Assembly (NCBI GenBank): GCA_021815445.1
Contig: JAKAGM010000001.1
Location: 403,710 to 467,709, forward strand
DNA length: 64,000 bases
Origin: a bacterium
Lineage (GTDB): Bacteria > Patescibacteriota > Patescibacteriia > UBA10025
Reading direction: 5' to 3'
Positions within the stretch are counted from its first letter, which is position 1. Each line of letters starts with the position of its first letter. A program made the translations under genes and the position numbers. The notes beneath the pieces were generated by a model. It ran no database searches. It was not told where the DNA came from and saw only the letters and a list, made by a program, of their open reading frames with translations. This document shows positions 1 through 64,000 of this stretch, piece after piece.

Positions 1-771
1 GAGAGCGCCGGTGTGAGAAGCGACAGCTGCCGCAGCGGCTTCAGTTCTGCCCGCTTTTATGACGATAATCGGCAACCTTCGCGCGACACGCGCCGCTTCC
101 CTGAGAAATGCCCGCCCGTTACGTATATCTTCCAGATACATCAGGACCACTTTTGTCGCCGGGTCTGCGGCAAGATACCGCAGGACATCGCACTCATTGA
201 CGACAGCTTTATTGCCGAGACTGATCAAATACCTGAAACCCAATCCTGACGAGCTCGCCCAGTCGGCGATAGCTACCGCCATGGCGCCTGACTGCGATAT
301 GATGCTCACGTTGCCTGTCCTGGGAAGCCCCTGGGCAAACGACGCGTTGAGTTTGAGCGAAGGAGCGATAAAGCCCAGGCAGTTCGGGCCAAGGAGCGCC
401 ATGCGTGGTTTTGCGGCGTACAGGGCCATCTGCTCTTCCCATTTCATGCCGATACCGCCGATTTCACGGAAGCCCGCGGATATGATGCTCGCAGCAGGTA
501 TCCCGGAACGCGAAAGATCTCGCACAATCTGCGGTACCGTCGGAGCTGGCGTTGCGATAATAACCAAATCAGGACGGCGAGGAAGGAGTCCCACCGTGGG
601 ATATGCCCGTTCGCCCTCCACTTCCGTCTCATGAAGATTAATCGGGTATACGGTCCCTGAATAACCAAAATCGCGGCAATTTCGGAAGATAATATTGCCT
701 AATTTTGTTCTATCAGTTGACGCCCCTACGACAGCTATAGAACGGGGGGCAAAGAGCGCATGAAGATTCAT
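1..771 (-). CDS. acetate--CoA ligase (ADP-forming) / CoA-binding domain protein, N-terminal part; 3' end lies beyond the window edge
   Basis: Third minus-strand frame, ATG at 771..769, open to position 1, so it is absent from the M-to-stop ORF track. Translation MNLHALFAPRSIAVVGASTDRTKLGN...ALLGPNCLGFIAPSLKLNASFAQGLPRTGNVSIISQSGAMAVAIADW...VIKAGRTEAAAAAVASHTGAL shows the CoA-binding Rossmann motif, the GPNCLG loop and the phospho-His SHTGAL motif of the succinyl-CoA synthetase-alpha/ADP-forming ACS family. Confidence 0.8.
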   Translation of the reverse strand, partial: MNLHALFAPRSIAVVGASTDRTKLGNIIFRNCRDFGYSGTVYPINLHETEVEGERAYPTVGLLPRRPDLVIIATPAPTVPQIVRDLSRSGIPAASIISAGFREIGGIGMKWEEQMALYAAKPRMALLGPNCLGFIAPSLKLNASFAQGLPRTGNVSIISQSGAMAVAIADWASSSGLGFRYLISLGNKAVVNECDVLRYLAADPATKVVLMYLEDIRNGRAFLREAARVARRLPIIVIKAGRTEAAAAAVASHTGAL

Positions 772-786
772 GGTAGATGCGAAATG

Positions 787-2373
787 TTAAGTTAACAGAT
801 TCCTGCCTGTCATTTCTTCCGGTACCGGCAGCTTCATGAGCTGAAGCATCGTCACAGTTACATCGGAGAGGATGCCCACAGGGGGCAACGCGGAAAGGTC
901 ATCATCCTGGATAAAATCCTTATACGGCGTATTGCCCCTGAATTGCTCGCCTATAATGTAGAACGGCACGGGATTCACCGTGTGCTCCTTGTCCAATTCA
1001 CCCGTCTGGAGGTTGACCTTAGATTCGGCATTCCCGTGGTCTGCGGTAATAAAAAGGATGCCTTCCCGCGGAAGGATTTCCTTCATTATTTTTCCGATGC
1101 ATTCATCCACGATTTGCACGGCGGCTACCGTGGCTTCAAGGTTGCCCGTGTGGCCGACCATGTCTGCGTTGGCAAAATTGACGACGGTAAATGAATATTT
1201 GTCTTTCTGCATCTCTTCAAGCAGTCGTTTCGTCACTTCGCGGGCGCTCATTTCCGGCTTTTCAGCATACGAGGACACCCGCGGTGACGGAATAAGGATA
1301 TTGTCCTGGCCGGCAAAAGGCTCTTCGCGACCGCCGTTGAAAAAATACGTGACATGGGCATATTTCTCCGTTTCTGAAATATGGAGCTGTTTCAGCTTCG
1401 CGTCGGATACCACTTTCGAAAACGGCGTGACGATATATTCCGGAGGAAACGCCACCTTAACGGGAAGGTCCTTGTCATATTCGGTCATCGTGACAAAAAA
1501 GAGATGGGGGAAATACTTTTCGCGGTGAAATTTGTCAAAACTTGGAAGAGTGAACGCCTTAGTCAGCTGGCGGGCACGGTCAGGACGGAAGTTGAAGAAA
1601 ATGACGGCGTCCTTGTCCTGGATTGTCGCCACGGGTTTCCCGCCGTGCATAATGACCGTCGGCACAAATTCCTCGTCATAATTCGCCTTCGCATAGCTGT
1701 CCTTGATTGCTTGTGCCGCTGTATCCGCAGTACGGTCCGCTTTGCCCTCGGTCATGGCGACAAAAGCCTGCTCGATGCGATCCCAACGGTTATCGCGATC
1801 CATGGCGTAATACCTGCCCGAGAGTGTTGCAATCTCGCCGACGCCGATCTCTTTGATTTTCTGATTGAGCTTTTTAATAAAAACTTCCGCGCTGTTTCGT
1901 GGTGTGTCGCGACCGTCTAAGATAGCGTGGATGTATACTTCCTTGATTTTCGCTTTCTTGGCAAGCTCAAGGAGCGCGAAGAGATGATCGATGGAACTGT
2001 GAACCCCGCCCGAAGAAACGAGTCCGAGAAGGTGAAGCCGCGATGAATGCTTGCGCACGTGCGCAACAGCCGCTTGCAACACGGTATTAGTGAAAAAAGA
2101 ATCATCGGAAATTGCCTTGGTAATCCTGGGCATATCCTGATAGACAATCCTCCCCGCCCCCAAATTAAGATGCCCGACTTCCGAATTTCCCATTTCTCCC
2201 CACGGCAATCCGACGGCTTCTCCCGATGCCTGCACAGCCAGCGTCGGGAAGTTCTTTGGCAAGCTTTTGATGGTCGGGGTAGACGCGCTTGTTATAGCAT
2301 TTCCCCTGCCGGGCGGCGCTATTCCCCAGCCGTCAAGGATGGCGAGTACTACTGGTTTGATTTTGTGATGCAT
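787..2373 (-). CDS. gpmI: 2,3-bisphosphoglycerate-independent phosphoglycerate mutase (copy 1)
   Basis: 528-aa ORF. N-terminus KPVVLAILDGWGI; metal-binding motifs (NSEVGHLNLGAGR, ITADHGNAE, NADMVGHTG) typical of iPGM. Confidence 0.9.
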   Translation of the reverse strand: MHHKIKPVVLAILDGWGIAPPGRGNAITSASTPTIKSLPKNFPTLAVQASGEAVGLPWGEMGNSEVGHLNLGAGRIVYQDMPRITKAISDDSFFTNTVLQAAVAHVRKHSSRLHLLGLVSSGGVHSSIDHLFALLELAKKAKIKEVYIHAILDGRDTPRNSAEVFIKKLNQKIKEIGVGEIATLSGRYYAMDRDNRWDRIEQAFVAMTEGKADRTADTAAQAIKDSYAKANYDEEFVPTVIMHGGKPVATIQDKDAVIFFNFRPDRARQLTKAFTLPSFDKFHREKYFPHLFFVTMTEYDKDLPVKVAFPPEYIVTPFSKVVSDAKLKQLHISETEKYAHVTYFFNGGREEPFAGQDNILIPSPRVSSYAEKPEMSAREVTKRLLEEMQKDKYSFTVVNFANADMVGHTGNLEATVAAVQIVDECIGKIMKEILPREGILFITADHGNAESKVNLQTGELDKEHTVNPVPFYIIGEQFRGNTPYKDFIQDDDLSALPPVGILSDVTVTMLQLMKLPVPEEMTGRNLLT

Positions 2374-3911
2374 AGGCTTTGAGAAGTCATGTCGGGAGGT
2401 TTGGGGATGCCTACGACATCGAGAATAGTCGGAGCGATGTTGGCAAGCACACCTTTCGGCTGCAGGGCATAGCGCTGCACGTCGTCGCCTGTCATGATGA
2501 AGGGAACAGGATTATGCGAATGCGAAGTGTTAATTTCCCCAGTTTGCAGATTCATCATATAGTCGGCGTTTCCGTGGTCCGCGGTAATGAAAAGGACGCC
2601 TTTCTTCCGGCGGACCATCGCCTCTATTCGCCCCATGCAGAAGTCTAGGTATTCCACTGCCTGCACAGCCGCAGGTATGTCACCCGTATGCCCGACCATA
2701 TCGGCATTCGGATAGTTCATTACTATGATATCATATCTGTCGTTTTCTAGGCTGGAGAGGACAAAATCGGTCAAATCGAGCGAGCTCATCTCGGGCTTCT
2801 GGACATACGAGTACAGCCGCGGCGATTGGATAATGACGCGCTCTTCGCCGGCAACGGGGCTCGGATATCCTCCGTTGAGGAAGTACGTCACATGGGCGTA
2901 TTTCTCGCTCTCTGAAATATAGAGCTGGCGCCAGGAACCGAAGACAAAAGGGAGGGTATTCACGACGCGACGGAAAGGATACGCGCACCGCACCCCGGGG
3001 AGGTCGGGACCGTAATCGGTAAGCGTCACAAACGCTATGTTGCTGAGAATCTTTTTTCTCTCGAATCCCGTGAATTCTTCTTTTTGCAGAAAAGCTTTAG
3101 AGATTTCCCTGACACGGTCGGATCGTATGTTAAAGAAAATAATGCCGTCATTGTTGTTGATGAGCTGGACAGGCTCCCCGTCTTTGCAAATGACTGTCGG
3201 ATGGATATATTCATCGTTTTCTCCCCGGTTATACGCCTGCGTGATCGCATCCTGCGCTGACGGGGCGTTCCAGCCTTTCCCCTCAACCATGGCTTCGTAC
3301 GCAAGTTTGACCCTCCCCCACTCCTTCACGCGATCCATGGCGTAAAAGCGGCCGATAACCGTTGCAATTTTCTCATCACCCAGGAAATGCTTTTGAAGTT
3401 TCTCGATAAACTTCGTGGCGCCATGCGGAGAAGAATCCCGGCCGTCAGTGAAAAGATGGAGAAAAACTTTTTTTATTTGGTACCCCGCCAGGAGCTGGAG
3501 AAGGGCGTGGAGGTGTTCGGGGTACGCGTGCGCGCTTTGGTCGCCGGTGAGGAGGCCCGCAAGGTGCATCGACGAGTTATTTTTCTTTACATGCTCGACG
3601 GCATAGAGAAAAGCCGGATTCCGGAAAAATGACCCGTCATTGATTCTATGGGAGATTTCGATGGCATCCTGCTCGACAATGCGACCTGCGCCTATATTCA
3701 TGTGGCCTGCTTCGGAGTTTCCCGTCTGGCCTGACGGTAATCCCACCGCGCGGCCCGAAGCCTGGAGCGTGCTGTGCGGGTTAGAGGACCAGAGCCGGTC
3801 GAACACCGGCGTCCGAGCAAGCGACACAGCGTTGTTCCGTTTCTTGAGGCCAATACCCCACCCGTCAAGTATGATGAGAACGACGGGTTTGCACTTGAGA
3901 GAAGGCGTCAT
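2349..3911 (-). CDS. gpmI: 2,3-bisphosphoglycerate-independent phosphoglycerate mutase (copy 2, tandem paralogue)
   Basis: 520-aa ORF with the same iPGM motif set (KPVVLIILDGWGIG, NSEAGHMNIGAGR, ITADHGNAD, NADMVGHTG). Overlaps copy 1 by 25 nt and eno by 4 nt. Confidence 0.9.
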   Translation of the reverse strand: MTPSLKCKPVVLIILDGWGIGLKKRNNAVSLARTPVFDRLWSSNPHSTLQASGRAVGLPSGQTGNSEAGHMNIGAGRIVEQDAIEISHRINDGSFFRNPAFLYAVEHVKKNNSSMHLAGLLTGDQSAHAYPEHLHALLQLLAGYQIKKVFLHLFTDGRDSSPHGATKFIEKLQKHFLGDEKIATVIGRFYAMDRVKEWGRVKLAYEAMVEGKGWNAPSAQDAITQAYNRGENDEYIHPTVICKDGEPVQLINNNDGIIFFNIRSDRVREISKAFLQKEEFTGFERKKILSNIAFVTLTDYGPDLPGVRCAYPFRRVVNTLPFVFGSWRQLYISESEKYAHVTYFLNGGYPSPVAGEERVIIQSPRLYSYVQKPEMSSLDLTDFVLSSLENDRYDIIVMNYPNADMVGHTGDIPAAVQAVEYLDFCMGRIEAMVRRKKGVLFITADHGNADYMMNLQTGEINTSHSHNPVPFIMTGDDVQRYALQPKGVLANIAPTILDVVGIPKPPDMTSQSLCITKSNQ

Positions 3912-5167
3912 AGCGTCGCAATCTGCTCTTCGATAGCCACCAGCCTGTTATATTTCGCCAGACGCTCGCCCCTGGAGAGAGATCCTGCTTTGAGATATTC
4001 TGCGCCAGTCCCGACGGCGAGGTCCGCAATAGTCGTATCGCAGGTTTCGCCGGAACGGTGTGAGATGACGACTGTGTACCTGTGCTGCTTCGCCAGCTTA
4101 ATGCAGTCCATCGTTTCGGTGAGGGACCCGATTTGGTTCACTTTGATGAGGATTGCGTTTGCGACGGACTGCTTGATGCCCTCACCGAGGCGTTTCGTAC
4201 TCGTTACAAAAAGGTCGTCACCTACCAGGAGGCAGGATTTGCCCATGCGTTCCGTGAGCAGTTTCCATCCTTCCCAATCGTCTTCCGCTAATCCGTCTTC
4301 GATGGACATCAGATGGTATTTGTCGCGCCATTCATCCAGCAAACTGATAAATTGGGTTGAAGCGAGCTTCCGCTTTTCCGAAGTGAGGATGTAGCTTTTT
4401 TCTTTCGCGTCATAGAATTCCGACGCCGCAGCGTCGATGCCGAGACTCACGTCTTTGTCAATGCGGTATCCCGACAATGAGATTGACTCAAGTATTTTTT
4501 CGAATGCCTCATGGTCATTATCCAGCCGCGGGGCATAGCCGCCTTCGTCGCCGACGAGAGTTGAATGTCTCGTACTGAGGAGCTCGCCAAGTTTGTGAAA
4601 AATCTCGGATCCCATCCGCAGATTTTCCGAAAACACTTTTTTTCTGGGAATCAAAAGGTATTCCTGGATTTCCATCCCGTTGTCGGCATGGCGGCCGCCG
4701 TTGAATATATTCATCATGGGGTAAGGTACGCGGAATTTCTTTGAGGGGAACTTAAACGTGTCGGCGAGATAGCGATAGAGCGGGGTATCCGAGGCCCGGG
4801 CCGCTGCATGCGCCACGGCAAGTGAGATGCTTAGGATCGCATTTGCCCCGAGCCGGGATTTATTTTCAGTGCCGTCGCATTCGAGAAGCGCCGCATCGAT
4901 CCCCCGCTGGTCATAGGCATCCTTGCCTTTGACAGCCTCAAAAAGTTCGCCGCGGACATTGCCGACAGCTGTAAGCACCCCTTTGCCTCCGTACCTTTTA
5001 GGGTCCTTGTCGCGAAGTTCGAGCGCCTCATGGACTCCCGTCGAGGCGCCGCTGGGGACCGACGCGCATCCTTTCGTGCCGTTTGAAAGCACCGCAACAG
5101 TCTGCACGGTCGGGTTTCCCCGTGAATCAAGTATCTCTCTGGCGTGGAGCGAAGAAATGGTGTGTTT
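3908..5167 (-). CDS. eno: enolase (phosphopyruvate hydratase)
   Basis: ILDSRGNPTV N-terminus and enolase signature ISHRSGETCDTTIADLAVG. Start placed at internal MKHTISSLHAREI (ATG 5167), because the upstream 32 codons of the track ORF have no enolase-like sequence. Confidence 0.93.
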   Translation of the reverse strand, partial: KHTISSLHAREILDSRGNPTVQTVAVLSNGTKGCASVPSGASTGVHEALELRDKDPKRYGGKGVLTAVGNVRGELFEAVKGKDAYDQRGIDAALLECDGTENKSRLGANAILSISLAVAHAAARASDTPLYRYLADTFKFPSKKFRVPYPMMNIFNGGRHADNGMEIQEYLLIPRKKVFSENLRMGSEIFHKLGELLSTRHSTLVGDEGGYAPRLDNDHEAFEKILESISLSGYRIDKDVSLGIDAAASEFYDAKEKSYILTSEKRKLASTQFISLLDEWRDKYHLMSIEDGLAEDDWEGWKLLTERMGKSCLLVGDDLFVTSTKRLGEGIKQSVANAILIKVNQIGSLTETMDCIKLAKQHRYTVVISHRSGETCDTTIADLAVGTGAEYLKAGSLSRGERLAKYNRLVAIEEQIATL

Positions 5168-5180
5168 CATAGTAAGAAAA

Positions 5181-6371
5181 CTAGGTGATGCGAAGCGGCT
5201 CGATGCCCGGCAACGTGCCGTATTCGATGAAATCAAGCATGGCCCCTCCTCCCATGGACACAAACGACATTTTTGACTCGAGCCCCAACCGTCGTATCGA
5301 GGCGACCGTCTCGCCTCCGCCGACTATCGTCCGGCCGTCGATTCTCCCCATGCACTCCGCGATGGCATCGGTTCCGCGGGAAAACTTTTTGAGTTCAAAA
5401 TACCCCATGGGTCCGTTCCAAATGGTGGTTTTGGCGCTTTCAAGTATTTCTTCAAAAAGAGTGATGGTGTCAGGACCGATGTCGAGGATTTTTTCGTCTT
5501 CCTTGACCTTCCCCACAGCCCGCGTGTGCACAGCCGCGGCTTCCGACGCTTCGTGCGCGACGACAACGTCAATGGGGATATGGAGGCGATTGTCAGTCAA
5601 TACAAACTCGGATGTCATTGCAACCATTTTTTCCTCAATGAGCGACGTACCGACTTGGATCCCTTTTGCGCGGAGGATGGTGTTCGCAAGCGCTCCGCCG
5701 AGCAGGAGGTAATCCACTTTTTTGAGAAGCGATTTGATCACGCCCATCTTGGACGATATTTTCGCCCCGCCGATCACGCCGACAAACGGCCGCTGGGGAT
5801 CAGTCATGGCGGCGCTTAATTCCTTGACCTCCCGGGCGAGACCGGGACCCGCGTAGCTCGGAAGATATTTAGGTATGCCTACAATGGATGCTACTGCGCG
5901 GTGCGACTGTCCGAAAGCGTCGTTGATGAAAAGGTCGCCGTTTTTTGCCAATTCTTTGGCGAACGAATCGTCATAATATTCCTCATCTTTTTCTCCGGGA
6001 TGGAAACGGACGTTTTCTAAAAGCGTCACCGATCCGCTTGGGGCTTGAGAAATCGCTTTTTGGATTTTTTTCCCCACACAGTCATCCAGGAAGTTTACCG
6101 GCATTGCGAGCAGCTCGGCAAGGCGTTTGCCGACAGGCGCCATGCTCATCTCTTTGACCACCTTGCCGCGGGGACGCTGAAGCCAAGAGAGGAGGACCAC
6201 TTTTGCACCCCGTGAAACGAGGTCGCGGATCGCGGGAATGACTGCCTGGAGGCGGGCATCGTCATCAACCTTGAGCTCTCCGCCGGCATCCACGAAATGG
6301 ACGTCCAGCGTGGCACGCAGGATGACCCTCTTGTTGCTGACGTTGACATGTTCTGCCGTTCGCAGGCGCAT
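5181..6371 (-). CDS. pgk: phosphoglycerate kinase
   Basis: 396 aa. N-terminal KRVILRATLDV...GAKVVLLSWLQRP and C-terminal GGGAM..DFIE pattern of PGK. Confidence 0.92.
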   Translation of the reverse strand: MRLRTAEHVNVSNKRVILRATLDVHFVDAGGELKVDDDARLQAVIPAIRDLVSRGAKVVLLSWLQRPRGKVVKEMSMAPVGKRLAELLAMPVNFLDDCVGKKIQKAISQAPSGSVTLLENVRFHPGEKDEEYYDDSFAKELAKNGDLFINDAFGQSHRAVASIVGIPKYLPSYAGPGLAREVKELSAAMTDPQRPFVGVIGGAKISSKMGVIKSLLKKVDYLLLGGALANTILRAKGIQVGTSLIEEKMVAMTSEFVLTDNRLHIPIDVVVAHEASEAAAVHTRAVGKVKEDEKILDIGPDTITLFEEILESAKTTIWNGPMGYFELKKFSRGTDAIAECMGRIDGRTIVGGGETVASIRRLGLESKMSFVSMGGGAMLDFIEYGTLPGIEPLRIT

Positions 6372-6386
6372 GAGCGTATGTACAGA

Positions 6387-6983
6387 TTATTTTGCGGTTC
6401 CGTGGGCGAGCTTGAATGATATCGGCGGATATACCTGGTGAAGACTGACGACACTGGCATTGATCATCTGGCGTCCGGCATTTTTTTGGGCGAGCGCCCC
6501 GACAGCGTGGTCATCGAGCGAAAAATCAACGCGGTACATTTTTGACGGACTATGCTCGCTGGCGTTCGGTTCCAGCCAGATTTTCATCAGCATGACGTTG
6601 AGACCGGGTTTCCACACAGCCCTTCTCTCCCTCGAATCGACAAACTCGATTCCCTCATGCGCTTCGTTGATCACACGGATAGGGACGATATGGGCCTTTG
6701 CGCCGATGTACGGGTTGCCGAAATCCTCTATGAACTGCCGGGGTATATACTGCCCTTCGCTGTTAATGACGATCCTCATCTTATTGATGACCGTGGCGCT
6801 TTTACGCGAGGTAAAGTCGCATTTCATCTGCACCGCCACGCCGGCAGAGTCAGGAATAACGGCAATTTTCTCGCCGATAGAAACGTCGACATCAGGCCGA
6901 TGAACGAAGAGTATCCGTGACAGGATAATAATCACTGCGACGAAGAAAACACCGCCTACTATAAACGTGATGCCTATGTGCAT
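6387..6983 (-). CDS. hypothetical membrane-anchored protein
   Basis: 198-aa ORF with one N-terminal TM helix (ITFIVGGVFFVAVIIIL). No recognised domain. Confidence 0.5.
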   Translation of the reverse strand: MHIGITFIVGGVFFVAVIIILSRILFVHRPDVDVSIGEKIAVIPDSAGVAVQMKCDFTSRKSATVINKMRIVINSEGQYIPRQFIEDFGNPYIGAKAHIVPIRVINEAHEGIEFVDSRERRAVWKPGLNVMLMKIWLEPNASEHSPSKMYRVDFSLDDHAVGALAQKNAGRQMINASVVSLHQVYPPISFKLAHGTAK

Positions 6984-6984
6984 A

Positions 6985-7018
6985 GAAAAAAATGAAAAGG
7001 AGGGCTTTGAACCCTCTT
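6985..7018 (-). terminator. rho-independent terminator downstream of the RDD-family gene
   Basis: On the minus strand, GAGGGTTCAAAGCCCTC hairpin followed by CTTTTCATTTTTTT. Confidence 0.55.
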
Positions 7019-7049
7019 AGTATACCATTTTTTCGGATAAACTTCAAAC

Positions 7050-7616
7050 TTACCCGACGATGTTTTCTCCGCTCGGAGCCGCCGGCCGGGCCGCCGGATT
7101 GACGTACCTGCGGCGAATCACCAGCGTACGCGCCATTTTGTCATGCCATCCCTGCCTGCGCTTGTCAAAAAGAATCCAGAGGTAGCCGATGCCGAGTCCC
7201 AGCGTGGAGATGAAGCGTCCGACTATCTCGCGAATAATGACGTCGCGGAACACGAGGGATATATCTTCTTCCCTCACAATGCGCAGCCCGAGTATCAGTT
7301 TTCCCATTGACGCCGCTTTTGTTTTGACCAATATAACATTCGCAATAATCATGAGCGGGTAAAGGCCGAAAAAAAGGACCAGTGAAATACCGGCGAAGAG
7401 CCAGAGTGACGGGATAATCTGTGGAACCTGCGAAGCCGGCAATGTGGAAAAATTAAGCGGCGTTCCCGTGGCGCGATGTGCGACGTAGATGATACCGTAT
7501 GTGCCCGTAAGTAAAAAAAACGGCGCGTTGTCTATAACGCCGGCGACCAGACGCTTCCACAGCGGTGCGAGTTCTCCTGTATCGAAAGCTGGCATAAAGT
7601 CGAATATGCAGGGCAA
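7050..7616 (-). CDS. RDD family membrane protein
   Basis: 188 aa, 3-4 TM helices, C-terminal ...FDKRRQGWHDKMARTLVI (RDD motif). Confidence 0.65.
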   Translation of the reverse strand: MPCIFDFMPAFDTGELAPLWKRLVAGVIDNAPFFLLTGTYGIIYVAHRATGTPLNFSTLPASQVPQIIPSLWLFAGISLVLFFGLYPLMIIANVILVKTKAASMGKLILGLRIVREEDISLVFRDVIIREIVGRFISTLGLGIGYLWILFDKRRQGWHDKMARTLVIRRRYVNPAARPAAPSGENIVG

Positions 7617-7621
7617 GGGAT

Positions 7622-8416
7622 CTACTCCGGCGCGGGCGTACTCTCAACTGTTTCAGGAAGAAGTTTGAACGTGGTCAAAATGGTGGCAGTTTCCTTGTAG
7701 CGGTCTCCCAATCCTTTTGCCCGGTCCAAGCTACTCGCCCGCCCGCCAAAAATCATGTTGTCCCGCGAGCTGAGAAGAACCCACGAGCTTTTCACCTTGT
7801 CCCAGTTTGCCGGACTGAAGACGCCGACTTCAAAAAAAACTACGCCCGTGTCGGTGTCGGTGAGCGTCTTGGGATATTCAAAGTGAAAATAATTATAGAT
7901 ATACTCGTCCTTCGTCCCTTTATCGACCTGCTGGGCGCTCGTAGTGACGTTGTATCCTTTCCACGCCGGAGGAATCTTGAGCGTGAAGTTGTACACGTCG
8001 TTGGTATAGAGCGTCCATGTAGAAGTATCAACCTCGGCAGGATTGTTCCCGTGTATTGTCGGCGCCGTATTCGTTTTGTGGTTCATCTGGTTGAGGATGA
8101 GCACTATCGCCGCAAAGAAAACTATGGTAGCGCCGGCAAGGATGTGCCGAGCGGTAATGCGTCGTGTCTTTACCGGCTTTTTTCCCGGAGCAGGCAGGAG
8201 TACTTGGGGTTGGACAAGAGCTTCCTGCTTACGGACGGCTACCGGGGGTTGAATATCTTTGTGGTCCGTTGGAACGGCTTGAGGCATCTCAGCCCGATGC
8301 CGGGTATGCGCCTTCATCCTGTGAGCTGCCGGCTTTCGATGTGTTTTTGGTGCGGCCATAGGTTGATCTTGACAAAAGTATTTGGTGGGATAGACTTGTG
8401 TATGCATGGAAGGCAC
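7622..8416 (-). CDS. hypothetical membrane-anchored protein
   Basis: 264-aa ORF with a basic N-terminal region, one TM helix (ILAGATIVFFAAIVLIL) and an extracytoplasmic domain. Confidence 0.5.
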   Translation of the reverse strand: MPSMHTQVYPTKYFCQDQPMAAPKTHRKPAAHRMKAHTRHRAEMPQAVPTDHKDIQPPVAVRKQEALVQPQVLLPAPGKKPVKTRRITARHILAGATIVFFAAIVLILNQMNHKTNTAPTIHGNNPAEVDTSTWTLYTNDVYNFTLKIPPAWKGYNVTTSAQQVDKGTKDEYIYNYFHFEYPKTLTDTDTGVVFFEVGVFSPANWDKVKSSWVLLSSRDNMIFGGRASSLDRAKGLGDRYKETATILTTFKLLPETVESTPAPE

Positions 8417-8469
8417 CTAGTGCCATTCGTGCACGGGAAACGACCATCGGCCCACGATGGTTGTTTTCG

Positions 8470-9345
8470 CTATTCGCCGTTAGTACCGTTAGTATTCTCG
8501 CCGGCTTGATTCGTATTTTGGTTTACCGGGGAAATACCGGAAGGATTGTCCTCCACGGCCTTTATTTTTGATTTGATATCTTGGAAAACTCCGCGCTCAT
8601 TGAGTTTCTCCTTGATCTGGAGTTCGAGATCCCCGCCTTGGTCAAGATGAGTTTGCAGCCGCGCGCGAAGCTGCTGCGCTTCCTGCGTGCCCTGCATCTG
8701 CTGCACGGCGTTCTCTAATCCCTTGGAGGATTGCTCCATTGCATTCAGTATGCCCGCTTTGGCCTGCTCGGGAACTTTTGCGTAAATGTTGTTGAGCACG
8801 TCCTGCTGGCGCTGCTGGGTAATCTCAAGTTTCTGCACGAGGTCATCGGCGTTTTTTCCCTGCGCCTTCGCCTTCTCGACACGGGCGTTCATCCCGTCAA
8901 GTGCGGACTTGAATTGTGAGAGGTGTTGTTGCGCGAGGTCGGCTTTCCCTTTTTCAACAAGCTTCTGGGCTTCGGCGACCCGCTTCAGCGCGAACGTGTT
9001 CTCCAGCTCGGCTTTGTGCGCGCTGTCGAAAGTAAACGTAAGCTGGATCTTTTCCCACCAGCCCTTGAGGAAATACCATTTGGAATCAGGCAGGATGCCT
9101 GGATTGCTGACGATGCTGTCCGCGGCCTGACGGGCGGCGTCGAGCGCTTGCGACGGAGATGTCGACGTACTCGTCACTTCTACCTCGCCGTTGGCATCGG
9201 CCTGCACAGCCAGCGGCTGTACGTTAATAATTGCCGTATCGGCATTTGAATCAACGCCCGTATTGAGATTGACGTCAGTAGCATGCGCAGCGAAAGGAAC
9301 TATCGCGGCGAAGGTAATTATGAATATGAGATTCCGTGGCTTCAT
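8470..9345 (-). CDS. secreted coiled-coil protein
   Basis: 291 aa. Signal peptide (MKPRNLIFIITFAAIVPFAAHA), A/Q/K-rich predicted coiled coil, low-complexity NTNG tail. Confidence 0.55.
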   Translation of the reverse strand: MKPRNLIFIITFAAIVPFAAHATDVNLNTGVDSNADTAIINVQPLAVQADANGEVEVTSTSTSPSQALDAARQAADSIVSNPGILPDSKWYFLKGWWEKIQLTFTFDSAHKAELENTFALKRVAEAQKLVEKGKADLAQQHLSQFKSALDGMNARVEKAKAQGKNADDLVQKLEITQQRQQDVLNNIYAKVPEQAKAGILNAMEQSSKGLENAVQQMQGTQEAQQLRARLQTHLDQGGDLELQIKEKLNERGVFQDIKSKIKAVEDNPSGISPVNQNTNQAGENTNGTNGE

Positions 9346-9451
9346 TTGAGCGTTGCTCTTTACATTGTTAACCTGTCTAGCAGTATACTACAAAATGTAG
9401 TATGCGTTCAAACACCCTTTCGCCGTCCTCCAAATCTGCTTGCCACGGTGT

Positions 9452-12283
9452 TTATCTGTTCTTTCTGACAAACTCCATATGCTCATCAACGGGTGTTTCA
9501 ACGACTTTCTCTATGGGCGGATTTAGCGGGAGGATGAACTGGAATGTACTCCCCTTGCCTTTGCCTAAGCTTTCCACCCAGATTTTCCCTCCGTGCGCTT
9601 CGGTGAGACGGCGTGCGACATAGAGCCCGAGTCCCGATCCGTCAGGATTGATCTGCGCGATACCGTATCCGCGGACGAACTTGTTAAAAAGTCCTTTCGC
9701 CTCTTTCGGTTCGATGCCGATACCGGTGTCCTTGATGCGCACGTGAAGATTGTCCCCTTCCACTTTCGCGCTGACTGACACGGAGCCCTTGTCGGTGTAC
9801 TTGATGGCGTTATCAATCAGGTTCATCACCACGTCGGAGATTTTATCCGAGTCAAAAGGAACTTTGGGGAGCGGGCCCTTTATTTTTTCGAATACAAGCT
9901 TGAGCTTCTTGTCTTCGGCTGCTTTTTTGAGCACATCTACGCTCTTGACGATAATGTCTTCGATGCTCGCGGGAGCTTTTTTGAGCACTAGGTTGCCCGA
10001 CTCTATCTTTGACACGTCGAGGAAAATTCTGATGAGGCGGATCATGCGCTTGGATTCCTCGAGTAAACTTTGCATGATCCCGAGCTGGTCCTTTTTTACC
10101 TTGCCGAAGTCGCCGCCGACAAGCATCGACAGGTACCCCATGATGCCGGTCATCGGCGTACGGAGCTGGTGCGAAGCGATTGATACGAATTCTGATTTGG
10201 CCTGGTCAAGCTCTTTTAAGTGTTCGTTGGCCTCTGCGAGTTCCTTGTTCGATTCCTCTATTTCCCTGTACAGCTCGATGTTCTTATACACGATGCCTGT
10301 CTGGTTAGCGAGCGCTTTCATAATCTGCAAATCTGTTTCCTTGAGCTCACCCGGATCCGCGTCGAGCACATAGTCGATAGCGCCCACCATCTCGCCTTCT
10401 GACTGAATTGGAACAGCGATGACGGTCTTAACGCCGAGGGTGCGCTGAATCGCATTTGCCGCATCCGCCGGCACAGGCGGAGAAATGAACTCTGCAAGCT
10501 TCTCCCCTATTTCCACCTTGCCGGCTTTGATGGAGCGTATGGAGCGTGTATTATCTTTATCAAAGCGTCCCCAAAGTTCGGATATAGGTTTCGGGAGGAA
10601 TTTGATAATTTTGTCGGTGCGCGCGCTTTTGGTGATAGCTTCAGGGAAGAGTTTCCGCCTGTCTTTGCCCAGGAACAGCAGGATGCCTCCGATGAAACCC
10701 ATTTCAGTGGCGATAGAATCAACAATGTCCTGCGTGACGCGCTTCAGGTCAAGCGAACGTGTCATGAGCGTGGTGACTTTCTGGATGGCCGAGAGGAACC
10801 TGTTGCGCTCCTGCAGTTGGGAGTTCGTCGACTGCAAGTCGTGGGTCGCGATATCTATTTCTTTTTGCAGTTGGACATTGAACTGCTTGATCTGGTCGTA
10901 GAGCTGGGATTTCACGATGGCCGATGCGAGCTGGGGGCCGAGCAGTTCAAGCAGGTTAATGTCCTCATCCCCGAACGGGTCGCCCGAAAGCTTATGCCCG
11001 AGCACGAGCACGGCGTTGACGTCTTTCTCGACAAAGACCGGCGAGACGAGGGACGCGTCAAGCTGGTCGAGCTGTTCCTTTGAGCCCTCCAGGTCAGCCC
11101 GGGCCTGTTCGTCAGTCGTATCCTCTATCTTCCGCTCGAGCGCTTCAAGCACCACGACGCGCTTTGACGCAACGAGATACCGCATGAGCGGGCTCGTGCG
11201 CCTGATCGAGTACGCCTGGTGCACGCCCTCCCCGCGCACGACAAAGTCTCCCCGTTTCGTCGGAGCCACATAGACGACGGTCCTGCTGATTTTCAAATCT
11301 CTCGTGAGTTTGTCTTCAATGAGGGTGGTGAGCTTGTTCAGGTCAATTTCGCGGTTGATGATGTTGGAAAGGTCTGAGAGAAGTTTTTGGTAGTCAATGC
11401 GCTTTTTGTAGAAAAGGTTGTCGGTTACGTTAGCTATGAAGCGCTTCAAGGGATCAAGGATGAGGACGATAAAGATGGAGACACCAATAGCAATAAGACC
11501 TTTTGCTGCGAGCGAAACACCAAGACTCTGGGGAAGTAAAATTGCTAGACCAATAATTGAAGCTGAAAATAACAAGACCACGATCGAAAAGGCTACCGCT
11601 CTTAAAACTAGAACTCTAACATCTAACAACTGATGTCTGAATATCGCATAAATGATAAAAATCAACCAAATAATTGAGAACGCAGGACCAATTTGGATCA
11701 AGTTGTAGTTGCCTATCCAAGGTAAAATCAGATTAAACGATACACCAATGATACCCGACATAAGAGTTCCAATAAGTAAATATCGAAGCTGCAACCTAGA
11801 CGTTCCTTGCGACCTACGGAGATTACTGAAATAGTTAATAAATAAGATAACAAAATAGAAGATAAACCAGAGACTGTATAAGTGGTAAAGTGACCCCAAG
11901 TCAATGATGTTTGGATTGCCAACTATGACTCTTTTAATGAAGTACTTAGTTGGAATCAAAAAAACAAAAAGAATAAAAGGTGCAGTCGTGAGAAAGAATT
12001 TTAACTTTCCAAAAGACTTATGCCGATAGGGGAAAAGAAAAGAGAATTGCAGTAAACTTGTCGCGATAAGAGCCGCAGCTATGTAATATTCAATTCCCCA
12101 GATTTTTGCCAATTTAACACTTCCTGACATACGAAACATCGCGATCCCAAATACCCAACCAATGATTCCTAATACATAAAACAAGAAGACTCTGTTCTTT
12201 AATGAATCACTTTTTCTATAAAGCAAAATAAAAAGCAACACAAACTCGAGTATCGCCTCTATTATCAGGATATTATTAAGCAT
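9452..12283 (-). CDS. sensor histidine kinase (7TM N-terminal sensor, two GAF-like domains, HisKA, HATPase_c)
   Basis: 943 aa. About 7 N-terminal TM helices. H-box ASHQLRTPMTGIMGY. ATPase motifs IDNAIKYT, GSGLGLYVARRL, GKGSTF. The N-terminal third is markedly AT-rich compared with the kinase core. Confidence 0.85.
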   Translation of the reverse strand: MLNNILIIEAILEFVLLFILLYRKSDSLKNRVFLFYVLGIIGWVFGIAMFRMSGSVKLAKIWGIEYYIAAALIATSLLQFSFLFPYRHKSFGKLKFFLTTAPFILFVFLIPTKYFIKRVIVGNPNIIDLGSLYHLYSLWFIFYFVILFINYFSNLRRSQGTSRLQLRYLLIGTLMSGIIGVSFNLILPWIGNYNLIQIGPAFSIIWLIFIIYAIFRHQLLDVRVLVLRAVAFSIVVLLFSASIIGLAILLPQSLGVSLAAKGLIAIGVSIFIVLILDPLKRFIANVTDNLFYKKRIDYQKLLSDLSNIINREIDLNKLTTLIEDKLTRDLKISRTVVYVAPTKRGDFVVRGEGVHQAYSIRRTSPLMRYLVASKRVVVLEALERKIEDTTDEQARADLEGSKEQLDQLDASLVSPVFVEKDVNAVLVLGHKLSGDPFGDEDINLLELLGPQLASAIVKSQLYDQIKQFNVQLQKEIDIATHDLQSTNSQLQERNRFLSAIQKVTTLMTRSLDLKRVTQDIVDSIATEMGFIGGILLFLGKDRRKLFPEAITKSARTDKIIKFLPKPISELWGRFDKDNTRSIRSIKAGKVEIGEKLAEFISPPVPADAANAIQRTLGVKTVIAVPIQSEGEMVGAIDYVLDADPGELKETDLQIMKALANQTGIVYKNIELYREIEESNKELAEANEHLKELDQAKSEFVSIASHQLRTPMTGIMGYLSMLVGGDFGKVKKDQLGIMQSLLEESKRMIRLIRIFLDVSKIESGNLVLKKAPASIEDIIVKSVDVLKKAAEDKKLKLVFEKIKGPLPKVPFDSDKISDVVMNLIDNAIKYTDKGSVSVSAKVEGDNLHVRIKDTGIGIEPKEAKGLFNKFVRGYGIAQINPDGSGLGLYVARRLTEAHGGKIWVESLGKGKGSTFQFILPLNPPIEKVVETPVDEHMEFVRKNR

Positions 12284-12290
12284 TTTGACT

Positions 12291-13181
12291 TTACTTTTTT
12301 CTTAATATACCTAATCCATGAATCATTAAGGGCTCATAGATGATCTCGAAATCATCGGCAAAATTGGTCTCATGAAGAATATCAAAAAATTCGACCGGAC
12401 TTCGGTGGACCATTCTCCACTTTACTGTTTTAGAGATAAACTTTTCCTCAAAGTTTTTGTTAATGTTTGAGGTTATTATAGTTGATCCGCTATTTAATAT
12501 CCCATAGAGTTTATTAAATACTCTAACTATCTTTTCATCATCGAAATAATCAACGATGCCGACCATTTCTATAATATCGGGAGCCTTTTTAGAAACTAGA
12601 TCATAAGAATCTTCTATATTTAATAGATGTTGATTAACATTGTCCCCAACGCCATACTTTCTTGCTAGTTCTCTGCTGTAATTAATTGCATTAATATCTC
12701 TGTCTACCAATGAAGCTTGAATATTGATCAAAGATAGATCAATCTCAGAAATTACTTCAACTACCCCCCTAGCAGATCCCGATCCTAAACTAACTATACT
12801 TATATTTTTTTTACTCTTTGATCGCTGGTTAATTTCATTCATCAAAATTTTTTTGAAAAGTCTCAACCTATTACGCAGAGCTCTTGGATTTCTTTGGTTT
12901 AACCAAATAAAATCGAAAAGGCTCACCCAATCCGGTTTTAACTGCTTACCAGTAAAATTATACATCTCCTCGAGTGCCCTGTATTGTGTTGAAAAGGTTT
13001 TGATAACTTCTGCTTTCTTGCTTTGTATCAATAATTTATGACCCCATTTATAGGGAAAAATAGTTGCAACCACCATCCAAAAAAAATTAAATGCCCTTAG
13101 AAAAAATGATATTTTCTCATATTCTTGACTTACATCCATGCTGACAGGCTTTCCATTAATCTTGTTTTTTGTGGTAATCAT
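12291..13181 (-). CDS. putative SAM-dependent methyltransferase with N-terminal TM segment
   Basis: 296 aa. Motif I-like VSLGSGSARG, acidic LVDRD, motif III-like APDIIEMVGIVDYF. 8 bp upstream of the histidine kinase gene. Confidence 0.45.
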   Translation of the reverse strand: MITTKNKINGKPVSMDVSQEYEKISFFLRAFNFFWMVVATIFPYKWGHKLLIQSKKAEVIKTFSTQYRALEEMYNFTGKQLKPDWVSLFDFIWLNQRNPRALRNRLRLFKKILMNEINQRSKSKKNISIVSLGSGSARGVVEVISEIDLSLINIQASLVDRDINAINYSRELARKYGVGDNVNQHLLNIEDSYDLVSKKAPDIIEMVGIVDYFDDEKIVRVFNKLYGILNSGSTIITSNINKNFEEKFISKTVKWRMVHRSPVEFFDILHETNFADDFEIIYEPLMIHGLGILRKK

Positions 13182-13360
13182 TTTTTTATTTGAATTAAAT
13201 CTCTTGACTCACCATACCACAAAACTCAGCTTTTTTCAAGTTCTTATAATAATTTCTAAGAATGCCAGACAAAAAATAGATAACTATGTAAAAAACCCCG
13301 CTCTCACGGCGCTTATATAAACAGCGTAACCTTTCTTTCCCCCAGTATCAACTCAACACA

Positions 13361-14038
13361 TCATTTAGTAACCACTTCAAGCGAATTAAGCACCTGCGTA
13401 AACGCTTGTTCGAATCCTTCATTTAAAACACAAGGCTTTTTAATAACAAGATTCCATTCAGGCGATGAACTTCTGGGAGACAAATAGTATATTTCTCCGC
13501 CATTGTCGCCCTTGTTGGGTATCTCACCTTTTGGAAGTATTCCAGTCCTTTTATAACCATGAAAAATCGTAAGGTTTACCTGCATAAATGTTTGATCTTG
13601 CATTTGTTTTTGACTTTCAATAAATGATGGCGTAATGAGATTTTTCTCAGTAATAAAAAAGTTAACCTGTCCACAGGTGAGATCAGTGAAAGTAATTGGA
13701 CTGTCGGTGGTTGAAATCGAGACCACCGCGGACTCTTTGGCTGAGTAATTTCCTAAATCATTAACAAGTGCTGGATCTCCATTATAAAATGTATTCCAAT
13801 CTTGCGGTACAGAGAAAGTAATCTTTTGGTGGGTGCTGAGGGGAATTGTTACAATCTTGGGTGTTATCTGCTCGACCTGAGTTTGAGAATTGCGAGAGTA
13901 TATTGATTTCAGCTGCCAGACTGAAAAACCGACAACTAGCAACACAGCTAAGATAATAATTACTTGAAAGTATTTTTTTGGCATAGGATTGAGTATAGCA
14001 TTAATAAATTGGAGGGAGGTGCATTGGAAACAATGCAC
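13361..14038 (-). CDS. hypothetical membrane-anchored protein
   Basis: 225-aa track ORF with a GTG start at 14038; an internal ATG at 13984 (MPKKYFQVIIILAVLLVVGF, TM helix) is an alternative start. AT-rich. Confidence 0.45.
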   Translation of the reverse strand: MHCFQCTSLQFINAILNPMPKKYFQVIIILAVLLVVGFSVWQLKSIYSRNSQTQVEQITPKIVTIPLSTHQKITFSVPQDWNTFYNGDPALVNDLGNYSAKESAVVSISTTDSPITFTDLTCGQVNFFITEKNLITPSFIESQKQMQDQTFMQVNLTIFHGYKRTGILPKGEIPNKGDNGGEIYYLSPRSSSPEWNLVIKKPCVLNEGFEQAFTQVLNSLEVVTK

Positions 14039-14099
14039 CTCCCTCCCTTCATGAAAAAGAGAGACTCACGTATCTCTTTACCCTAGCGAGGCAGATCTG

Positions 14100-14762
14100 T
14101 CAGTTCATGGCCTGATATACGCTGTACTTGGTTCCCACATACCTGCGAAACCAGTCGAACGAGACAAAGTGCACGAAGACATAGTCAGGAAAGTCCTCCG
14201 TGAACCAGTTGGAGTCGACCCAGTACATTCCCGCAACACCGTTATAAATTACATAACGATAGAAAATTGTGGTATGCGGACCATTGTACTTGCTGGTTGC
14301 TAGATGCATCTGAATGATGTTGCCGACCCCGAGGCCGCTCTCGATCGTGCCGCCGCCGATAACATTGCCGTCAACGATTTTTATCACGTGTCCACTGTTG
14401 AGATAGAAATCGGTTGAGCTCGTCGCGGGCAGAGCAAAGCCCGTGGCATCCTTGACAACCGCGCTCGCCCACGGTTTGCACTGTACGTAGACATTCTGAC
14501 CAATGTCCTGGTGCGCACGGTTCCAGATCGCCTGGTTAATATACCACCACCAGGCATTATCCGCAGCAAGTGGAGATCGAACAGGAACTTTAAGCACGGT
14601 ATCAGTCGGTGCGATCATTGATAGATCGTACGCCGAGCATTCAGATGCCACATTTCCAGCAGATTCAGTGCTGTTTGTAACTCTTTCACCACATCCAACC
14701 ATCGCAATCACCAGCACAAGCATAAGGCCGGCCATCGCCCAATACAACGCTTTCGGTTTCAT
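14100..14762 (-). CDS. lipoprotein with a CHAP-like Cys/His pair (possible peptidoglycan hydrolase)
   Basis: Lipobox LVIAMVGC. NVYVQCKPWASAVV (Cys) followed about 40 aa later by NSGHVIKIV (His), resembling CHAP-domain catalytic residues. This is a recalled pattern only. Confidence 0.45.
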   Translation of the reverse strand: MKPKALYWAMAGLMLVLVIAMVGCGERVTNSTESAGNVASECSAYDLSMIAPTDTVLKVPVRSPLAADNAWWWYINQAIWNRAHQDIGQNVYVQCKPWASAVVKDATGFALPATSSTDFYLNSGHVIKIVDGNVIGGGTIESGLGVGNIIQMHLATSKYNGPHTTIFYRYVIYNGVAGMYWVDSNWFTEDFPDYVFVHFVSFDWFRRYVGTKYSVYQAMN

Positions 14763-15193
14763 GGTGTGAAACCTTCCTTTCCATCTTTTTCTGTACGTCA
14801 GTGGGCGCTCAATTTGTCGAAGAGCAACTGATATAAGGAGAGACCCACGTTTTCTCCCTACTCAGCTTTTTTGGCACGTTCCTCACCTCACTTCCTTTTT
14901 TGAATGAACGGTTTTTGGGTTTACCTGTCCTGTTTTGACTCAATGGAATGTCAGCTTTTGCACAATTTCACTGTTTGATCACCACTTTCTTAGACGGCTG
15001 TCAGATGCGACGGCGCAAGACTGTTCCCTGTCTCCATCTCCCTCGTTCTCATTATTCTTGTGAACGAACCGCCGTCGGTTTTGAAAAGAAATCTGCAATT
15101 CTCCTACTATCATTATACCATTTTGACAAATTTTCTTTAACCTAAAACGGGAGTACGAAAGAGCACTCCTGGCGCGAGCTCATTTTGCCCCAC

Positions 15194-16594
15194 TTAATCT
15201 TCGGCTACACCCTTAACAGCTCGCGCAATCGCCATCCGATACATTTCCGCTTGGACGAGCGCGCTGTTGGCGTGTACGTAGAGCTTTTTCAGATAGGCAA
15301 TCTGTTCGGCAAAGAGTATTGCACGGGAAGACTTGTTCACCAGCACACCGATAGCGGTAAGCGTATCCTCGTGCCCGAAAGGTAAAAGTGCGCGGATGTG
15401 GTTTTCCCTCAGGAAGTTTTGCGCGGACTTAAGTAACCGCGCTTCTTCATTAGAGAATCTCTCCAATCGGTAAGGCAACTCATCGACAACAAGTATCTCC
15501 TGCCGCATTCTCAGAAATTGAGCAAGTTCCCCATGAGCTGCAATGTTCACTCCGCCTTTATTATCCCGGAAATCTTGATCCGGGCTGCTTCTCTGAAGAA
15601 TGTACCCGTCATACTCAGGCAGTACTCGCGCGAGCTCTGAGCGGATTTTCTCCACAAGGTCATTGAAATGCACTGATGATTGGGCGACTAACTGCAGTCT
15701 TTGCAAAGAATCAGACTGTTCCTTTTCGCGGCTGACAAAAATCCGATCTACGAAGGAGTAGATCAGCCTGCGAAGGGGCTCCGCGGTAAAACCGACAATC
15801 AAAATAGCGATAAAGATTTTGACTCCCTCGGTAAGAATGGCGTACTGGGTCAACTGTTGTAAGACAACAATAAGATATGCATAAGTGATAAAGAGAATAG
15901 CGAAGGAGAAAAACTGGACAATCCCCTTGCGTATTACAAACTGGATATTAAAAAAACGGTAACGGGTGATCGCATACGATATAAATGAAGCAAAAACAAG
16001 TGCCGTGAGACTGTCAAATCTTGCCAGCCACAATACATGGTGGAGAGGTGAAGCAAAATCAATGATAATAATAATAAATATTGGGGCGGCAAAGCCAAGT
16101 AATACGTAATTTAACTGCATTCGCTCGAGTCCCGAGGCCTGGTGTCGCATCTGCACTAAATGACTAACCGCCCAAATCAAGATGCATGAGCTTGGAATAG
16201 CATAAAGAAGAAAGTATTTTCCATCCGCGATTTCAAAACCGCGAGGCGTGGTGAGCACTTGCATTGCAATCACCAGATTAGGAATAAGCGCAAGAAAAAA
16301 TAAAACTACAGAGTATATAATAATCGCAAATTTTACCACGGGTTTAAGTATCAGTTTGGCATATGCCGCAGCCCAAAAGAATATTCCGCCGATAAGCAAC
16401 GCGCCGACCGAATACGTTAGATTCACATATGGATACCGAGGGAATTGATAGTATATATAATTAACAAAAACCCAAAACGCTATAAGGAATACCAGATAAG
16501 CAAACTTTTTTTGGATATCATTTCTTGCCTTTCTGAGCACGACAGCTCCTAGGACAAGATTGAATACTCCGGCAATCAAAATAAGGATATTCAT
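15194..16594 (-). CDS. kinase-less 7TM + GAF-like sensor-module protein (paralogue 3)
   Basis: 466 aa, about 7 TM helices plus a cytoplasmic GAF-like domain. Shares RYRFFNIQFVIRKG...AEPLRRLIYSFVDRIFVSREKE motifs with the two neighbours and with the N-terminus of histidine kinase 9452..12283. No H-box or ATPase motifs. About 36% GC. Confidence 0.6.
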   Translation of the reverse strand: MNILILIAGVFNLVLGAVVLRKARNDIQKKFAYLVFLIAFWVFVNYIYYQFPRYPYVNLTYSVGALLIGGIFFWAAAYAKLILKPVVKFAIIIYSVVLFFLALIPNLVIAMQVLTTPRGFEIADGKYFLLYAIPSSCILIWAVSHLVQMRHQASGLERMQLNYVLLGFAAPIFIIIIIDFASPLHHVLWLARFDSLTALVFASFISYAITRYRFFNIQFVIRKGIVQFFSFAILFITYAYLIVVLQQLTQYAILTEGVKIFIAILIVGFTAEPLRRLIYSFVDRIFVSREKEQSDSLQRLQLVAQSSVHFNDLVEKIRSELARVLPEYDGYILQRSSPDQDFRDNKGGVNIAAHGELAQFLRMRQEILVVDELPYRLERFSNEEARLLKSAQNFLRENHIRALLPFGHEDTLTAIGVLVNKSSRAILFAEQIAYLKKLYVHANSALVQAEMYRMAIARAVKGVAED

Positions 16595-16599
16595 AATAG

Positions 16600-18042
16600 T
16601 TATTTCATAATCCTCTCAATCGCCATCCGATACATTTCTGCCTGCGTGAATGCGTTGTTCGAAATTGCATGAAGCTTCTTGATAAACGCGATCTGTTCAC
16701 TGTAGAGCACACTTCTTGGAGATTTTCCTATAAGCAGGAAAATAATGGAGACCCGGCCTTCTTGGTCCAAAGGTAACACCGCCTTAATTTTATGCTGGGC
16801 TAGAAACGATTGGGATTCGCGCAAAGCCCGAACTTCGTCCTCGTCGTACCTATCGAGTTTATAAGGAATCTCGTCGGTCACCAAGAGTTCAGTGTGCTGT
16901 TTTAAGAAAGTTATCAATACATGATCAGATGGAATTTTCACATTCATTTTTCCTTTGGCGGTAAATTCATTGTTTTCTCTTTTTAATACCGCAACATCAA
17001 AATCGTTAAACACATGCGAAAGCTCGCTTCGGGTTTTCTCAATAATCTCATCCACGTGCGACGCCGAGCGAGCCAATAACTGCATCCGACTCAGCGCTTC
17101 ATCCTGCTCCCGCTCCTTGCCGGCGAAGATTCGATCAATCCATCGATAAATAAATCTCCGTAGAGGTTCGGCGGTCACGCCAACCACCAGCACGGCAATA
17201 ATAAGAAGCGTTTCACTTGAAATATCAAGAGAACCCCTGACATTGCGTTGAAAGAAAAGTATGAGATAGATATAGACGCTGAAAAGCAGGGCAAAAGTTA
17301 CAAACTGGACAAACCCTTTTCGTATCGCAATACGAATATCCATGAGACGATAGCGAACGATACCATAACTCATTAATATAGCCATAATGACCGTGGCTAG
17401 GGGCCCATAGGGGGAAACAACAGCATAGTGTGATTCAATCCCCTTAGTTACAAAAGCGGGGTACAATAAATTTGCGTAAAGCCCGGCAGCGGCAGCGACA
17501 CTGAATCCAGCAAATACCCAAACTACTTTCAAACGCTCAATTCCACTCGATTTCAGCATTCGAACAAAGAGGATAGCTAAACCAACTAGAATAAATAATA
17601 GAATATATGCTGCATATGGATAATATAATCTCCCATATATATTATCGTTTATTTGCTGCCGAGGAAGTATAATAAGTTTGGATGAAATTAAGCTTGTGTA
17701 GCTTACTATGAAAAAGAACCCGGAAACCAATAACAACGAATACTTAGTAAAAGGATGGATAGTGATCTTTTTTGGAAAGTAAAAACTGAAGAATAGGAAG
17801 GAAGATGCAATGATCGCCGCAAATGCAAAAGTAAAATACGTCCAAATAAGCGCCGGGTAATAATCTTTTAAGTTTCCCGAGAACCAATTAGATAATACCC
17901 ACCCTGAGATAGAAAAACACAGTATAAAAAATAACTGATTTACTCGCTCTCTGGGACGATGTAATAATACAACCAGACCCAGTATAAAATTGGAAATTGC
18001 AACAAGTAATGTAATAACGAAAAAAGTGTCCATATTAAGCAA
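16600..18042 (-). CDS. kinase-less 7TM + GAF-like sensor-module protein (paralogue 2)
   Basis: 480 aa with the same architecture (RYRLMDIRIAIRKGFVQF...AEPLRRFIYRWIDRIFAGKEREQDEALSRMQLL). 5-bp gap to paralogue 3. Confidence 0.6.
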   Translation of the reverse strand: MLNMDTFFVITLLVAISNFILGLVVLLHRPRERVNQLFFILCFSISGWVLSNWFSGNLKDYYPALIWTYFTFAFAAIIASSFLFFSFYFPKKITIHPFTKYSLLLVSGFFFIVSYTSLISSKLIILPRQQINDNIYGRLYYPYAAYILLFILVGLAILFVRMLKSSGIERLKVVWVFAGFSVAAAAGLYANLLYPAFVTKGIESHYAVVSPYGPLATVIMAILMSYGIVRYRLMDIRIAIRKGFVQFVTFALLFSVYIYLILFFQRNVRGSLDISSETLLIIAVLVVGVTAEPLRRFIYRWIDRIFAGKEREQDEALSRMQLLARSASHVDEIIEKTRSELSHVFNDFDVAVLKRENNEFTAKGKMNVKIPSDHVLITFLKQHTELLVTDEIPYKLDRYDEDEVRALRESQSFLAQHKIKAVLPLDQEGRVSIIFLLIGKSPRSVLYSEQIAFIKKLHAISNNAFTQAEMYRMAIERIMK

Positions 18043-18054
18043 TGTATTATCCAG

Positions 18055-19452
18055 TTATTTCGTAATCCTCTCAATCGCCTGCTTATAGGCTAAAGCGCTG
18101 GTGAAAGAAAGTGTGGCCTGCTGACCAAAGTTTTTTAGAAACTTGATTGAATCTGCGGTAAAAGTCGGAGAGCTTTTTGTATCCGGGAAAACATAGGCCC
18201 CGAGAAATTCATCACCTGATCCAAGTGGCATTGCTAGGGCAATTCCTTTTGCCTTGAGACTTTCTAGAATGGTACCCAACCCTTCTTCGCCTTCTTCTAT
18301 TCGATAAGGTAATTCCTCTGTGATAAGGATTGTTCCTTTTGATAATTCATGACTGAGTGCGTCGTTAGAGGGAATAGTGAGATCGCCTTTCGGGTAACTT
18401 GTAAGTTGATTCTTCTGTGGGTCAAAAAGAAGAAAGGAGGTCGAACATCCAAGCACTTTATTGAGCTCTGCTGAAACTTTCTCGACAAGCGACCGGAACT
18501 GCATTGTAGAACGTGAAATCAGCTCGAGGCGCTGGAGAGCTTCTTTATCCGCACGTTCTTTGCTCGCAAATAGTTTATCGATAAACCTATAAATAAAGCG
18601 CCGTAATGGCTCGATGGTAATAACAATCAAAAGGACGGCGATGAGAACCGTGTTGCCCTCCGAGAAATCCAGCGAATCCTTCGCTGCTTTCTGTAAAAAG
18701 AGAATGATGTAAGTATAAATGCCGAAAAGGGTGCCGAAAGTGAGAAACTGGACAAGTCCTTTACGAATAATTATTCTGATGTCGAGGAAACGGTAACGTA
18801 GTATTGCGTAAAAGCTACATAGTGCAAATGTTAACGTTGATATGTTCGCAATCCCAAAGTAATAAGTTTCATGCCGATTGTAAGCAAAGAAGACGCTCGC
18901 ACTCAACCCTACCACAACAGAGAAAGTGTAACTAAATAGAACATATTTGAGCTGCAGCTTTTGGATACCTTTTAATATTCTGTATTTTAGCAACAGAGCA
19001 CCTAATGAGATTGGAATAAAATAAATGGTTAATATCCCAAGATAAATGAAATATTGAGAATAATTGTATATTAGGTTGTCCCCATCATAAAAAAATATTT
19101 TTCCAAAAAAAGTTAATGCAACGACAAAAAGAATAGGAAAAAGGAGAAGTAGCTCTTTCGTCAGAGTAAGCTTTTTACTTTCACGAGGGAAATGTAAGGA
19201 AAAAATAGCAACAAAATACGAAATCATTGCAGCAGCGGCGAAGTCCATTTTTGAAAAAATGAGATTCAGATTTGGACTTTGCCGTAACGAAGAAGTTTCG
19301 AGTGCCCCAGATATTACCCAAATGGTCCCAAAAATGAGAAAACCAACAAACCGGCGATAGGTTTTATGTTTTTTCCTACTCCTCAAGGTCACAAAAGTCA
19401 GTAACAAATAGGCAGCTGCTGTTAGAACTATCAAGAAAAAGATGATATCCAT
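18055..19452 (-). CDS. kinase-less 7TM + GAF-like sensor-module protein (paralogue 1)
   Basis: 465 aa with the same architecture (RYRFLDIRIIIRKGLVQF...IEPLRRFIYRFIDKLFASKERADKEALQRLEL). 12-bp gap to paralogue 2. Confidence 0.6.
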   Translation of the reverse strand: MDIIFFLIVLTAAAYLLLTFVTLRSRKKHKTYRRFVGFLIFGTIWVISGALETSSLRQSPNLNLIFSKMDFAAAAMISYFVAIFSLHFPRESKKLTLTKELLLLFPILFVVALTFFGKIFFYDGDNLIYNYSQYFIYLGILTIYFIPISLGALLLKYRILKGIQKLQLKYVLFSYTFSVVVGLSASVFFAYNRHETYYFGIANISTLTFALCSFYAILRYRFLDIRIIIRKGLVQFLTFGTLFGIYTYIILFLQKAAKDSLDFSEGNTVLIAVLLIVITIEPLRRFIYRFIDKLFASKERADKEALQRLELISRSTMQFRSLVEKVSAELNKVLGCSTSFLLFDPQKNQLTSYPKGDLTIPSNDALSHELSKGTILITEELPYRIEEGEEGLGTILESLKAKGIALAMPLGSGDEFLGAYVFPDTKSSPTFTADSIKFLKNFGQQATLSFTSALAYKQAIERITK

Positions 19453-19485
19453 ATTGTTTGTTTCAACAATTAAAGATGAGTTTAG

Positions 19486-20067
19486 TTACTTCTCATCCCC
19501 CTCCATATACTTCTTAATCACCTTATCCCTCAAATAATCCGCCTTCGTGGTCCTATACTGCTTAGCTTTCAATTTAAGGAAGCGCTCGATCTGAGGAGTA
19601 ATGCGCAAGGTAAACTTGATTGTCGGGAGATCTTTGCTTTCTCCTGTCTCAATGCGGTGCAGGAAATCACTGAGAATCGCGGGCAAATCAGGCTCTTCAT
19701 AGACTTGGATTTTGACCGAGTCGGGAATCTTGCTGTTGGTAAAATAGCCCATGACACTCTTCGCCCCGGAATGCTTTTCATAGAGATAAAGGATTGGCTT
19801 TTTCTGGGCGATGGCGTAGGCGAGGAGGTAACCGACCTCGGAATCCTGGACGGACGCCTCGATGATGATACCGTCCATCTTGTCGAGAACGTTTTCTCCG
19901 GCATCGCTCATGCGCTCTATCTCGCTTTTCGTGAGGTCTTCTTTGCCTTCATGGTCGTGGTTGGTGATGACCATAACGCCCGAATCTTTGAGCACGTCAA
20001 CGATTTTAGCGTACAGCCGCTTGAGGTAATCCCTGTGGTTATAGGTTGTGTGGACAAAGATTCTCAT
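19486..20067 (-). CDS. hypothetical protein with C-terminal ribbon-helix-helix-like tail
   Basis: Start moved to internal ATG (MRIFVHTTYNH...), which overlaps the upstream asparaginase-family stop by 4 nt (ATGA). C-terminal IKFTLRITPQIERFLKLKAKQYRTTKADYLRDKVI resembles a CopG/Arc-type RHH. Confidence 0.5.
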   Translation of the reverse strand: MRIFVHTTYNHRDYLKRLYAKIVDVLKDSGVMVITNHDHEGKEDLTKSEIERMSDAGENVLDKMDGIIIEASVQDSEVGYLLAYAIAQKKPILYLYEKHSGAKSVMGYFTNSKIPDSVKIQVYEEPDLPAILSDFLHRIETGESKDLPTIKFTLRITPQIERFLKLKAKQYRTTKADYLRDKVIKKYMEGDEK

Positions 20068-21080
20068 ACGTTTGCTTTGATGCGTTCTCCGGCAACATCC
20101 CGATAGAGAAGCTTGCGGAACTCCTCTCGTTCGCGAGTCTTTCCGAGTACCCACATGCATTTCGTCAGAGCGGCTTCGTAGGTCATGTCGTTGATAAGAA
20201 TATATTCTTCATTCGCGCGAGTACTCTTGAGAGCGAACAGATTGTGGCAGACCACTGGTATTCCTTTTTCCTGAGCAAGCCTGAGATACGGGATAAATGA
20301 CTGCGGGTAGGGCAACGTACTATATGAACGCAACATGAGCGCGCGACAGCCGGAAGCGATCATCCGCGCTATCTGCTCGGCATGGGACGCCGGCTGGATT
20401 CGCATCGTGCATACATGGTCGTCAAGTGCGGCGTCAACTTTCAGTTTCCCTTTCCCACGCTCTCGGACATGTCCGAAAAGCTTGATGCCAAAGTCGACTT
20501 TGCCAAGAAGACCTTCTCCAATCGGCTCAAAAAAGTTCTGGCCCGGCCCGATGCTCTTGATTGTCTGGTTAGCACGCATCACTCTGTTGCCGTGCATGAT
20601 GACGACTTCGCCGAGGTTCATGGTCGCGACTTGCAAAGCGTTGATAAGATTCGCGCGCACGCCAAGGTTGCGATAATCGCTTACGAGCCCCTCTGAGTCA
20701 GCGGGGCTTTGCATTTCTTTCGCCAGCGGAGAGGTCGTGAGTACGACAGGCTTACCGAGATTGTGCAGCATGAAAGAAAGCATGGCGCCGGTGTAGACAA
20801 TCGTATCTATGCCGTGGGTTACGACGACGCCGTCAACACTCGGATAGAGTTCGCCGATTTTCTTTGCCAACGCGCTCCAAAGCGCCGGAGTAACCTCGGA
20901 AGCAGGGCCGCCAAACACAAAGACGGGCTCGATATCGGCAAGTATGCCAAGCTCGGGCAATTCTTTGAGCCATGCGGTAATTTCCTCTTTTTTTGTTACC
21001 TCAAAAATGCGTCCATCCCCCGTTTGGATTCCTGACCCCCCAAAGAATAGTAATGCGATTTTTGAACGGCTCTTGGCCAT
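20064..21080 (-). CDS. L-asparaginase type I family protein (catalytic threonines apparently substituted)
   Basis: 338 aa, the same length as AnsA. HGIDTIVYTGAMLSFMLHNLGKPVV aligns with the asparaginase HGTDTM...KPVV block; the N-terminal FFGGSGIQTGDG aligns with TGGTIAG. Confidence 0.7.
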   Translation of the reverse strand: MAKSRSKIALLFFGGSGIQTGDGRIFEVTKKEEITAWLKELPELGILADIEPVFVFGGPASEVTPALWSALAKKIGELYPSVDGVVVTHGIDTIVYTGAMLSFMLHNLGKPVVLTTSPLAKEMQSPADSEGLVSDYRNLGVRANLINALQVATMNLGEVVIMHGNRVMRANQTIKSIGPGQNFFEPIGEGLLGKVDFGIKLFGHVRERGKGKLKVDAALDDHVCTMRIQPASHAEQIARMIASGCRALMLRSYSTLPYPQSFIPYLRLAQEKGIPVVCHNLFALKSTRANEEYILINDMTYEAALTKCMWVLGKTREREEFRKLLYRDVAGERIKANV

Positions 21081-21264
21081 ATGTTCAAAATATGGGGCTT
21101 TTTAAAGGAAACTGGAGTAAGTAACAGGTTTTCCACAGCCGTCGCTGACTACCGTGACGGCGCATAAATCTTAGTAGACGGCGCGGTAGATGTCAAGCAC
21201 GAATGAAAAAGGGATGATGCCCCTTTCCGTTCTATTGCTTGCTGACGCACCTTTGGCAGATGAA

Positions 21265-21293
21265 TTGACATTCTATTTCCGGTGCGGTATAGT
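21265..21293 (+). promoter_or_regulatory. sigma70-like promoter (TTGACA-17-TATAGT) for small ORF 21311
   Basis: TTGACA at 21265-21270, 17-nt spacer, TATAGT at 21288-21293. Confidence 0.5.
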
Positions 21294-21310
21294 ATCCAAG
21301 CCATAATTTT

Positions 21311-21562
21311 ATGCTAACCTCTGAAGAAACAAAACAACTCGTACAGGTATTTTCAGAAGTCTTTGCAACCAAAGAAGATATTAGTGTACTTGAGGAAAAA
21401 ATGGAAGAAAACGCCTCCTCTATACTTACAGCCGTAGATGCTTATTCAAAGAAAGCAGATAAATTCTTCCAAGAGCTTCTTGTGTTGGCACATCGGGTCG
21501 ATCGTCATGAAAAGTGGATCCATCAGATAGCTGAAAAGCTCGGAGTAAAGCTCGAGTACTAA
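21311..21562 (+). CDS. hypothetical small protein (83 aa, helical)
   Basis: ORF immediately downstream of a consensus promoter. No recognisable domain. Confidence 0.4.
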   Translation: MLTSEETKQLVQVFSEVFATKEDISVLEEKMEENASSILTAVDAYSKKADKFFQELLVLAHRVDRHEKWIHQIAEKLGVKLEY

Positions 21563-21948
21563 TCAATTCGGTAATAACCCATCACTCCAAAAAATAATTT
21601 CGGTGAGTTCTTGCAATTTTTCTAATGGGGTCAAACAAAAAAGTCTCTCACCATCTTGAGCGAGCCCCGCGGCCGCGGGGCGAACGAAGGATCCCGCGGA
21701 TATACGGAATACCGAATGCTGCTACCGGATTCTTCGTCGTGCCACTATAGCGGGACTCCTCAGAATGGGTTAAGTTTTTATTCCTTTCCCTCCTCAATGA
21801 TTCCCCAAATACAACGGGGGAGAAAACTGCTTCTCCCCGCGTAAGACAAAGATACTGATAGTGTATTGTGTTTTGGGAAAACCTAAGGAGATAGAACTGA
21901 AATCCTCCGTCCACTACGCTTTACTGCACGCTTTACTTCGAGTGCGCA

Positions 21949-22602
21949 TTAGGGTCTTGTGAACCACACTGCGTTACCAATCCAGGATTGATTCGCGCAA
22001 AACCCGTTATATACCGACATGAAGCCGCCAAGATAAGCAGCTAGTGCGCCGGTGATTGCGCCGATGCCAGGGAGATAATACGCGCCTCCGCTGCCTACTA
22101 CGCCTAGCATGGTGACAATCCTCCACCCATCCGCGCCCCAGTAGCAGCACTTACGGCCCCACCAGAACCACCAGCAGGCGGATCCGGCTGCCATTGACTG
22201 GCCAGACCGTATTTCCTTGTTGGCAACCTGGATACCCTGGTTCAGCTCGCTGGCGATTTTCATCTCGTCGCTGGTGAGCTGGTTGGCGTTCAGGAATCCC
22301 TGGAAGTCGATGGAGTACAATCCGTCTTTGCTCCGGGAGACATATGGATCCATCTTGGCAATTGTGGTCTCGTAGAGCCGGCCTTTCGTTTCCAGCGTAT
22401 CGAGACCGATGTTGGTCTGTTGGGAAATTTCCGGTTTTGGTGCGTTGATCCGCGTCTTGCTCATGCAACCAATAACGGCGGCTGCGATGATGATAGACAC
22501 GACGAGTGTTCCAATTAGCCTTTTTTGCACTGTGAAATCCTTTCTACTTGTGCGTTTCTGTTCAGGGTTGTGCTGTTGGTTGATCCCTGAGCAGTACTTC
22601 AA
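21949..22602 (-). CDS. lipoprotein with Cys/Trp-rich motif and C-terminal glycine-zipper helix
   Basis: Lipobox AAVIGC. Motif ACWWFWWGRKCCYWGADGW. C-terminal GVVGSGGAYYLPGIGAITGALAAYLGG. Confidence 0.5.
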   Translation of the reverse strand: MKYCSGINQQHNPEQKRTSRKDFTVQKRLIGTLVVSIIIAAAVIGCMSKTRINAPKPEISQQTNIGLDTLETKGRLYETTIAKMDPYVSRSKDGLYSIDFQGFLNANQLTSDEMKIASELNQGIQVANKEIRSGQSMAAGSACWWFWWGRKCCYWGADGWRIVTMLGVVGSGGAYYLPGIGAITGALAAYLGGFMSVYNGFCANQSWIGNAVWFTRP

Positions 22603-22922
22603 CCGGTTGACAATGCGCTCATGCGCTACTTACATAGGATTTTCGCCATAGGCATAATCTCCTTTCAGGTTTGAAATGAGCGGTTTTTTACTATTTGCTG
22701 CCCTCCAATTTCAACCTATTCGCTTTTTTAACTAATGTCAATAGTGCCCGAGACGTTTATAAAGACCGCCACCCTGAGCTTGACTCCCCGGCCTCGCTCC
22801 GCGAAGCGGGGCGGGCAGGGTCCCGAAGTATTACAACGGGACTTCGGGTCCCTCCTGAGGCGGGCAGGCAAGCCCGGAGTGGTGTGATAATAAGGTTAAG
22901 CCTTTGGTACGCCCGGAGGACT

Positions 22923-24038
22923 CTATTTCTTTACAAACTTTATCACCACAATCTCAGGATGGTTGCCCGTGCGCATGGGAGGACCCCAGGTGCCGACGCC
23001 GTCAGAAGTGTAGAGTGAAAAGTTGCCGTCAGTATGCAGGCCGTAATCATCGCCCTGATATACTTTGTGGGTAATATAATTGAACGGCCACATCTGGCCG
23101 AGGTGCGTGTGGCCCGAGAGCATGAGATTTGCACCGGCGTCTTTGAATAATTTCACTAAAGCGACTTTCGGCTCGTGGTAGAGCACGATGCTCGGTTTGG
23201 TCCTGTCTATCAGACCGGCTAATGTAGCAAAATCTTTCTTCTCCCCTACCTGAGGATAATTCACGCCCAAAATCTGCATACCATTAACATCAACCACTTT
23301 ATCACTCAATAGTTTTGCTTTAGTTTCCCTGACCGCAGCTAGAGACTTGTTCAAACTGACATAGGTCTCGTGGTTTCCGGTGATGTAATAGACTCCCAAC
23401 TGCGCCTGAAGGTCGTTAATCGGCGACGCGAGATGGTTCAGTTTCTGACCGGCTCCGTCAAAGAGGTCGCCGGTGATGAACACGATGTCCGGCTTGGCCT
23501 TGTTGGTCAACTTTATTACCTTGTCCATGAACCCGTAACGATGAATGGGCCCGAGATGGATATCGGAAAGCTGGACTGCGGTCACCCCCTGCCAGGAGGA
23601 GGGAAGGTCTTTTATCGCAACCGTTATATTTTTAATTCGTGGATTCTGCGCATTCCATAATCCGTACACGGAATACGCCAGGGCGATACACAAAAAGACT
23701 ACCGCGGTGCCGGCAACCGGAAAATGTCCCTTGAGCACTTTGTCGATCAATAAAATTATCCACACACCTACGGTAGCTAAAGCGAAGTACCACGCTATTC
23801 CCAGCCAGGCTGATGAGAGCAAATAGAGTTTTTCTGTGAGGAAGCTTTCCTTCCAATGCACGAGCACCGTGGAGATGATAAAGCTCACCGAGAGGATCGC
23901 CATGACGATGCCCAACACCTTCCTGGCCTGGCTGCCGTCAATACTAAAAAAATGAACCCAGGAATAATACAGGCCTGCGTGCCCGCAGAAAATAATTAGC
24001 GCTGCGATGAGGATAAAGAGTACCACAAGCATCTTCAT
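22923..24038 (-). CDS. membrane-anchored metallophosphoesterase (calcineurin-like)
   Basis: 371 aa. 5-6 N-terminal TM helices. Phosphoesterase motifs DIHLG, GDLFDGAG, GNHE, SGHTHLGQ. Confidence 0.75.
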   Translation of the reverse strand: MKMLVVLFILIAALIIFCGHAGLYYSWVHFFSIDGSQARKVLGIVMAILSVSFIISTVLVHWKESFLTEKLYLLSSAWLGIAWYFALATVGVWIILLIDKVLKGHFPVAGTAVVFLCIALAYSVYGLWNAQNPRIKNITVAIKDLPSSWQGVTAVQLSDIHLGPIHRYGFMDKVIKLTNKAKPDIVFITGDLFDGAGQKLNHLASPINDLQAQLGVYYITGNHETYVSLNKSLAAVRETKAKLLSDKVVDVNGMQILGVNYPQVGEKKDFATLAGLIDRTKPSIVLYHEPKVALVKLFKDAGANLMLSGHTHLGQMWPFNYITHKVYQGDDYGLHTDGNFSLYTSDGVGTWGPPMRTGNHPEIVVIKFVKK

Positions 24039-24054
24039 AAAATAATATTCTTTT

Positions 24055-26151
24055 CTACATCCTCATCGCCGGGGCCATCGGCCGCATCGGCTTGGGCGAC
24101 TGAGGAAGTTCTTCAATCATCGGCGCCACGAACTGGCTGTTATAGAGCGAGGCGTAAAAGGCGTTCTTGGCGAGGAGCTCCTCATGCTTGCCCTGCTCGA
24201 CGATATTACCGTCGCGCATCACAAGGATAAGATCGGCATGCCGTATAGTGGAGAGCCTGTGCGCGATAACAAAGCTTGTTTTGCCCTTCATCAGCCGCTC
24301 CATTGCTTGTTGAATCAGCACTTCCGTGCGGGTATCGACTGAGCTTGTCGCCTCGTCGAGGATAAGCATCGGAGTCTTAATAAGCATGGCGCGCGCAATA
24401 GTTAATAGCTGTTTCTCGCCTTGAGAGATATTGTTTGCCTCCTCGTCGAGCACCATGTCGTACCCGTGTGGCAGTGAATGGACAAAGTGGTCCACATGCG
24501 CCGCCTGTGCCGCTTCGGTAATTTCAGCATCAGTGGCGCCGGGTTTGCCGTAGGCCAGGTTTTCGCGGATGGTGCCATTGAATAACCATGTGTCCTGGAG
24601 CACCATGCCGAACAGTCTTCGAACATCCGCGCGTGTCATAGAATGAATATCCACACCGTCGACCCGGATTGAACCGCTGTTGATGTCATAGAACCGCATC
24701 AGTAAATTGACCATCGTGGTTTTGCCCGCGCCCGTCGGCCCGACGATTGCGATGCGCTGGCCGGGCTTTATGGAGGCGGTGAAATCGTTGATGATGATTT
24801 TCTCGGGCGTGTATCCGAAATGCACATGGTCGAATTCGACTGCGCCGTGGACTTGCTTCAGCTTTTTGGAATCAGCGGCGTCCGGTATCTCCTCGCTCTC
24901 GGCAAGGAACTCAAACACGCGTTCAGCTGCCGCCGCAGTTGATTGCATGACATTGGCGATGTTGGCCGTCTGGATGATCGGCTGGTTAAACTGGTTCACA
25001 TACTGCATGAACGCCTGGATATCGCCGATGTTGAGGCGGCCATGAATAGCGAGGATGCCGCCGAGGACGGCAACGCCGACATATCCGAGGTTGCCGACAA
25101 AGTTAATAATCGGGAAAAGGAGGCCCGAGAGGAACTGCGATTTCCACGCGCTCCCGTACAGCTCGGTGTTATGTTTGGTGAAAATTTCAATCGAGCGGGC
25201 TTGGCCGTTAAACACTTTCATCACGCTGTGGCCGCCGTACATCTCCTCGATGTGCCCGTTGAGATGGCCGAGCGTGTCCTGCTGGAGTTTGAAATACCTT
25301 TGGGAACGCTTGACGACGAACCCTATCAGGCCGAAGCTCAGGGGCAGGGTCACGAGCGCGACGAGCGTCAAATGCCAGCTGATGGAAATCATCATGGCAA
25401 GGATGCCGATAATCATGGTGACAGACGTGATGATCTGCGTGAGAGACTGGTTCAACGTCTGGCTCACCGTGTCAACGTCGTTCGTGATGCGGCTCAAGAC
25501 TTCGCCGTGCGTCGTCCTGTCGAAATAGCGGAGCGGCATCCGGCCGATCTTCGTGGAGATATCCTGCCGGAACTTGTACGTAATCTTTTGGCTGACATTG
25601 GTCATGATCCAGCTCTGGATGTAGCTGAAGATCGCGCTCAGGCCAAAGAGCACCATCAGCTCTATGGCGATAGTGATAAGTTTCTGGTAATCGAAGGACG
25701 GCCGAGTCGACAGGTCAAGGTTGGCAATGTCATTGCGCACGACAGCCGGGATTTTATCAGCTATGGCCGACGGCAGATTCTTTATCAGGGCGGCGCCCTT
25801 CGTGCCGGCGGGAAGTTTCGTGCCGGGAGGCAGCTTGGCCGTGAGCTGGTCATACGCCGTCCGGTGGATGAAATCATTGACCACCTGGTTCGTCATTTTG
25901 CCCAAGATTTTCGGACTGGCGATGGCGAATATAGTGCTCGCAATAGTGAAGAAAGCGACAACAGCGAGCGACCGCCAAAACGGCTTGATGTAACCTCCGA
26001 GTTGCCGCATCGTTTTTTTAAAGTTTTTCGGCTTCTGGGCAATACCCATCATGCCCATCGGATTGCCGCGGCCCATCGGCCCGACGCGCGGAGGATCTGC
26101 CGGAGAATTCCCGGTTTGTCCTGTTGGAATTGCGGGTCTGCGGGCCGTCAT
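24055..26151 (-). CDS. ABC exporter, fused permease/ATP-binding protein (heterodimer partner 1)
   Basis: 698 aa. Six-TM transmembrane domain, Walker A GPTGAGKTT, signature LSQGEKQLL, Walker B LILDEATSSVD. 4-nt overlap with the upstream partner. Confidence 0.85.
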   Translation of the reverse strand: MTARRPAIPTGQTGNSPADPPRVGPMGRGNPMGMMGIAQKPKNFKKTMRQLGGYIKPFWRSLAVVAFFTIASTIFAIASPKILGKMTNQVVNDFIHRTAYDQLTAKLPPGTKLPAGTKGAALIKNLPSAIADKIPAVVRNDIANLDLSTRPSFDYQKLITIAIELMVLFGLSAIFSYIQSWIMTNVSQKITYKFRQDISTKIGRMPLRYFDRTTHGEVLSRITNDVDTVSQTLNQSLTQIITSVTMIIGILAMMISISWHLTLVALVTLPLSFGLIGFVVKRSQRYFKLQQDTLGHLNGHIEEMYGGHSVMKVFNGQARSIEIFTKHNTELYGSAWKSQFLSGLLFPIINFVGNLGYVGVAVLGGILAIHGRLNIGDIQAFMQYVNQFNQPIIQTANIANVMQSTAAAAERVFEFLAESEEIPDAADSKKLKQVHGAVEFDHVHFGYTPEKIIINDFTASIKPGQRIAIVGPTGAGKTTMVNLLMRFYDINSGSIRVDGVDIHSMTRADVRRLFGMVLQDTWLFNGTIRENLAYGKPGATDAEITEAAQAAHVDHFVHSLPHGYDMVLDEEANNISQGEKQLLTIARAMLIKTPMLILDEATSSVDTRTEVLIQQAMERLMKGKTSFVIAHRLSTIRHADLILVMRDGNIVEQGKHEELLAKNAFYASLYNSQFVAPMIEELPQSPKPMRPMAPAMRM

Positions 26152-27926
26152 AGTGAAACCTCCCCTGTTACTTGTTTTGGAACACGTCCCGGATGGCTCC
26201 GTAATTCTTCCTCTGAAAGCTGTGACGAGGCGATTTCGCGGTACACGGTGCAGGTCTTCATTAGCTCATTGTGCGTCCCCTGCCCCACGACCCGGCCCTC
26301 ATCGAGTACGACAATTTTGTCAGCGTTCATGATAGTGCTGATCCTTTGCGCGACAATCAAGACCGTCTTGTCCTTTGTCGCGTGTGAAAGCGCCTGGCGC
26401 AGTTTCGCGTCAGTGGTAAAGTCCAGCGCTGAAAAACTGTCGTCAAATATGTAAATCAGCGGCTTGCGGATGATGGCGCGGGCGATGGACAGCCTCTGCT
26501 TTTGTCCGCCTGAGACGTTCGTGCCGCCCTGGGAAATTTCTCCCTGGTACCCGCCTTTGAGTTTCTCCACGAAATCTTTCGCCTGGGCAAGCTCGGCGGC
26601 ATTACGAACCTCATTTTCTGAAGCGTTCGGCACGCCGTATTTCAAATTACTTTCTACGGTGCCGGAGAACAATATCCCCCGTTGCGGGACATAGCCGATT
26701 TTCGAGTACACGTCCTCCATCCTCATTGAACGGATATCCACACCGTCAATCTTTACCGCGCCTTTGGTCACGTCGTAGAACCGCGGTATCAGGTTGATGA
26801 GCGTAGACTTGCCGCTCCCCGTGCTCCCGACAAACGCCGTCGTCTGTCCGGGCAATGCAGTAAAAGAAATATCATGCAGGACCGGCACGTCGGCGCCTTC
26901 ATAGGTGTACGTCACATGGTCAAACTCCACTTTCCCGCCGTGAACTGTATTGGCATCAACAGGATGTTCGGGATCCTTCACCGTCGCCTCTGTCGCGATC
27001 ACCTTGCCGATGCGGTCAGCCGACACCGACGCTCTCGGCACGAGAATGAATACTATCGTAATCAAAAGGAACGCAAATATGGCCTGCATCGCATACTGCA
27101 TGAACGCAATCATCTGGCCGATCTGCAAATTCCCCATATCAACAAGATGCGCGCCGTACCACACGACGGCGAGCGTGGTAAAGTTCATAATTAGCAGCAT
27201 AATCGGCTGCATAATCACCAACAGCCGGTTCACAAACAGATTGACTTTCGTGAGCTCGACGTTTGCGCTGTCAAACTTTTGCTCTTCCACCGGCTCGCGA
27301 TTGAATGCGCGTATCACGCGGAGACCGGTAAGTATTTCGCGGCTGACTAGGTTGAGCCGGTCGACGAGCTTCTGGAGCTTTTTAAACTTCGGGATGGCAA
27401 TGGCGAACAAGACAGCGATAATGGCAATAAGTATGCCGACGGCGAGGCCCATTATCCACGTCATCGACGGGGCATTCTGGTACGCTTTGATAATGGCCCA
27501 CACGCCCATAAACGGCGCCATCAACGCCATACGCAACAGCATCGTCAATACCATCTGTATTTGCTGGACGTCATTCGTGGAGCGGGTGATGAGCGACGCG
27601 GTAGAGAACTTGTTGAACTCATTGAGCGAAAAACTCTCCACCTTGGCAAATGTTGCCGCGCGAATGTCGCGCGAAAAGCCGGCCGCTATCCGTGACGCGA
27701 ACCAGCCGACGACGACGCTCGCCCCCGCAGCGCCAAGCGCGACAAAAAGCATCTTCCACCCTGTGCTCCACACTACCGACAGGTCCTGCGCGACAATGCC
27801 TTTGTTAATGATAGTAGCCATGTAGTCGGGCAATGCCAACGTGGCCGCGACCATGGCGTATACCATGACGAGCAAAAAGAAAAACTGCCAGAGATACGGT
27901 TTAAAATATGGGAGAATCTTTTTCAC
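26148..27926 (-). CDS. ABC exporter, fused permease/ATP-binding protein (heterodimer partner 2)
   Basis: 592 aa. Walker A GSTGSGKST, signature VSGGQKQRLSIAR, Walker B YIFDDSFSALD. Confidence 0.85.
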   Translation of the reverse strand: MKKILPYFKPYLWQFFFLLVMVYAMVAATLALPDYMATIINKGIVAQDLSVVWSTGWKMLFVALGAAGASVVVGWFASRIAAGFSRDIRAATFAKVESFSLNEFNKFSTASLITRSTNDVQQIQMVLTMLLRMALMAPFMGVWAIIKAYQNAPSMTWIMGLAVGILIAIIAVLFAIAIPKFKKLQKLVDRLNLVSREILTGLRVIRAFNREPVEEQKFDSANVELTKVNLFVNRLLVIMQPIMLLIMNFTTLAVVWYGAHLVDMGNLQIGQMIAFMQYAMQAIFAFLLITIVFILVPRASVSADRIGKVIATEATVKDPEHPVDANTVHGGKVEFDHVTYTYEGADVPVLHDISFTALPGQTTAFVGSTGSGKSTLINLIPRFYDVTKGAVKIDGVDIRSMRMEDVYSKIGYVPQRGILFSGTVESNLKYGVPNASENEVRNAAELAQAKDFVEKLKGGYQGEISQGGTNVSGGQKQRLSIARAIIRKPLIYIFDDSFSALDFTTDAKLRQALSHATKDKTVLIVAQRISTIMNADKIVVLDEGRVVGQGTHNELMKTCTVYREIASSQLSEEELRSHPGRVPKQVTGEVSL

Positions 27927-27943
27927 GCTCTATATATAGTATG

Positions 27944-28561
27944 TTAGAAGCCGAGGTCTTCATTGACCAGGATCATCCTGACCTTCCGGCCCATCCTTGT
28001 GTTTTCGCGTTTGAAAATGAGAATCTTGGAAACCATCGTGTGGACTTTTGATGCCGCCATCATCCTCGCATCTTCGAGCGGCACGACGTGCTTTTCGAGC
28101 CGGTCAAAAGTGTCCGCGAGCGTCGGCACGATTTTTTTCGTGCTGACGACGAAAATCAGGTTCGGCGAGGTAAAGTCTATATGCGACAGTTGGCTTCCTG
28201 TATTTGAGGCGATGATAAACTCCCCTGTCTGGGAGAGCGCGTGGACACTGCCGAGATAAAAGTCGGACAGCTTTGCTTGCCTGGTGAGCGCCTTCTTTTT
28301 TACAGGGTCTGTTTCGGCGAGTATCGGCCCTTTCAGGTTGTCCCAGCCGTGCTTGCCCGCTTTGAGGTAATCAATAAAGCCGATCTGCTCGAGAGTGCGC
28401 GAAGCGCCGTTCATCACCGAAGCTCCGGCGGGGATAAACTCTTTTATCTTGTTCAGCGCCTCAGCGCCATGCTCGACCACAATAGCTTCAACGCCGTTGG
28501 CTTTCAGCGCCTCGACGGTCTTCGCAACGGTTTCCGGTGTAGCAAGTTTGTTGTAGTCCAT
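27944..28561 (-). CDS. LUD-domain (LutC/YkgG-like, DUF162) protein
   Basis: 205-aa ORF with a recalled resemblance to lactate-utilisation LutC family proteins. Confidence 0.5.
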   Translation of the reverse strand: MDYNKLATPETVAKTVEALKANGVEAIVVEHGAEALNKIKEFIPAGASVMNGASRTLEQIGFIDYLKAGKHGWDNLKGPILAETDPVKKKALTRQAKLSDFYLGSVHALSQTGEFIIASNTGSQLSHIDFTSPNLIFVVSTKKIVPTLADTFDRLEKHVVPLEDARMMAASKVHTMVSKILIFKRENTRMGRKVRMILVNEDLGF

Positions 28562-28578
28562 GTGCCAGTATTGCTACG

Positions 28579-28821
28579 TTACTTTTTTACCGACTTTGCA
28601 ACTTTTCTGATGGCGGCCAGCCGCTGCATCATGTGCTGTTCAAACTTGGCGAGGTGCTCGAGCTTTGCGAATGCCAGCATGCCGAAGCCCATGGAGAAAA
28701 CAAGGAGCTTTTCCTTTTTCTTGAGCTTCATCGCAATCCTCGCCTCAGCGGGTATCACGACCTGCCCTTTCTCGCCGAGCGTCGTAGTCCCATAAAATGC
28801 GGGGTTTGTGTGTGGGTTCAT
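28579..28821 (-). CDS. AbrB/MazE/SpoVT-family DNA-binding protein
   Basis: 80 aa. N-terminal LGEKGQVVIPAEARIAMKL swapped-hairpin motif. Confidence 0.6.
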   Translation of the reverse strand: MNPHTNPAFYGTTTLGEKGQVVIPAEARIAMKLKKKEKLLVFSMGFGMLAFAKLEHLAKFEQHMMQRLAAIRKVAKSVKK

Positions 28822-29080
28822 AGGTGTTTCCTACTTGTAAGAAATGTATAATATTGGGAGTATAGCAAAAGACGGGGAGATGTCAAGATAGGCAGCTCGG
28901 GCAGACCGGACTGTGTTGATATTTGAGGCTATCCAATAGGAAAAAGGCTTCTTTAAAGAGCTTGCGACTAAGACTAGAAAAGAGTTCTTATCCCTATTTA
29001 CACTCCGTAGGCGGTAATAAAAAAAATTACTTGATTTGGACCCTTATCAAGTACAAATGGACTAACACCGGTGAAGACTG

Positions 29081-30706
29081 CTATTGCCAGTACTTCTTGT
29101 TTACTGATAGTTCCTTTTTCCATTCGTCGCCAATCCAGCTGAGAAAAACAGAGGGCTGTTTATAAGTTCCCGAGAAAACGCCGGTATGCATTAGGTAGCA
29201 CTGTTTTCGAGCCCTCGTGAGAGCCACAATAAACCTGCAAATCTCAAGATCTTCAATATTTCTAGCATCTTTTGGAAATTCATTAGCATGTAGTCCAACA
29301 ATAAACACATGCTGTGCCGAAAGACCTTTGCTGCCTTCAAATGATGTAAGCTTGATTGTAGGCTGACTCGAAGGGGACAACTGTACTGGATGCTCGGGTG
29401 TATCTACTTTCTCCCATTTTTCAACCTCTGATACAATATCTTCTCGGTAATCCGCTGGAATGATGCTGTACAAGGATGTATTACTCACTCCAGACTTTAT
29501 TACTACTTCATCGGCCCATGTCGGTCTCTCTGCCTCAATCATTATGCGCCAACCTAGATTTGATTTGATATTTTGCTTAATGATGCTGATCCCCTCTTCT
29601 CTTTCAATTCGCGCTGTCTCGGCTTTATCTTCCATTTCAATAATGAAGCCACTCTCTTCGAGGAAGTGACGAATCTGTCTAAGGTACTGCCGGGAACCAA
29701 TTACAAGTACCGTTGGAAATTCCTCACTCTTCGACTCTTCAATCTCATCTTTTGGAATTTTTCTGACCTGCTGAGCAATGTATCTACCAAAATAGTTCAC
29801 CCTCTCAGATTGTGCGGAGACTGTAACAACGTTCACGAAAGGGTACTTTTTACTATCAACTGCTTTTAGTGGTGGATAGAAGCGATAAGGCTTTGTTATT
29901 CTGCCCTGTAGCCAGCCATTCTTGGATGCGTGGTTAACGATGTTTTCAACTGCACCAACAATTGGTTGAGGACATCGAAGGCAAAAAGGTAAAGTCCAAA
30001 ATTCATACTCACCACTTTGTTGAAGCTGTCGAATAAAGTCGAACTTAGCTCCACGTATTTTTGCATACAGTGCCTGATCGTCATCGCCAGCGATTACTAT
30101 TGCACTTGTGCTGGCAAATAGCTTGATAAATTCAGCCTCCAGACGGTTAAAGTCTTGATATTCATCCACAATCAATGGAGTATATGACTCAAGCTTATCT
30201 CTACCGGCAAGTAGCTGATGATAGACACGATAAACTGAATCATCAAACTCCACGGCGTCGTAGTAGTTTGATCGCAGCCAGTAGAACCTGGTTTCGTCAC
30301 CATCCTGCAGGTCTCTCATGAGTTTAACAAAGTGTGGGGTTTCACCACCCTTAATCAGCTCCCAGTCTCTCTTAACCAAATGAGCCAATTTGGGAAAGTA
30401 GTAGAACTGATCAGACAGCCCAGCTCGAAACCCAGGACTCTTCCGAAGTAGGTGGTAGCAGTACCCATGAAATGTAAAAACATGCGAAAGGTGCGAAAGC
30501 TTCTTGTCTAAGTCATCCTTAAGGTTGTTGATGAAAGTTATTACAAGTCGAGACCCTGAGTTCTTGTTAGCTTTTTCAAGTAGCCCTTTAAATAGGTATG
30601 TTTTACCTGTACCCGGACCAGCAACAATCAGCTTCTTTGGATGATCGGACTTGATTATTGACTCAGTAGCCTGTCTTAACTCTTGTTCTAAGTCAATGTA
30701 GTTCAT
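29081..30706 (-). CDS. superfamily-1 (UvrD-like) helicase family protein
   Basis: 541 aa. Walker A VAGPGTGKTY, DExx-like IVDEYQDFN, C-terminal LTRARKQCYLM. Gene GC about 42% against about 57% in the flanks. Confidence 0.7.
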   Translation of the reverse strand: MNYIDLEQELRQATESIIKSDHPKKLIVAGPGTGKTYLFKGLLEKANKNSGSRLVITFINNLKDDLDKKLSHLSHVFTFHGYCYHLLRKSPGFRAGLSDQFYYFPKLAHLVKRDWELIKGGETPHFVKLMRDLQDGDETRFYWLRSNYYDAVEFDDSVYRVYHQLLAGRDKLESYTPLIVDEYQDFNRLEAEFIKLFASTSAIVIAGDDDQALYAKIRGAKFDFIRQLQQSGEYEFWTLPFCLRCPQPIVGAVENIVNHASKNGWLQGRITKPYRFYPPLKAVDSKKYPFVNVVTVSAQSERVNYFGRYIAQQVRKIPKDEIEESKSEEFPTVLVIGSRQYLRQIRHFLEESGFIIEMEDKAETARIEREEGISIIKQNIKSNLGWRIMIEAERPTWADEVVIKSGVSNTSLYSIIPADYREDIVSEVEKWEKVDTPEHPVQLSPSSQPTIKLTSFEGSKGLSAQHVFIVGLHANEFPKDARNIEDLEICRFIVALTRARKQCYLMHTGVFSGTYKQPSVFLSWIGDEWKKELSVNKKYWQ

Positions 30707-30846
30707 AACCTGAGTGTACCACTAGCCACAAAAACTTGCAGGCACAACTGGTAATAAAAAGTCCGCCAACCATTTGTTGGTGTGGAGCTGTCTTCAAGCA
30801 GAAGGCTGAGCTGAATAGGATTTGTCAATAGCCGGAGTCGAATAGC

Positions 30847-30875
30847 TGGTGCACTTTACAGGACTTGAACCCTAC
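30847..30875 (-). other. tRNA 3'-end-like remnant (T-loop GGGTTCAAGTCC + acceptor strand + CCA)
   Basis: The minus strand reads GTAGGGTTCAAGTCCTGTAAAGTGCACCA. No matching 5' acceptor, D or anticodon arms upstream, so this is not an intact tRNA. Confidence 0.35.
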
Positions 30876-30879
30876 TTTC

Positions 30880-31650
30880 CTAACTCTTCCCCTGCGGTTT
30901 CTCCTGCGACAAAAACTGCTGGATATCCTTGAGCGTCCCCATGAACTGCGCGGGGAAGATGATGGTCGAGTTTTTTTCTACGCTGATTTCGGCCATCGTC
31001 TGGAGATTCCTCAGTTGGAGGGCTATCGGGTGCGCCTGCATCACGTCGGCTGTCTCGGCGAGCTTTTGGGACGAGAGGAACTCGCCTTCCGCCGCGATAA
31101 TCTTTGCCCGCTTTTCGCGCTCGGCCTCGGCTTGCTTGGCCATGGCCCTCTGCATGCCTTCGGGGAGCTGGATGTCCTTGATCTCCACGACCGACACCTT
31201 GATCCCCCACGCTTCCGTGTGGGTGTCGAGGACTTTGGCTATTTCGCTGTTGATCGATTCGCGCTCGGTGAGGATTTCGTCCAGCTGGAACTTGCCGACG
31301 ATGTTGCGGATGGAGGTCTGGGCTATCTGGTTGATGGCGCTCATCACGTCCTCGATGGCCACGATGCTTTTCACGGCGTCTACCACTTTATAGTACGCGA
31401 CGGCTGAAACGTCCACGGAGACATTGTCTTTGGTGATGATTTTCTGCGGAGGGATGGGCAGGGTGATCGTGCGCAGGTCCACTTTCCGGAGAAGCTCGAT
31501 GTAGGGAATGATGAGGTTGAGGCCGGGCGAGCGCAGGCCGATGACGCGTCCGAAACGGAACCGCACGCCCATCTGGTATTGTTGGACGACGCGCATGCCG
31601 GGGAAGACGATGAAGACGAGGATGGCGATGAGGATGTAGAGGTAGGTCAT
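30880..31650 (-). CDS. SPFH/band-7 (stomatin-like) family protein
   Basis: 256 aa. N-terminal TM helix, then the PHB domain (GVRFRFGRV...ITKDNVSVDVSAVAYYKV) and an A/E-rich coiled coil. Confidence 0.85.
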   Translation of the reverse strand: MTYLYILIAILVFIVFPGMRVVQQYQMGVRFRFGRVIGLRSPGLNLIIPYIELLRKVDLRTITLPIPPQKIITKDNVSVDVSAVAYYKVVDAVKSIVAIEDVMSAINQIAQTSIRNIVGKFQLDEILTERESINSEIAKVLDTHTEAWGIKVSVVEIKDIQLPEGMQRAMAKQAEAEREKRAKIIAAEGEFLSSQKLAETADVMQAHPIALQLRNLQTMAEISVEKNSTIIFPAQFMGTLKDIQQFLSQEKPQGKS

Positions 31651-31699
31651 AGGATTTTTGGGATGTTATAAATGGGTGAAAGTACTGTTACAGTCGCGC

Positions 31700-31900
31700 G
31701 ATTTGGGGGATTTGTCAAGGGAAAATCGCATCACCCACCCCATTCTACCGCAGGCACGGCGGCTCGCCTCGCTAAGCCTACGGCGAAGCGGGCCTGCGGT
31801 GGGGTTCGGGGGCGAATATGTTGTACCACATTTCGAGCGCGGGCCGCCGTGCCCACGGTCGAAATGTTGGTGCCCGCGGTCGATTCGTTTTTGGGCGATC
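31700..31900. repeat. cluster of GC-rich REP-like hairpins (GGGGGCGAATA...CGAGCGCGG family)
   Basis: Inverted repeats (CCACCCCATTCTACCGCAGG/CCTGCGGTGGGG; CCCACGGTCGA...CCCGCGGTCGA) in a non-coding stretch. The motif GGGGGCGAATA...CGAGCGCGG is shared with the insert inside the transposase gene at about 32600. Confidence 0.5.
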
Positions 31901-32021
31901 GCGGGATATGAACAAACAACCCTTGACGTGGCTCGTCTTTTTTGCAATAATTATGCCTGCTGGATATGGGTACCGTTGATGTACTCATTTGCCGATGTGT
32001 TCACCTTACAGGAGGCAATAC

Positions 32022-32208
32022 CATGGACAAAGACAATTCCCCACCAGCAGTCGATCCTTCCACCATTTCGCCTGAGCTGGCCGAAGTTCTGGCCCATCAC
32101 GGGTCATCGGCGCTCCCAAGCAAAGGGAATCTTCCCCCGGCGAAAGGATCAACCCTTCGCATCCAGTTCGACGAACGCCACAAGGGTGATTCCTGCAAGC
32201 TGCTCTAA
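32022..32208 (+). CDS. hypothetical small protein (62 aa)
   Basis: ATG at 32022 preceded by AGGAGG 8 nt upstream. Pro/Ser-rich with no recognisable domain; sits in the REP-rich region. Confidence 0.3.
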
Positions 32209-32330
32209 GGCCATCTGCCAAACGAGCGCTTGCGCGAGCCAAAGATCATGTGATCTGCGGCTCTCTTTTTATATGTAAATTATCCTATTATTTTTAATAA
32301 TTCAACATAGATGAATTTGATCGCCCGCTT

Positions 32331-32891
32331 TTACAACAACCGATTGATTTTTTTACCATCAACAAATTGATACGGAGCCATGTGGTATTTGGCGGGCAAT
32401 TCGGATTTGATAGGGTTAAATGTAATGTATTCAATAACGGTGCGGAGATATCCATCATTGTCCACGATGCGGGCGTAAAAACGGGGTTGGAGGATGGAAT
32501 ACGGGATATCATATTTCACGCGTATTTGTTTTGCGAAATACGATTTTACCGTATACATGAATTGGGAAATGGTGTAACCGGCATCCCCCACCGCGGACAC
32601 GGAGATCCGCGGTGGCGATTGGGGGCGAATACATTTACCCCCATCCCGAGCGCGGCTCTCTGCGGCCGCGCTCGCATATGTATTTTGTTTCACCAATACA
32701 TGCACATGGTCCGGCATGATTTGGTACGCCAAAATGTCGAACCGTTTTAACCGGCCCGCGTTGACCATTATTCTCCCCAAAATTTCCGCATATTCGGTAT
32801 CCTCGAATAACAACAAATCCACACGCGTACGAAACGTGACAAAATACGGATATTCATATTGATGGATGCGCCGTTGGGTCATAATAAACAA
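32331..32891 (-). mobile_element. IS200/IS605-like Y1 (HUH) transposase, REP-associated tyrosine transposase (RAYT)-like, carrying an about 90-nt in-frame palindromic insert
   Basis: HUH motif MPDHVHVLV. C-terminal LQPRFYARIVDNDGYLRTVIEYITFNPIK matches the RAYT WQxRFYDH...YIxxNP block. About 30 extra residues (ASAAAESRARDGGKCIRPQSPPRISVSAVG) lie between the two conserved blocks, encoded by a GC-rich palindromic segment in an otherwise AT-rich gene. Confidence 0.65.
32585..32670. repeat. REP-like double-hairpin element inserted in frame in the transposase gene
   Basis: CCACCGCGGACACGGAGATCCGCGGTGG and GAGCGCGGCTCTCTGCGGCCGCGCTC palindromes. Shares GGGGGCGAATA and CGAGCGCGG with the intergenic cluster at 31700-31900. 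Confidence 0.55.
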
Positions 32892-33015
32892 AACCCCCGT
32901 TCCAATCGAACGAGAAGGTGAATATACGCATTCTACTCCAATTTCGAAGAAAAATCAACAAAAAAATACCGCCGGGCTCCCAGTTCGGCGGTTTGAAATC
33001 GCGAATGAACATCTC

Positions 33016-34107
33016 TTACTTCTTCTTTTTCCCTTGAGGGCCCTTGAGACTGGCGAGTCCTACGAGAAATTGTTTCTTTGTCCCTTTGGCTATGTTGATC
33101 GTCTGGGTCCCGGGCCCCCACGCGACTGCGATCAAATCAGGATTGTAGATCCTGACGTCCCGGTAGGTCATACCCGTCCACTTGGCAACGAGGACAGCCG
33201 GTAAACTGTTCGTCACCCGAACCGTGACGGTGTCCTTTTCCACCCGCTCCCAATAGGGGCGCGTTTCGAGGACGACGCCGTACTTGCCGGGATCATCGAA
33301 GATAAGCTTGGCGGCAAGGACGCGGGGCACATAGTCCTCGGTCTCCTGGGGGAGCCAAAGTTGAAAATAGTCTTTGACGCCCTGGAATTCTATCGCCCTG
33401 GATATGCAGCCCTCCCCGCAGTTGTACGCGGCAAGCGCCAGCAGAATGTCTCCGAACTTGGCGGTGAGGTCGCGGAGGTATCTCGCCGCGCTTCGTGTGG
33501 ACTTCTCGAAGTTCCTCCGTTCATCCACGGTGCTGGTCCGCACGAGGCCGTACCGGAATCCCGTCTCCTCGATAAACTGCCACATGCCGGATGCGCTGTC
33601 GCGGGACAGAGCTCTCATGCTGAGCCCTGACTCGACGACTGCCACAAACTTGCAGTCCTCGGACATGCCCTCTTGCCTTAGGATCTCGTCGACTCTGGGA
33701 TAAATAGGGTATGCCCGTCCGTGAATCTGCTGTAGGCGGGCCTCGTTGTTGATGAGGTACATGATGGCCTCATCCAGGCGGCGTTTCGCGTCGGGAGTAT
33801 TGATCTGGATGTCGAAGCCGGCGAAATCCATGTGGTCAGGCACCGCGTAGCTGGCGATCCCGTGGCGGAACCCTTGGAACTTGGTTCTGAGCTGTCGGAG
33901 CGTGTCTTCTGTTGCTCCAAGCCTCCAATTGAGCTCTTTCCCGCAATTCCAGAGTGAATCAACTCGCGGCTGCATCATCTCGAACTTTTTCTCGAGGTCG
34001 TCGATACGGCGTCCTGTCGAGCCGCAACCGCCGGCGAGAATCGCCAAGACGATCAGTGGAATGCAAAGAGATACGTTGGAAATGGGCAATCTTTTGAACC
34101 TGGTCAC
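33016..34107 (-). CDS. lytic transglycosylase (SLT domain) lipoprotein
   Basis: 363 aa. Lipobox LAGGCGS. SLT motifs VESGLSMRALSRDSASGMWQF and LAAYNCGEG. Confidence 0.75.
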   Translation of the reverse strand: MTRFKRLPISNVSLCIPLIVLAILAGGCGSTGRRIDDLEKKFEMMQPRVDSLWNCGKELNWRLGATEDTLRQLRTKFQGFRHGIASYAVPDHMDFAGFDIQINTPDAKRRLDEAIMYLINNEARLQQIHGRAYPIYPRVDEILRQEGMSEDCKFVAVVESGLSMRALSRDSASGMWQFIEETGFRYGLVRTSTVDERRNFEKSTRSAARYLRDLTAKFGDILLALAAYNCGEGCISRAIEFQGVKDYFQLWLPQETEDYVPRVLAAKLIFDDPGKYGVVLETRPYWERVEKDTVTVRVTNSLPAVLVAKWTGMTYRDVRIYNPDLIAVAWGPGTQTINIAKGTKKQFLVGLASLKGPQGKKKK

Positions 34108-34235
34108 GTCAGACCTCCCTTGTTATGGCGTTGTTTTTGGTTTTTTGGAAACTCTCCCACGTTATCAAATAAATGCTGCGGCCGTCAACCAGCCACAAGC
34201 TACGCGCTGGACTACTGAGTCATTTGAGTCATTTT

Positions 34236-34264
34236 TTGACAGATGGGAAAGATACGACTATAAT
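34236..34264 (+). promoter_or_regulatory. sigma70 promoter TTGACA-17-TATAAT for the yjbQ-like gene
   Basis: TTGACA at 34236-34241, 17-nt spacer, TATAAT at 34259-34264. GAGGAG Shine-Dalgarno 8 nt before the ATG at 34311. Confidence 0.6.
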
Positions 34265-34310
34265 CTGGCTCAGAGAAAAGAAAAATAACCCTCCAGATGA
34301 GGAGTAAACG

Positions 34311-34796
34311 ATGTTCTTTTCAGTCAAGCACGATGAGATAAACTACCTGACAACAGGAAGACGATCTGTCATCGATTTAAATGATGACATTGACCGCATC
34401 ATCGCTCGGCACGGGTTCCTCGATGGAGTGATTATCATCGAGGCATTACACACCACAGCTCGCGTTATCAAGAACGAAAACGAGCCCCAATTCCACATCG
34501 ATCTCTTCGATGAGCTTGATCGAATCGCGCCTCCCGATGGCGACTATCGGCACGACCAGATAGGTACGCTGCGCACTGTAAATGTCTGCGACGACGAGTG
34601 CGCGAACGGATGGGCCCACATCCAGGCTTGCCGATTTCCCTCATCTACCTCGGTTTCCGTACGAGGCGGAGTAGCCGTGAGAGGCAAATGGGATCGTGTC
34701 ATGCTCTTCGAATTCGATCGAGCCCGTGAGCGGTCTGTTCACTTCACTCTGATTGGGATGTCCAAGAAAGAGATCCCGCCTGTTTCCTCATCCTGA
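34311..34796 (+). CDS. YjbQ/UPF0047 family protein (secondary thiamine-phosphate synthase-like)
   Basis: 161 aa with a recalled fit to the UPF0047 family in size and pattern. Confidence 0.6.
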   Translation: MFFSVKHDEINYLTTGRRSVIDLNDDIDRIIARHGFLDGVIIIEALHTTARVIKNENEPQFHIDLFDELDRIAPPDGDYRHDQIGTLRTVNVCDDECANGWAHIQACRFPSSTSVSVRGGVAVRGKWDRVMLFEFDRARERSVHFTLIGMSKKEIPPVSSS

Positions 34797-34834
34797 ACCA
34801 GAGCGCTCTCAAGAACAGACCAGCTGCTGTTTGA

Positions 34835-34867
34835 CCCGCCCCTATCCACCGGAGCGGGCTTTTTTTA
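34835..34867 (+). terminator. rho-independent terminator after the yjbQ-like gene
   Basis: CCCGCC-CCTATCCACCGGA-GCGGGC hairpin followed by TTTTTTT. Confidence 0.6.
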
Positions 34868-35330
34868 ATTCTGGACATTGCCCAGAATTAATCCTGAGCG
34901 AGGGGCGAAGTGAGAGAATCGAAGGATTTCGTTGATTTACATAGAGCAGAATTTAAAACCATTTTAACCCGCCATGTGTCCAATTCAGCGGGACCCTTCG
35001 ACTTCGCTCAGGGTTGCGTGCCTGCGGCACACAAAAAAAGAGCGGAGCCGCATGGTCCGCTTGAAACTACGACCGAAACTTTTGGGCATCCCGCCGGCAG
35101 GCCCGGCAGGATTTGACGTGCCGTTCAACAGCCTTGTACCATCTCCCATGTTCGGGAAGGGTACCGACAAGATACTTAGGAAGCATCGAGCCGAGAAACT
35201 CATTTGTGCAATCCGACGGAACGACGCAATCGGGTTGCGCTTGAATCTTAGCCCTTGGATATGCGCCATGATGCACTCTGTCTCATCCTCCGTACCGTTC
35301 GATGTTGGTGTTTGGTGAACTATACGGTAG

Positions 35331-35418
35331 AGAATGAAAAAAGTAAAGGGCGGCCCAACGAAGAGGCGGGATTCGGAATCCCGCTACCTTGCGCATCGGC
35401 CGGATTCAGAATCCGGCC
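35331..35418. repeat. intergenic paired-palindrome element, copy 1
   Basis: AGAATGAAA..AACGAAGAGG leader, then GCGGGATTCGGAATCCCGC (35366-35384) and GGCCGGATTCAGAATCCGGCC (35398-35418), followed by an A-run. Confidence 0.7.
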
Positions 35419-35499
35419 TCATCATAATAAAAAAAGCTTCCCAAAGACTTCTTGGGAAGCGGAACGAGCGAAAGTCGAACCCGAAAAGGTGTGAACGGC

Positions 35500-37260
35500 T
35501 TAGTGCAAGCCGAACATGCGCGCCTCAGAATCAGGCAGGTGGAGCAAGGGAACGTTTCCCGCACGGAATGCGGCAAACATGTCCTCGTCATTCACCGACC
35601 CGGTGGTCGTGAACACGACACTGGGCTTCTGCGCGGCGATGAGCTTAGGACCGTCGTCAAACGGGAAAAAGCTGTCCGAGCACCACGCGGCGCCTTCAAG
35701 CTTGTGCCCGATCCACTCAGCGAGACTGATAGCGAGCCGGACGCACTGGACACGGGCTTTCTGGTTCGTCGCGTTGACGAGCAGCATGCCGTTCTTGACC
35801 GCGCAGACCTGGTTTGAGTTGCCGGTCTGGCAGATGGCAATCGCCATGACCAGGTCCCAAACCGCCTCCGGGGTCAACTTCGTTCCCGCGTCACGTCGCA
35901 TTTCGTCGATCCGAAGGATCTTCGTGTAGTTCGGTTCAGTGAGGAATCCTCCCCGCACCATTCGGAACCGCGGAGCGGTGTCGATCGACGCGGCTGACAG
36001 GGACCGTAAGGCGGGATTGACCACGAGACGGCATTTGTCGCCTTTGCGTTTGAGCAGGGCGATCGCGGCATCGGAGAATGCGGGCGCGATGATAACATCA
36101 AGAATGCGCTTCTTTGCGGTGCCGTGCCAGAGCAGAATATTCGCCGCGGCCTCATCGATTTCGAAGGTGGCCATAATAGTGGCGCCGAAAACCGCCTGGC
36201 GGTCGCCCATGAGCATCTTGTGGAGTGCAACGTACCGGTCACCGTGCGCTCCGGCTCCACAGGAGTTGCCGTGCTTGAGGCCGAGAGCAATCTCGGGCAC
36301 AATGTTCAAGTTGACCTCGAACCCGGCCGCCATGTGTGTCGCTGTCTGCAACGCACGGTCAAGATCGCAGATGTTGTTGTAGCTGAGGTCAGCGCCTTCA
36401 ATGAGCCTGAAGTTGCTGATGGCGAGAGGGTCTTCCACTCCGGGGAACGTCCGGTAAAGCGCCGCCGGAGACTGGGGGCCGTTCTCTCCCTTGAGAGGCC
36501 TGCCGACACGTTCGCCGAAAAGCGCCGCGTAATGCCCTGCACTGTGGTACTGGGCGGCGCTGGCCAGATAATGGCCGCAGACAGCCCAGCTTTTCGACAT
36601 AAGATGCTGCATGACTTCTTCCGGCGGCCTCCCGTCCTTGAGCGACGGTGCGACATACTTGTGAAAGTCTCTCACGTTGGTCAAGACGATCCTCTGACCC
36701 TTGGCCGCGGCATGAAGGGCCAGGATCCCGCCGACGTCGGTCTCTTCAATGACCGATTCGACCGTGCTTCCTTCCCGTTTGATCTCGTCGACGAGCGGAT
36801 AGAGACCGACGAGCACGAGATCGATTCGCGGAATGCGCAGACGGGCAATCTCCGCAATATCTTCTGCAGTGCTCTTTGAAAGAAGCCCGGCCGCGATCTG
36901 GCGGGAGATGGATTTGACGCGGCCGCCGAGGATGGCGCCGCCTCCGATGAACTCCGCAATGTCAACTGCTTGAATTGAGTTCTCGCGAAGCAGCTTGACG
37001 GTCCCCGTCGTGCCGATGATGCCCCAGCCCAGAACGTTCAGGATGCCGGCGACTCCGGTGATACCCGTTTTGTCCTTTGACATAATCAGCGCAATCGGCT
37101 GATGGCGGGCGAACGGCGATTTACGCCGGGGCTTGCGCGCAGGAACAGGTCCCTCTGAGCCTGATCCAGCCTTGCGCTCATTGCCTTTGGGAGTAGCGAT
37201 AGAAACATGTGTCCCCTTACTCCCCTTTCTCCTTTGAGGTGTTGCCTTCTTGACTGGCAT
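35500..37260 (-). CDS. purH: bifunctional AICAR transformylase/IMP cyclohydrolase PurH with a basic N-terminal extension
   Basis: MGS-like domain (IALIMSKDKTGI...LGWGIIGTTGT) and AICARFT domain (...CSDSFFPFDDG). Start placed at ATG 37260 (MPVKKATPQRRKGSKG...), which is preceded by AAGGAAGG 5 nt upstream; the track ORF start at 37359 has no Shine-Dalgarno. Confidence 0.88.
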   Translation of the reverse strand: MPVKKATPQRRKGSKGTHVSIATPKGNERKAGSGSEGPVPARKPRRKSPFARHQPIALIMSKDKTGITGVAGILNVLGWGIIGTTGTVKLLRENSIQAVDIAEFIGGGAILGGRVKSISRQIAAGLLSKSTAEDIAEIARLRIPRIDLVLVGLYPLVDEIKREGSTVESVIEETDVGGILALHAAAKGQRIVLTNVRDFHKYVAPSLKDGRPPEEVMQHLMSKSWAVCGHYLASAAQYHSAGHYAALFGERVGRPLKGENGPQSPAALYRTFPGVEDPLAISNFRLIEGADLSYNNICDLDRALQTATHMAAGFEVNLNIVPEIALGLKHGNSCGAGAHGDRYVALHKMLMGDRQAVFGATIMATFEIDEAAANILLWHGTAKKRILDVIIAPAFSDAAIALLKRKGDKCRLVVNPALRSLSAASIDTAPRFRMVRGGFLTEPNYTKILRIDEMRRDAGTKLTPEAVWDLVMAIAICQTGNSNQVCAVKNGMLLVNATNQKARVQCVRLAISLAEWIGHKLEGAAWCSDSFFPFDDGPKLIAAQKPSVVFTTTGSVNDEDMFAAFRAGNVPLLHLPDSEARMFGLH

Positions 37261-37344
37261 CTGACCTTCCTTTCGGTTGAATGTGAATGTCCTTTGTAGC
37301 TGTTGCTTTTCGTTTTGGAAAATTACCTTAACATATTTATAGGC

Positions 37345-37419
37345 AGAATGAAAGAGCAACGAAGAGGCGGGATTCGGAATCCCGCTACAGGGCGTATCGG
37401 CCGGATTCAGAATCCGGCC
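37345..37419. repeat. intergenic paired-palindrome element, copy 2
   Basis: Same leader, GCGGGATTCGGAATCCCGC (37367-37385) and GGCCGGATTCAGAATCCGGCC (37399-37419), then an A-run. Confidence 0.7.
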
Positions 37420-37491
37420 TACTCACAATTTTAAAAAAACGCCACCCACAATACGACATGTGAGTGGCACGGAACAAACTTCAGAGAACGA

Positions 37492-39330
37492 CTACCTGCC
37501 CGTGAACACAGGCCTGCGCTTTTCGACGAACGCGGCCATACCTTCACCCTTGTCCGCGGTTGAAAACAGATTTTCCTCGACATCGACGCAGCTGAGGCCG
37601 AGATTCGCCACCATTCGAATGAGCGAACTGATGGCAAGCGGCGAAGTCGTATCAGTGATCTGCCTGGCAACCTCCACGGCCCGAAGCAGAAGCTCGTCGT
37701 GCGGAACGACTTCATTAGCGATCCCGAGGTCGAATGCTTCCCGTCCTGTGAATTTTCTCCACGGCTGAAAGAGCACCGTGGAGGCACGTGTGACTCCCGC
37801 GCGCTTCACCAGCCGCGCGACGCCGTCAAATCCAGGAACAATACCGAGAGTTGGCTCGGGAAATCCGCACTTCGCCAACTCCGACATGATGATGTAGTTG
37901 CACGCCAACGCGGTTTCAAGACCTCCGCCAAACGCGTAACCGTTCACAGCCGCGATCCATACCATTTCGGAGAGCTCAAGACCGCGGAGAGTCTCTACTC
38001 CCAAGGATGTGTATTCACGGCAACCTTCGTGATCCATGAGCTGCATCGCCTTGATGTCGGCTCCGCCAATGAATGCGGCTCCGGCCCCGGTCAGGATCAC
38101 GGCGCGGCACCCGCGTGTGATGAGGTCTTGGTGTATCGCCCGGAGTTGAAGCAGGATGCTCTCATTAAGCGCATTCATTGCCTCAGGGCGGTTGATCGTC
38201 ACGACGGCGATGCGGGTGAGCCCGTCATACTCCACGATGAAGTCGCTGGGAATCAGCGCCTTCGAAACATCTTCGGGAGGCATGATCCGCGGGAAAGTCC
38301 CGAACCGTTGAAGATGGTCCTGCACACACCTGTCGACATCCAGAAGCAGCATCTCGGCCATCATTTCACCCGGTCCTTTGGGCCAGGCGAGGCAGGTGCG
38401 GACAGCTCTGTCGACCTGGTAGAGTCCGCCCTCGATGTCAGGCGCGACGCGCAGAGCATTGGCAAAGATGAGTCCGCGGAAACGGTCGGCGAGTTTGTCG
38501 ACATGCAGCGAATCAGGATCGCCCTCCAGATTCCACTTCGCCTCTGATTCGACCTGTCTGGTGAGTACGTCCGGGATGACCACCCAGTCGCCGAGATACT
38601 TTTGCATGGGTTTCGCGGCGAGAGCGGTGACGGGCACGCCGGTAAAGTTCATCAGCCAGAACGGTCCCTTCTTGAACCCCGTGGCCTGTACGCCGGCCGC
38701 TTCGATGGTCGGAATATCGAATCCTTCCTGAAGCATGGCGCAGGCCTCGAGCAGGTACGGAACGAATATCCCGTTGACCACGAAACCGGACTGCCGCCCT
38801 TCCACGATGAACGGGAAACAGCCGATATCGAGGGCAAATTCCCTGAGTTTCTCGATGAGACCTTCGGGCGTGTTGGAATACCGGACGATCTCCACCCCGG
38901 GATTGACTTCCACGGGCGACATCGGGTGGAACCCTGCGTCAGCGCCGATGTCGGCGAGCGGAATTGCCGAAGTGACTGACACAATGGGCACCCCGTCCGG
39001 AATCACCTTGCGTGCCCGGCTGATGGCGTCTCCTTTGACATCGGCATCCTCGACAACAGCCTCGATGATCAGATCATCAGACCCGACATTTTGCAGTGAT
39101 GTAAAGCCGTGGGTCCACGATATGCGCCCCAGTATTTCAGCGTATCGGGCCTGCTTAAGCTTGCCCTTGCCCTTGGCTTCCTCGAGCCGTTTGACAACAC
39201 CTGCTCTCGACCTTTCGACAGCATCATAATTCACCTCAATGATGCTGACTCTTCTGCCTGTCTTGGCGATACGGATGGCAAGGCCTCCGCCTATCCATCC
39301 GCCGCCGATGATGATGACTTTCTGGAACAT
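37492..39330 (-). CDS. fused 3-hydroxyacyl-CoA dehydrogenase / enoyl-CoA hydratase
   Basis: N-terminal NAD-binding motif IIGGGWIGGGLA (HCDH domain). C-terminal crotonase fold (AVVTINRPEAMNAL...GAGAAFIGGADI). Confidence 0.8.
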   Translation of the reverse strand: MFQKVIIIGGGWIGGGLAIRIAKTGRRVSIIEVNYDAVERSRAGVVKRLEEAKGKGKLKQARYAEILGRISWTHGFTSLQNVGSDDLIIEAVVEDADVKGDAISRARKVIPDGVPIVSVTSAIPLADIGADAGFHPMSPVEVNPGVEIVRYSNTPEGLIEKLREFALDIGCFPFIVEGRQSGFVVNGIFVPYLLEACAMLQEGFDIPTIEAAGVQATGFKKGPFWLMNFTGVPVTALAAKPMQKYLGDWVVIPDVLTRQVESEAKWNLEGDPDSLHVDKLADRFRGLIFANALRVAPDIEGGLYQVDRAVRTCLAWPKGPGEMMAEMLLLDVDRCVQDHLQRFGTFPRIMPPEDVSKALIPSDFIVEYDGLTRIAVVTINRPEAMNALNESILLQLRAIHQDLITRGCRAVILTGAGAAFIGGADIKAMQLMDHEGCREYTSLGVETLRGLELSEMVWIAAVNGYAFGGGLETALACNYIIMSELAKCGFPEPTLGIVPGFDGVARLVKRAGVTRASTVLFQPWRKFTGREAFDLGIANEVVPHDELLLRAVEVARQITDTTSPLAISSLIRMVANLGLSCVDVEENLFSTADKGEGMAAFVEKRRPVFTGR

Positions 39331-39479
39331 AGTCCCTCCTGTGGAACGGGTGAGAGTAACATGGACTTCAACAATGAATACGTAACAAAACGTTGTTCAC
39401 GGGTTGGCAAAGAACATAACAAGCAAAAACTTGTTTCGATACCGTACCAAGAACTCCCCGCTGAGTCAAGAGTATTCGA

Positions 39480-39614
39480 CGATTAATAACAGCGAGGAGG
39501 CGGGATTCGAAATCCCGCTACAGGGTGCGTCGGCCGGATTTCCTTCGGGCCCGCCTTCGCCCTGAAGGGCTCTCCTCGAATCTGAGACTCTCGAGTCGAA
39601 GACAGAATCCGGCC
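39480..39614. repeat. intergenic paired-palindrome element, copy 3, with a 62-nt insertion splitting the second palindrome
   Basis: GCGGGATTCGAAATCCCGC (39500-39518). GGCCGGATT (39532-39540), then a 62-nt insert (39541-39602, containing its own hairpins CCTTCGGGC/GCCCTGAAGG and GAGACTCTCGAGTC), then CAGAATCCGGCC (39603-39614). Confidence 0.65.
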
Positions 39615-39683
39615 TACTCACAATAAAAAGCAGCCCCGGGTTACTCCAAGGCTGCTTGTCTAACTGCTAACTACTGTGGCTAT

Positions 39684-40232
39684 TTACTGCACGATAACTG
39701 TTCCTGTCACCGACGGATTAGTATGATCGTGGTAGCCGTAGGTGCCTGCGGTATTGAAGGTCTTCTGGTACATGTCGCCGGGTGCCTCAATCTGTTTCGG
39801 ATCGTCCCATATGCCGGGATACGCGTCATGGGTCGGGTGAGGATTCGGGGCAACCTGGTGCGATGCGGTGTCGTTGTTCAGCCACGTGACTGTCTGGCCG
39901 GCTGTTATCGTCACCGTCTGAGGAATGAACCCTGATGAGGTGATATTAACAGTCTTTCCCTGACTTATCGTGGCCGTATTGGTGTTAGCTGAGCTGTTTG
40001 TGTTTGCAGCTGCGTTCACGCTGGTTGAGCTGTTCGTGACAGAACTATTAACGTTGAGACCTGCATTGGTGTTGAGGTTGGTGTTCAGGTTCACAGATGT
40101 GTTGGTCAGCGTCGACGTATTAAGGGTGGTATTCGTCGTGTTCGTGTTGGCATTATTGTTGTTGCCTGAAAGGGCAAACCACACGATTCCCGCGACCGCG
40201 AGCACTCCCACAATGATGAGGAGAATTTTCAT
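39684..40232 (-). CDS. cupredoxin-like (plastocyanin/EfeO-type) domain protein with N-terminal TM helix and N/T-rich linker
   Basis: 182 aa. TM helix MKILLIIVGVLAVAGIV, N/T low-complexity linker, C-terminal ITAGQTVTWLNNDTASHQV...YGYHDHTNPSVTGTVIV cupredoxin-like pattern. Confidence 0.55.
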   Translation of the reverse strand: MKILLIIVGVLAVAGIVWFALSGNNNNANTNTTNTTLNTSTLTNTSVNLNTNLNTNAGLNVNSSVTNSSTSVNAAANTNSSANTNTATISQGKTVNITSSGFIPQTVTITAGQTVTWLNNDTASHQVAPNPHPTHDAYPGIWDDPKQIEAPGDMYQKTFNTAGTYGYHDHTNPSVTGTVIVQ

Positions 40233-40392
40233 ACGCGATTGAAATAAGTATTAAGGTATTAATCGATCTTCCTGGCAAGCCAGGTCAAAAGGTGAAATGT
40301 AAACTACTCCCCTACTACAGAGTGTAATACATGTTGATATTTATATCAACACAACCTGAAAACGAGCTTAAGGCTCTCCAGATCCACCGCTT

Positions 40393-41721
40393 TTACCGCC
40401 ACTCAAGGCCTTGGCGAACAAGCAACTCTGATGCGCGCAGCGGTTCGGCCATGAGTTCCTTGGTAATTTTTTCCATCCGTGCGACCTGTGATCCTTTCAC
40501 AAGCACCACGTCGCCTTCTTTTAACTCGCGTTGGATATACCTGCCAGCCTCTTCGGCATTGGGAAACATGCTGATGTTGCTTTCAGCGAATCCGGCTTCA
40601 ACTGCAGCCTGGGCAATGATTTTTGCTTTTTCACCGACTACGACGAGAAGGTCGAGTCCTGACTTCGCCGCATATCTGCCTACGTCTTCATGCTCGCGGA
40701 CAGTCGCATCGCCCAGCTCAGCCATCTCTCCCAGGGCGGCGATTCGCCTGCCCCGGACATCCAGCGCCTTGAGCGTATCAAGCGCGGCCTTAGCGGCTCG
40801 CGGGGAGGAGTTGTAACTGTCGTCGATGATGCGGGTATATTTTATCCCGGGAAGCAAATTCATCCTGCCAGGCGGTGAAACGAAATTTTTGAGCGCGCCG
40901 GCTATCTCATGGAGATTCAGCCCGAACGAAATTCCCACCGCAGCCGCGGCCAGGCCGGCAAGCACCTGGTGGGAGCCGAGCACGGAAGGTAAAAACACGG
41001 GTACGGTGCTGCCGCGGTAAGACATCTTATAGCTGATCCCGCTGACGCCCGTCGGCGCCTGATCTGGGTTTATCGGCCCTTCGCTTACTGTGGCTTCGAG
41101 CGAGCGCACGTCTGCCGTCTCGGCAAACCCGTACGTAATGACAGTCGCCCGGGTCTTTTCCCGCATGGCGAGGACGGACGGGTCGTCAGCATTGAGCACG
41201 GCAAAACCTTCCTTGAAAAGCTGGGAGACCATTTTTCGTTTTTCCGTGATGACGCGGTCCAAGGTTTTAAAGTATTCTAGATGGACTTCACTGACCGCAG
41301 TAACGACGCCGACGGTGCACGGGGCAAACGACGTCAGGTATTCTATGTCGCCTGTCTTATCAGCTCCCATCTCGAGGACGAGGACTTCAGGATAATTCGC
41401 ATCGCGGAAGCAGATCAGGCGCAGGGCCCGGAAAAAAACCCCGAGCCAGATAAAAAGATTTTTTCCTCCGCTTTCTTCGCCCAGAATGGCCAAGGGCACG
41501 CCGATTTCATTATTGTAATTCTTCATGTTTTTCCTGACGCGAAAACCAGCCCGCAGGACGGTGGCAATCGCATCCTTTGTCGACGTCTTGCCCACGCTTC
41601 CTGTGACGCCGACTATCTTGGGATGATATTTTCTCACAACAATTCCCGCAAGTATTTTCAGTTTCCACTCTAGTACTTTTTTGAAATACGATGTCATAGG
41701 AAAATTATTTTTTCTGGACAT
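40393..41721 (-). CDS. murF: UDP-N-acetylmuramoyl-tripeptide--D-alanyl-D-alanine ligase
   Basis: 442 aa. Mur ligase P-loop GVTGSVGKTSTKD and the central and C-terminal Mur ligase domains. Confidence 0.85.
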   Translation of the reverse strand: MSRKNNFPMTSYFKKVLEWKLKILAGIVVRKYHPKIVGVTGSVGKTSTKDAIATVLRAGFRVRKNMKNYNNEIGVPLAILGEESGGKNLFIWLGVFFRALRLICFRDANYPEVLVLEMGADKTGDIEYLTSFAPCTVGVVTAVSEVHLEYFKTLDRVITEKRKMVSQLFKEGFAVLNADDPSVLAMREKTRATVITYGFAETADVRSLEATVSEGPINPDQAPTGVSGISYKMSYRGSTVPVFLPSVLGSHQVLAGLAAAAVGISFGLNLHEIAGALKNFVSPPGRMNLLPGIKYTRIIDDSYNSSPRAAKAALDTLKALDVRGRRIAALGEMAELGDATVREHEDVGRYAAKSGLDLLVVVGEKAKIIAQAAVEAGFAESNISMFPNAEEAGRYIQRELKEGDVVLVKGSQVARMEKITKELMAEPLRASELLVRQGLEWR

Positions 41722-43465
41722 CCACCTCGGGCGGAACCCCGAAATAGTTTAGCATGAACCGCGCCATATCCCCGAAAACAGGCGCAGCGGTGCTCTCGGC
41801 GAATTTGACGTCTTTGGGACGGTCAATTTTTACCAGCATCACAAATTTTGGATTGTCCACCGGGGCGAACCCGACGAACGTTCCTATTGTCTGGCTGGGA
41901 TCGTATCCGCGCGCTCCCTGGAGAGGTATTTGCGCGGTGCCCGTCTTTCCGGCGACGAAATATCCGGGAACTCCGGCTTGTTTGCCGTGCCCGTTTTGGA
42001 CCACATTCACCATCATCGCCTGCACCTTCACGGCTGTTTCGGGGGAAATGACCTGGCGAACCGTCACGGGTTTCGTCGTATCCGTCGTCCCGTCGCGATG
42101 AATGACCTGGTCCACCACGTAGGGCTTTACCATCATGCCGTCATTCGCGATCGCGCCGTACGCCGTAATCAGCTGGATGGGAGTGACGCTAATGCCCTGG
42201 CCGAAAGATCCCGTCGCCATATATATTTCTTTGTGCTGGGCGAGCGCCGAGATATCGCCGCTTTGCTCGGACTTGACGTCGATGCCCGTCTTTTCTCCGA
42301 AGCCGAACCTTTTGATGTACTCTTCGAATTTTTCCGGGCCAATTTGCCTCGAGGCGAAAATTGCGCCGGTATTGAGCGACTGCTCGAGAACCTGCGTCAT
42401 CGTATTGACCCCGTGGGCCTTGTCATCGGAATTTTTTATAATGTACTTCCCTATCTGGACGCTCCCCGTGTCGGTATACGTCGTATTGGGAGTGATTTTT
42501 CCTTCATTGAGCGCTGCGGCCATGGTGATAGATTTGAACACCGAGCCTGGCTCATAGACATTGTATGTCGACGGGTTTACAAAAACATTGATGTCTTTCA
42601 CATCCTGGTAGGCATTCGGGTCAAAATCGGGGGACCCGCACATTGCGATGATCTTCCCCGTCGACGGTTCCATGATGATGAGCGCTCCGCCCGTCGCGCC
42701 GTGCTTTTGGACAGCGGCATCGAGCTCGGTACACGCCTTGTATTGGATGGTCCTGTCGATAGTCAGCACAATGTCGCTGCCGTCTTTTTTCTGCGAAAGC
42801 GTCTTGGACCCTATTGTTATAGATTGTCCGCCGGCATCCCGAGTCCCCTGAAGGAAGCCGTTGGTTCCTGCAAGCTCTTTATCCCAGTATCCCTCTACCC
42901 CGTATTGCCCGACGCGCAGGTCATCCTGATACCCGACGAACCCGAGAAGCTGGCTCCCGATATTCTTTTCCGGGTAATACCTGCTCGTCTCGCGCTCAAA
43001 TCCTATCCCGGTGATATTCAAATTTTGTATCTGTTCCACGACATTCCTTTCTACCTGCTTTTTAAGCGGTTCATAGGCATCACCGGACTTTTGCAGGTGC
43101 GGCAGAATATCCCCCGCCGGCATCTGGAGAAGCCCGCTGAGTTCGTCGGCCACTTTAGGCGCGTCTTTTACGATCCGCGGATCGGCATATACCAGATAGT
43201 AGTCTTTATTGGCGGCAAGGGGAACCAGTTTCCCGTCTTCATGGACAAAGATCTCCCCCCTGTCGGCCAGGAGGAGCGACGAAAGATTGTGCTGGTTTTG
43301 GGCCAGCGCAGCGTAGAATCCGTATTGAAATATCTGTATATGGCCGAGGCGCATGACAACGGCAGCCCCGAAAATAAAAAGGCAGACGGCGACAAAACGG
43401 ATCCTGTCGAATGACCCTCCCTGCTTGGTATTTCTTTTTTTATAGGCGATCATAGGGGCTATCAT
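41705..43465 (-). CDS. ftsI: penicillin-binding protein 2 / FtsI-type peptidoglycan transpeptidase
   Basis: 586 aa. N-terminal TM helix, PBP dimerisation domain, transpeptidase motifs SVFK, SLN, KTGT. Confidence 0.85.
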   Translation of the reverse strand: MIAPMIAYKKRNTKQGGSFDRIRFVAVCLFIFGAAVVMRLGHIQIFQYGFYAALAQNQHNLSSLLLADRGEIFVHEDGKLVPLAANKDYYLVYADPRIVKDAPKVADELSGLLQMPAGDILPHLQKSGDAYEPLKKQVERNVVEQIQNLNITGIGFERETSRYYPEKNIGSQLLGFVGYQDDLRVGQYGVEGYWDKELAGTNGFLQGTRDAGGQSITIGSKTLSQKKDGSDIVLTIDRTIQYKACTELDAAVQKHGATGGALIIMEPSTGKIIAMCGSPDFDPNAYQDVKDINVFVNPSTYNVYEPGSVFKSITMAAALNEGKITPNTTYTDTGSVQIGKYIIKNSDDKAHGVNTMTQVLEQSLNTGAIFASRQIGPEKFEEYIKRFGFGEKTGIDVKSEQSGDISALAQHKEIYMATGSFGQGISVTPIQLITAYGAIANDGMMVKPYVVDQVIHRDGTTDTTKPVTVRQVISPETAVKVQAMMVNVVQNGHGKQAGVPGYFVAGKTGTAQIPLQGARGYDPSQTIGTFVGFAPVDNPKFVMLVKIDRPKDVKFAESTAAPVFGDMARFMLNYFGVPPEVDVQKK

Positions 43466-43551
43466 AGCGAAAAAGGCCTCTCGGGATCAAGCGGTGTCCG
43501 GCAGAGGTATTTCACAGGATGCCGCCCTGGCGCCCGCACAGGTCCCGGACA

Positions 43552-43938
43552 CTAGCGGGATGCCACAGCCGCACCGCCGACAGAGGGCAGATATTGCACA
43601 GAGTCAGCCGCCACCATCTGCATGCGGGAGCCCGCTTCCTGGATCGCAGCCATGGATTGCAGCTCCGCCCGCGAGAGATCGAGCTGGCGGTATTCCCTCT
43701 TTGACTTATCTATATTGCGCTGGAGCTCTTCCAGTTGGTATCCGCCGACCGAGGTTTGATTGATCACGAAGAGGTACGACAGTCCGGCAAAGACTATCAG
43801 CGCGATAAGAACCACGTTCAGCGTCATGCTGTCCATGCGGATGCCGCCGAAAATGTTCGGGAATATCCCGTGTTGTCTCCCTGAACGCAGCGCTGTCCGG
43901 CGAAAACGCTGTGGGTGTGTTTGTGAGAAGGATGTCAT
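43552..43938 (-). CDS. ftsL: cell-division protein FtsL-like (single TM + coiled coil)
   Basis: Sits between rsmH and ftsI. TM helix LNVVLIALIVFAGLSYLFVI followed by a short coiled coil. The true start may be the internal Met (MDSMTLNV). Confidence 0.5.
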   Translation of the reverse strand: MTSFSQTHPQRFRRTALRSGRQHGIFPNIFGGIRMDSMTLNVVLIALIVFAGLSYLFVINQTSVGGYQLEELQRNIDKSKREYRQLDLSRAELQSMAAIQEAGSRMQMVAADSVQYLPSVGGAAVASR

Positions 43939-44870
43939 AATTCTTTTTGTATTGCGCGGAGCTTGGCGCTCCGGCTTGATGGGTTTGTTTTCCGCTCTTC
44001 GTCTGTCGGCACGACAGGCTTCTTGGTCAAAAGAGTGGCATGTGCGGCTCGCGATTCTGAACGAAAAAAGTTTTTAATTATTCTGTCTTCAGCTGAGTGA
44101 AAAGCTATAACGGCGAGACGGCCGCCGGGCGCAAGCAGTGAGAGCGCCTGCGGCAGCGCGCGTTCGAGATTCCCAAGCTCGTCATTCACCGCGATACGCA
44201 GTGCCTGGAAAACTCGGGTTGCAGGATGCAGTCCTCCGACCCAGGGTATTTCTTTTCGAGAGTGCAGGGTATTCCGGATAACCAGGAGTACGGCCTCAGA
44301 AAGCTGCCGCGTCGTTGTAAATTTTTGTTGCCGTCTGACTCGGCAAATATGCGCGGCAAGTGGATAAGAAAATTTCTCTTGGCCATACTCCTGGAAAACC
44401 CAGATGAGCTTGTCCATCGGCCACTGGTTGACAACGTCAGCAGCTGTCACCGTGAGTGACCGATCAAGACGCATATCAAGGGGCGCATCACGTTCAAACG
44501 AAAATCCATGAGTTCCTTCCTTTACCTCAAACCGGGAGAGACCAAGGTCAAACAGGATACCGTTCACGGGCTTCCCATCGAGATGGGGAGCCGCGGCGCT
44601 CTCCAGGTGAGAAAAGTTCTCATGGAGAACGGTGAAATGCCCGGCATAGCGCCGCAGTCTGTGCTTCGCGCGCTCGATACTCTCAGCATCGAGCTCAAAA
44701 GCGATCAGTCTGCCGGCGTGTTGACCTTCGTTATCTGGTGCGATGCGTTCAAGCATGGGTAACGCATGACCGCCTTCGCCGAGAGTACAGTCGATGACCG
44801 TATCCCCCGGTTTGAGATTAAGGAAACGAAGTGTTTCTGTCAGGAGGACTGGGATGTGAATGTGCTGCAT
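43935..44870 (-). CDS. rsmH: 16S rRNA (cytosine1402-N4)-methyltransferase
   Basis: 311 aa. N-terminal HIPVLLTETLRFLNLKPGDTVIDCTLGEGGH (MraW signature). Confidence 0.9.
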   Translation of the reverse strand: MQHIHIPVLLTETLRFLNLKPGDTVIDCTLGEGGHALPMLERIAPDNEGQHAGRLIAFELDAESIERAKHRLRRYAGHFTVLHENFSHLESAAAPHLDGKPVNGILFDLGLSRFEVKEGTHGFSFERDAPLDMRLDRSLTVTAADVVNQWPMDKLIWVFQEYGQEKFSYPLAAHICRVRRQQKFTTTRQLSEAVLLVIRNTLHSRKEIPWVGGLHPATRVFQALRIAVNDELGNLERALPQALSLLAPGGRLAVIAFHSAEDRIIKNFFRSESRAAHATLLTKKPVVPTDEERKTNPSSRSAKLRAIQKEL

Positions 44871-44910
44871 ACGTGCCTCTGCTTACAGCCGCTGGGCCGT
44901 AAGCGGCGAA

Positions 44911-45342
44911 TCATACTCCGAGATCCCCAAGCGCTTCCGCGATATCAGTACTCTTGCCTTCTGTTCCTTTCCTATATTGATTCCATCTGGTCTGGTCCCA
45001 AATTTCGAGTCTGTTATACAGGCCGGTAACAACGACGTTTTTCTTGAGTGTCGCGAATGTGCGAAGGTAATCAGGCATGACAACTCTCCCCTGCTTATCA
45101 ATATCAAGCTCCATGGCTCCTGCGAGCATCATGCGGGCAAAGGCCCTTGTGTTCGCTTTGGAAATCGGGAGCTTCGCGAGCCGGTCGGCAAGCGCAAGCC
45201 AGTCTTTCTGCGGGTAGACGAACAGACAATTATCCAGACCGCGGGTGACTACGGCGCCGTTGCGGAATGCTGAACGGAACTTGACCGGAATGGCCAGCCG
45301 TCCCTTTTCGTCTAATGAATGATAGTATTCTCCGATAAACAT
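44911..45342 (-). CDS. mraZ: transcriptional regulator MraZ
   Basis: 143 aa. Duplicated MraZ/SpoVT-AbrB-like halves (LDEKGRLAIPVKFR ... DKQGRVVMPDYLR). Confidence 0.9.
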   Translation of the reverse strand: MFIGEYYHSLDEKGRLAIPVKFRSAFRNGAVVTRGLDNCLFVYPQKDWLALADRLAKLPISKANTRAFARMMLAGAMELDIDKQGRVVMPDYLRTFATLKKNVVVTGLYNRLEIWDQTRWNQYRKGTEGKSTDIAEALGDLGV

Positions 45343-45396
45343 ACTTCTCTATATAGAGCTAGCGGACGTTTTAGGTTATGCACTTGTGCACAGTAC

Positions 45397-45446
45397 TTAT
45401 CCCCACTTTTATCCACTTCTTACCCTTCTACTCCATTTTACACCAC
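45397..45446 (-). promoter_or_regulatory. array of 5 GTGG/GGG-containing direct repeats at 10-bp periodicity upstream of mraZ (MraZ-box-like operator)
   Basis: Minus strand reads GTGGTGTAAAA-TGGAGTAGAA-GGGTAAGAA-GTGGATAAAA-GTGGGGATAA. A TGCAC-TT-GTGCA palindrome lies at 45379-45390, between the array and the mraZ start. Confidence 0.5.
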
Positions 45447-45635
45447 ATTTTGCCTTTCGTCAACCACAACACATTGTCCACAGCAAGGTCAACCCCGCCG
45501 CTCGTAAGCGATAGGGAGGACCTTTTCTGCGACGGCAAATCCCCTGCCTTAGGTTTGACTCGGATCCATGATAGCGGGGGTCAAAAAGTCAGAGAGAACT
45601 TGTCCTGCCTCATAAATATTGATAAAATACTTTAA

Positions 45636-46448
45636 TTGTTCATTCGTTCTTTAACCCCGGAGGGTACCTTGAAAACATTACATACGTTACTCGCTATCAG
45701 TCTATATGTGCTCGTCGTCGGAACAATCGCGCGTGCGACGGACGATCCCATCTATTTGTTTGGCGATGATGCACAGAAGGTACTTGATTCGCTTGAAGAC
45801 GCCAAGTCTGATGGCTTCCTTCACATGGGCATTCTTGCTCATAACCTGTCGTTCTCGACAAAAAAAGCGAAGATGACGGGCCGCGCCGAAGAATACCTCA
45901 GTCTCGTGCGACTCAAAGGCGGGTACACCGATACGCTGAGGGTCTATGAATGCCTGCTGACGCTCTTATCCCTTCGCGACGAGAACATCCTGAAAAAAGG
46001 AGTTGGTTTCATCAGCGGATTCGTGGGGCTTCAATCGCCTGAAGATGAAATACGGGAAGTATTCATGTGCCTCTCGCGTGAGATTGACCGACAGCCGGAT
46101 AACATGGCTTTTCATCTAATTCGAGCGGCTGCGGCGGTAGAAGTCGCCGGGGTAATGCCTGACCTGCTGCCAATGGCGAATGAGGACCTCGTGCAAATAG
46201 CTTTTCTGTCCGCTCACCAGATGGACGAGGACTCGACTCACCGATTCTACTCCGCACTGGTTAGTGCGAAGTACCGCTACCTCCTTGCAAAAACAAGCGG
46301 CAGCGTGTGGGATTCACGGCGCATGCTCCTCGAGTCCCATGGATGTATGGTTCAAGCGTCAGCATACGCCCGGGGTAAATGGCAACCAGGAGAAATCATT
46401 CTCTGGAATGATCGCATCGAGAAGCTTTTCAGGGAGTTGGACAATTAA
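45636..46448 (+). CDS. hypothetical secreted protein
   Basis: 270-aa ORF with an N-terminal hydrophobic segment (LLAISLYVLVVGTIARA). No recognised domain. Confidence 0.45.
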   Translation: MFIRSLTPEGTLKTLHTLLAISLYVLVVGTIARATDDPIYLFGDDAQKVLDSLEDAKSDGFLHMGILAHNLSFSTKKAKMTGRAEEYLSLVRLKGGYTDTLRVYECLLTLLSLRDENILKKGVGFISGFVGLQSPEDEIREVFMCLSREIDRQPDNMAFHLIRAAAAVEVAGVMPDLLPMANEDLVQIAFLSAHQMDEDSTHRFYSALVSAKYRYLLAKTSGSVWDSRRMLLESHGCMVQASAYARGKWQPGEIILWNDRIEKLFRELDN

Positions 46449-46637
46449 TCGAATACGCGGGCGGCCTTCGACGGTGCGCCCTTTTTTCATTTGTTCATTT
46501 AGATCTACCGCTAACACAAACCGGCCTAAACTAGTTTTGTCTGGCACTACGAGTACCTATACAACCTCATTCAGCGTTTCGTTTCCCTGCTTGATGTTTG
46601 ATTACTCGGCGATGAATAGATGGCAATTAAGCCTTGA

Positions 46638-47054
46638 TCATGCAATCCCCGAAGCTATCTTAATTTTGTCGTCCGCTCCCGTTGTGGTCAAACGGCCAAC
46701 TAATCCTTGAATAAGCTCAAGTGGAGAATGTTTATCACCGCTATTCTTTTTTATTATTTTGGCAAACTTTTTTAAGTCCGGATTTTGCTTGATGAATACG
46801 GTGCTAAAGTATTCTACTCTCAAATACTCAACTTCTCCCGTTTCTTTGTTAATGGAAACGCTAAAGTATGGATCAACTGGTAGAATAATTGAATTTCCAT
46901 TTGGTGGAGCCTGTAGGTTTGACCAGTAAAACTCATCTACTTCTTTATCATAACTAACACGCCACTGGTCAGCTCGCACCTCATCAACAATCCTATTAAG
47001 ATTCTCCCACACTTTCAACTGAAGAGCTTCAAGGCTTGTGACTTCGTTTTGCAT
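46638..47054 (-). CDS. hypothetical protein (AT-rich islet)
   Basis: 138-aa ORF at about 35% GC. Overlaps the next ORF by 40 nt out of frame. Confidence 0.35.
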   Translation of the reverse strand: MQNEVTSLEALQLKVWENLNRIVDEVRADQWRVSYDKEVDEFYWSNLQAPPNGNSIILPVDPYFSVSINKETGEVEYLRVEYFSTVFIKQNPDLKKFAKIIKKNSGDKHSPLELIQGLVGRLTTTGADDKIKIASGIA

Positions 47055-47437
47055 AATGGTTCAGTAATGTCTCTTATGTCAGGGGTATAGGTTAGTATTT
47101 TTATTTTTTTTTGGCCTTCGTAAAATTCAAACGGGATTTTTAAGTAAGTTCTATACGTTCCGAAATCTTGGTAAACTCCGTATATTACATATTTCGGTGG
47201 TTCTGTAATTTTACTTTTTAGGTGCTTTGACGGGCAGTAGCACTCACTATTTTTGAATATCGTTGGTATAAGTAAATTCAAAAACCTGTCTTTCATGTAT
47301 ACGTAATAGTAGGCTTTGCTTGGATTCTTTTGGTGCTTTTCAAAATTGTGTTTTGTGAACAGTAAACGATAATCCTTAAATTTCCCACTGTCAAGGATTA
47401 GGTCAAGAACATATTCCTCTTTAGGACTAGTAAACAC
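47015..47437 (-). CDS. hypothetical protein (AT-rich islet)
   Basis: 140-aa ORF at about 33% GC, K/Y-rich. Confidence 0.35.
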   Translation of the reverse strand: MFTSPKEEYVLDLILDSGKFKDYRLLFTKHNFEKHQKNPSKAYYYVYMKDRFLNLLIPTIFKNSECYCPSKHLKSKITEPPKYVIYGVYQDFGTYRTYLKIPFEFYEGQKKIKILTYTPDIRDITEPLCKTKSQALKLFS

Positions 47438-47573
47438 TGCCTATATTCCGTTACGACTAGCAAAATCTTCATCAAAACAAGTATAACACATATTGTGCTT
47501 TAATGGGGTATCTTCAAATACAAATTTAAATTATGTCACTAAGGGAGATGTTCACTTATCCACAAGGCGGGTA

Positions 47574-47603
47574 TTGACACTTCGGTTTTTGTTCGGGTAT
47601 ACT
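47574..47603 (+). promoter_or_regulatory. sigma70-like promoter TTGACA-18-TATACT upstream of lexA
   Basis: TTGACA at 47574-47579 and TATACT at 47598-47603. The -10 element sits inside a GTTC-N11-GAAC dyad with a central GTATAC. Confidence 0.5.
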
Positions 47604-47624
47604 AAGAACGTACAATACCTACAT

Positions 47625-48248
47625 ATGGCTCCAATACTACCGAAACAAAAGCAGAAAATCCTCGCCTTCCTCAAAAGCTATATTAAGGAGAATGGGTATG
47701 CCCCCACGCTCACTGAGATAGCCAAGGAATTTAATGTCTCTTCCCTTGCCACGGTACACGAGCACATTCAATTTCTCGAGGAAAGGGGTTTTATTAAGCG
47801 TGACTCCAGCGCAAAAAGAGGCATAACAATAGTTGATTTCGCGGATGAAGAGAGGTTTGCCGAGTCTATGTCCGTCTTGCTGCCCTTAGCCGGCACAATC
47901 ACCGCCGGCGAACCCATCGAAGCTATTGAAGACATCCAAGAAAGGATACCCATTCCACGGGAGCTGGTCGGCAACAAAAACGCCTTCATTCTCAAAGTAA
48001 AGGGCGACTCAATGATTGAAAGCATGATCTCAGACGGAGACTATGTCATCGTAGAAAAAACTGATTACGCGAAAGACGGCGATATGGTTGTAGCCCTCCT
48101 CGAAGACGGCTCAGCGACATTAAAGAAGATGTACAGGCAAAAGAACCTAATCCGCCTCCAGCCGGCCAATGCGCAATATAAGCCGCGGCTTGTCAGGAAT
48201 GTCGTAATCCAAGGAAAAGTGATGGGCATAATAAGAAAGTATGCTTAA
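47625..48248 (+). CDS. lexA: LexA repressor (S24 peptidase)
   Basis: wHTH region LTEIAKEFNVSSLATVHEHIQFLEERGFIKR. Ala-Gly cleavage region LLPLAGTITAGEP. S24 Ser/Lys motifs GDSMIE ... KK. Start placed at internal MAPILPKQ. Confidence 0.85.
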   Translation: MAPILPKQKQKILAFLKSYIKENGYAPTLTEIAKEFNVSSLATVHEHIQFLEERGFIKRDSSAKRGITIVDFADEERFAESMSVLLPLAGTITAGEPIEAIEDIQERIPIPRELVGNKNAFILKVKGDSMIESMISDGDYVIVEKTDYAKDGDMVVALLEDGSATLKKMYRQKNLIRLQPANAQYKPRLVRNVVIQGKVMGIIRKYA

Positions 48249-48295
48249 GATATTTTTTTACCCTGTACCTTCGGTTTTTATTCGGTAACAAACAT

Positions 48296-49540
48296 ATGAG
48301 CTCAAAAAAACAATCCCCTATTCGCACCATCCTCTTTGTCAGTCTTGATAAATTCATCGCCTCCGTTGAGGAAGCGCTTCATCCGGAACTCAAGGGGAAG
48401 CCGGTCGTCATCAGTGATGAACGACACGGCACGGTAACGAGTACAAATCAGTTTGCCCATAGCATGGGCATACGTCCCAGGATGCAGCTCTTCGAAGCCC
48501 ACCGGCGGGCGCCGCTCGGACATTTCATCCCGAGCAGTATTCCGCGTATAGAACAATTTTCAAAAGAATTTTTTAAGATTCTCGCGAGATTTTCAAATAA
48601 CGTAGAACCCGTCGCGCTTGACCAGGCCTTTGTCGACCTCACGGGATATGAATACCTGTGGATTTCACCCGAGTACGCCGCACTGAAAATTAAGTACGCC
48701 CTCCAGACCGAACTGGAGATTACCGCAAGTATCGGTATCGCCTCCAATAAGCTCTGCGCGCAAATCGCAGGAAGCTTAAAAAAACCGAACGGGATGATGA
48801 CGATTCCGTGGGGCAGTGAAGAAAGTTTTCTTGCACCGATCTCAATAGAACATTTACCCGGGATAGGATCAAGGACTGCCGTTGCACTGCGCGCCATAGG
48901 GATCTCTACTATCGGGAGCCTCGCTAAGTTGTCTCCGGCTATTTGCACGGAGAGTTTCGGCAAAGTCGGTGCGACCCTCTGGAGCCTCGCGAAAGGGCTC
49001 GACACCCGTGCGGTATATGCGGCTCAGCGCGTGCATTCAATCTCACGAAGTGTACGCTTGCCGGGGTTGCATTCACTTGCTGACTTTACTACCGTAATTT
49101 CAGAACTTAGTTCGTCTCTAGGTAAACAACTCAAACAATGCGCGCTTCAATCACGTACGGTCGCGGTGAGACTGCGCACTGCAGAAGGCGAAGTCATCCA
49201 GCACCAAAAAACATTTCAAACTCCGCTAGATGAAAAAAGTGACATCGAAAATGCGGCCGTTCGGATTCTCAACGAAATGAGTCTGTATCACCAGAGATAT
49301 ATGACTCTTAGCTTACTTGCGCTAAACATCCAGAGCGTCGGCAAATTCCAAACGAGTGCGTTCGGTCCGTCATTTGGAAAACTAAAAGCAATTAAGCGCT
49401 CAGTTGAGCGCCTGCAAGACCGATACGGTGTTCCCGGTTTTGTGCAGAGTGAACGTGTGTCGACTCCTGATACCCATAGCCGGGATGCTTATTACCCAAG
49501 TGATTTCCGTGGCTTTGTTATGGAAGGTTCTCTGCCGTAA
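48296..49540 (+). CDS. Y-family DNA polymerase homologue (DinB/ImuB-like)
   Basis: 414 aa with the IMS/UmuC fold. N-terminal VSLDKFIASVE aligns with DinB VDMDCFFAAVE, and ALDQAFVDLT aligns with SLDEAYLDVT. Confidence 0.7.
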   Translation: MSSKKQSPIRTILFVSLDKFIASVEEALHPELKGKPVVISDERHGTVTSTNQFAHSMGIRPRMQLFEAHRRAPLGHFIPSSIPRIEQFSKEFFKILARFSNNVEPVALDQAFVDLTGYEYLWISPEYAALKIKYALQTELEITASIGIASNKLCAQIAGSLKKPNGMMTIPWGSEESFLAPISIEHLPGIGSRTAVALRAIGISTIGSLAKLSPAICTESFGKVGATLWSLAKGLDTRAVYAAQRVHSISRSVRLPGLHSLADFTTVISELSSSLGKQLKQCALQSRTVAVRLRTAEGEVIQHQKTFQTPLDEKSDIENAAVRILNEMSLYHQRYMTLSLLALNIQSVGKFQTSAFGPSFGKLKAIKRSVERLQDRYGVPGFVQSERVSTPDTHSRDAYYPSDFRGFVMEGSLP

Positions 49541-49917
49541 ACCGGCAGAGCCAAAGAGTTATTGAATTTTTGTGTCTTGGATGCGACTTTCTGAAAAGTC
49601 TTCAGCAGATTATCGGAGGTACCCTCCGAAGAAGAAACGCCCACGACAGGCAGTCTATAAGCAAAACCCATAGTATTGGCGATAATGATTCCGGAACGTA
49701 AAGATGAAAAAGCCCCCGGGCCTTGTTCAACAAAAACAGCGCCAAGCGAAGCCGGACGGATCTTGTGCGTTGCGAGTAGCTTACGAACAGCATTGAGCAT
49801 TCCCCCTGCGCGCAGTTTGGTATCCATCGCCGTTTTTAATCCGAACCGTCTGCCCGTACTGCCAAGGAGGGCTGCGATAAACCGCGATTGGTCCCTGGTA
49901 TCAAGGTAAAGATACAT
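49492..49917 (-). CDS. tsaB: tRNA t6A biosynthesis protein TsaB-like (short, YeaZ N-terminal domain only)
   Basis: 141 aa. YLYLDTRDQSRFIAALL ... GPGAFSSLRSGIIIANTMGF resembles the TsaB/YeaZ N-terminal domain. Convergent 49-nt overlap with the polymerase gene. Confidence 0.55.
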   Translation of the reverse strand: MYLYLDTRDQSRFIAALLGSTGRRFGLKTAMDTKLRAGGMLNAVRKLLATHKIRPASLGAVFVEQGPGAFSSLRSGIIIANTMGFAYRLPVVGVSSSEGTSDNLLKTFQKVASKTQKFNNSLALPVYGREPSITKPRKSLG

Positions 49918-49920
49918 CGG

Positions 49921-50484
49921 CTATTTTTTATTCAGCTTGTCGATGACGGTGACTTTTTTATTTTCAAGAATATCGAATACAAAACGGTCAGTCAGACTGT
50001 TTCGATATTCATATTCTTTCTTGCTCATTACCGTATACCGTATAGAGTGATCGAAGTTTTTTTTGAACTGGTTCATGAGCCGTTTCAGTTTGGCTCGGTT
50101 TACTTTGCCTACTATAAGCAAGTCAGTGCGTACGTCAGCAACGCCGGTAAAAATCCCCGTGAGCACCAAGAGGGATATCTGCCCGATTGAACGAAGATTT
50201 CTTGCAAGGTCTTTTTCGAGCGTGAGCTGGGATTTGATAATCAGGCTTTTGAGCTCAGGGTAGAGGATGTGATGTTCATTGATCCGGTAATATTTTTTTT
50301 GGTCCTTGACCTCGCCCACAACAAGTTCAATACCCGCAAGATGGTCGAGCTCACGGCGGACGGAGTTGATGCGCTCGCCGATTTTGCGCGTTAATTCCCT
50401 CACAAAATAACTTTTTCCTGGGTTGGTGAGAAAAACGCGTAAAAGTTTGACGCGCGTCCGTGAACCAAAAAGTTGTTCAAGCAT
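49921..50484 (-). CDS. winged-helix DNA-binding protein
   Basis: 187 aa. N-terminal RVKLLRVFLTNPGKSYFVRELTRKIGERINSVRRELDHL matches an ArsR/wHTH-like pattern. Confidence 0.45.
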   Translation of the reverse strand: MLEQLFGSRTRVKLLRVFLTNPGKSYFVRELTRKIGERINSVRRELDHLAGIELVVGEVKDQKKYYRINEHHILYPELKSLIIKSQLTLEKDLARNLRSIGQISLLVLTGIFTGVADVRTDLLIVGKVNRAKLKRLMNQFKKNFDHSIRYTVMSKKEYEYRNSLTDRFVFDILENKKVTVIDKLNKK

Positions 50485-50537
50485 ATATATCCTTCCTTGT
50501 CTAAGAGATAAATTTAGTATACTATGATACTGTTCAT

Positions 50538-52829
50538 ATGAGCAAGACAGCTCACTTCACCCATGTTGAGACCACCATGCCAGCAAACATGAATATTGAA
50601 AAGATGCTTGTCTATGAGGCCGGCCGAAGCAGATCGACCGCGCATGTTTTTATTTCACACCCGACGCCCGTCGAAGAACAAATGCTCGGGAGCTTGCTCC
50701 TGCTGATTGAGCTCCAATCGATTGATCCCGTCAATCAGGATATCATCCATGAGATTCAGAAAGAACTCCAGACCGCCTACTACTCCTCAGAAGAACTGAA
50801 CGCCGAGGTGGCTTTTGAGAGTGCTCTCTCAAAAGTAAACCAAAAAATTGCTGACCTGGTCTCCGATTATGCAAACAACTGGTACGAGAGGCTTAACGTC
50901 GTCGCGGCCGTAGTCCATGGCGAACATTTGTATTTTGCCGAATACGGCAGGATGCATATCTTTATAATCCGCAACGACCTTATTTCAGACATTCTCCAAT
51001 CGACCCCGAGGCTTGATGAATCCCGTGGCGCGCTCAAAATATTTTCTAACGTTATTACGGGTAAAATCCGCGCCGGGGAACATATGCTCATTACCACCGC
51101 CTCGCTGATGGATTATTTCTCCCCTGAGAAGCTGCGCCGCACCGTCGTGGAACACCAGCCCCACCAAGCGCTCGCTACCCTCGAGAGCATACTTTCAGAC
51201 AACGTCAATCAGACTGCTTTTGCGGCGCTGCTGATCAGCTCACAAGAAATAAGAAATGTCGCACCGGTATTCGCAGAAGCGCCCATGGTGCCCTCCCATC
51301 CGCAGTACTCCGCGCCGCAAACTTCGATGGACCGGCTGATCCAGCACGAACACACGACTCAGGAATATCTATCCCCCTCCATCACGGCGAATATTAAAAA
51401 GTCGACTTCGGAGTTACTCGTATCACTGTCAAAATGGTTCAACACAAAGGTACTCCATAGGTCGCCTCGCCGCTACCAGCTCCAGCAGGATCTCAAGGAC
51501 TATGGCCATACCTACAAGCCGCATAAAGAATTCTCCGAACAAACGATGAGCTCCGCGGTCTCCCGCGGTTTCGCGAGTGTGCTCAAATGGGTAAGTTACC
51601 TATTCGCAGCCGTGGCGCGTGTACGGATAAAAAAGAGCGCGAAACCAACCCCACTCGCAACAGCGCCGAGAAGGCTGAGTCGTCTCCCTTCCAGCATTAT
51701 TGTTTCACTCAAAAGACTCCCCCGGCGCACAAAGATTTTGCTTGCAGTCGCGCTAATTATTGTATTCATTTTTTCTCAGAGCATTGTCAATCTGGGCATT
51801 AAAAAGTCATCCCATACTGCAGAAGCTGATTACTCTTCAACTGTGCAAGCGATAGAGAAATTACTTGTAGAGGCTGATGCCGCCTTCTCCTACTCAAATG
51901 ACAGCGCGGCACGAACAGACATCCAGCAGGCAAAAAGTCTTCTCGATGCGCTTCCGCACAAGACGGACGCGCAAAAAACCAAGGTGAGCGAACTTACTGT
52001 GAGACTCGCCGCGTTGCAGGAACGGGGCAGGCATCTCACCCGCATTCAAAATCCCACTGTTGTTGCAGACTTGACGACAGTGAGCCAAAACTCAGAAGTG
52101 GCAGGAATGGTACTCATCGGCAAGGAATTGTTTGCCTTTTCTCCCGCTCAAAACAAAATCTACCACGTCCCGCTCTCTACGGGTACCCCCGAACTCTACG
52201 CCAAGGAAGAAACCAACGCAAGTTTCCAGTATGTAACCCCGTCATCGGGCAACACCTTGCTATTCCTTAATTCCTTGAATGGCCTCAATGAGTTCACCAT
52301 CGCTTCGAAGGCTTTGAAAGATGTTGCCTTTACGCTTCAAAAACCGAGCGCGAATATCATTGATATTCAACACTACCAAGGGAGGATGTACCTTCTTGAT
52401 ATAGCAAACCAGCAAATCTGGCGCGCAATCCGGTCGGGAACATCGTACGGCACCGTGACCGGCTGGCTGAAGGACAGCACCGGCGTGCAAGACGCCAAGT
52501 CCTTCGCGATAGACGGGTCAATCTATCTCCTCCCATCATCAGGAAGCGTGCGTAAATTTACCAGGGGCTCAGAGGAGCAATTTGCGCTTGAACAGATAGA
52601 CCCCGCCTTAACGAGCGCGACAAAAATCTTTACGAACGAAAACGCGAAGAATCTCTATATACTTGACGCTTCCACGCAGAGACTTATTGTTTTCACGAAA
52701 GACGGCAAGTTTGTCAGTCAATTCACCTCTGACCAATTTACCAACCTGAAGGACGTCGCCATTGATCAGGGGGAAACCACCGCCTATCTGCTCGGCGGCC
52801 AAAAGATATTTTCCCTGCCTTTGAAATAG
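50538..52829 (+). CDS. large hypothetical membrane protein (single central TM helix, C-terminal beta-rich domain)
   Basis: 763-aa ORF. One TM segment near residue 390 (ILLAVALIIVFIF). No confident domain assignment. Confidence 0.5.
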   Translation: MSKTAHFTHVETTMPANMNIEKMLVYEAGRSRSTAHVFISHPTPVEEQMLGSLLLLIELQSIDPVNQDIIHEIQKELQTAYYSSEELNAEVAFESALSKVNQKIADLVSDYANNWYERLNVVAAVVHGEHLYFAEYGRMHIFIIRNDLISDILQSTPRLDESRGALKIFSNVITGKIRAGEHMLITTASLMDYFSPEKLRRTVVEHQPHQALATLESILSDNVNQTAFAALLISSQEIRNVAPVFAEAPMVPSHPQYSAPQTSMDRLIQHEHTTQEYLSPSITANIKKSTSELLVSLSKWFNTKVLHRSPRRYQLQQDLKDYGHTYKPHKEFSEQTMSSAVSRGFASVLKWVSYLFAAVARVRIKKSAKPTPLATAPRRLSRLPSSIIVSLKRLPRRTKILLAVALIIVFIFSQSIVNLGIKKSSHTAEADYSSTVQAIEKLLVEADAAFSYSNDSAARTDIQQAKSLLDALPHKTDAQKTKVSELTVRLAALQERGRHLTRIQNPTVVADLTTVSQNSEVAGMVLIGKELFAFSPAQNKIYHVPLSTGTPELYAKEETNASFQYVTPSSGNTLLFLNSLNGLNEFTIASKALKDVAFTLQKPSANIIDIQHYQGRMYLLDIANQQIWRAIRSGTSYGTVTGWLKDSTGVQDAKSFAIDGSIYLLPSSGSVRKFTRGSEEQFALEQIDPALTSATKIFTNENAKNLYILDASTQRLIVFTKDGKFVSQFTSDQFTNLKDVAIDQGETTAYLLGGQKIFSLPLK

Positions 52830-52871
52830 TAATGAATAGCTACCGAGAAAGACCGACAGTTTTCCAAGCAA

Positions 52872-52907
52872 TTAAAAAACTTCCCCGATCCACAGGGAAG
52901 TTTTTTG
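52872..52907. terminator. bidirectional rho-independent terminator between convergent genes
   Basis: AAAAAA-CTTCCC-cgatccaca-GGGAAG-TTTTTT. Confidence 0.65.
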
Positions 52908-52919
52908 AATGTCTCGTAT

Positions 52920-53342
52920 TTATTTCAGAGCAACTTGAGCGCCGGCAGCCTCGAGTTTCTTCTTAAGGTCCTCCGCTTCCTCTTTGGTGGCGCCTTCCTT
53001 AATAACCTTTGGCGCTCCATCAACGAGGTCTTTTGATTCTTTGAGGCCCTTTTGAGTTACTTCACGGACTACCTTGATGACCGCAATCTTGTTCGCGCCT
53101 GCGGCGGTCAGCTCAACATTGAAGCTTGTCTTCTCCTCAGCCGCAGCGCCTGCTCCCGCCGCGCCGGCCATCGCTCCTGCCATCATCATCGGCGCCTGGG
53201 CTGATACGCCGAATTTGCCTTCGAGCACTTTGACGAGCTCGGACAATTCAAGGGCGGTGAGTTTTTCTATCTGCTCAATAAGAGCTTTAAACTTCTCCGG
53301 AACCTCGACTGCCTTTTGCTCTTGTTTTTGTTCGTCTGCCAT
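52920..53342 (-). CDS. rplL: 50S ribosomal protein L7/L12
   Basis: 140 aa. Ala-rich hinge; C-terminal [29 protein letters not shown]. Confidence 0.95.
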
Positions 53343-53388
53343 AGTGGTTGCGATAATAACTAATAATTAATAAAGTGGAAAATATACG

Positions 53389-53916
53389 TTAGACGGGCTT
53401 TTTTTCCTGAATCGCTTTGAGGGCATAGACCAGCCCGCGCAGGTTTCCCTGCAATACACCGACAAATCCCCGGAGGGGCGAACTGACAACCGACACGAAC
53501 ATGGCCATGAGTTCTTTTTTGCCCGGAAGCTTCGCGAATGCAAGCGCTTGTTCGGCATTCATGAATGCTCCGCTGACGATGCCCCCGAGGAACCTGACTG
53601 ATTCATGCGTCTTGGCAAATTCATTGAGTACTTTCGCCGGCGTCAATTCGTCAGTCATGCCGAACGCAGCTGACACCGTACCGGCAAACGTGCCGACTTC
53701 GTCGGCAGATAAACCTGCTGATTTCAGCGCCTTCTGTACAAGGGTCTTTTTTACAACGACGAATCCCACGCCTGCTTCTCTGAGCGTTCTGCGAAGTCCC
53801 ATGGTATCAACGGCATTTAATCCGTCCTGCCGGACAAATATAACGCTTTTCATGTCCTTGAAGTTTGCTTCTAGACTTTTGAGCGATTCTGCCTTTTGTG
53901 ATCGTGTTTTTGGCAT
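53389..53916 (-). CDS. rplJ: 50S ribosomal protein L10
   Basis: Start placed at internal MPKTRSQKAESLKSLEANFKDMKSVIFV. L10 family pattern. Confidence 0.9.
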   Translation of the reverse strand: MPKTRSQKAESLKSLEANFKDMKSVIFVRQDGLNAVDTMGLRRTLREAGVGFVVVKKTLVQKALKSAGLSADEVGTFAGTVSAAFGMTDELTPAKVLNEFAKTHESVRFLGGIVSGAFMNAEQALAFAKLPGKKELMAMFVSVVSSPLRGFVGVLQGNLRGLVYALKAIQEKKPV

Positions 53917-54089
53917 AAAAAAAATCCACGGAATAGTCCGCAGTTTCAAAGAAGTATGCCCGAATTCCGGGCTTTCATTCCTGCGTAGGCTCCCATCAAA
54001 GGATAGGATTTATACTCTTTATGTAGAGTACCTACGGTCTGCGGAAATGTTTAGTACCACCAGTATATACTATTAAAAAAACATGTCAA
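53917..54089 (-). promoter_or_regulatory. rplJ promoter (TTGACA-16-TATACT) and about 145-nt structured L10 leader
   Basis: Minus strand has TTGACA (54089-54084) and TATACT (54067-54062). The leader contains the long-range pairing TTCCGCAGACCG / CTGCGGACTATTCCG and AT-rich internal loops. Confidence 0.45.
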
Positions 54090-54144
54090 GTCTGCCCCGA
54101 AAGGAAGGTGTACCTCCCCGGCACCTACAAACGTCTTCTGTGAT

Positions 54145-54420
54145 TTATTCCTTGTCGGAAAAATGCTCCGGGCGCAACGGTTCGACAGCGGGGCCGTTGA
54201 TTACATGGCCGTCGACAGCATACCGGGCACCGTGGCATGGACAGTCCCAGGTTTTGTCCTTGTCATTCCATCCTACGTCGCACTGTTTATGCGTGCACAC
54301 GCTGGATAGCGTGTGTATCACGCCCTTTCCGTCGCGATAGACAGCCAGATGCTTCTCTTTGACTACTTTGCCCTCGTTGTTTTTCAAATCATCATCATTC
54401 ATAGTATCATGGTAGCACAC
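54145..54420 (-). CDS. Rieske [2Fe-2S] domain protein
   Basis: 91 aa. CTHKQCDVGW ... CPCHGARY (CxH...CxxH). Confidence 0.75.
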   Translation of the reverse strand: MCYHDTMNDDDLKNNEGKVVKEKHLAVYRDGKGVIHTLSSVCTHKQCDVGWNDKDKTWDCPCHGARYAVDGHVINGPAVEPLRPEHFSDKE

Positions 54421-54422
54421 AT

Positions 54423-55175
54423 ATGAATGCCTCGAAACATCAACTGGGCTGCCTCATCATCCATGGGTTTACGTCGCACAGTTCATCACTTGAAGCCGTT
54501 ATTCCTGGATTGGACAAACGTCGCATCCCCTGGCACTACCCCATCCTCGCAGGACACGGGACGGGTCCTAAGGATCTCGAACGCGCAACATGGGAAATGT
54601 GGCAGAAGGATGCAGAAGATGGTCTGAACTACCTGCTGGGGACATCCGACAGAGCCGTCATTGTTGCACTTTCGATGGGGACTCTTCTGGCGCTGGAACT
54701 TGCCGAGAAATATCCCGACCGCGTCGCCGGGCTTGTGCTGCTGTCCCCTTGTTTGCGTTTTTATTTGAAACTTGTGAAATTTACGCCTATCCTTACCAGG
54801 GTGTTAAAACGTTTTCCAAACCCGAGCGCAGCTAAGTTCAGTTCTTTGGAATATGCAAAGCGCGACAAAGGGTATCTCTGGTTTCCGACACTCGCTTTCA
54901 GACATTACTGGATTCGAACTCAACATTTTGATTCAGTGTTAGAAAACGTTCACCAGCCGGTGCGCATCATTCATTCAAAAAACGACAAGGTAGCCGACCC
55001 GTCTGGCGCGCAGCACATTTATCATCATCTTCCGTCAAAGCACAAGGAGCTCATCTGGCTCGAGAAATCAGGACATGAGGTACTATTGGATAGTGAAGCA
55101 GACACTGTATTGCGGTATATTTTTGAGTTTGAAATATTTGCCGAGTCAGCGCAACCGCAGAGAGTCGCGCTGTAG
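54423..55175 (+). CDS. alpha/beta hydrolase (carboxylesterase-like)
   Basis: 250 aa. IIHGFTSH N-terminus; nucleophile elbow LSMGTLLA. Confidence 0.75.
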   Translation: MNASKHQLGCLIIHGFTSHSSSLEAVIPGLDKRRIPWHYPILAGHGTGPKDLERATWEMWQKDAEDGLNYLLGTSDRAVIVALSMGTLLALELAEKYPDRVAGLVLLSPCLRFYLKLVKFTPILTRVLKRFPNPSAAKFSSLEYAKRDKGYLWFPTLAFRHYWIRTQHFDSVLENVHQPVRIIHSKNDKVADPSGAQHIYHHLPSKHKELIWLEKSGHEVLLDSEADTVLRYIFEFEIFAESAQPQRVAL

Positions 55176-55223
55176 GTTTTAATTAGTGAGCGCAGCTCTC
55201 CGCGGCTGCGCGAACTTGATCAC

Positions 55224-55913
55224 TTACTCAATCAGCGTCCCCTGGAACTTTGCCCCGCTGAGAATCTTCCGTACATTCACGAGATCCGTTCCGAGGCAGA
55301 CGACGACCTTCACGCCCAGCTGCTTGGCCAGTTTTGACGCCTCCGGATCAAAGGGTATGTGCCTTCCGGGGACATGTTTTGAACCTGCCAGCTTGAGAAA
55401 GTCATTCCAGCTTATCCGTGCGATCGGCTTTGCGTCTTTGTCCTTACGCGGGTCAGCTGTGTAGACGTAGCGGATGTTACTGAGATTAATCACCAGGTCG
55501 GCTCCATACGCCTGGGCAAGCATGATGGCATCCTTGTCGGACGAGGAGCCCGGTTTCCACCCGGCACCGACGAGAATCTTTTTGTCTGTCACGACTCTCT
55601 TGGTAGGATTATGCAGTACTTCGTAATATGCGAGTTTGCCGAAAAGCGTCCGGACCAGTTCGGCGTTCATTTTCGTCGATGCGATACCGATCCAGTCGAG
55701 ATCATCGGCAGACATGGCCGGAACAATTTGTTTCGCGGCTTTTTGATATTCCCGGCATACGCTGCCGCCTCCCGCGACAAGGATAAAACGAAACCCTTTT
55801 TTCGCGAATTCAGTAATAACAGTGCGAAACTTTTTCAGGAAAGCCGTATCAACCTTAGCCGGGATGATAATTGATCCTCCGAGGGATATAATGATTGTTC
55901 GTCGAATGCTCAT
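55224..55913 (-). CDS. pyrH: UMP kinase (amino-acid kinase family)
   Basis: 229 aa. IIISLGGSII, VAGGGSV, ILVGAGWKPGSSSDKDA, YVYTADPRKD and GTLIE align with the PyrH motifs. Confidence 0.75.
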   Translation of the reverse strand: MSIRRTIIISLGGSIIIPAKVDTAFLKKFRTVITEFAKKGFRFILVAGGGSVCREYQKAAKQIVPAMSADDLDWIGIASTKMNAELVRTLFGKLAYYEVLHNPTKRVVTDKKILVGAGWKPGSSSDKDAIMLAQAYGADLVINLSNIRYVYTADPRKDKDAKPIARISWNDFLKLAGSKHVPGRHIPFDPEASKLAKQLGVKVVVCLGTDLVNVRKILSGAKFQGTLIE

Positions 55914-56938
55914 TTAAGGTATTTCTGCTTATTGGCCAAATGCTCTTCGTAGGTCGTGCTGAAGACAGTCGATCCGTCGGGCTTGGTAAGAAAATAGAGA
56001 TATGCGGACTTTGTGGGGTTGGCAACAGCTTCGAGAGATGCAAGCGAAGGATTATCTATCGGGCCCGGGGGGAGTCCTTTGACCTTATAGGTATTATACG
56101 GGGAATCCGTGGCCACATCGTCATTGGTCGGCTGAAGGGCCTGTTTGCCGGTGACATAATTCACAGTCGCGTCGGACTGGAGGGGCATGCCCTGCTTGAG
56201 ACGCTCCAAAAAAATTCCGGCGGCGATGTGCCTGTCTTCAGCGGTTCGGACTTCTTTTTCCACGATGCTCGCAAGTGTTACAGCCTGATATACAGTGAGT
56301 CCCTCGGCTTTGACCTCCGAGCGCATTTCCTGGGTGAATTTCTTGCCGAATGTATCGAGCATTTTTTCTACTATTTGGTCGGCTCGCGTATTTTTATATA
56401 ACCTGTACGTATCCGGGAAAAGGTAGCCCTCGAGCCCCGCTGTCGCCGGCTTATCGGCCAAAAAATCGTAGTTCTTGTCAGGAATGAGCTTGCGCGTGTC
56501 AGCAGTTTCGGCGGCCAGTATGAACTCCTGTGAGGTAACAACGCCTTTCTTTTTGAGGTATTCTGCGATCTCCTGAGTAGTCCACCCTTCGAGAATTGTT
56601 ATCTGCTGTTCCTGGGAAACGAGACCGCTGGTCAGGACATGCACGATATCGCGGATAGGCTGCGATGGGGAAAGGTCGTAGGTACCCGCGACAAAACGGG
56701 ACCCCGAACCGTCGAGACGGACGAAAATTCGAAAATCAGTCGCACTGGCAATAATCCCCTGCTGTTGCAGCGCGTCGGCAACAGCGCCTGCCGATGCGCC
56801 CTCGTCGACGGTAAAAAACTTTGTAGGAGCGTATCCTGCTACAGGCGTCGATACTTTATGCCAGAATGTCCACCCGGCTATTCCGGCGCCCGCTGCAGCA
56901 AGCGCGATAATAATGCTGACAACGAAAAGCTTCCTCAT
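55910..56938 (-). CDS. mltG: endolytic murein transglycosylase MltG (YceG-like)
   Basis: 342 aa. N-terminal TM helix and YceG-like domain (GYLFPDTYRL, VTLASIVEKE). Confidence 0.8.
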   Translation of the reverse strand: MRKLFVVSIIIALAAAGAGIAGWTFWHKVSTPVAGYAPTKFFTVDEGASAGAVADALQQQGIIASATDFRIFVRLDGSGSRFVAGTYDLSPSQPIRDIVHVLTSGLVSQEQQITILEGWTTQEIAEYLKKKGVVTSQEFILAAETADTRKLIPDKNYDFLADKPATAGLEGYLFPDTYRLYKNTRADQIVEKMLDTFGKKFTQEMRSEVKAEGLTVYQAVTLASIVEKEVRTAEDRHIAAGIFLERLKQGMPLQSDATVNYVTGKQALQPTNDDVATDSPYNTYKVKGLPPGPIDNPSLASLEAVANPTKSAYLYFLTKPDGSTVFSTTYEEHLANKQKYLK

Positions 56939-56954
56939 GAACGCGCTGAATGGA

Positions 56955-58028
56955 TTAGAGATAGCGCAGCCATTTCTTTTTTTTGATTATTTCAACTATT
57001 TTTTTGACGTCCTGCGCGTGTTCCCTGTCGCACACGAGCACGGCGTCCTGTGTATTAATCACCAGCAAATCCTCGACGCCGGCTGTGGCGACAAGCTTGT
57101 CCGAGAAATTAAGTATCATACTGTTGTGAGTTGCCACCCCGACATGCTTCCCGCGCACGGTATTCCCTCCGGGGTCGCTGTCCATCATCTCGTGCACGGT
57201 GCGCCAATGTCCGATGTCCGCCCAACCGAGTGATGCCGGAACCACCAGCATTTTCTTCAGCTTTTCCATAATGCCGTAATCAATGGAAACGGCGGGCATT
57301 TTTGGAAATTCTTTCTTTATGACAGATGCTTCATGAGCCGTCCCCAGCGATCGCTGGATATTCATTAAAATACGGTAATGGACAGGCATAAATTTTTTAT
57401 AGAGCTCGAGAAGCGTATCAACGCGCCATGCGAACATCGCGGGATTCCACAGGTACTCCCATCGCTTCACATACAGCTTGGCGTGGGCAATATCGGGTTT
57501 CTCGATAAAACGATCCGCGTAATATATCTTATGTCTGCCTACAGTCTGGTAACGGCGGGAGAGTTTGATGTAGCCATACCCGGTTTCAGGATATGTCGGC
57601 TCAATTCCTACAAGGACGGAATAACCGGGATTTTTTTTGATAACCGCCTCAACCTGCCCTGCCGTCCGACGATACGCACTTTCATCCAGGACGACATGAT
57701 CGGCGTTCACGGTAAAAAGAATCTCATGCGGATCTTTTTTCGCTATGCGGATCGCCGCGAGACCGATTGCCGCCGCAGTCTCACGCTTCGCGGGCTCATA
57801 TGAGTAATGAATTGGCAGCCCGCCAAGCTGATGTGTAATAAGCGGCGCGTGGCGGATGTTCGTGGCAATGAGAATATTCTGCAATGAAAAAATTTTTCGT
57901 GTGCGGCGAAATGTCCGCTGGAGCAACGTCTCTTTGCCCAAGAAGCTTTTGAGCTGTTTAGGAGAATCGCGGCGCGATAACGGCCACAACCGCGTTCCTC
58001 CCCCTCCGGCTAATATCACTGCTATCAT
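56955..58028 (-). CDS. mannose-1-phosphate guanylyltransferase-like nucleotidyltransferase
   Basis: 357 aa. N-terminal MIAVILAGGGGTRLWPLSRRDSPKQ. Confidence 0.8.
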   Translation of the reverse strand: MIAVILAGGGGTRLWPLSRRDSPKQLKSFLGKETLLQRTFRRTRKIFSLQNILIATNIRHAPLITHQLGGLPIHYSYEPAKRETAAAIGLAAIRIAKKDPHEILFTVNADHVVLDESAYRRTAGQVEAVIKKNPGYSVLVGIEPTYPETGYGYIKLSRRYQTVGRHKIYYADRFIEKPDIAHAKLYVKRWEYLWNPAMFAWRVDTLLELYKKFMPVHYRILMNIQRSLGTAHEASVIKKEFPKMPAVSIDYGIMEKLKKMLVVPASLGWADIGHWRTVHEMMDSDPGGNTVRGKHVGVATHNSMILNFSDKLVATAGVEDLLVINTQDAVLVCDREHAQDVKKIVEIIKKKKWLRYL

Positions 58029-58035
58029 AGTTTTT

Positions 58036-58749
58036 TTATGCTCCCCATTCTGACGGGATAAGCGGAACGAATTGGAATCCTGGGAAACGTTTTTGAGTCA
58101 TTTCGGTTTTAGAAATTTTGTCCATGCGGACAATGTCCTGCTCGTACTCTCCATGAGGGATCACGAGCCTGCCCCCGACTTTGAGCTGGTCAACAAGATC
58201 CTGTGGGATCTCCTTCGCTCCCGCGCCAACAATAATCTTATCATACGGAGCCCCTTCTTCATATCCCCTCGTGCCGTCGCCCACAATAAACGCCACATTC
58301 GGGAGCGGGTATTTTTGGACATTGGCTTTTCCAAACTCCAAAAGCGGGCGAATGCGTTCGATGGCAATAACTTTTCCTGCCTTCCCCACGATCCAGGCGA
58401 GTAGCGCCGTTTGCCATCCTGATCCGGAACCGACATCGAGAATAATGTCCCCGACTCTCGGCTCGAGTAATTCAAGCATAAAAGCTACTGTCAGCGGCTG
58501 GGAGATGGTCTGCCCATACCCGATAGGCAACGGAGAATTCACCGGAGCATCCTGCCGCAAGTCCGGCGCGACAAAATCCGCCCGATCAATATGACGGAAC
58601 GCGTCAATAATGCGCGGGGTCAGCAAGTACCCTTCGGCGATCAATTGCTCTATAAGTGTGTCTTTCCTCGCCGGATCCATTAATGAAAGTATATCAGATG
58701 TGCTTCCGTGCGAAAAGGAAAAAAGCCCCGGGCTTGCGCAAAGCGCCAA
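58036..58749 (-). CDS. pcm: protein-L-isoaspartate O-methyltransferase
   Basis: Pre-motif GYGQTISQPLTVAFMLELL and motif I ILDVGSGSGWQTALLA. Confidence 0.85.
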   Translation of the reverse strand: MALCASPGLFSFSHGSTSDILSLMDPARKDTLIEQLIAEGYLLTPRIIDAFRHIDRADFVAPDLRQDAPVNSPLPIGYGQTISQPLTVAFMLELLEPRVGDIILDVGSGSGWQTALLAWIVGKAGKVIAIERIRPLLEFGKANVQKYPLPNVAFIVGDGTRGYEEGAPYDKIIVGAGAKEIPQDLVDQLKVGGRLVIPHGEYEQDIVRMDKISKTEMTQKRFPGFQFVPLIPSEWGA

Positions 58750-58992
58750 ACTCTGCTAACTATTACTCGGGTAATAGGAATCATTCTTAGTTTGCACAGA
58801 TCTTGACAAAGGAAACATTCTATTACTTAATGCACTGCGCTATGTGCATAAGGTGTGCGCAAGGATACGTTGTTGATAACATGTAAGTTGTGGTTTAATT
58901 CAAGTTCCCTCCGAGTTCCTTCTTTGGATACTTCCGACCCCCTATATTTAAAGGGAAATCGCGAAAGTCCCTCACTTTAACTCAAAAAAATT

Positions 58993-60741
58993 TTGATTCC
59001 CTTCCTTTCCAACGACAATCAGTATACCCAACTTTGGAAAGCTATCGAACACGACGGCTTGGTTTCGAGCGATCAGTTTAAAGATGCCACAAAACAGGCA
59101 AAAAAAGAGGGGCGGCACATCGCAGAGATTCTCATGACCAACCATGAATCCCTGCAAACCAAGCTTTTGCACGCTTTTTCGGAATACTACGAGATCCCTG
59201 AAGTGCATCTGAAAAACAGAGTTATCGCTCCGTACATTCTCCAGATGATACCTAAAGAGTTGGCGGAAGAACATTCGGTCGTTATCTTTAAGAAAATGAA
59301 GGATGTTATCTCCGTGGCAGTTACCAATCCGGAAAGCACGCAGACGCTTGCCTTTATTGAAAAGAAAACGGGACTCAAGCCCCAAGTATACCTGACCACG
59401 CCAGAAGATATCGCCTTTACTCTGAAACGGTATCAAACTGAGATTAAGAGTGAGTTTGCCCGCATCATCGATGACAGCATCAGTGAATCTCTTTCGCTCT
59501 ACGAGACACCCGACAAGCTGGCGGAGCACGTGCCGATTATCAAAATAGTGGATTCAATCTTCGATAGGGCGGTCTCCCAGCGAGCATCTGATATTCACAT
59601 TGAGCCGCGGGAAGATACCATCTATGTTCGTTTCAGGATCGACGGTCTCTTGTCAAACATCGTAGACCTGCCTAAGGAACTCCTGCCGGCGCTGGCGACC
59701 CGCATTAAAATCATGGCGCACTTGAAAATCGACGAACATCGTCGTCCCCAGGACGGACGGTTAAAATTTTCTTCGATGAACCGCGATATTGCCATGCGGG
59801 TTTCTGTCATCCCCACCCTCCACGGAAGCAAAGTGGTACTCCGCCTCCTCGATACCAAGGAACAGCAGTTCACTCTGCGCAACCTCGGTTTTAATTCCCG
59901 CGATCTCAGTGTCATCAAAGGCGAGATGGTGAAGCCACACGGCATCATCCTCGTGACCGGACCGACAGGCTCCGGAAAGACCACGACGCTCTACAGCATC
60001 CTCCGCATGCTCAATAAAGAAGAAGTGAACATCTGCACGATCGAGGATCCCATCGAGTACGGGCTCGAGGGAGTCAACCAGACGCAGGTATCGGCCGTCG
60101 CGGGCTTAACGTTCGCCAACGGTCTCCGGTCCCTGCTCAGGCAGGATCCCGATATCATCATGGTGGGCGAGATCCGAGATACTGAGACGGCGGACATGGC
60201 CTACAACGCCGCCATGACAGGGCATCTCGTGCTCTCCACGCTCCATACGAACAACGCCTTTCTCGCCATTCAGAGACTTGTCGAGATGGGCATCGAACCT
60301 TTCCTGACCGCGTCAATTACTAATCTGATCATCGGCCAGCGCCTCGTCCGTCGGATTTGCGCGCACTGCAAGACTGCGTACCATTCAACGCCGAAAGTCC
60401 TGGAAGATTACACGGCTATTTTTGCCATTCCCGACATCATACGAAAACTGCAGGATAATAAAATTATTGATGCCGAATTGCCGATCAACCGGCTTCAGCT
60501 TTTTTATGGCAAAGGATGCGAGCGTTGCAACGGCACCGGCTATCGCGGACGCGTCGGCATTTATGAAGTCGTAAAGATGAGCGAGGCGCTCTCCCATGTC
60601 ATATTAAAGAATCCCTCCCAGGACAATGTGAGGCACCAGGCGGTGCAGGACGGCACGCTCACAATGACTGAAGACGGTATTATGAAAGTGCTTTCCGGCA
60701 TCACCACGTTCGAAGAAGTTTTACGTGTAACTAAACAATAA
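58993..60741 (+). CDS. pilB: type IV pilus assembly ATPase PilB (GspE family)
   Basis: 582 aa. Walker A LVTGPTGSGKTTTL, Asp box, Walker B IIMVGEIRD, tetracysteine CAHC...CERCNGTG. Confidence 0.9.
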   Translation: MIPFLSNDNQYTQLWKAIEHDGLVSSDQFKDATKQAKKEGRHIAEILMTNHESLQTKLLHAFSEYYEIPEVHLKNRVIAPYILQMIPKELAEEHSVVIFKKMKDVISVAVTNPESTQTLAFIEKKTGLKPQVYLTTPEDIAFTLKRYQTEIKSEFARIIDDSISESLSLYETPDKLAEHVPIIKIVDSIFDRAVSQRASDIHIEPREDTIYVRFRIDGLLSNIVDLPKELLPALATRIKIMAHLKIDEHRRPQDGRLKFSSMNRDIAMRVSVIPTLHGSKVVLRLLDTKEQQFTLRNLGFNSRDLSVIKGEMVKPHGIILVTGPTGSGKTTTLYSILRMLNKEEVNICTIEDPIEYGLEGVNQTQVSAVAGLTFANGLRSLLRQDPDIIMVGEIRDTETADMAYNAAMTGHLVLSTLHTNNAFLAIQRLVEMGIEPFLTASITNLIIGQRLVRRICAHCKTAYHSTPKVLEDYTAIFAIPDIIRKLQDNKIIDAELPINRLQLFYGKGCERCNGTGYRGRVGIYEVVKMSEALSHVILKNPSQDNVRHQAVQDGTLTMTEDGIMKVLSGITTFEEVLRVTKQ

Positions 60742-60750
60742 CAAAAAACT

Positions 60751-61959
60751 ATGGCCATATTTTTCTACACCGCTCTCGATAAAGCCAACTCATACGTGAA
60801 AGGTAAAATTGAGGCAAAGAATGACCGCCAGGCATACCAGCAATTGGAGAAAGAAGGTTTTATGGTCGTGAATGTCCAGCGCGAACTCCGTTCAAGATGG
60901 GAAAAAATAAACAGCATCCTCCAGCCCGTCAGCCGGCTTGACAGGATTTTTTTCACGCGGCATCTCTTTACTATGCTTGAATCCGGCATGGGTTTGGACC
61001 AGGCGGTCAAAGTCACGGCTGAGCAAACGACAAACGAGCGGTTTCGCGAGGTGCTTATGGATATCCACCGAAGAGTGCAGAAGGGCGAGTCATTTCACTC
61101 AAGCCTCGCGAAGCACGAGAAATATTTCAGCCATTTTTTCGTGAACTTTGTTAAAGTCGGCGAAGCGAGCGGCAAGCTCGACGAAGTGCTCGGCTACCTC
61201 CTCGAACAGCAGGAAAAAGACAATGACCTCTTCACCCAGGCGCGGAGCGCGATGCTTTATCCCTCTATTATTGTGACGGCGCTTTTTTTCATCGTTACCC
61301 TCATGATGGTTTTTGTTATTCCAAAAATCACTTCCATCCTCACCGAATACCATGTCAAGCTTCCGCTTGCCACGCGGATTCTTATCGGCACGAGCAACTT
61401 CCTCCTCCACTACGGCATTTTCCTCATCCCCGTGGTAGCGGTGGCTATTTATTTCTTTAATAAATGGAAAAAGAGCAAAAGGGGCAAATGGTATTGGGAC
61501 GGCTTCCTCCTCTCGATCCCCCGTCTCAAAGTGGTCATCATACAGTTTAATCTCGCGCGGTTCGCGCGGACGATGAGCGCACTCCTGAAGAGCGGCGTCA
61601 TCATCGATCAGGCGGTGAAACTTTCAAGCGAAGTCCTGAATAACAGCCGTTTCCGCTCATCGCTTACGGAGGGCATCGGCTTCATCCAAAAGGGCATTCC
61701 TCTCGCCGAGGTGCTCAAGGGCCATCCGAAAATTTATCCTCCCCTGGCAATCCGGATGGTGGAGGTCGGCGAAAAAACCGGAAAGATCGACCATATGTTC
61801 GGCCGCCTCGCAGTGTTCTATGAGCGCTCAGTAAGCTCGACGATGACAAACCTTGCTTCTATTATTGAGCCGGTCCTTCTCCTGTGCATCGGATTTACCG
61901 TGGGCTTCGTGGCCATTTCTGTTTTAACGCCCATTTGGAAATTTTCAGAAACAGTTTAA
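60751..61959 (+). CDS. pilC: type IV pilus inner-membrane platform protein PilC (GspF family)
   Basis: 402 aa. Duplicated GspF domains, 3 TM helices. Confidence 0.88.
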   Translation: MAIFFYTALDKANSYVKGKIEAKNDRQAYQQLEKEGFMVVNVQRELRSRWEKINSILQPVSRLDRIFFTRHLFTMLESGMGLDQAVKVTAEQTTNERFREVLMDIHRRVQKGESFHSSLAKHEKYFSHFFVNFVKVGEASGKLDEVLGYLLEQQEKDNDLFTQARSAMLYPSIIVTALFFIVTLMMVFVIPKITSILTEYHVKLPLATRILIGTSNFLLHYGIFLIPVVAVAIYFFNKWKKSKRGKWYWDGFLLSIPRLKVVIIQFNLARFARTMSALLKSGVIIDQAVKLSSEVLNNSRFRSSLTEGIGFIQKGIPLAEVLKGHPKIYPPLAIRMVEVGEKTGKIDHMFGRLAVFYERSVSSTMTNLASIIEPVLLLCIGFTVGFVAISVLTPIWKFSETV

Positions 61960-61989
61960 CGCGTCGGTGCGATATATCTTGAGAATACT

Positions 61990-62427
61990 ATGAAAAGACC
62001 AACCGGATTTACACTCATTGAGCTCCTTGTCGTGATTGCAATCGTCGGCACATTGAGCGCAATCGCCGTTCCGTCATACCAGCTGATGCGAAAAAACGTC
62101 GCTCTTTCAAGCTACACCCAGGAAATTGTCAGTGCATTGCGTCTCGCACAGAATCGTTCAATCAGCTCACAAGGCGGAGTTACCCACGGAGTTCATTTTG
62201 ACGCTACTCAATATTCTGTGTATGACGGCACCTGGCCCGCAGCAAGCCCTCAAGTCAACACGCTTCAGGATGGCGTTCAAGTGGTGAGTGGCGCACCCGG
62301 GAACATAGAGTTCAAGCACCTGACTGGCGAAACAGCCGATGGGGTGGATCATACGTTTCAGATCGGTTTTCCCGGTGGCAGATCAAGTACAATCACCATT
62401 AAGGCTAACGGCAGCATTTCATCATAA
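61990..62427 (+). CDS. prepilin-type N-terminal cleavage/methylation domain protein (pilin/pseudopilin)
   Basis: MKRPTG|FTLIELLVVIAIVGTL class-III signal. Confidence 0.8.
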   Translation: MKRPTGFTLIELLVVIAIVGTLSAIAVPSYQLMRKNVALSSYTQEIVSALRLAQNRSISSQGGVTHGVHFDATQYSVYDGTWPAASPQVNTLQDGVQVVSGAPGNIEFKHLTGETADGVDHTFQIGFPGGRSSTITIKANGSISS

Positions 62428-62925
62428 ATGTCTACGCAACGAAGACATGGCATGAAATCACAAAGCGGGACCAGCGTCATTGAGGTACTCATCGCCCTCG
62501 CGATGGTGAGCATTATTATCGTGAGTATAGGCAACGTGCTCTCCTCCGTGCACGCACGGGATACGAGTACCGCGAATCGAGACCGCGCGCTTGCCTACGC
62601 GAAAGAATCGCTCGATATGGTTGCAGACATCCAAAAAGTCTCGCTCTTCCCTCCGGCTGTTTTACCCGCGAATCCTTTGCATCTCGCTCTCGTAGGATCA
62701 GCGTGGCAGCTCGTGGCTGGTCCCGAGAGTCTCGCAACCGCTCCGCCGTTTGATCGTCGGGAAATAAAAGTAGAAAACATGTGGCGGGACGTAAACGGTA
62801 ACCTCGCTGACCCAGGCACAGGATCAGTGGACTCATCGACAAAAAAAATAACGGCCACAGTCTTTTGGAGCGAAGGAGGAAAAGCAAAGCAGCTGAGCCT
62901 CTCTACGGTACTGACGAAGCAGTAA
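62428..62925 (+). CDS. prepilin-type minor pilin
   Basis: ...MKSQSG|TSVIEVLIALAMV, with Glu at +5. The true start may be the internal ATG at 62452. Confidence 0.65.
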   Translation: MSTQRRHGMKSQSGTSVIEVLIALAMVSIIIVSIGNVLSSVHARDTSTANRDRALAYAKESLDMVADIQKVSLFPPAVLPANPLHLALVGSAWQLVAGPESLATAPPFDRREIKVENMWRDVNGNLADPGTGSVDSSTKKITATVFWSEGGKAKQLSLSTVLTKQ

Positions 62926-62930
62926 AGCCT

Positions 62931-63440
62931 ATGAAACAAGCTCACAACACTACAAAAGGATTTACCCTTATTGAGCTGATGATTTATATCAGTATCGTAA
63001 CTGCCGCATTACTCGTCTTTACAAATTTCATGGTTGATGTCACCCACAACGCAGCCAAAGCGAAGGTTGCGAAAGAGGTTCAGCAAAATGCCCGGCTGAT
63101 TATGGCAAAAATGACGCAGGAGATCCGTTCGGGCTCAAGTGTCAATCGAACTGAGCTAGCTCACGGTAAACTCATCATTACCAAAGGAACATCAACGATT
63201 ACGTTCGCACGCAGCGGAGATGACATCACCTATGACGACAGCGCTGATGGACTGCCCGTTGAAACACTCACGAACCAGTTTGTGAAGGTAACGGACTTTA
63301 CTCTAGCCGAGAGCGGCACTAATGGCATTTCAATTCATATGACTATTCAACAAAAAGGCGATACTACGGCATCAGCTGGTTATGAGAGGGACCAAGTCTC
63401 CCTGTCATCCACTATCGTCCCCCGCTCAGCCCTGTACTAA
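62931..63440 (+). CDS. prepilin-type minor pilin
   Basis: Start placed at ATG 62931 (MKQAHNTTKG|FTLIELMIYISIV). The longer track ORF starts inside the previous gene. Confidence 0.7.
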   Translation: MKQAHNTTKGFTLIELMIYISIVTAALLVFTNFMVDVTHNAAKAKVAKEVQQNARLIMAKMTQEIRSGSSVNRTELAHGKLIITKGTSTITFARSGDDITYDDSADGLPVETLTNQFVKVTDFTLAESGTNGISIHMTIQQKGDTTASAGYERDQVSLSSTIVPRSALY

Positions 63441-63452
63441 TGGCTCCACAAA

Positions 63453-64000
63453 ATGAAACTCTCATCAGACAATAGAGGTGCAATCGCGATCATCACACTG
63501 TTAACGATCATGGTCTTCGCGATCATTGTTATGGCCACAGTGAGCGTTCTGGCAATTGATGACGCGCAGATGGGCAGCGCAGATATTGCCTCTGAGAAAA
63601 CTTTTTACGCCGCGGAAGCCGGCATTAATGAAGCGCTAAAACATATCAGCTTAAATCCGATCCCGGGAAATTTTGATCTGCCGCTCTCGGTAAGCGACGG
63701 AGTGCAGGTTCACATAGCCGTCGCGCCAAACCCCGCCGATCCTTACCAGCGCATTGTCACCTCCACAGCCGAGGACACGACCGGAAAGCAAAGAACGCTT
63801 GAGATTGTCGCTAATGCCACATCGTATGCCAGCAGTTTCGACTACGCCGTGCAGTCGGGGCAAGGCGGATTTAAGATGGCGAACGCAACGGTTATCGGCG
63901 ACCTTTTTTCTGACGGGTCAATAGATGCGGCAAATTCGTCGCAAATATTGGGAAACACATGGGTAGCCATCGAGGACCCGACACTGACCTATCCGCATCG
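63453..64000 (+). CDS. PilX-like minor pilin / pilus assembly protein, truncated by the window end
   Basis: ATG at 63453. MKLSSDNRGAIAIITLLTIMVFAIIVMATVSVLAIDDAQMGS resembles the PilX N-terminal domain. Open to position 64000 and therefore not in the ORF track. Confidence 0.5.
   Translation, partial: MKLSSDNRGAIAIITLLTIMVFAIIVMATVSVLAIDDAQMGSADIASEKTFYAAEAGINEALKHISLNPIPGNFDLPLSVSDGVQVHIAVAPNPADPYQRIVTSTAEDTTGKQRTLEIVANATSYASSFDYAVQSGQGGFKMANATVIGDLFSDGSIDAANSSQILGNTWVAIEDPTLTYPH

Follow-up and report, generated by a model that had tools for sequence, protein, structure and literature searches.

Why does the base composition of a histidine kinase gene change abruptly partway along its length, and what is the AT-rich DNA that begins there? 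The gene (9452..12283, minus strand; GC3 0.59 over its full length) lies in a window of 64,000 nucleotides, the whole stretch of DNA analysed here, to which all coordinates refer. A sequence-only reading had suggested that its sensor was acquired horizontally, or recombined from a family of AT-rich paralogues nearby, and grafted onto a resident kinase core. The features of the locus are as follows.

8470..9345, minus strand: conserved downstream flank, a DUF5667 gene, syntenic in relatives
9452..11481, minus strand: conserved cytoplasmic kinase core, codons 268-943, GC3 0.67; order by Pfam is last helix/linker with the DPLKRFI motif, GAF, GAF, HisKA, HATPase_c
11467..11567, minus strand: recombination junction, where the GC3 change point (11467-11488) and the relatedness switch (11485-11567, best 11494) coincide
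11482..12283, minus strand: variable HisKA_7TM input module (PF16927), codons 1-267, GC3 0.35
12291..13181, minus strand: class I SAM-dependent methyltransferase (Pfam PF12147/PF13847), 296 aa, GC3 0.32
13361..13984, minus strand: hypothetical protein with an N-terminal membrane helix, GC3 0.35 (also 0.35 over 13361..14038)
14011..14046, minus strand: perfect 16-bp hairpin, terminator-like, directly 3' of gene 14100..14762
14100..14762, minus strand: lipoprotein-like gene of normal GC (GC3 0.59) within the low-GC island
15194..16594, minus strand: 7TM-GAF paralogue 1, without kinase domains, GC3 0.47, low in the N-terminal half and near normal (0.55-0.63) in the C-terminal half
16600..18042, minus strand: 7TM-GAF paralogue 2, GC3 0.42
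18055..19452, minus strand: 7TM-GAF paralogue 3, GC3 0.39
19486..21080, minus strand: conserved upstream flank, a 193-aa protein (19486..20067 in the public gene call) and an asparaginase (20064..21080), GC3 about 0.6 (0.62 for 19486..20160)

GC in 200-nt windows falls from 0.52-0.61 at 10900-11400 to 0.31-0.38 at 11500-13300. A maximum-likelihood change point in third-position G/C lies at codon 268 of the kinase (window 11482, support 11467-11488), with GC3 0.35 before it and 0.67 after, and a log-likelihood gain of 39.8 compared with a maximum of 10.4 among 2000 permutations. The drop does begin within the kinase gene, as the sequence-only reading had it, and the breakpoint exceeds amino-acid expectation: given the window's own codon usage, GC of the sensor part is about 0.10 under prediction, and its GC3 is 0.32-0.44 where 0.60-0.64 is expected. 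The low-GC part of the kinase is its membrane part, and the window derives from a metagenome, so membrane-protein codon bias or a chimeric assembly would be the trivial explanation; its probability is practically negligible. Helix-like codons in background genes (n = 990, including the ABC-type transporters at 24055..27926) have GC3 0.66 and background non-helix codons 0.61, whereas kinase helix codons reach only 0.40; hydrophobic coding therefore fails to account for the drop, as the earlier reading had maintained, and the soluble methyltransferase is low as well. An assembly chimera is rejected because the exact 943-aa kinase is present on 8 contigs of 0.2-1 Mb and the pattern is repeated in 38 non-redundant orthologous kinases from independent assemblies, single-cell genomes and a closed chromosome among them.

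The low-GC block is not uniform. It is interrupted, as first noticed by eye, by gene 14100..14762, which is found in no other compared locus; its 5' end and upstream sequence (14692-14893) share 77% identity with the 5' part of an M23 peptidase gene in a related locus, L003. Low GC does run through the three paralogues taken whole, but not through the C-terminal half of the first. The right edge, originally put at about 19450, moves to about 19483, where DNA similarity to the asparaginase-side flank of L003 (72.6% identity) stops. Beyond the opposite edge, the DUF5667 gene is followed by genes for phosphoglycerate kinase, enolase and two phosphoglycerate mutases, in synteny with relatives.

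Relatedness switches where composition does. Upstream of about codon 264 the kinase is nearest loci L086 and L087 (45-82% amino-acid identity in sliding windows), and downstream it is nearest L002 and L003 (62-95%); the switch from sensor relative L086 to core relative L002 is best placed at codon 264, with a maximum chi-square of 147 compared with a permutation maximum of 16.3. In DNA, similarity to L086 covers the 3' end of the methyltransferase gene and kinase nt 1-756, and similarity to L002 starts at kinase nt 805 (window 11479). The core (codons 268-943) is 75% identical to its closest orthologues (P0002-4 and P0007), to which the sensor is 26-32% identical; the sensor is 60% identical to that of P0006 and 56% to that of P0058. 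Judged by these concordant sequence signals, the composition break inside the kinase gene is a true recombination junction.

The idea of a sensor grafted onto a resident core thus stands as regards a junction at codon 264-268, but not as regards a one-off or recent event. A single, fairly recent horizontal graft of a foreign AT-rich sensor onto a GC-rich kinase would fit the sharpness of the break and the fact that the closest sensor relatives sit on kinases with distant cores. We consider it improbable. No close sensor donor was found in the databases, the nearest sensor relatives being 55-60% identical, which gives no sign of recency and implies that the exchange behind this allele is old or its donor unsampled; moreover, the GC3 step is common to 38/38 orthologues, making the window one instance of a recurrent process.

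Nor was the sensor's proposed origin in the local AT-rich paralogues borne out. The three 7TM-GAF genes could in principle serve as silent donors, like those of the pilE/pilS system, for gene conversion or cassette switching inside the genome, being tandem copies of the same 7TM fold, 3-7 kb upstream, that share a (D/E)PL(K/R)RFI motif with the kinase at the junction. Their sensors, though, are only 22-27% identical to that of the kinase; between the kinase sensors of all 38 loci and 33 paralogue sensors, identity never exceeds 33%. The sole DNA tract shared at the junction is 24 nt long with an 83% match, no better than chance, and we regard such switching as extremely unlikely.

Among the 38 orthologues, mean GC3 is 0.28 in the sensor, 0.28 in the gene upstream, 0.56 in the core and 0.54 in housekeeping neighbours. 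Sensor GC3 is low in every one of them (Wilcoxon p = 7e-12), contrary to a graft peculiar to one genome. When the junction is compared across these kinases, 36 of the 38 have a significant change point, mostly at query-equivalent codons 211-460. The AT-rich synonymous composition of the block persists in every lineage. GC3 tracks amino-acid conservation per 50-residue bin (rho = 0.88), and cassette GC3 follows host core GC3 (r = 0.65), the latter being compatible with either local processes or exchange among relatives. Both correlations would suit fast evolution of the sensor in place, under diversifying or relaxed selection and with AT-biased mutation where constraint is weak, with no exchange at all. 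Residues 201-300, however, are as conserved as later parts and still have low GC3, a combination that fits crossovers of varying depth.

Evolution in place is made very unlikely by closely related backgrounds with different contents and by the discordance of closest relatives between sensor and core. Loci L082, L084 and L085 have 94-98% DNA identity on both sides, yet each has a cassette unrelated to the other two (a 271-aa protein plus GtrA and PEMT/ICMT; a 475-aa methyltransferase; FeeM with ThiF), and their similarity breaks at kinase nt 543-646. From kinase nt 700 onward L002 shares 89% identity with L003; upstream of that point the two have 2.3 kb and 7.3 kb, respectively, of different sequence. 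Kinase cores 97-99% identical are paired with sensors just 27-36% identical; in the converse case, P0015 and P0020, the sensors are 94% and the cores 82% identical. As read from these alignments, homologous recombination evidently moves whole blocks from one lineage to another. The low-GC stretch is genuine and replaceable as a unit: it comprises the membrane sensor half of the kinase and the gene for a small-molecule methyltransferase, so that the sensor module does move, as proposed, but together with the abutting enzyme gene. The swap-in arrangement recurs in every examined related Kerfeldbacteria-like (Patescibacteria/CPR) genome. In the window's own species no alternative cassette was seen, all 8 contigs having the same allele.

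The enzyme gene is closely tied to the sensor. The methyltransferase gene ends 7 nt before the kinase start, and in 35/37 loci the gene upstream runs in the same direction as the kinase, at most 15 nt away. Sensors at least 45% identical have the same upstream gene family in 11 of 13 pairs, compared with 19 of 556 pairs (3%) for sensors below 35%. Homologues of the methyltransferase (54-55% identical) lie directly upstream of both kinases with the window's sensor type, and a PF12147 methyltransferase directly precedes a HisKA_7TM kinase in 8/8 contexts, spanning four kinase architectures and unrelated neighborhoods. Plain physical linkage could cause such co-inheritance, but the recurrence of the methyltransferase-7TM pair in unrelated contexts speaks for something beyond it. 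The structure model of the methyltransferase (pLDDT 92.6) has natural-product small-molecule methyltransferases as its best fold matches, and we propose gene 12291..13181 as the candidate partner enzyme of the sensor. The window's cassette holds, besides this enzyme, only two uncharacterized proteins, and lacks the FeeM-like synthase that many relatives carry. The product of 13361..13984 (207 aa with ATG at 13984, or 225 aa with GTG at 14038; zero matches in Pfam or NCBIfam) is probably encoded by the opening gene of the cassette operon, which the hairpin at 14011..14046 divides from gene 14100..14762.

We lean, by a small degree, toward reading the block as a hypervariable cassette that sets synthase-receptor specificity and is swapped through homologous recombination, with a putative signaling function. 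In Kerfeldbacteria-like Patescibacteria the locus is conserved apart from a hypervariable middle, here the segment 11482-19483, which is flanked on one side by the asparaginase and 193-aa genes and on the other by the GAF-GAF-HisKA-HATPase core, DUF5667 and glycolysis genes. Three components are always present in the replaceable block: the first 540-800 nt of the kinase gene, coding for the HisKA_7TM input domain; between one and three genes for enzymes that tailor small molecules, in translational coupling with the start of the kinase (in this window the PF12147 enzyme); and a varying number of 7TM-GAF or 7TM-only paralogues. One crossover falls where the kinase is conserved, from helix 7 through the linker to the first GAF domain (codon 264-268 here), and thereby joins a new sensor in frame to the resident core. 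Enzyme and sensor may travel together as cognate partners: a small molecule, probably lipid-like or amino-acid-derived, would be made or completed by the enzyme, sensed by the 7TM domain and reported onward through the core, with distinct cassettes giving each strain its private signal (pherotype). Low GC3 might reflect long-lived cassette lineages too divergent for internal recombination with the resident allele, which would thereby escape the process, be it selection linked to recombination or biased repair, that holds core GC3 high; some of the AT-richness may also come from exchange with lower-GC relatives. The pattern looks like strain-specific chemical signaling in tiny Patescibacteria/CPR bacteria.

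The same recombining cassette could serve other biology, a possibility we hold to be on the unlikely side. By methylation, glycosylation or headgroup changes, the enzymes would remodel the lipids of the cell's own membrane or its surface; the 7TM domain would monitor membrane state or act as an exposed contact point, with phages, or the host cells to which these episymbionts attach, driving diversity in place of cell-to-cell signaling, as at O-antigen and capsule loci. Several cassette enzymes are of lipid or envelope type (PS-decarboxylase-like, PEMT/ICMT, GtrA, M23 peptidases, a glycosyltransferase), low GC with conserved flanks is typical of surface-polysaccharide loci, and a search of the 64-kb window found no receiver domain, response regulator or peptide signal, the last of these points also counting against the signaling reading. 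Against this, the commonest cassette enzyme is a FeeM/autoinducer-synthase-like (LuxI-like) GNAT of the N-acyl amino acid synthase type (15 loci; others include ThiF, class I methyltransferases, an aminotransferase and a GT1 glycosyltransferase), the modeled methyltransferase fold matches soluble natural-product enzymes, and tight one-to-one pairing of enzyme and sensor across unrelated kinase cores is what a ligand-receptor pair predicts. At O-antigen and capsule clusters and in the central domains of flagellins, too, long-lived, highly divergent alleles with GC below that of the genome are replaced through homologous recombination in conserved flanking DNA, and junctions can fall inside the flanking genes. 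The products there are surface structures, whereas one flank of the present locus lies within a signaling kinase, so that each swap yields an in-frame chimeric sensor kinase.

The preferred reading, a synthase-receptor cassette, has counterparts among signaling systems. HisKA_7TM (PF16927) is a recognized, uncharacterized sensor module of bacterial and archaeal kinases (PMC5847659), and the N-terminal domain of the window's kinase exceeds the Pfam threshold (residues 6-222, 40.8 bits, cut-off 28.6); in the literature found, the domain's ligand, paired enzyme and cassette behavior are all undescribed. In staphylococcal agr, a hypervariable region spans agrB, agrD and agrC, so that the genes that make the signal vary together with the kinase's N-terminal membrane sensor while the cytoplasmic part is conserved, with the boundary inside the kinase gene (PMC10482373). 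The window's family has the same arrangement, with several alleles in near-identical strain backgrounds. Unlike agr, in which the ribosomal peptide AgrD is processed by AgrB and an HPK10-type kinase has its response regulator adjacent, the window has neither peptide gene nor regulator, its HisKA_7TM sensor sits on a classical HisKA/HATPase core with two GAF domains, and cassettes carry small-molecule enzymes from many unrelated families. In the Bacillus subtilis comQXP pherotypes, strains diverge only in the modifying enzyme, in the signal and in ComP's N-terminal membrane sensor, and the kinase end of ComP is conserved (PMC4624242, citing Tran et al. 2000). There the signal is an isoprenylated peptide and the enzyme always ComQ, whereas here the enzyme family changes between cassettes. 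Ralstonia PhcB is a SAM-dependent methyltransferase that makes a small fatty-acid methyl ester signal, sensed by the histidine kinase PhcS of the same operon, and PhcB and PhcS sequences fall into matching groups according to the signal used (PMC5462968, PMC8578825). Only two kinds of signal are known there, and an in-gene cassette junction or compositional step is unreported; the likeness is one of gene arrangement, the window's methyltransferase (a putative signal enzyme) being translationally coupled to, and co-inherited with, the kinase sensor. By analogy, then, the window's cassette resembles agr, comQXP and PhcB-PhcS.

The open reading frame at 9452..12283 (-) encodes a 943-aa protein with HisKA_7TM (PF16927) at residues 6-222, further helices to about residue 277, and then two GAF domains, HisKA and HATPase_c (Pfam). 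PF16927 scores 40.8 bits against a gathering cut-off of 28.6, with HisKA at 55.9 bits and HATPase_c at 93.6 bits, which predicts a HisKA_7TM histidine kinase. Its nearest named relatives are annotated as Candidatus Kerfeldbacteria or Patescibacteria. The genes of the low-GC stretch, with their GC at third codon positions (GC3), are these:

9452..12283 (-), HisKA_7TM kinase: sensor upstream of codon 268, GC3 0.35; core from codon 268 downstream, GC3 0.67
12291..13181 (-), methyltransferase (PF12147), GC3 0.32
13361..14038, gene of GC3 0.35
14100..14762, gene inside the low block with normal GC3, 0.59
15194..16594 (-), paralogue 1, 7TM-GAF protein without kinase domains, GC3 0.47
16600..18042 (-), paralogue 2, of the same kind, GC3 0.42
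18055..19452 (-), paralogue 3, of the same kind, GC3 0.39

Between 11400 and 11600, GC in 200-nt windows goes down from 0.52-0.61 to 0.31-0.38, remaining at a low level as far as about 13300; per-gene GC3 in the rest of the window is about 0.6. A likelihood change point in third-position G/C lies at kinase codon 268 (window position 11482, support 11467-11488), and raises the log-likelihood by 39.8, where none of 2000 permutations gave more than 10.4, so the low-GC stretch does begin inside the kinase gene, where the sequence-only reading had placed its start. That reading had also held hydrophobic codon bias insufficient to explain the drop, and rightly: 990 background membrane-helix codons have a GC3 of 0.66, so hydrophobic coding is not the cause. 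Amino acid composition is ruled out as well, since observed GC and GC3 fall well under the prediction from host codon usage; sensor GC is about 0.10 below what its composition predicts with the window's own codons, so the breakpoint goes beyond any amino acid effect. Nor is it an assembly chimera, as the exact kinase protein occurs on eight contigs of 0.2-1 Mb (the window's own is an 877-kb metagenomic contig, ENA ERZ27237554) and 38 orthologues have the same GC3 step. On the core side, GC3 reaches 0.74-0.80 at window 10709-11308 (codons 326-525), exceeding both the window background (about 0.61) and the distal part of the kinase (0.58-0.72); this might be a crossover hotspot next to the variable segment. 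Elsewhere in the window, a UvrD-like helicase gene (29081-30706 (-)) has a GC3 of 0.41 throughout, a second low-GC3 gene among normal ones, and GC is 0.40-0.46 around 46-48 kb (46000-49540), beside a LexA-like repressor (47493..48248) and a Y-family DNA polymerase (48296..49540) that look like an SOS-type pair.

Relatedness changes along the kinase as composition does. From codon 268 on, the protein is 75% identical to its best orthologues (P0002-P0004 and P0007), to which its first 267 residues are only 26-32% identical. For the sensor the closest relatives are P0006, which is 60% identical to the query over the sensor and 57% over the core, and P0058, with 56% and 36%; sensor and core thus have different nearest relatives, a discordance that the sequence-only reading had proposed looking for. 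In 40-residue windows the query's nearest loci are L086 and L087 as far as about residue 220, then L002 and L003 from about residue 241. Maximum chi-square analysis of 943 informative nucleotide sites puts the switch at nt 790 (codon 264, window 11494; near-optimal range codons 239-267), with a statistic of 147 against a permutation maximum of 16.3, and DNA similarity to L002 starts at window 11479. The agreement of these positions with the GC3 change point means that composition and relatedness change at the same place, and the composition break is, as judged from sequence comparison, a recombination junction. A word-indexed search for a close sensor donor returned a single 427-aa protein, 55% identical, and an exhaustive search of 1.84 billion representatives gave 2530 sensor relatives, none above 40% identity over the full domain.

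The sequence-only reading had offered the neighboring AT-rich paralogues as a possible source, which proved wrong. Identity between the kinase sensor and the three local 7TM-GAF proteins is 22-27%, comparisons of kinase sensors with 33 paralogue sensors across all loci never give more than 33%, and the kinase and local paralogues share no DNA tracts above chance. These identities reject the paralogues as donors, including through gene conversion of the kind between pilE and the silent pilS cassettes. Some paralogues themselves have discordant halves (e.g. 25% vs 80%). Paralogue C-termini are more similar than their sensors, with 3'-end repeats of 27 nt in paralogues 2 and 3 (96% identical; 16598-16624 and 18053-18079) and of 82 nt in paralogues 1 and 2 (72%; 15226-15307 and 16617-16698), which hints at tandem duplication or local conversion. 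Identification of paralogue 1 as LuxN was rejected as too weak (NCBIfam E = 2e-6, 26 bits against a cut-off of 1550); the match covers the membrane region of the Vibrio acyl-homoserine-lactone receptor and is suggestive only.

A comparison set of 76 related loci, from GTDB species representatives and the contigs of selected proteins, shows that the break is general. Sensor GC3 is lower than core GC3 in all 38 non-redundant full-length orthologues, with means of 0.28 for the sensor, 0.28 for the gene immediately upstream, 0.56 for the core and 0.54 for housekeeping neighbors (Wilcoxon p = 7e-12). The idea of a sensor grafted onto a resident core was right in kind, the junction falling at codon 264, and wrong in its implied uniqueness. 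When the junction is compared among orthologous kinases, the change point is significant in 36 of the 38 and its position varies, mostly within query-equivalent codons 211-460 (median 313). Family-mean GC3 is 0.27 through residue 250, with about 0.57 reached by residue 400. Conservation in residues 201-300 equals that of later segments although GC3 there is still low, which is what crossovers of variable depth within a conserved region would give.

The segment upstream of the junction, here 11482-19483, behaves as a cassette: the sensor-coding 5' part of the kinase gene, the abutting upstream enzyme gene or genes, and the 7TM-GAF paralogues. In all lineages the synonymous sites of cassette blocks are rich in A and T, and low GC is a stable trait of the cassette pool. 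Cassette GC3 correlates with core GC3 across lineages (r = 0.65), which fits exchange among relatives as the cause of the low GC3. It also fits local decay, in alleles too divergent for the recombination-linked processes that keep core GC3 high; the link between such processes and high GC3 is itself debated (PMC11879095). Regardless of what the cassettes do, a composition break within a gene need not mean a recent foreign insertion: it can lie at the margin of a hypervariable cassette that recombines.

Replacement of the sensor has occurred repeatedly. Among about 40 orthologues, median pairwise identity is 29% for the sensor vs 58% for the core. Kinases P0002/P0003 and P0023/24/25 have cores 97-99% identical and sensors 27-36% identical; P0015/P0020 present the reverse case, with sensors at 94% and cores at 82%. 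In a related lineage, several cassettes are observed on 94-98% identical flanks: loci L082, L084 and L085 share DNA at that level from kinase nt 543-646 on, have an upstream block of about 470 nt in common, and hold three unrelated inserts between (a 271-aa protein with GtrA and PEMT/ICMT; a 475-aa methyltransferase; a FeeM-like synthase with ThiF). L002 and L003 match at 89% in the upstream flank and from kinase nt 700 on, to either side of differing sequence of 2.3 kb vs 7.3 kb. All eight contigs of the window's own species carry one allele, with no second cassette among them. Downstream synteny is kept (DUF5667, phosphoglycerate kinase, enolase and two phosphoglycerate mutases), as is an upstream flank of asparaginase and a 193-aa gene, where similarity ends at 19483 in the window. 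The low-GC stretch, these comparisons show, is the hypervariable middle of a conserved locus whose downstream edge lies inside the kinase gene.

An integrase-mediated genomic island was considered and rejected: no tRNA was found in the window, no integrase or recombinase among the island's ORFs, and no att site or flanking direct repeats at its ends. One inverted match of 24 nt (11460-11483 with 15029-15052) touches the junction, and is no more than chance would give in a region this large. Given the lack of tRNA, integrase and flanking repeats, cassette exchange looks like ordinary homologous recombination in the flanks. A search of 8-22 kb for structured RNA gave no Rfam match at E up to 0.1.

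Several smaller features of the island and its flanks were observed. A perfect 16-bp GC-rich hairpin (14011-14046 (-)), 3' of 14100..14762, overlaps the GTG start of 13361..14038, which favors the ATG at 13984 as the start of a shorter version. The beginning of 14100..14762, together with the sequence preceding it (14692-14893), matches at 77% the 5' region of an otherwise unrelated M23 peptidase gene (L003 6893-7084), and may be a conserved promoter and signal-peptide segment within the variable island. The long ORF called at 19486..20160 overlaps the asparaginase gene (20064-21080) by 97 nt; the public call of the 193-aa gene starts at 20067, overlaps by just 4 nt and is probably correct. 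Its product has a weak nucleoside 2-deoxyribosyltransferase-like match. The phosphoglycerate mutase (iPGM) paralogues (787-3911 (-)), 3' of enolase and phosphoglycerate kinase, are tandem and slightly overlapping, and the pair is kept in relatives.

In 35 of 37 loci a co-directional gene precedes the kinase, no more than 15 nt away from the kinase start and often overlapping it; the family of the preceding gene varies by locus. A FeeM/GNAT autoinducer-synthase-like protein is found in 15 loci (the window's cassette has none); other families include ThiF, several class I methyltransferases, an aminotransferase, a GT1 glycosyltransferase and, in some loci, a PS-decarboxylase-like protein or GtrA with PEMT/ICMT. 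Sensor type predicts the enzyme: sensors at least 45% identical have the same upstream family in 11 of 13 pairs, those below 35% in 19 of 556.

The window's own pair illustrates this. Its methyltransferase lies 7 nt from the kinase on the same strand. The L086 and L087 kinases, which have the window's sensor type (56-60% identical) on different cores, domain architectures and neighborhoods, each follow a PF12147 methyltransferase of 293-294 aa that is 54-55% identical to 12291..13181 and ends 1 nt before the kinase start. Homologs (28-55%) lie directly 5' of a HisKA_7TM kinase in L071, L076, L088, L089 and L090; in all, a methyltransferase of this family is directly upstream of such a kinase in 8 of 8 contexts spanning four kinase architectures. 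Whole enzyme-plus-sensor blocks have been exchanged between lineages. In L087 (962-7625) the pair adjoins a serine recombinase, a terminase-like gene and a ParB-methylase, and these phage- or mobile-element-like neighbors are a possible vehicle for moving it between genomes. Certain proteins of about 1090 aa (P0162-P0164, P0167, P0171-P0172 and others) carry two separate HisKA_7TM-like stretches (about residues 10-250 and 270-515), a tandem-sensor architecture absent from the window.

The methyltransferase model (pLDDT 92.6) best matches natural-product small-molecule methyltransferases, among them SgvM, TnmJ, RosA, BchU, SibL and an FPP methyltransferase, with no match to nucleic-acid or protein methyltransferases. 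Sequence searches of solved structures gave one weak match for the methyltransferase and none for the sensor. We infer that enzyme and sensor are a cognate pair, the enzyme making or finishing a small molecule that the sensor would detect; on this reading the locus would act in the manner of Gram-positive pherotype loci. The main rival to this function is a cassette that would modify the membrane or surface, its diversity driven by phages or the host.

Extended to the whole family, the cognate-pair reading would give Kerfeldbacteria-like CPR a plug-in chemical-language locus, in which small-molecule synthases and tailoring enzymes of many unrelated kinds each bring their own 7TM receptor and co-occurring strains have private signals; we put this forward tentatively, as a possibility rather than the expected outcome. 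In these ultra-small, probably host-attached cells, each receptor would be joined in frame, by recombination, to the same conserved kinase core, and the GC3 step inside the gene would offer a sequence-only marker for finding such loci. Candidate enzymes would be the FeeM-like N-acyl amino acid synthase along with ThiF, methyltransferases, aminotransferase, glycosyltransferase and lipid methyltransferase. Literature searches returned no description of this locus or of a HisKA_7TM ligand, and none of N-acyl amino acid synthases or such synthase-sensor cassettes in CPR, where cell-to-cell signaling is essentially uncharted. If the cassettes are signal-receptor pairs, they would be natural pherotypes in uncultured ultra-small bacteria, offering orthogonal enzyme/7TM-sensor pairs on one core (an aid to finding HisKA_7TM ligands and to building synthetic sensors), and the locus would show cleanly how nature swaps sensors in frame at a defined junction.

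Known systems offer two comparisons. In agr the hypervariable region lies in agrB, agrD and agrC (PMC10482373), and in comQXP it is ComX and the N-terminal sensor of ComP that diverge (PMC4624242). The present locus is similar in that the putative production gene(s) and the sensor N-terminus are variable, the kinase C-terminus is conserved, and the boundary falls inside the kinase gene; a literature search found no GC-content precedent in comQXP. It differs from both in lacking a peptide gene and an adjacent response regulator: no peptide pheromone gene occurs among the ORFs of 80 aa or longer in 11.4-19.5 kb, the cassette genes coding for enzymes or 7TM proteins, and tblastn with three receiver domains found no receiver-domain response regulator in the 64-kb window, though in L087 and L090 the related pairs of methyltransferase and kinase are followed by response regulators. 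The second comparison is with Ralstonia, where the methyltransferase PhcB and the kinase PhcS co-cluster by signal type (PMC5462968, PMC8578825); here too a SAM methyltransferase adjoins a kinase on the same strand and co-varies with its sensor while cores differ. The locus is best filed with polymorphic synthase-receptor loci, for which both the phylum and the sensor domain are new, and it is unusual among them in drawing its partner enzyme from many unrelated families instead of variants of one.

Follow-up and report, generated by a model that had tools for sequence, protein, structure and literature searches.

The window (the whole 64-kb stretch of DNA analyzed) encodes a Y1 HUH nuclease of the RAYT/TnpAREP type, and its gene probably carries an ancestral, in-frame, REPIN-like doublet in the loop that follows the HUH strand, with the content of that doublet being exchanged with dispersed copies. 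A sequence-only reading had proposed that, between its HUH and tyrosine blocks, this gene contains a REP-like palindromic segment in frame, and that core proposal is supported by the evidence assembled below.

The Y1 gene and its GC-rich segment

The features of the gene are as follows (positions are those of the window; R1 is a covariance model of the palindromic unit).

32331..32882, minus strand: Y1 HUH nuclease coding sequence, RAYT/TnpAREP type, 183 amino acids from the ATG at 32882 (Pfam, NCBIfam, AF2, and Foldseek)
32700..32708, minus strand: HUH motif codons (H62-V-H64 in 186-aa numbering; PDHVHVLV), both His residues invariant in alignment A1
32427..32429, minus strand: putative catalytic Tyr codon, Y155 (IEYITFNP), invariant in A1 and aligned to the DYIYINP helix of 4ER8
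32571..32693, minus strand: GC-rich hypervariable segment of 41 codons, VKQNTYASAAAESRARDGGKCIRPQSPPRISVSAVGDAGYT, lying after the HUH strand and before the conserved helix that comes next
32646..32675, plus strand: palindromic unit 1, antisense to the gene, CCGAGCGCGGC tctctgcg GCCGCGCTCG (R1, 44.3 bits, E value of 4e-7), encoding ASAAAESRAR
32621..32642, no strand assigned: central spacer hairpin, GGGGGCGAATACATTTACCCCC, with a 6-7 bp stem in the ssDNA fold
32587..32616, minus strand: palindromic unit 2, sense with the gene, GCCACCGCGGA tctccgtg TCCGCGGTGGG (R1, 38.8 bits, E value of 5e-6), encoding PPRISVSAVG

The open reading frame called mechanically at 32331..32891 (minus strand; 186 aa from a TTG at 32891) is real, but the start common to the homologues is the ATG at 32882, which shortens the product to 183 aa, identical to database protein P0001. 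The assignment of the gene to the RAYT/IS200-like Y1 enzymes with HUH and tyrosine blocks holds: the protein matches Pfam Y1_Tnp (PF01797) in two stretches, at 34.8 bits against a gathering cut-off of 23, and its motifs, including the tyrosine helix IEYITFNPIK, are invariant among homologues. The NCBIfam model NF047646 (REP_Tyr_transpos) gives 70.2 bits, below the curated cut-off of 80, in a match that is likewise split in two; since it is the insert that splits the match, we do not take this near miss as evidence for another family. The NCBIfam IS200 model scores only 23.3 bits on the same protein, and the best sequence match in the PDB is 4ER8, the E. coli TnpAREP (E value of 6e-9). An AF2 model (pTM of 0.77; core pLDDT of >90) returns 4ER8_A as its top Foldseek match (E value of 9e-8), along with 2XM3, 2VJU, and others, at a probability of 1.00 as for 4ER8. 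The protein has the fold and the HUH and Tyr residues that define the Y1 transposases (PF01797), and judged on these sequence scores, it is nearer to TnpAREP than to IS200 TnpA.

The gene is small and resembles a domesticated transposase, and its neighbors are housekeeping genes. A blastn search found one Y1 copy within the 64-kb window (genomes carry one or two paralogues, at differing identity to the query), and there is no tnpB adjoining the gene, no IS ends, and no second near-identical copy in the window. The placement of the window in Patescibacteria draws on the labels of the homologues, the 877-kb contig, and the type IV pilus genes that the window includes; its PurH and FadB-like genes are unusual for Patescibacteria.

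As had been noted from the sequence, a GC-rich segment interrupts a gene of otherwise about 42% GC: the 123 nt at 32571-32693 are 63% GC, compared with 42% in the remainder of the gene and 52% in the flanks. The two palindromes described there have perfect 10-bp stems and 8-nt loops (32588-32597/32606-32615 and 32647-32656/32665-32674), and a third hairpin lies between them. On the coding strand, they read CGAGCGCGGC cgcagaga GCCGCGCTCG and CCACCGCGGA tctccgtg TCCGCGGTGG, and because the loops are roughly reverse complements of each other, the two units stand in inverted orientation, forming a doublet that spans 32587-32675 with the architecture (-)(+). Folded as ssDNA, the segment reaches -35.6 kcal/mol (z = -5.5), a stability attained by 0 of 200 shuffles.

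Placed on the fold, the insertion occupies the loop after the HUH strand, which has about 42 residues in the window protein versus 9 in 4ER8; pLDDT is about 50 for residues 70-105, versus >90 elsewhere. In the model, translation of the in-gene copy yields a disordered surface loop of roughly 33 residues, which leaves the predicted catalytic core undisturbed. The segment has the same sequence in independent ENA and Logan assemblies, so we dismiss an assembly artefact or chimera; an intein or intron was rejected because the reading frame is continuous, and a diversity-generating retroelement because no reverse transcriptase lies nearby.

The sequence-only reading had also raised the prospect that a recent REP insertion has inactivated the gene or is inactivating it. 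Three relatives do show clear damage at their hairpins or beyond them (an in-frame TGA falls within a hairpin loop of L024, L025 carries a frameshift, and L027 is truncated), but the window gene itself has an intact frame with its HUH and Tyr residues in place, as does its syntenic orthologue, a further 21 close homologues keep the frame, and the modelled core is confident. Of all the explanations weighed here, inactivation is the one to which we give the least credence.

A fixed site with changing content

The structure of the unit was derived from a loop-oriented, gap-free alignment of 30 in-gene hairpins (A2), whose consensus is CCnA-GCGC-nnn-[yCTCyGyG]-nnn-GCGC. In this GC-rich palindrome of 22-30 nt, a 5' CCNA foot is followed by a GCGC core and three covarying pairs, which enclose an asymmetric loop of 6-8 nt (yCTCYGYG); hairpins with 8-, 6-, and 4-nt loops are variants of one 22-nt core. 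Within the foot, A4 is invariant and C2 is present in at least 90% of the A2 units, whichever their orientation relative to the gene. As this 5' foot is conserved in both orientations and its 3' complement is not, the unit is polar, in the manner of a REP with its foot. The foot is CCNA, and GTAG is absent from all 30 aligned units; that the units lack the GT[AG]G foot needed by E. coli TnpAREP counts against our main explanation. Five of the 11 pairs show double-sided changes, and the covariation score in A2 is 0.435, versus 0.135 for shuffles, although the units were picked for perfect inner stems and the percentage paired is inflated by that choice.

The unit is also locked to the reading frame. 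Among the 31 in-gene units scored, all 17 in forward orientation fall in one codon phase and all 14 in reverse orientation in another, with the unit consensus itself being stop-free in all three frames (by inspection). Forward units are translated as P-R/Q-x-x-S-x-P-A-x and those in reverse orientation as S-A-x-A-E/D-T/S-R-A-R.

A protein search returned 25 relatives, the named ones labelled Patescibacteria or RayT, and a genome scan yielded 53 loci, in which every relative with 34% identity or more belongs to a MAG whose label is Patescibacteria, Parcubacteria, Kerfeldbacteria, or a generic "uncultured"; several genomes hold two paralogues of this Y1 gene. Hairpin units immediately follow the HUH strand, as in the window gene, in 22/22 intact close homologues examined (the 21 loci among L003-L023 whose gene is intact and whose variable region could be scored, plus the syntenic orthologue). 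In each of those 21 genes, a variable stretch of 31-73 residues sits at the same position, its GC content is 0.48-0.71 against 0.29-0.44 for the rest of the gene, and one to four perfect GC-rich hairpins make it up. The same hypervariable pattern appears in 23 database homologues (A1), among which NH[VI]H occurs in some, WQ in many, and YIxNNP in a few.

These comparisons do not sustain the earlier suggestion that a unit had landed in this gene as an event particular to it: because the hairpins of all 22 intact close homologues share both their loop and their frame with those of the window gene, the insertion is old, and only its content turns over. A comparison with relatives lacking the insert had been proposed, and it could be made with one distant gene but with none of the intact close homologues, all of which carry inserts. 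That gene, from a Nitrospirae MAG (L026; 31% identical), has only eight residues at the site and is matched by the RAYT model in one piece, at 81.5 bits, from which we infer that the insert was gained within the family.

A protein-level functional domain, such as an extra DNA-binding or interaction loop in which the palindromes are incidental, might account for a segment that is always present and always in frame, with one frame per unit orientation, and for peptides that recur across genomes (PRAQPAVVAR and AGTAARAR). Since forward and reverse units are each read in a fixed frame, those peptides are, however, simply the two strands of the unit translated. In place of 30 residues conserved as a domain, moreover, the orthologues have a region hypervariable in both amino acid sequence and length (25-115 residues), AF2 confidence there is about 50, the same DNA units are found in both orientations in noncoding intergenic DNA, and the insert-less L026 relative keeps the whole core. 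We consider such a domain very unlikely.

The pace of turnover is apparent from the syntenic orthologue (P0002, 69% identical; locus L056), which lies in the same gene order as in the window (PBP, Mur ligase, cupredoxin, 3HCDH, PurH, SLT, Y1, and Band_7); from this synteny, the Y1 gene is vertically inherited and non-transposing. At the DNA level, the two genes are 86% identical in the N-terminal part and 77.5% in the C-terminal part, whereas the variable segments reach about 54% in the best gapped alignment and are unrelated after a shared 17-nt remnant. The in-gene units of the orthologue differ from those of the window and have the opposite order, (+)(-) versus (-)(+). With other units at the same site in a syntenic orthologue, it follows that the content turns over fast while the site is fixed.

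Copies outside the gene

Two further unit sites accompany the in-gene copy within the 64-kb window, making three in all.

31743..31883, plus strand: free-standing, partly eroded doublet of the in-gene element (repeat finder, R1, shuffle test, and a fold z of -3.4)
55147..55215, no strand assigned: second free-standing doublet, with units at 55147-55172 (minus strand; 23.7 bits, E value of 0.008) and 55186-55215 (plus strand; 31 bits, E value of 2e-4) under R1

The first doublet is situated about 450-590 nt 3' of the Y1 gene, just upstream of the leader of the Band_7 gene, and contains an R1 unit at 31833-31862 (26.2 bits, E value of 0.002). The sequence-only reading had tied the hairpin cluster at 31700-31900 to the gene through shared short motifs, and GGGGGCGAATA and CGAGCGCGG do recur, at 31808 and 31834. 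Taken alone, the motifs are weak, being matched by 21/100 and 4/100 shuffles, respectively, but they lie inside an ungapped similarity of 66 nt in the same orientation (31796-31861 versus 32609-32674; 71% identity), whose score of 28 exceeds those of all 1,000 dinucleotide shuffles (mean of 9.3, standard deviation of 1.3, and maximum of 15). GGGGGCGAATA is the part of the central spacer hairpin (32621..32642) that recurs in the copy at 31808. A remnant of a second Y1 gene was considered for this region, since its translation in the in-gene frame, GTAARARNVVQHIRPRTPPQARFAVG, resembles the in-gene peptide; this was rejected because no Y1 core flanks it and a clean doublet occupies the equivalent position in L056, which identifies it as a free-standing copy.

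The second doublet lies between the convergent ORFs 54423..55175 (plus strand) and 55224..55913 (minus strand), and the region 55140-55220 folds as one long REPIN-like hairpin. The palindromic unit therefore does have further copies in the window (31833 and 55147/55186), whose absence would have undercut the sequence-only reading. No unit occurs 5' of the Y1 gene in the window, in contrast to the classical RAYTs with their flanking REPs. A blastn search of the insert against the window gave only matches of 10-17 nt, and the other copies are visible only with the ungapped repeat finder and the covariance model. As an Rfam scan at gathering scores and a tRNA scan of the whole window returned nothing, the hairpin clusters are not a known RNA family. 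The low copy number of units outside the gene in the DNA covered (the 64-kb window and the 20-kb flanks of the homologues), the lack of a unit 5' of the window gene, and the NF047646 score below its cut-off are points against our main explanation. REPIN populations within a genome run to tens to hundreds of copies.

Extragenic units were found in other genomes as well. L056 has a doublet at 10582/10631 (span of 10582-10660) directly after the Y1 stop codon, between Y1 and Band_7; in comparison, the window has about 480 bp extra, with an 80-aa ORF, between the Y1 gene and its doublet. One stem of the L056 doublet (GTGAGCGCACCC...GGGTGCGCTCGGGG) is identical to one of the in-gene units of the same locus, a sequence match that may point to exchange, inside one genome, between copies in the gene and copies outside it. 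In L027, units lie at 7333, 9564, 9829-9894 (with a nested hairpin within its loop), and 9940, three of them 5' of the gene; L015 has a doublet at 5997/6043, and L028 has a unit at 7527.

In a census of perfect, GC-rich hairpins with stems of at least 8 bp, the 20-kb flanks of the homologues held few units: a 550-bp gene contains about one or two distinct hairpins, whereas the DNA outside has about one, of whatever kind, in 5-10 kb, and just three or four of these outside hairpins belong to this unit type. This census suggested that units are nearly confined to Y1 genes, but all of its loci had been selected for their Y1 gene, which biased it. An unbiased, exact-pattern scan of JGI metagenomes overturned the suggestion: of its 13 loci, only L058 falls within a Y1 gene, and the other 12 lack a Y1 match and are found for the most part between ORFs. 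Five of the 12 are doublets with an AT-rich spacer (L057, L062, L063, L067, and L068), four of them (-)(+), which is the architecture of the in-gene copy, and one (+)(-). The hairpin unit is a dispersed, extragenic REP/REPIN-like element that occurs as single units and as doublets, mostly by gene ends, both in the genome of the window and in related genomes of the Patescibacteria type.

Several of these results would also be expected if the in-gene hairpins were kept for a nucleic-acid function of the gene itself, be it autoregulation, in which the nuclease would bind its own gene or mRNA, or translational pausing, attenuation, or mRNA stabilization by GC-rich stem-loops in an AT-rich message. 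The stems stay perfectly paired as their sequence changes and the loops are conserved, in-gene hairpin density is far above that of the flanks (in the flank census), the element persists in 22/22 intact close homologues despite its fast turnover, and work cited in PMC6006769 and PMC3733652 has established that REPs influence translation and the stability of mRNA. Against this, unit number, order, and orientation vary freely, which a precise regulatory structure is not expected to tolerate, and a mobile palindrome would be expected to show perfect stems just as well while its copies are young. We judge such a function unlikely as the explanation of the segment; it is compatible with an ancestral doublet of exchanged content, and the two are not mutually exclusive.

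Under the preferred explanation, an ancestral in-frame doublet, the element would have entered the gene once, in the ancestor of the clade (given the 31%-identical relative without an insert), at the site right after the HUH beta-strand, beta3-alphaC in terms of E. coli TnpAREP. It would later have been replaced or reshuffled through exchange with dispersed copies, either by gene conversion between units or by TnpAREP-type single-strand cleavage and joining at the hairpin feet. Selection would keep the length of the insert a multiple of three and its frame the same, and the translated loop would be functionally neutral. By analogy with E. coli TnpAREP and its REPs, and from their co-occurrence, the dispersed units are likely substrates of the encoded nuclease.

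Relation to known RAYT-REP systems and significance

REPs in frame inside tnpAREP genes were published in 2018 for TnpAREP subclass 2.4 (RAYT group 4) by Quentin, Siguier, Chandler, and Fichant (BMC Genomics 19:475; PMC6006769), who described an insertion of varying length and sequence that lies between beta3 and alphaC, and our results leave that picture unchanged. The two systems share a Y1 HUH TnpAREP core, a REP-built insert between beta3 (HuH) and alphaC with the frame kept, one or two divergent gene copies per genome, and, in the DNA covered here, a low REP copy number; for group 4, low-frequency flanking repeats only are reported (Bertels et al. 2017; PMC5581495). They differ in that subclass 2.4 has the motifs NH[IFV]H, WQ, and YIxNNP, a GT[AG]G foot, and a lineage in Cyanobacteria and Bacteroidetes, whereas the window protein has DHVH, LQ, and YITFNP and so lacks the subclass signature, its units have a CCNA foot, and its clade consists of Patescibacteria MAGs; the window protein also has a shorter N-terminal part, and its flanking units lie only on the 3' side. 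One locus from our scan (L051) is a classical example of subclass 2.4, with a GTAG...CTAC double-foot REP in the same loop and copies flanking the gene. We found no paper describing this clade or this unit.

E. coli TnpAREP/RAYT with its REP-BIME elements (4ER8; Messing et al. 2012, Nunvar 2010, and Ton-Hoang 2012) is the best match in sequence and fold, and it resembles the present system in being a single-copy gene at a fixed position accompanied by GC-rich hairpins with a conserved 5' foot. E. coli REPs differ in flanking the gene and never lying inside it, in their GTAG foot, and in numbering hundreds of copies. Among the attributes by which RAYTs are recognized, few copies, a stable position, and the lack of IS ends are all found here, as are cognate hairpins nearby (3' in the window and L056; 5' in L027); a GT[AG]G guide at the stem foot and an NF047646 score above the cut-off are not. 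REPINs (Bertels and Rainey 2011) likewise consist of two inverted units with a short spacer that can form one long hairpin (as at 55140-55220), are extragenic by gene ends, and are associated with a RAYT, but the copy number here is apparently far lower (three sites in 64 kb), the foot is another one, and one doublet lies inside the RAYT coding sequence.

In-frame intragenic REPs have been described in many genes (Di Nocera et al. 2013; PMC3733652). Like the present insert, such REPs and the Rickettsia palindromic elements (Ogata et al. 2000) are translated as tolerated surface segments of 20-30 residues, often dimers; those elements sit in many unrelated genes, whereas here the host gene is that of the presumed mobilizing enzyme and the site is constant across the clade. 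The TnpA of IS200/IS605 has the same Y1 HUH fold and hairpin-recognizing chemistry, but the window gene is without IS ends, tnpB, or identical multicopies, holds a syntenic position, and scores 23 bits with the IS200 model.

A bolder interpretation, which we regard as improbable, is that the in-gene doublet is no passenger but a protected "master" copy of a REPIN-like population or an autoregulatory operator. If so, selection on the ORF would shield the doublet from decay, as it lies inside the only gene whose product can move it, and the doublet could reseed the dispersed copies or keep them uniform, or it could allow the nuclease to monitor and limit its own expression. The RAYT and its internal REPIN would then be a self-contained nested replicator, the inverse of a transposase inside IS ends, and would represent a new Patescibacteria-specific RAYT-REPIN class defined by its one-frame rule, its persistence across the clade, and a foot other than GTAG.

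The covariance model R1 of the unit is available for use, and the syntenic orthologue pair, with different units at one site, amounts to a natural experiment on turnover. For annotation, the low-complexity, GC-rich middle of these "transposase" proteins should be taken as translated repeat DNA and not as a domain. RAYT-REPIN systems are a rare, vertically inherited partnership of mobile DNA and a host gene, to which the present system adds a clade from ultra-small, streamlined genomes of the Patescibacteria type; in this clade, a REP-like doublet, its hairpins without the canonical GTAG guide, is a constant, in-frame part of the nuclease gene.

GC content and 3' flank of the Y1 gene

With the hairpin segment left aside, all genes of the Y1 clade (the window gene and those of the genome loci L003-L023) have a GC content about 5 to 17 points below that of their respective 10-kb flanks; for the window Y1 gene without the hairpin segment, the values are 0.42 for the gene and 0.52 for the flanks. 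This deficit is seen despite the window gene being syntenic and vertically inherited.

Approximately 480 bp (window positions 31900-32330) separate the Y1 stop codon from the downstream doublet, a free-standing pair of inverted units. The syntenic orthologue L056 lacks this segment, and its doublet lies immediately 3' of the Y1 gene. One gene call in the ENA record falls within the segment:

31966..32208, plus strand: 80-aa ORF, with no Pfam match

Other repeated sequences in the window

Two further sets of repeats occur in the window:

15194-19452, minus strand: three tandem paralogous ORFs of 466, 480, and 465 aa
35356-35435, 37357-37436, 39490-39569, and 39603-39629, intergenic: REP/BIME-like double-hairpin repeat

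The 3' ends and junction sequences of the tandem paralogues are conserved, and the first of them has no NCBIfam match. The intergenic repeat family, REP/BIME-like in character, is separate from and unrelated to the hairpin units of the Y1 gene. In each copy, an A/T-rich tail comes after a double hairpin (GGCGGGATTCGGAATCCCGC ... GGCCGGATTCAGAATCCGGCC). Three copies lie within 4.3 kb, and over 80 nt their identity to the reference copy is 63-88%. These double hairpins may be terminators or another family of mobile palindromes.

Damaged relatives, expanded loops, and nested hairpins

Three relatives of the Y1 gene are damaged (coordinates are those of each locus):

L024, 10208-10239: the loop of a 14-bp hairpin forms an in-frame TGA
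L025, about 10001-10560: frameshifted
L027, 10001-10280: cut off shortly 3' of its hairpin

On its 5' side, the truncated L027 gene has three extragenic units as well as a duplicated leader (approximately 110 nt). One L027 unit (9829-9894) has a second hairpin within its loop (GAGCGCGGG ... CCCGCCC..GGGCGGG ... CCCGCGCTC), which suggests that hairpins insert into the loops of units in a nested fashion. The variable region of another homologue, L029 (10001-10800), spans approximately 115 residues, with several hairpins and the tandem peptide repeat QRGLSHIS/QRGLSHIP, and thus the loop is capable of great expansion.

Matching free-standing and in-gene units

A free-standing unit at positions 2066-2095 of L061, on a 262-kb contig from sample Ga0265297, is identical in stem and loop (GCGCGGG, cgcggaga, CCCGCGC) to the in-gene unit of L014/L058, whose Y1 gene resides on a 312-kb contig from the same sample. 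This identity is compatible with copying of the unit within a genome, if both contigs come from the same organism.

Follow-up and report, generated by a model that had tools for sequence, protein, structure and literature searches.

The window, i.e., the whole 64-kb stretch of DNA analysed here, contains three consecutive intergenic gaps that hold one repeat unit each, and every flanking gene is on the minus strand. The features are listed below, where L012 denotes a syntenic relative.

32331-32891, minus strand: Y1/RAYT-family gene (HUH motif PDHVHVL, tyrosine helix EYITFNPIK, ATG at 32882), adjoining a Band_7 gene
35319-35347, minus strand: promoter-like boxes TTTACT-N17-TATAGT, just downstream of copy 1, kept in L012
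35356-35428, minus strand: copy 1, a probable REP doublet (REPIN-like), covariance-model score 79.4 bits, E 1e-27
35436-35460, minus strand: intrinsic terminator of the PurH gene, with an orthologous terminator in L012; copy 1 begins about 10 nt past its T-tail
35500-37260, minus strand: PurH gene
37357-37429, minus strand: copy 2, a probable REP doublet, covariance-model score 80.7 bits
37439-37470, minus strand: intrinsic terminator of the FadB-like gene, with an orthologous terminator in L012
37492-39330, minus strand: FadB-like gene
39441-39469, minus strand: promoter-like boxes TTGACT-N17-TACGGT, upstream of the FadB-like gene, kept in L012
39490-39624, minus strand: copy 3, a probable REP doublet, 60.1 bits across its insert
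39541-39602, no strand assigned: 62-nt insert at the apex of the copy-3 A hairpin, with unambiguous boundaries
39628-39657, minus strand: intrinsic terminator of the cupredoxin gene
39684-40232, minus strand: cupredoxin gene

On the gene-sense strand, copy 1 consists of ATTATGATGAG, the A hairpin GGCCGGATTCTGAATCCGGCC (35398-35418), a spacer, the B hairpin GCGGGATTCCGAATCCCGC (35366-35384) and CTCTTCGTTG. In copy 2, the A hairpin lies at 37399-37419 and the B hairpin at 37367-37385, with a GTAG foot on each; in copy 3, the B hairpin (39500-39518) has the loop variant GAAATCC, and the A hairpin is in two parts (39532-39540 and 39603-39614). The unit is about 73 nt long in copies 1 and 2, and about 135 nt in copy 3 due to the 62-nt insert. 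The palindromes of the window are perfect stems of 19-21 nt with a GGATTC-N-GAATCC core, and the GTAG foot precedes five of the six hairpins on the sense strand. The unit regions were predicted to fold at about -45 to -54 kcal/mol (z about -4.2). A first-pass annotation had described three copies, each with two such palindromes, the second of which was split by 62 nt in copy 3. All three copies are indeed present at those places; copies 1 and 2 carry GCGGGATTCGGAATCCCGC and GGCCGGATTCAGAATCCGGCC without a change, and copy 3 has GCGGGATTCGAAATCCCGC; the split, at 39541-39602, falls exactly between GGCCGGATT (39532-39540) and CAGAATCCGGCC (39603-39614). With at most one mismatch allowed, GGATTCNGAATCC had 5 matches in the 64-kb window against 0.35 expected, a number that none of 100 shuffles reached. 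Two parts of that description were revised, however. The A-run that it had counted as part of the unit is the T-tract of the minus-strand intrinsic terminators (35436-35460, 37439-37470, 39628-39657), and of its shared leader only AACGAAGAGG (CCTCTTCGTT in gene sense) is repeated, as the right end of the unit, whereas AGAATGAAA aligns with the unit-free relative and is flank or promoter spacer.

Each unit is placed between the intrinsic terminator of the upstream gene, which is canonical with a T-tract of 5-7 nt, and the promoter-like boxes of the next gene. In L012 all three gaps are without a unit, and the flanking terminators and promoter boxes align. Since L012 retains these boxes and terminators in the absence of units, the boxes were assigned to the flank rather than to the element, and the units were read as insertions. 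The window and L012 thus differ by a presence/absence polymorphism at orthologous sites, with which gain and loss are both compatible. Over a wider set of intergenic units, five of nine start 9-14 nt after a terminator T-run, and most run in the orientation of the flanking genes. No direct repeats indicative of target-site duplication flank the units or the 62-nt insert, and the L012 gaps are too diverged to fix the exact ends of the units.

The 62-nt insert is present with the same sequence in an independent sample (L007). An intact source for it, which the first-pass annotation had suggested looking for, was not found in about 290 kb of window and related loci, nor in plasmid and phage collections. 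Shuffled sequence folded as stably as the hairpins ascribed to the insert (z = +0.02 and -0.14). The insert may be either of the two things proposed in the first-pass annotation, a MITE nested in a MITE or a loop expansion. A covariance-model search of the 64-kb window returned no copy beyond the three, an Rfam scan of the region gave no match at the gathering score (two chance-level matches elsewhere in it had E up to 5), and no tRNA or tmRNA was found there.

The same doublet was found in at least four other Patescibacteria genomes, with identical stems but unrelated spacers and flanks, at unrelated loci and next to functionally unrelated genes; one MAG (JBAZCI01/Ga0172379) has at least four doublet loci. 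The family was defined as two inverted (NNAG)GC[C/G]GGATTC-N-GAATCC[G/C]GC palindromes separated by a variable spacer of 12-14 nt. Across 28 hairpins the GGATT/AATCC core is invariant, and the foot is NNAG (GTAG, GGAG, GAAG or TGAG), which is relaxed relative to the GTAG of the window. Both hairpins have the foot on their outer side when each is read on its own strand, and the outer flanks AGGC...GCCT are complementary, as in an inverted doublet. The hairpins are conserved and the spacers variable: the three window copies have 13-15 of 18 spacer positions in common, whereas pairs from different genomes average 40%. In the doublet alignment, 13 of the 17 stem pairs are invariant and a single pair covaries; it is to be noted that covariation alone is no proof of a hairpin, since a dimeric binder of duplex DNA would also keep palindromic symmetry. 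Wobble pairs showed no strand asymmetry (four fit the sense strand, three the antisense). Within a doublet, the hairpins are told apart by a single compensated pair, which is conserved as C-G in one and G-C in the other.

RAYT genes, too, hold these hairpins in frame, namely all five genes of one clade that were examined as DNA (L001, L017, L019, L020 and L021). The L001 protein scored 106.7 bits against the NCBIfam model for REP-associated tyrosine transposase (REP_Tyr_transpos; cutoff 80), and the best fold match of the predicted model of a hairpin-carrying RAYT was TnpA_REP bound to a REP hairpin (PDB 4ER8, E 1.2e-8). In this model, residues 100-123, which take in the peptide encoded by the first hairpin and most of that encoded by the second, have pLDDT below 50 and no secondary structure; the in-frame doublet is therefore predicted to encode a disordered loop. 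The in-frame copies have compensated stem changes (GGCCGG/CCGGCC, GGACGG/CCGTCC and GGTCGG/CCGACC), which are synonymous in the 5' arm and nonsynonymous in the 3' arm. Conservation of the internal doublet across a clade with 44-60% protein identity, with compensated changes, suggests long-term maintenance and not sporadic insertion. In relatives, extragenic copies lie 1.3-5.5 kb from the hairpin-carrying RAYT genes, and the intergenic copy of L020 has the same GGTCGG variant as the RAYT gene of that genome. The RAYT gene orders are conserved, as SSB-GreA-LTD protein-RAYT and SLT-RAYT-Band_7.

No RAYT of the GGATTC-hairpin clade was found in the 64-kb window, nor among the database matches on the 0.88-Mb contig of this genome. 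The first-pass annotation had seen nothing in the annotated genes to explain the units, and had thereby passed over the Y1/RAYT-family gene 2.4 kb away from them. This ORF scored 70.2 bits against the REP_Tyr_transpos cutoff of 80, belongs to a clade other than that of the GGATTC-hairpin carriers, and has its own in-frame GC-rich hairpins (32591-32612 and 32648-32673); the enzyme cognate to the units is probably a different one.

Overall, the units are probably REP doublets of the REPIN type, in a REP family whose cognate enzyme is the RAYT of a narrow Patescibacteria clade. The observed basis comprises their anatomy, their spread across genomes, their presence/absence at orthologous sites and their physical link to RAYT genes, and the earlier epithet 'REP-like' was right in kind, given the REP/REPIN anatomy and the same hairpins within RAYT genes of related genomes. 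Against this account stand the low known copy numbers (three in 64 kb, at least four in one MAG), the absence of a cognate-clade RAYT from the window and from the database matches on the contig, the different clade and hairpins of the only Y1 gene nearby, the relaxation of the foot to NNAG in other genomes, the scarcity of variation in the stems and the even spread of wobble pairs over the two strands. What the enzyme does, which way transfer ran and whether the elements of this genome can still move are matters that we infer. By analogy with E. coli TnpA_REP and IS200/IS605 TnpA, the RAYT would bind the hairpin folded on single-stranded DNA, read the foot tetranucleotide and the invariant GGATT/AATCC stem, and cut and rejoin single strands, such that a doublet would occasionally be copied to a new site. 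The three window copies probably came from amplification within this genome, since they are one another's closest relatives, and the units would persist between a terminator and the next promoter, where insertion harms little. A bolder version, which we regard as rather unlikely, is that the in-frame doublet is a master copy, either the donor of the extragenic copies or a cis site for self-control of the RAYT, and that insertion is targeted to single-stranded or hairpin DNA just 3' of terminator T-runs; the 62-nt insert at the hairpin apex may then be a footprint of RAYT strand joining or a new loop-targeting mini-element. We found no published report of REP doublets with RAYT in this Patescibacteria lineage.

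Other explanations must be weighed against the REP doublet. An RNA-level role for the host, whatever the origin of the units, as back-up terminators, insulators or 3'-end stabilisers, would suit the very stable hairpins, the co-orientation of most intergenic units with flanking genes and their frequent start shortly past a terminator T-run, and effects of REPs on termination and on the decay of mRNA have been documented in enterobacteria (PMC3733652, PMC3479197). Nonetheless, such a role is improbable: little transcript should reach units that follow canonical terminators with T-tracts of 5-7 nt, no U-tract comes after the hairpins, the wobble pairs have no sense-strand bias, L012 has the same genes without units, and no Rfam family matched. 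The RNA-stabilising gene-end hairpins of the first-pass annotation are thus unsupported here, where strong intrinsic terminators precede the units and the next promoter boxes follow them.

That annotation had also offered a binding site for a dimeric protein, and the palindromes as operators of a dimeric transcription factor for purH, the FadB-like gene and their neighbour would have the requisite dyad symmetry, a core without sequence variation in 28 hairpins and a location upstream of promoter-like boxes; symmetric half-sites would give compensated changes too. This is highly improbable, because the orthologous gaps of L012 lack the palindromes while retaining promoter boxes and 5' UTRs, and because the hairpins occur in frame within RAYT coding sequence in five genomes and adjoin functionally unrelated genes elsewhere; moreover, palindromes of 19-21 nt that are perfect through the centre, in a doublet of variable spacer, are typical of REPs. 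Least credible, to the point of being nearly negligible, is that one intergenic segment was simply duplicated on the spot and belongs to no wider family, the outcome that the first-pass annotation had tied to an element occurring only here. The three copies are indeed mutual closest relatives within 4.3 kb, with no further copy in 64 kb, but different genes separate them with no tandem repeat, and at least four other genomes carry this doublet, at unrelated loci and inside RAYT genes. With this the elements are explained; they represent no new regulatory motif, and no new RNA either.

It has been argued that REPIN-RAYT systems are enduring companions of bacterial chromosomes and are passed on vertically, and work on them has been confined almost entirely to Proteobacteria. 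In the present case, Patescibacteria genomes of about 0.9 Mb, with very little DNA to spare, maintain two RAYT clades, each in conserved synteny and with in-frame hairpins of its own. If confirmed, this would extend the host range of REPIN-RAYT systems and, given the few copies and the small genome, offer a minimal system in which to ask what the host gets from REPs and RAYTs.

Among known classes of element, a MITE with target-site duplication found no support, since neither the units nor the 62-nt insert have direct repeats at their ends; nor did a known structured RNA (Rfam) or tRNA-like element, since there was no gathering-score match and no tRNA or tmRNA, or a conserved operator, since L012 keeps the promoter boxes while missing the palindromes, and copies lie inside ORFs. 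Rickettsia palindromic elements (RPEs) are 100-150 bp long and occur in frame in many unrelated genes, adding a surface peptide, and are not known to be linked to RAYT. In-frame palindromic repeats are common to both, the in-frame copies here being in the RAYT gene itself. The ends of IS200/IS605 and their miniature derivatives (PATEs) share with the present system the Y1/HUH enzyme fold, the lack of target-site duplication and, in the mechanism proposed here, the recognition of imperfect hairpins on single-stranded DNA. However, the present element has no transposase inside it, the associated gene keeps to one locus of conserved synteny where an IS would be multi-copy, and a single REP, present twice in inverted orientation, makes up both hairpins, in place of the distinct left and right ends of IS200/IS605.

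Of classical REPs, a genome holds tens to hundreds. The present family differs from them in its low known copy numbers, in the NNAG foot in other Patescibacteria genomes, in the compensated C-G/G-C pair by which the two hairpins of a doublet differ, in its host, a member of Patescibacteria/CPR with a genome of about 0.9 Mb, and in that no cognate RAYT turned up in the 64-kb window. The likeness is nonetheless extensive when judged against the REP/RAYT systems of E. coli and Pseudomonas (Nunvar 2010; Bertels & Rainey 2011; Ton-Hoang 2012; Messing 2012, PDB 4ER8). Their REPs are GC-rich, stem-loop-capable palindromes of about 20-40 nt with a conserved GT[AG]G tetranucleotide at the 5' foot of the hairpin; the window units agree in length, and GTAG is found at five of six feet. 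A REPIN is defined as two inverted REPs with conserved hairpins and a variable spacer (10.1101/2021.07.10.451892), and the window units share the short GC-rich palindromes, the 5' foot and the inverted doublet with variable spacer; they are likewise extragenic, adjoining gene ends, and their family, like the classical REPs, goes with a Y1/HUH gene that is inherited vertically in a conserved gene order. The E. coli REP crystallised with TnpA_REP, GTAGGACGGAT...CATCCG (PMC3479197, 4ER8), is near-identical to GTAG-GCCGGAT...ATCCGGC here (GTAG-G[C/A]CGGAT...ATCCG), although E. coli REPs have bulges, which the perfect stems here lack. The closest parallel in described features, as distinct from the authors' subclass HMMs, is TnpA_REP subclass 2.4 (Quentin et al. 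2018, PMC6006769), equivalent to RAYT group 4 (Bertels et al. 2017, PMC5581495), whose features are found in both RAYT clades here. This subclass, known mainly from Cyanobacteria and Bacteroidetes, has a highly variable beta3-alphaC insertion with short DNA repeats, few associated repeats, and documented in-frame REPs between HUH and Y within tnpA_REP genes (PMC6006769); in the present clade, by comparison, the internal doublet is conserved clade-wide, with compensated changes.

The presence of three paired-palindrome units (doublets), each with hairpins A and B built on GGATTC-N-GAATCC cores, was examined in several ways. A repeat search of the window returned a family of 80 nt whose three members begin at 35356, 37357 and 39490, and recovered the displaced 3' part of copy 3 at 39603 (families D1 and D4). 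Allowing at most one mismatch, GGATTCNGAATCC was matched five times in the window against 0.35 expected, a count reached by none of 100 shuffles, and a scan of the 64 kb with R1, a covariance model of the doublet, found copies 1-3 as the sole doublets. In copy 3, the second palindrome is split exactly, GGCCGGATT (39532-39540) being separated from CAGAATCCGGCC (39603-39614) by 62 nt. The sequence, the repeat search and the shuffles thus bear out the three copies and the split third one, as described in the first-pass annotation. A tRNA-like or T-loop reading of GGATTCGAATCC was dropped, since no tRNA or tmRNA was detected in the window and the units had no Rfam match. The spacers of the three window units match at 13-15 of 18 positions, whereas spacer pairs from different genomes are on average 40% alike; the three copies therefore arose within this genome.

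The genes neighbouring the units are all carried by the minus strand, and the relevant features are as follows.

39684-40232, minus strand, cupredoxin gene
39657-39628, minus strand, intrinsic terminator ending the cupredoxin gene
37492-39330, minus strand, 3-hydroxyacyl-CoA dehydrogenase/enoyl-CoA hydratase fusion gene
37470-37439, minus strand, intrinsic terminator ending the dehydrogenase/hydratase fusion gene
35500-37260, minus strand, PurH gene
35460-35436, minus strand, intrinsic terminator ending the PurH gene

On the sense strand, every gap runs in the same order, i.e., stop codon, terminator, unit, promoter-like boxes, next gene. The A-run, originally taken as a component of the unit, is in fact the T-tract of the minus-strand intrinsic terminator that closes each upstream gene. 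Five of the nine intergenic units, namely the three of the window and two of L020 (a locus from another genome), begin 9-14 nt past the T-run of an intrinsic terminator, and their left junctions resemble one another (TTTTT-ATTGTGAGTAG/G, TTTTT-GTATTGAGAAG/G, the slash marking the junction). Such placement could reflect a choice of target, or mere survival where insertion is harmless. The units are mostly co-directional with the flanking genes, with exceptions, and the hairpin order is reversed in the in-gene units of L020 and L021. For strand assignment, G-T wobble asymmetry (4 versus 3) gave no signal, and GC skew was too weak to assign the replication strand. It is also to be noted that an overlapping ORF pair without family match lies beside copy 1 (34974-35318, plus strand; 34985-35269, minus strand); the public gene call at 34974-35318 takes the plus-strand ORF, unlike the conserved TTTACT-N17-TATAGT boxes at this place, which point to a minus-strand transcript.

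The window belongs to a metagenome contig of 877 kb, and a 19-kb contig from a different sample, L012, is syntenic with it at a protein identity of 69-74%. Apart from the window's own genome, the protein collection had just L012 (74%) and a relative at 41% to offer for insertion polymorphism. Alignment of the three orthologous gaps revealed conserved terminators on one side and, on the other, promoter-like boxes and 5' UTRs conserved in L012 (e.g., TTTACT-N17-TATAGT, TTGACT-N17-TACGGT). The two-hairpin unit was absent from L012 in all three gaps, and the units, by these alignments, appear to be insertions. One L012 gap has 44 unrelated nucleotides in place of the unit, and the two others hold a different repeat, with a purine-rich arm followed by a pyrimidine-rich arm, in two copies that are 73% alike.

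L012, ~3190-3390 and ~5395-5575, purine/pyrimidine-arm repeat of ~150-190 nt, at the same post-terminator positions as the GGATTC units of the window

Since L012 carries a different repeat where the window has units, the stretch just past the terminator is a niche for different small repeats in different lineages. The 'leader' proposed earlier is accepted in part: CCTCTTCGTT (sense strand) stands as the repeated right end of the unit, whereas AGAATGAAA aligns with L012 and is therefore flank.

The question of whether the element would occur only here was answered by further copies at unrelated loci in other genomes. An exact-pattern scan of species-representative genomes and JGI metagenomes found the doublet at four unrelated loci, all from one Patescibacteria-labelled MAG and its source metagenome, with stems identical to those of the window and different spacers, flanks and central loop base. 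The genome and metagenome scans demanded both hairpins exactly, so that diverged or single REPs (short palindromic repeats) went uncounted; loci retrieved via protein homologs provided more doublet copies, and L002, L004 and L010 were discarded as chance matches. Over 28 hairpins from seven genomes, the GGATT/AATCC core is invariant. The two hairpin types differ at stem pair 7, one having G-C and the other C-G (16 versus 12), and stem pair 8 is C-G, T-A or A-T. In the doublet alignment, sequence conservation is dominant: 13 of the 17 pairs show no variation, and one has compensatory changes. Each hairpin has, on its own strand, a foot tetranucleotide NNAG on its outer side (in the window, five of the six hairpins have GTAG on the sense strand), and the outer flanks, AGGC...GCCT, are complementary. 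Because of the outermost foot and the complementary flanks, we infer that the unit consists of one REP present twice, in inverted orientation, around a spacer that varies, which is the published definition of a REPIN (10.1101/2021.07.10.451892). A diverged relative was also seen on a Kerfeldbacteria contig (L015, 17900-18010), where GTAG-CGCGGGG..CCCCGC and GGCCGGAAT-GGGG-ATTCCGGCC-TAC are directly followed by a T-run, scoring 28 bits with R1.

Two clades of RAYT (TnpA_REP, the REP-associated tyrosine transposase) were examined for a link to the units. In the GGATTC-carrying clade, the RAYT gene of L001, whose protein scored 106.7 bits, above the NCBIfam cutoff, has the doublet inside it, in frame and translated as RGGRIQNPAQGSYCGIRNPASA. 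The same loop holds G-R-I-x-N-P and G-I-x-N-P-A peptides in the closer homologs of this protein, and nothing in the more distant ones. The in-gene hairpins were confirmed in the DNA of five genomes, with the compensated stem variants GGCCGG/CCGGCC, GGACGG/CCGTCC and GGTCGG/CCGACC. Because the 5'-arm change is synonymous (Gly third position) while that in the 3' arm gives a different amino acid (Ala, Ser or Thr), these stems point to the nucleic acid, rather than the peptide, as the target of selection. An AlphaFold model of a RAYT of this clade (pLDDT 80, pTM 0.79) was confident except over residues 100-123, where the peptide encoded by the first hairpin and the greater part of that encoded by the second lie, and its top structural match was 4ER8, a RAYT-REP complex (E 1.2e-8). 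Extragenic doublets lie 1.3-5.5 kb from the RAYT genes of this clade, and one in L020 carries that genome's own GGTCGG variant. Since the peptide signature is restricted to about 10 of 185 related proteins, the GGATTC REP type belongs to a narrow RAYT subclade. No RAYT gene of this clade was found in the 64-kb window, nor on this genome's large contig among the database matches.

Unit composition varies in this clade, the L020 RAYT gene having three in-frame hairpins, B, B' and A, and its upstream extragenic doublet being B-B, not A-B (L020, 10280-10373 and 8650-8711). The L021 RAYT gene (3027-3707) has next to its hairpins an extra in-frame insertion of ~100 nt (3357-3470), bounded by a 14-nt direct repeat, CCGACCTTCTCGGA, an event distinct from the 62-nt insert of the window. 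A more distant member, L022 (6552-7169), carries another palindrome at this loop, AGCTCTGGCC..GGCCTGAGCT, which suggests that REP type and RAYT change together.

The window itself has a gene of the other clade, considered as the candidate cognate RAYT.

32331-32891, minus strand, ORF of a Y1/HUH protein (Pfam Y1_Tnp, E-value 2e-8)
32591-32612 and 32648-32673, minus strand, in-frame GC-rich palindromes right after the HUH motif

The ORF scored 70 bits on the NCBIfam REP-associated tyrosine transposase model, below the cutoff of 80; its closest solved structure is the E. coli TnpA_REP 4ER8, spanning the HUH and Tyr regions, and its homologs are nearly all from Patescibacteria, with the RayT name in several sources. 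The placing of the window in Patescibacteria is based on these homolog names, together with contig size. A Band_7 gene adjoins the Y1 gene in three genomes of the clade. Besides the proximity in the window, a homolog in L003 lies 3.2 kb from a unit. Against this, five other Y1 loci of the clade have no GGATTC hairpin within ~10 kb, and the clade has different in-frame post-HUH hairpins of its own (GAGCGC...GCGCTC; CGCGGG...CCCGCG, CGCGGG/CCGCGG) in six genomes (L003, L012-L015), with a clear extragenic copy beside the Y1 gene in L012 (10584-10609). On these grounds, the window Y1 gene probably does not encode the enzyme that acts on the GGATTC hairpins, and its proximity is probably not causal. 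Between the Y1 gene and the Band_7 promoter there is a structured, GC-rich segment (~31790-31870, minus strand), which by eye resembles the Y1-internal segment (ATTCGCCCCC..CCACCGC) at ~75% over 50 nt, which is unproven; a second repeat family of ~31790-31870 and ~32600-32680 was rejected, as BLAST gave just 11-13-nt matches. Elsewhere in the window, the GC content falls to 0.41, against about 0.51, over 12000-20000, and this region holds three tandem paralogous ORFs (15194-16594, 16600-18042 and 18055-19452, each on the minus strand) whose 5' ends and upstream sequence are shared (repeat families D2 and D7).

The 62-nt insert occupies the very apex of hairpin A in copy 3, with unambiguous junctions and no duplication at them, and is identical in an independent sample. 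A search for an intact source or relative returned no match in the related loci examined, plasmids or phages, and the hairpins initially ascribed to the insert were not upheld, its fold being no better than that of shuffled sequence. The insert may be a nested element, an aberrant strand-joining product, or the remnant of a longer ancestral loop.

Overall, the units very likely constitute a family of REP doublets of the REPIN type, linked to a RAYT clade and hosted by a Patescibacteria lineage. Our literature search found no published description of REP/RAYT systems in CPR bacteria. The doublet family is not a new mechanism, and its interest lies mainly in the host group and the conserved in-gene copies. 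In TnpA_REP subclass 2.4 (RAYT group 4), REPs occur inside the tnpA_REP gene with the frame undisturbed, and a variable beta3-alphaC insertion contains short DNA repeats (Quentin et al. 2018, PMC6006769); both RAYT clades described here fit this description. The E. coli REP co-crystallised with TnpA_REP (4ER8) is GTAGGACGGAT...CATCCG (PMC3479197), to be compared with GTAG-GCCGGAT...ATCCGGC in the window and GGAG-GACGGAT...ATCCGTC in L019, a locus of the GGATTC-carrying clade.
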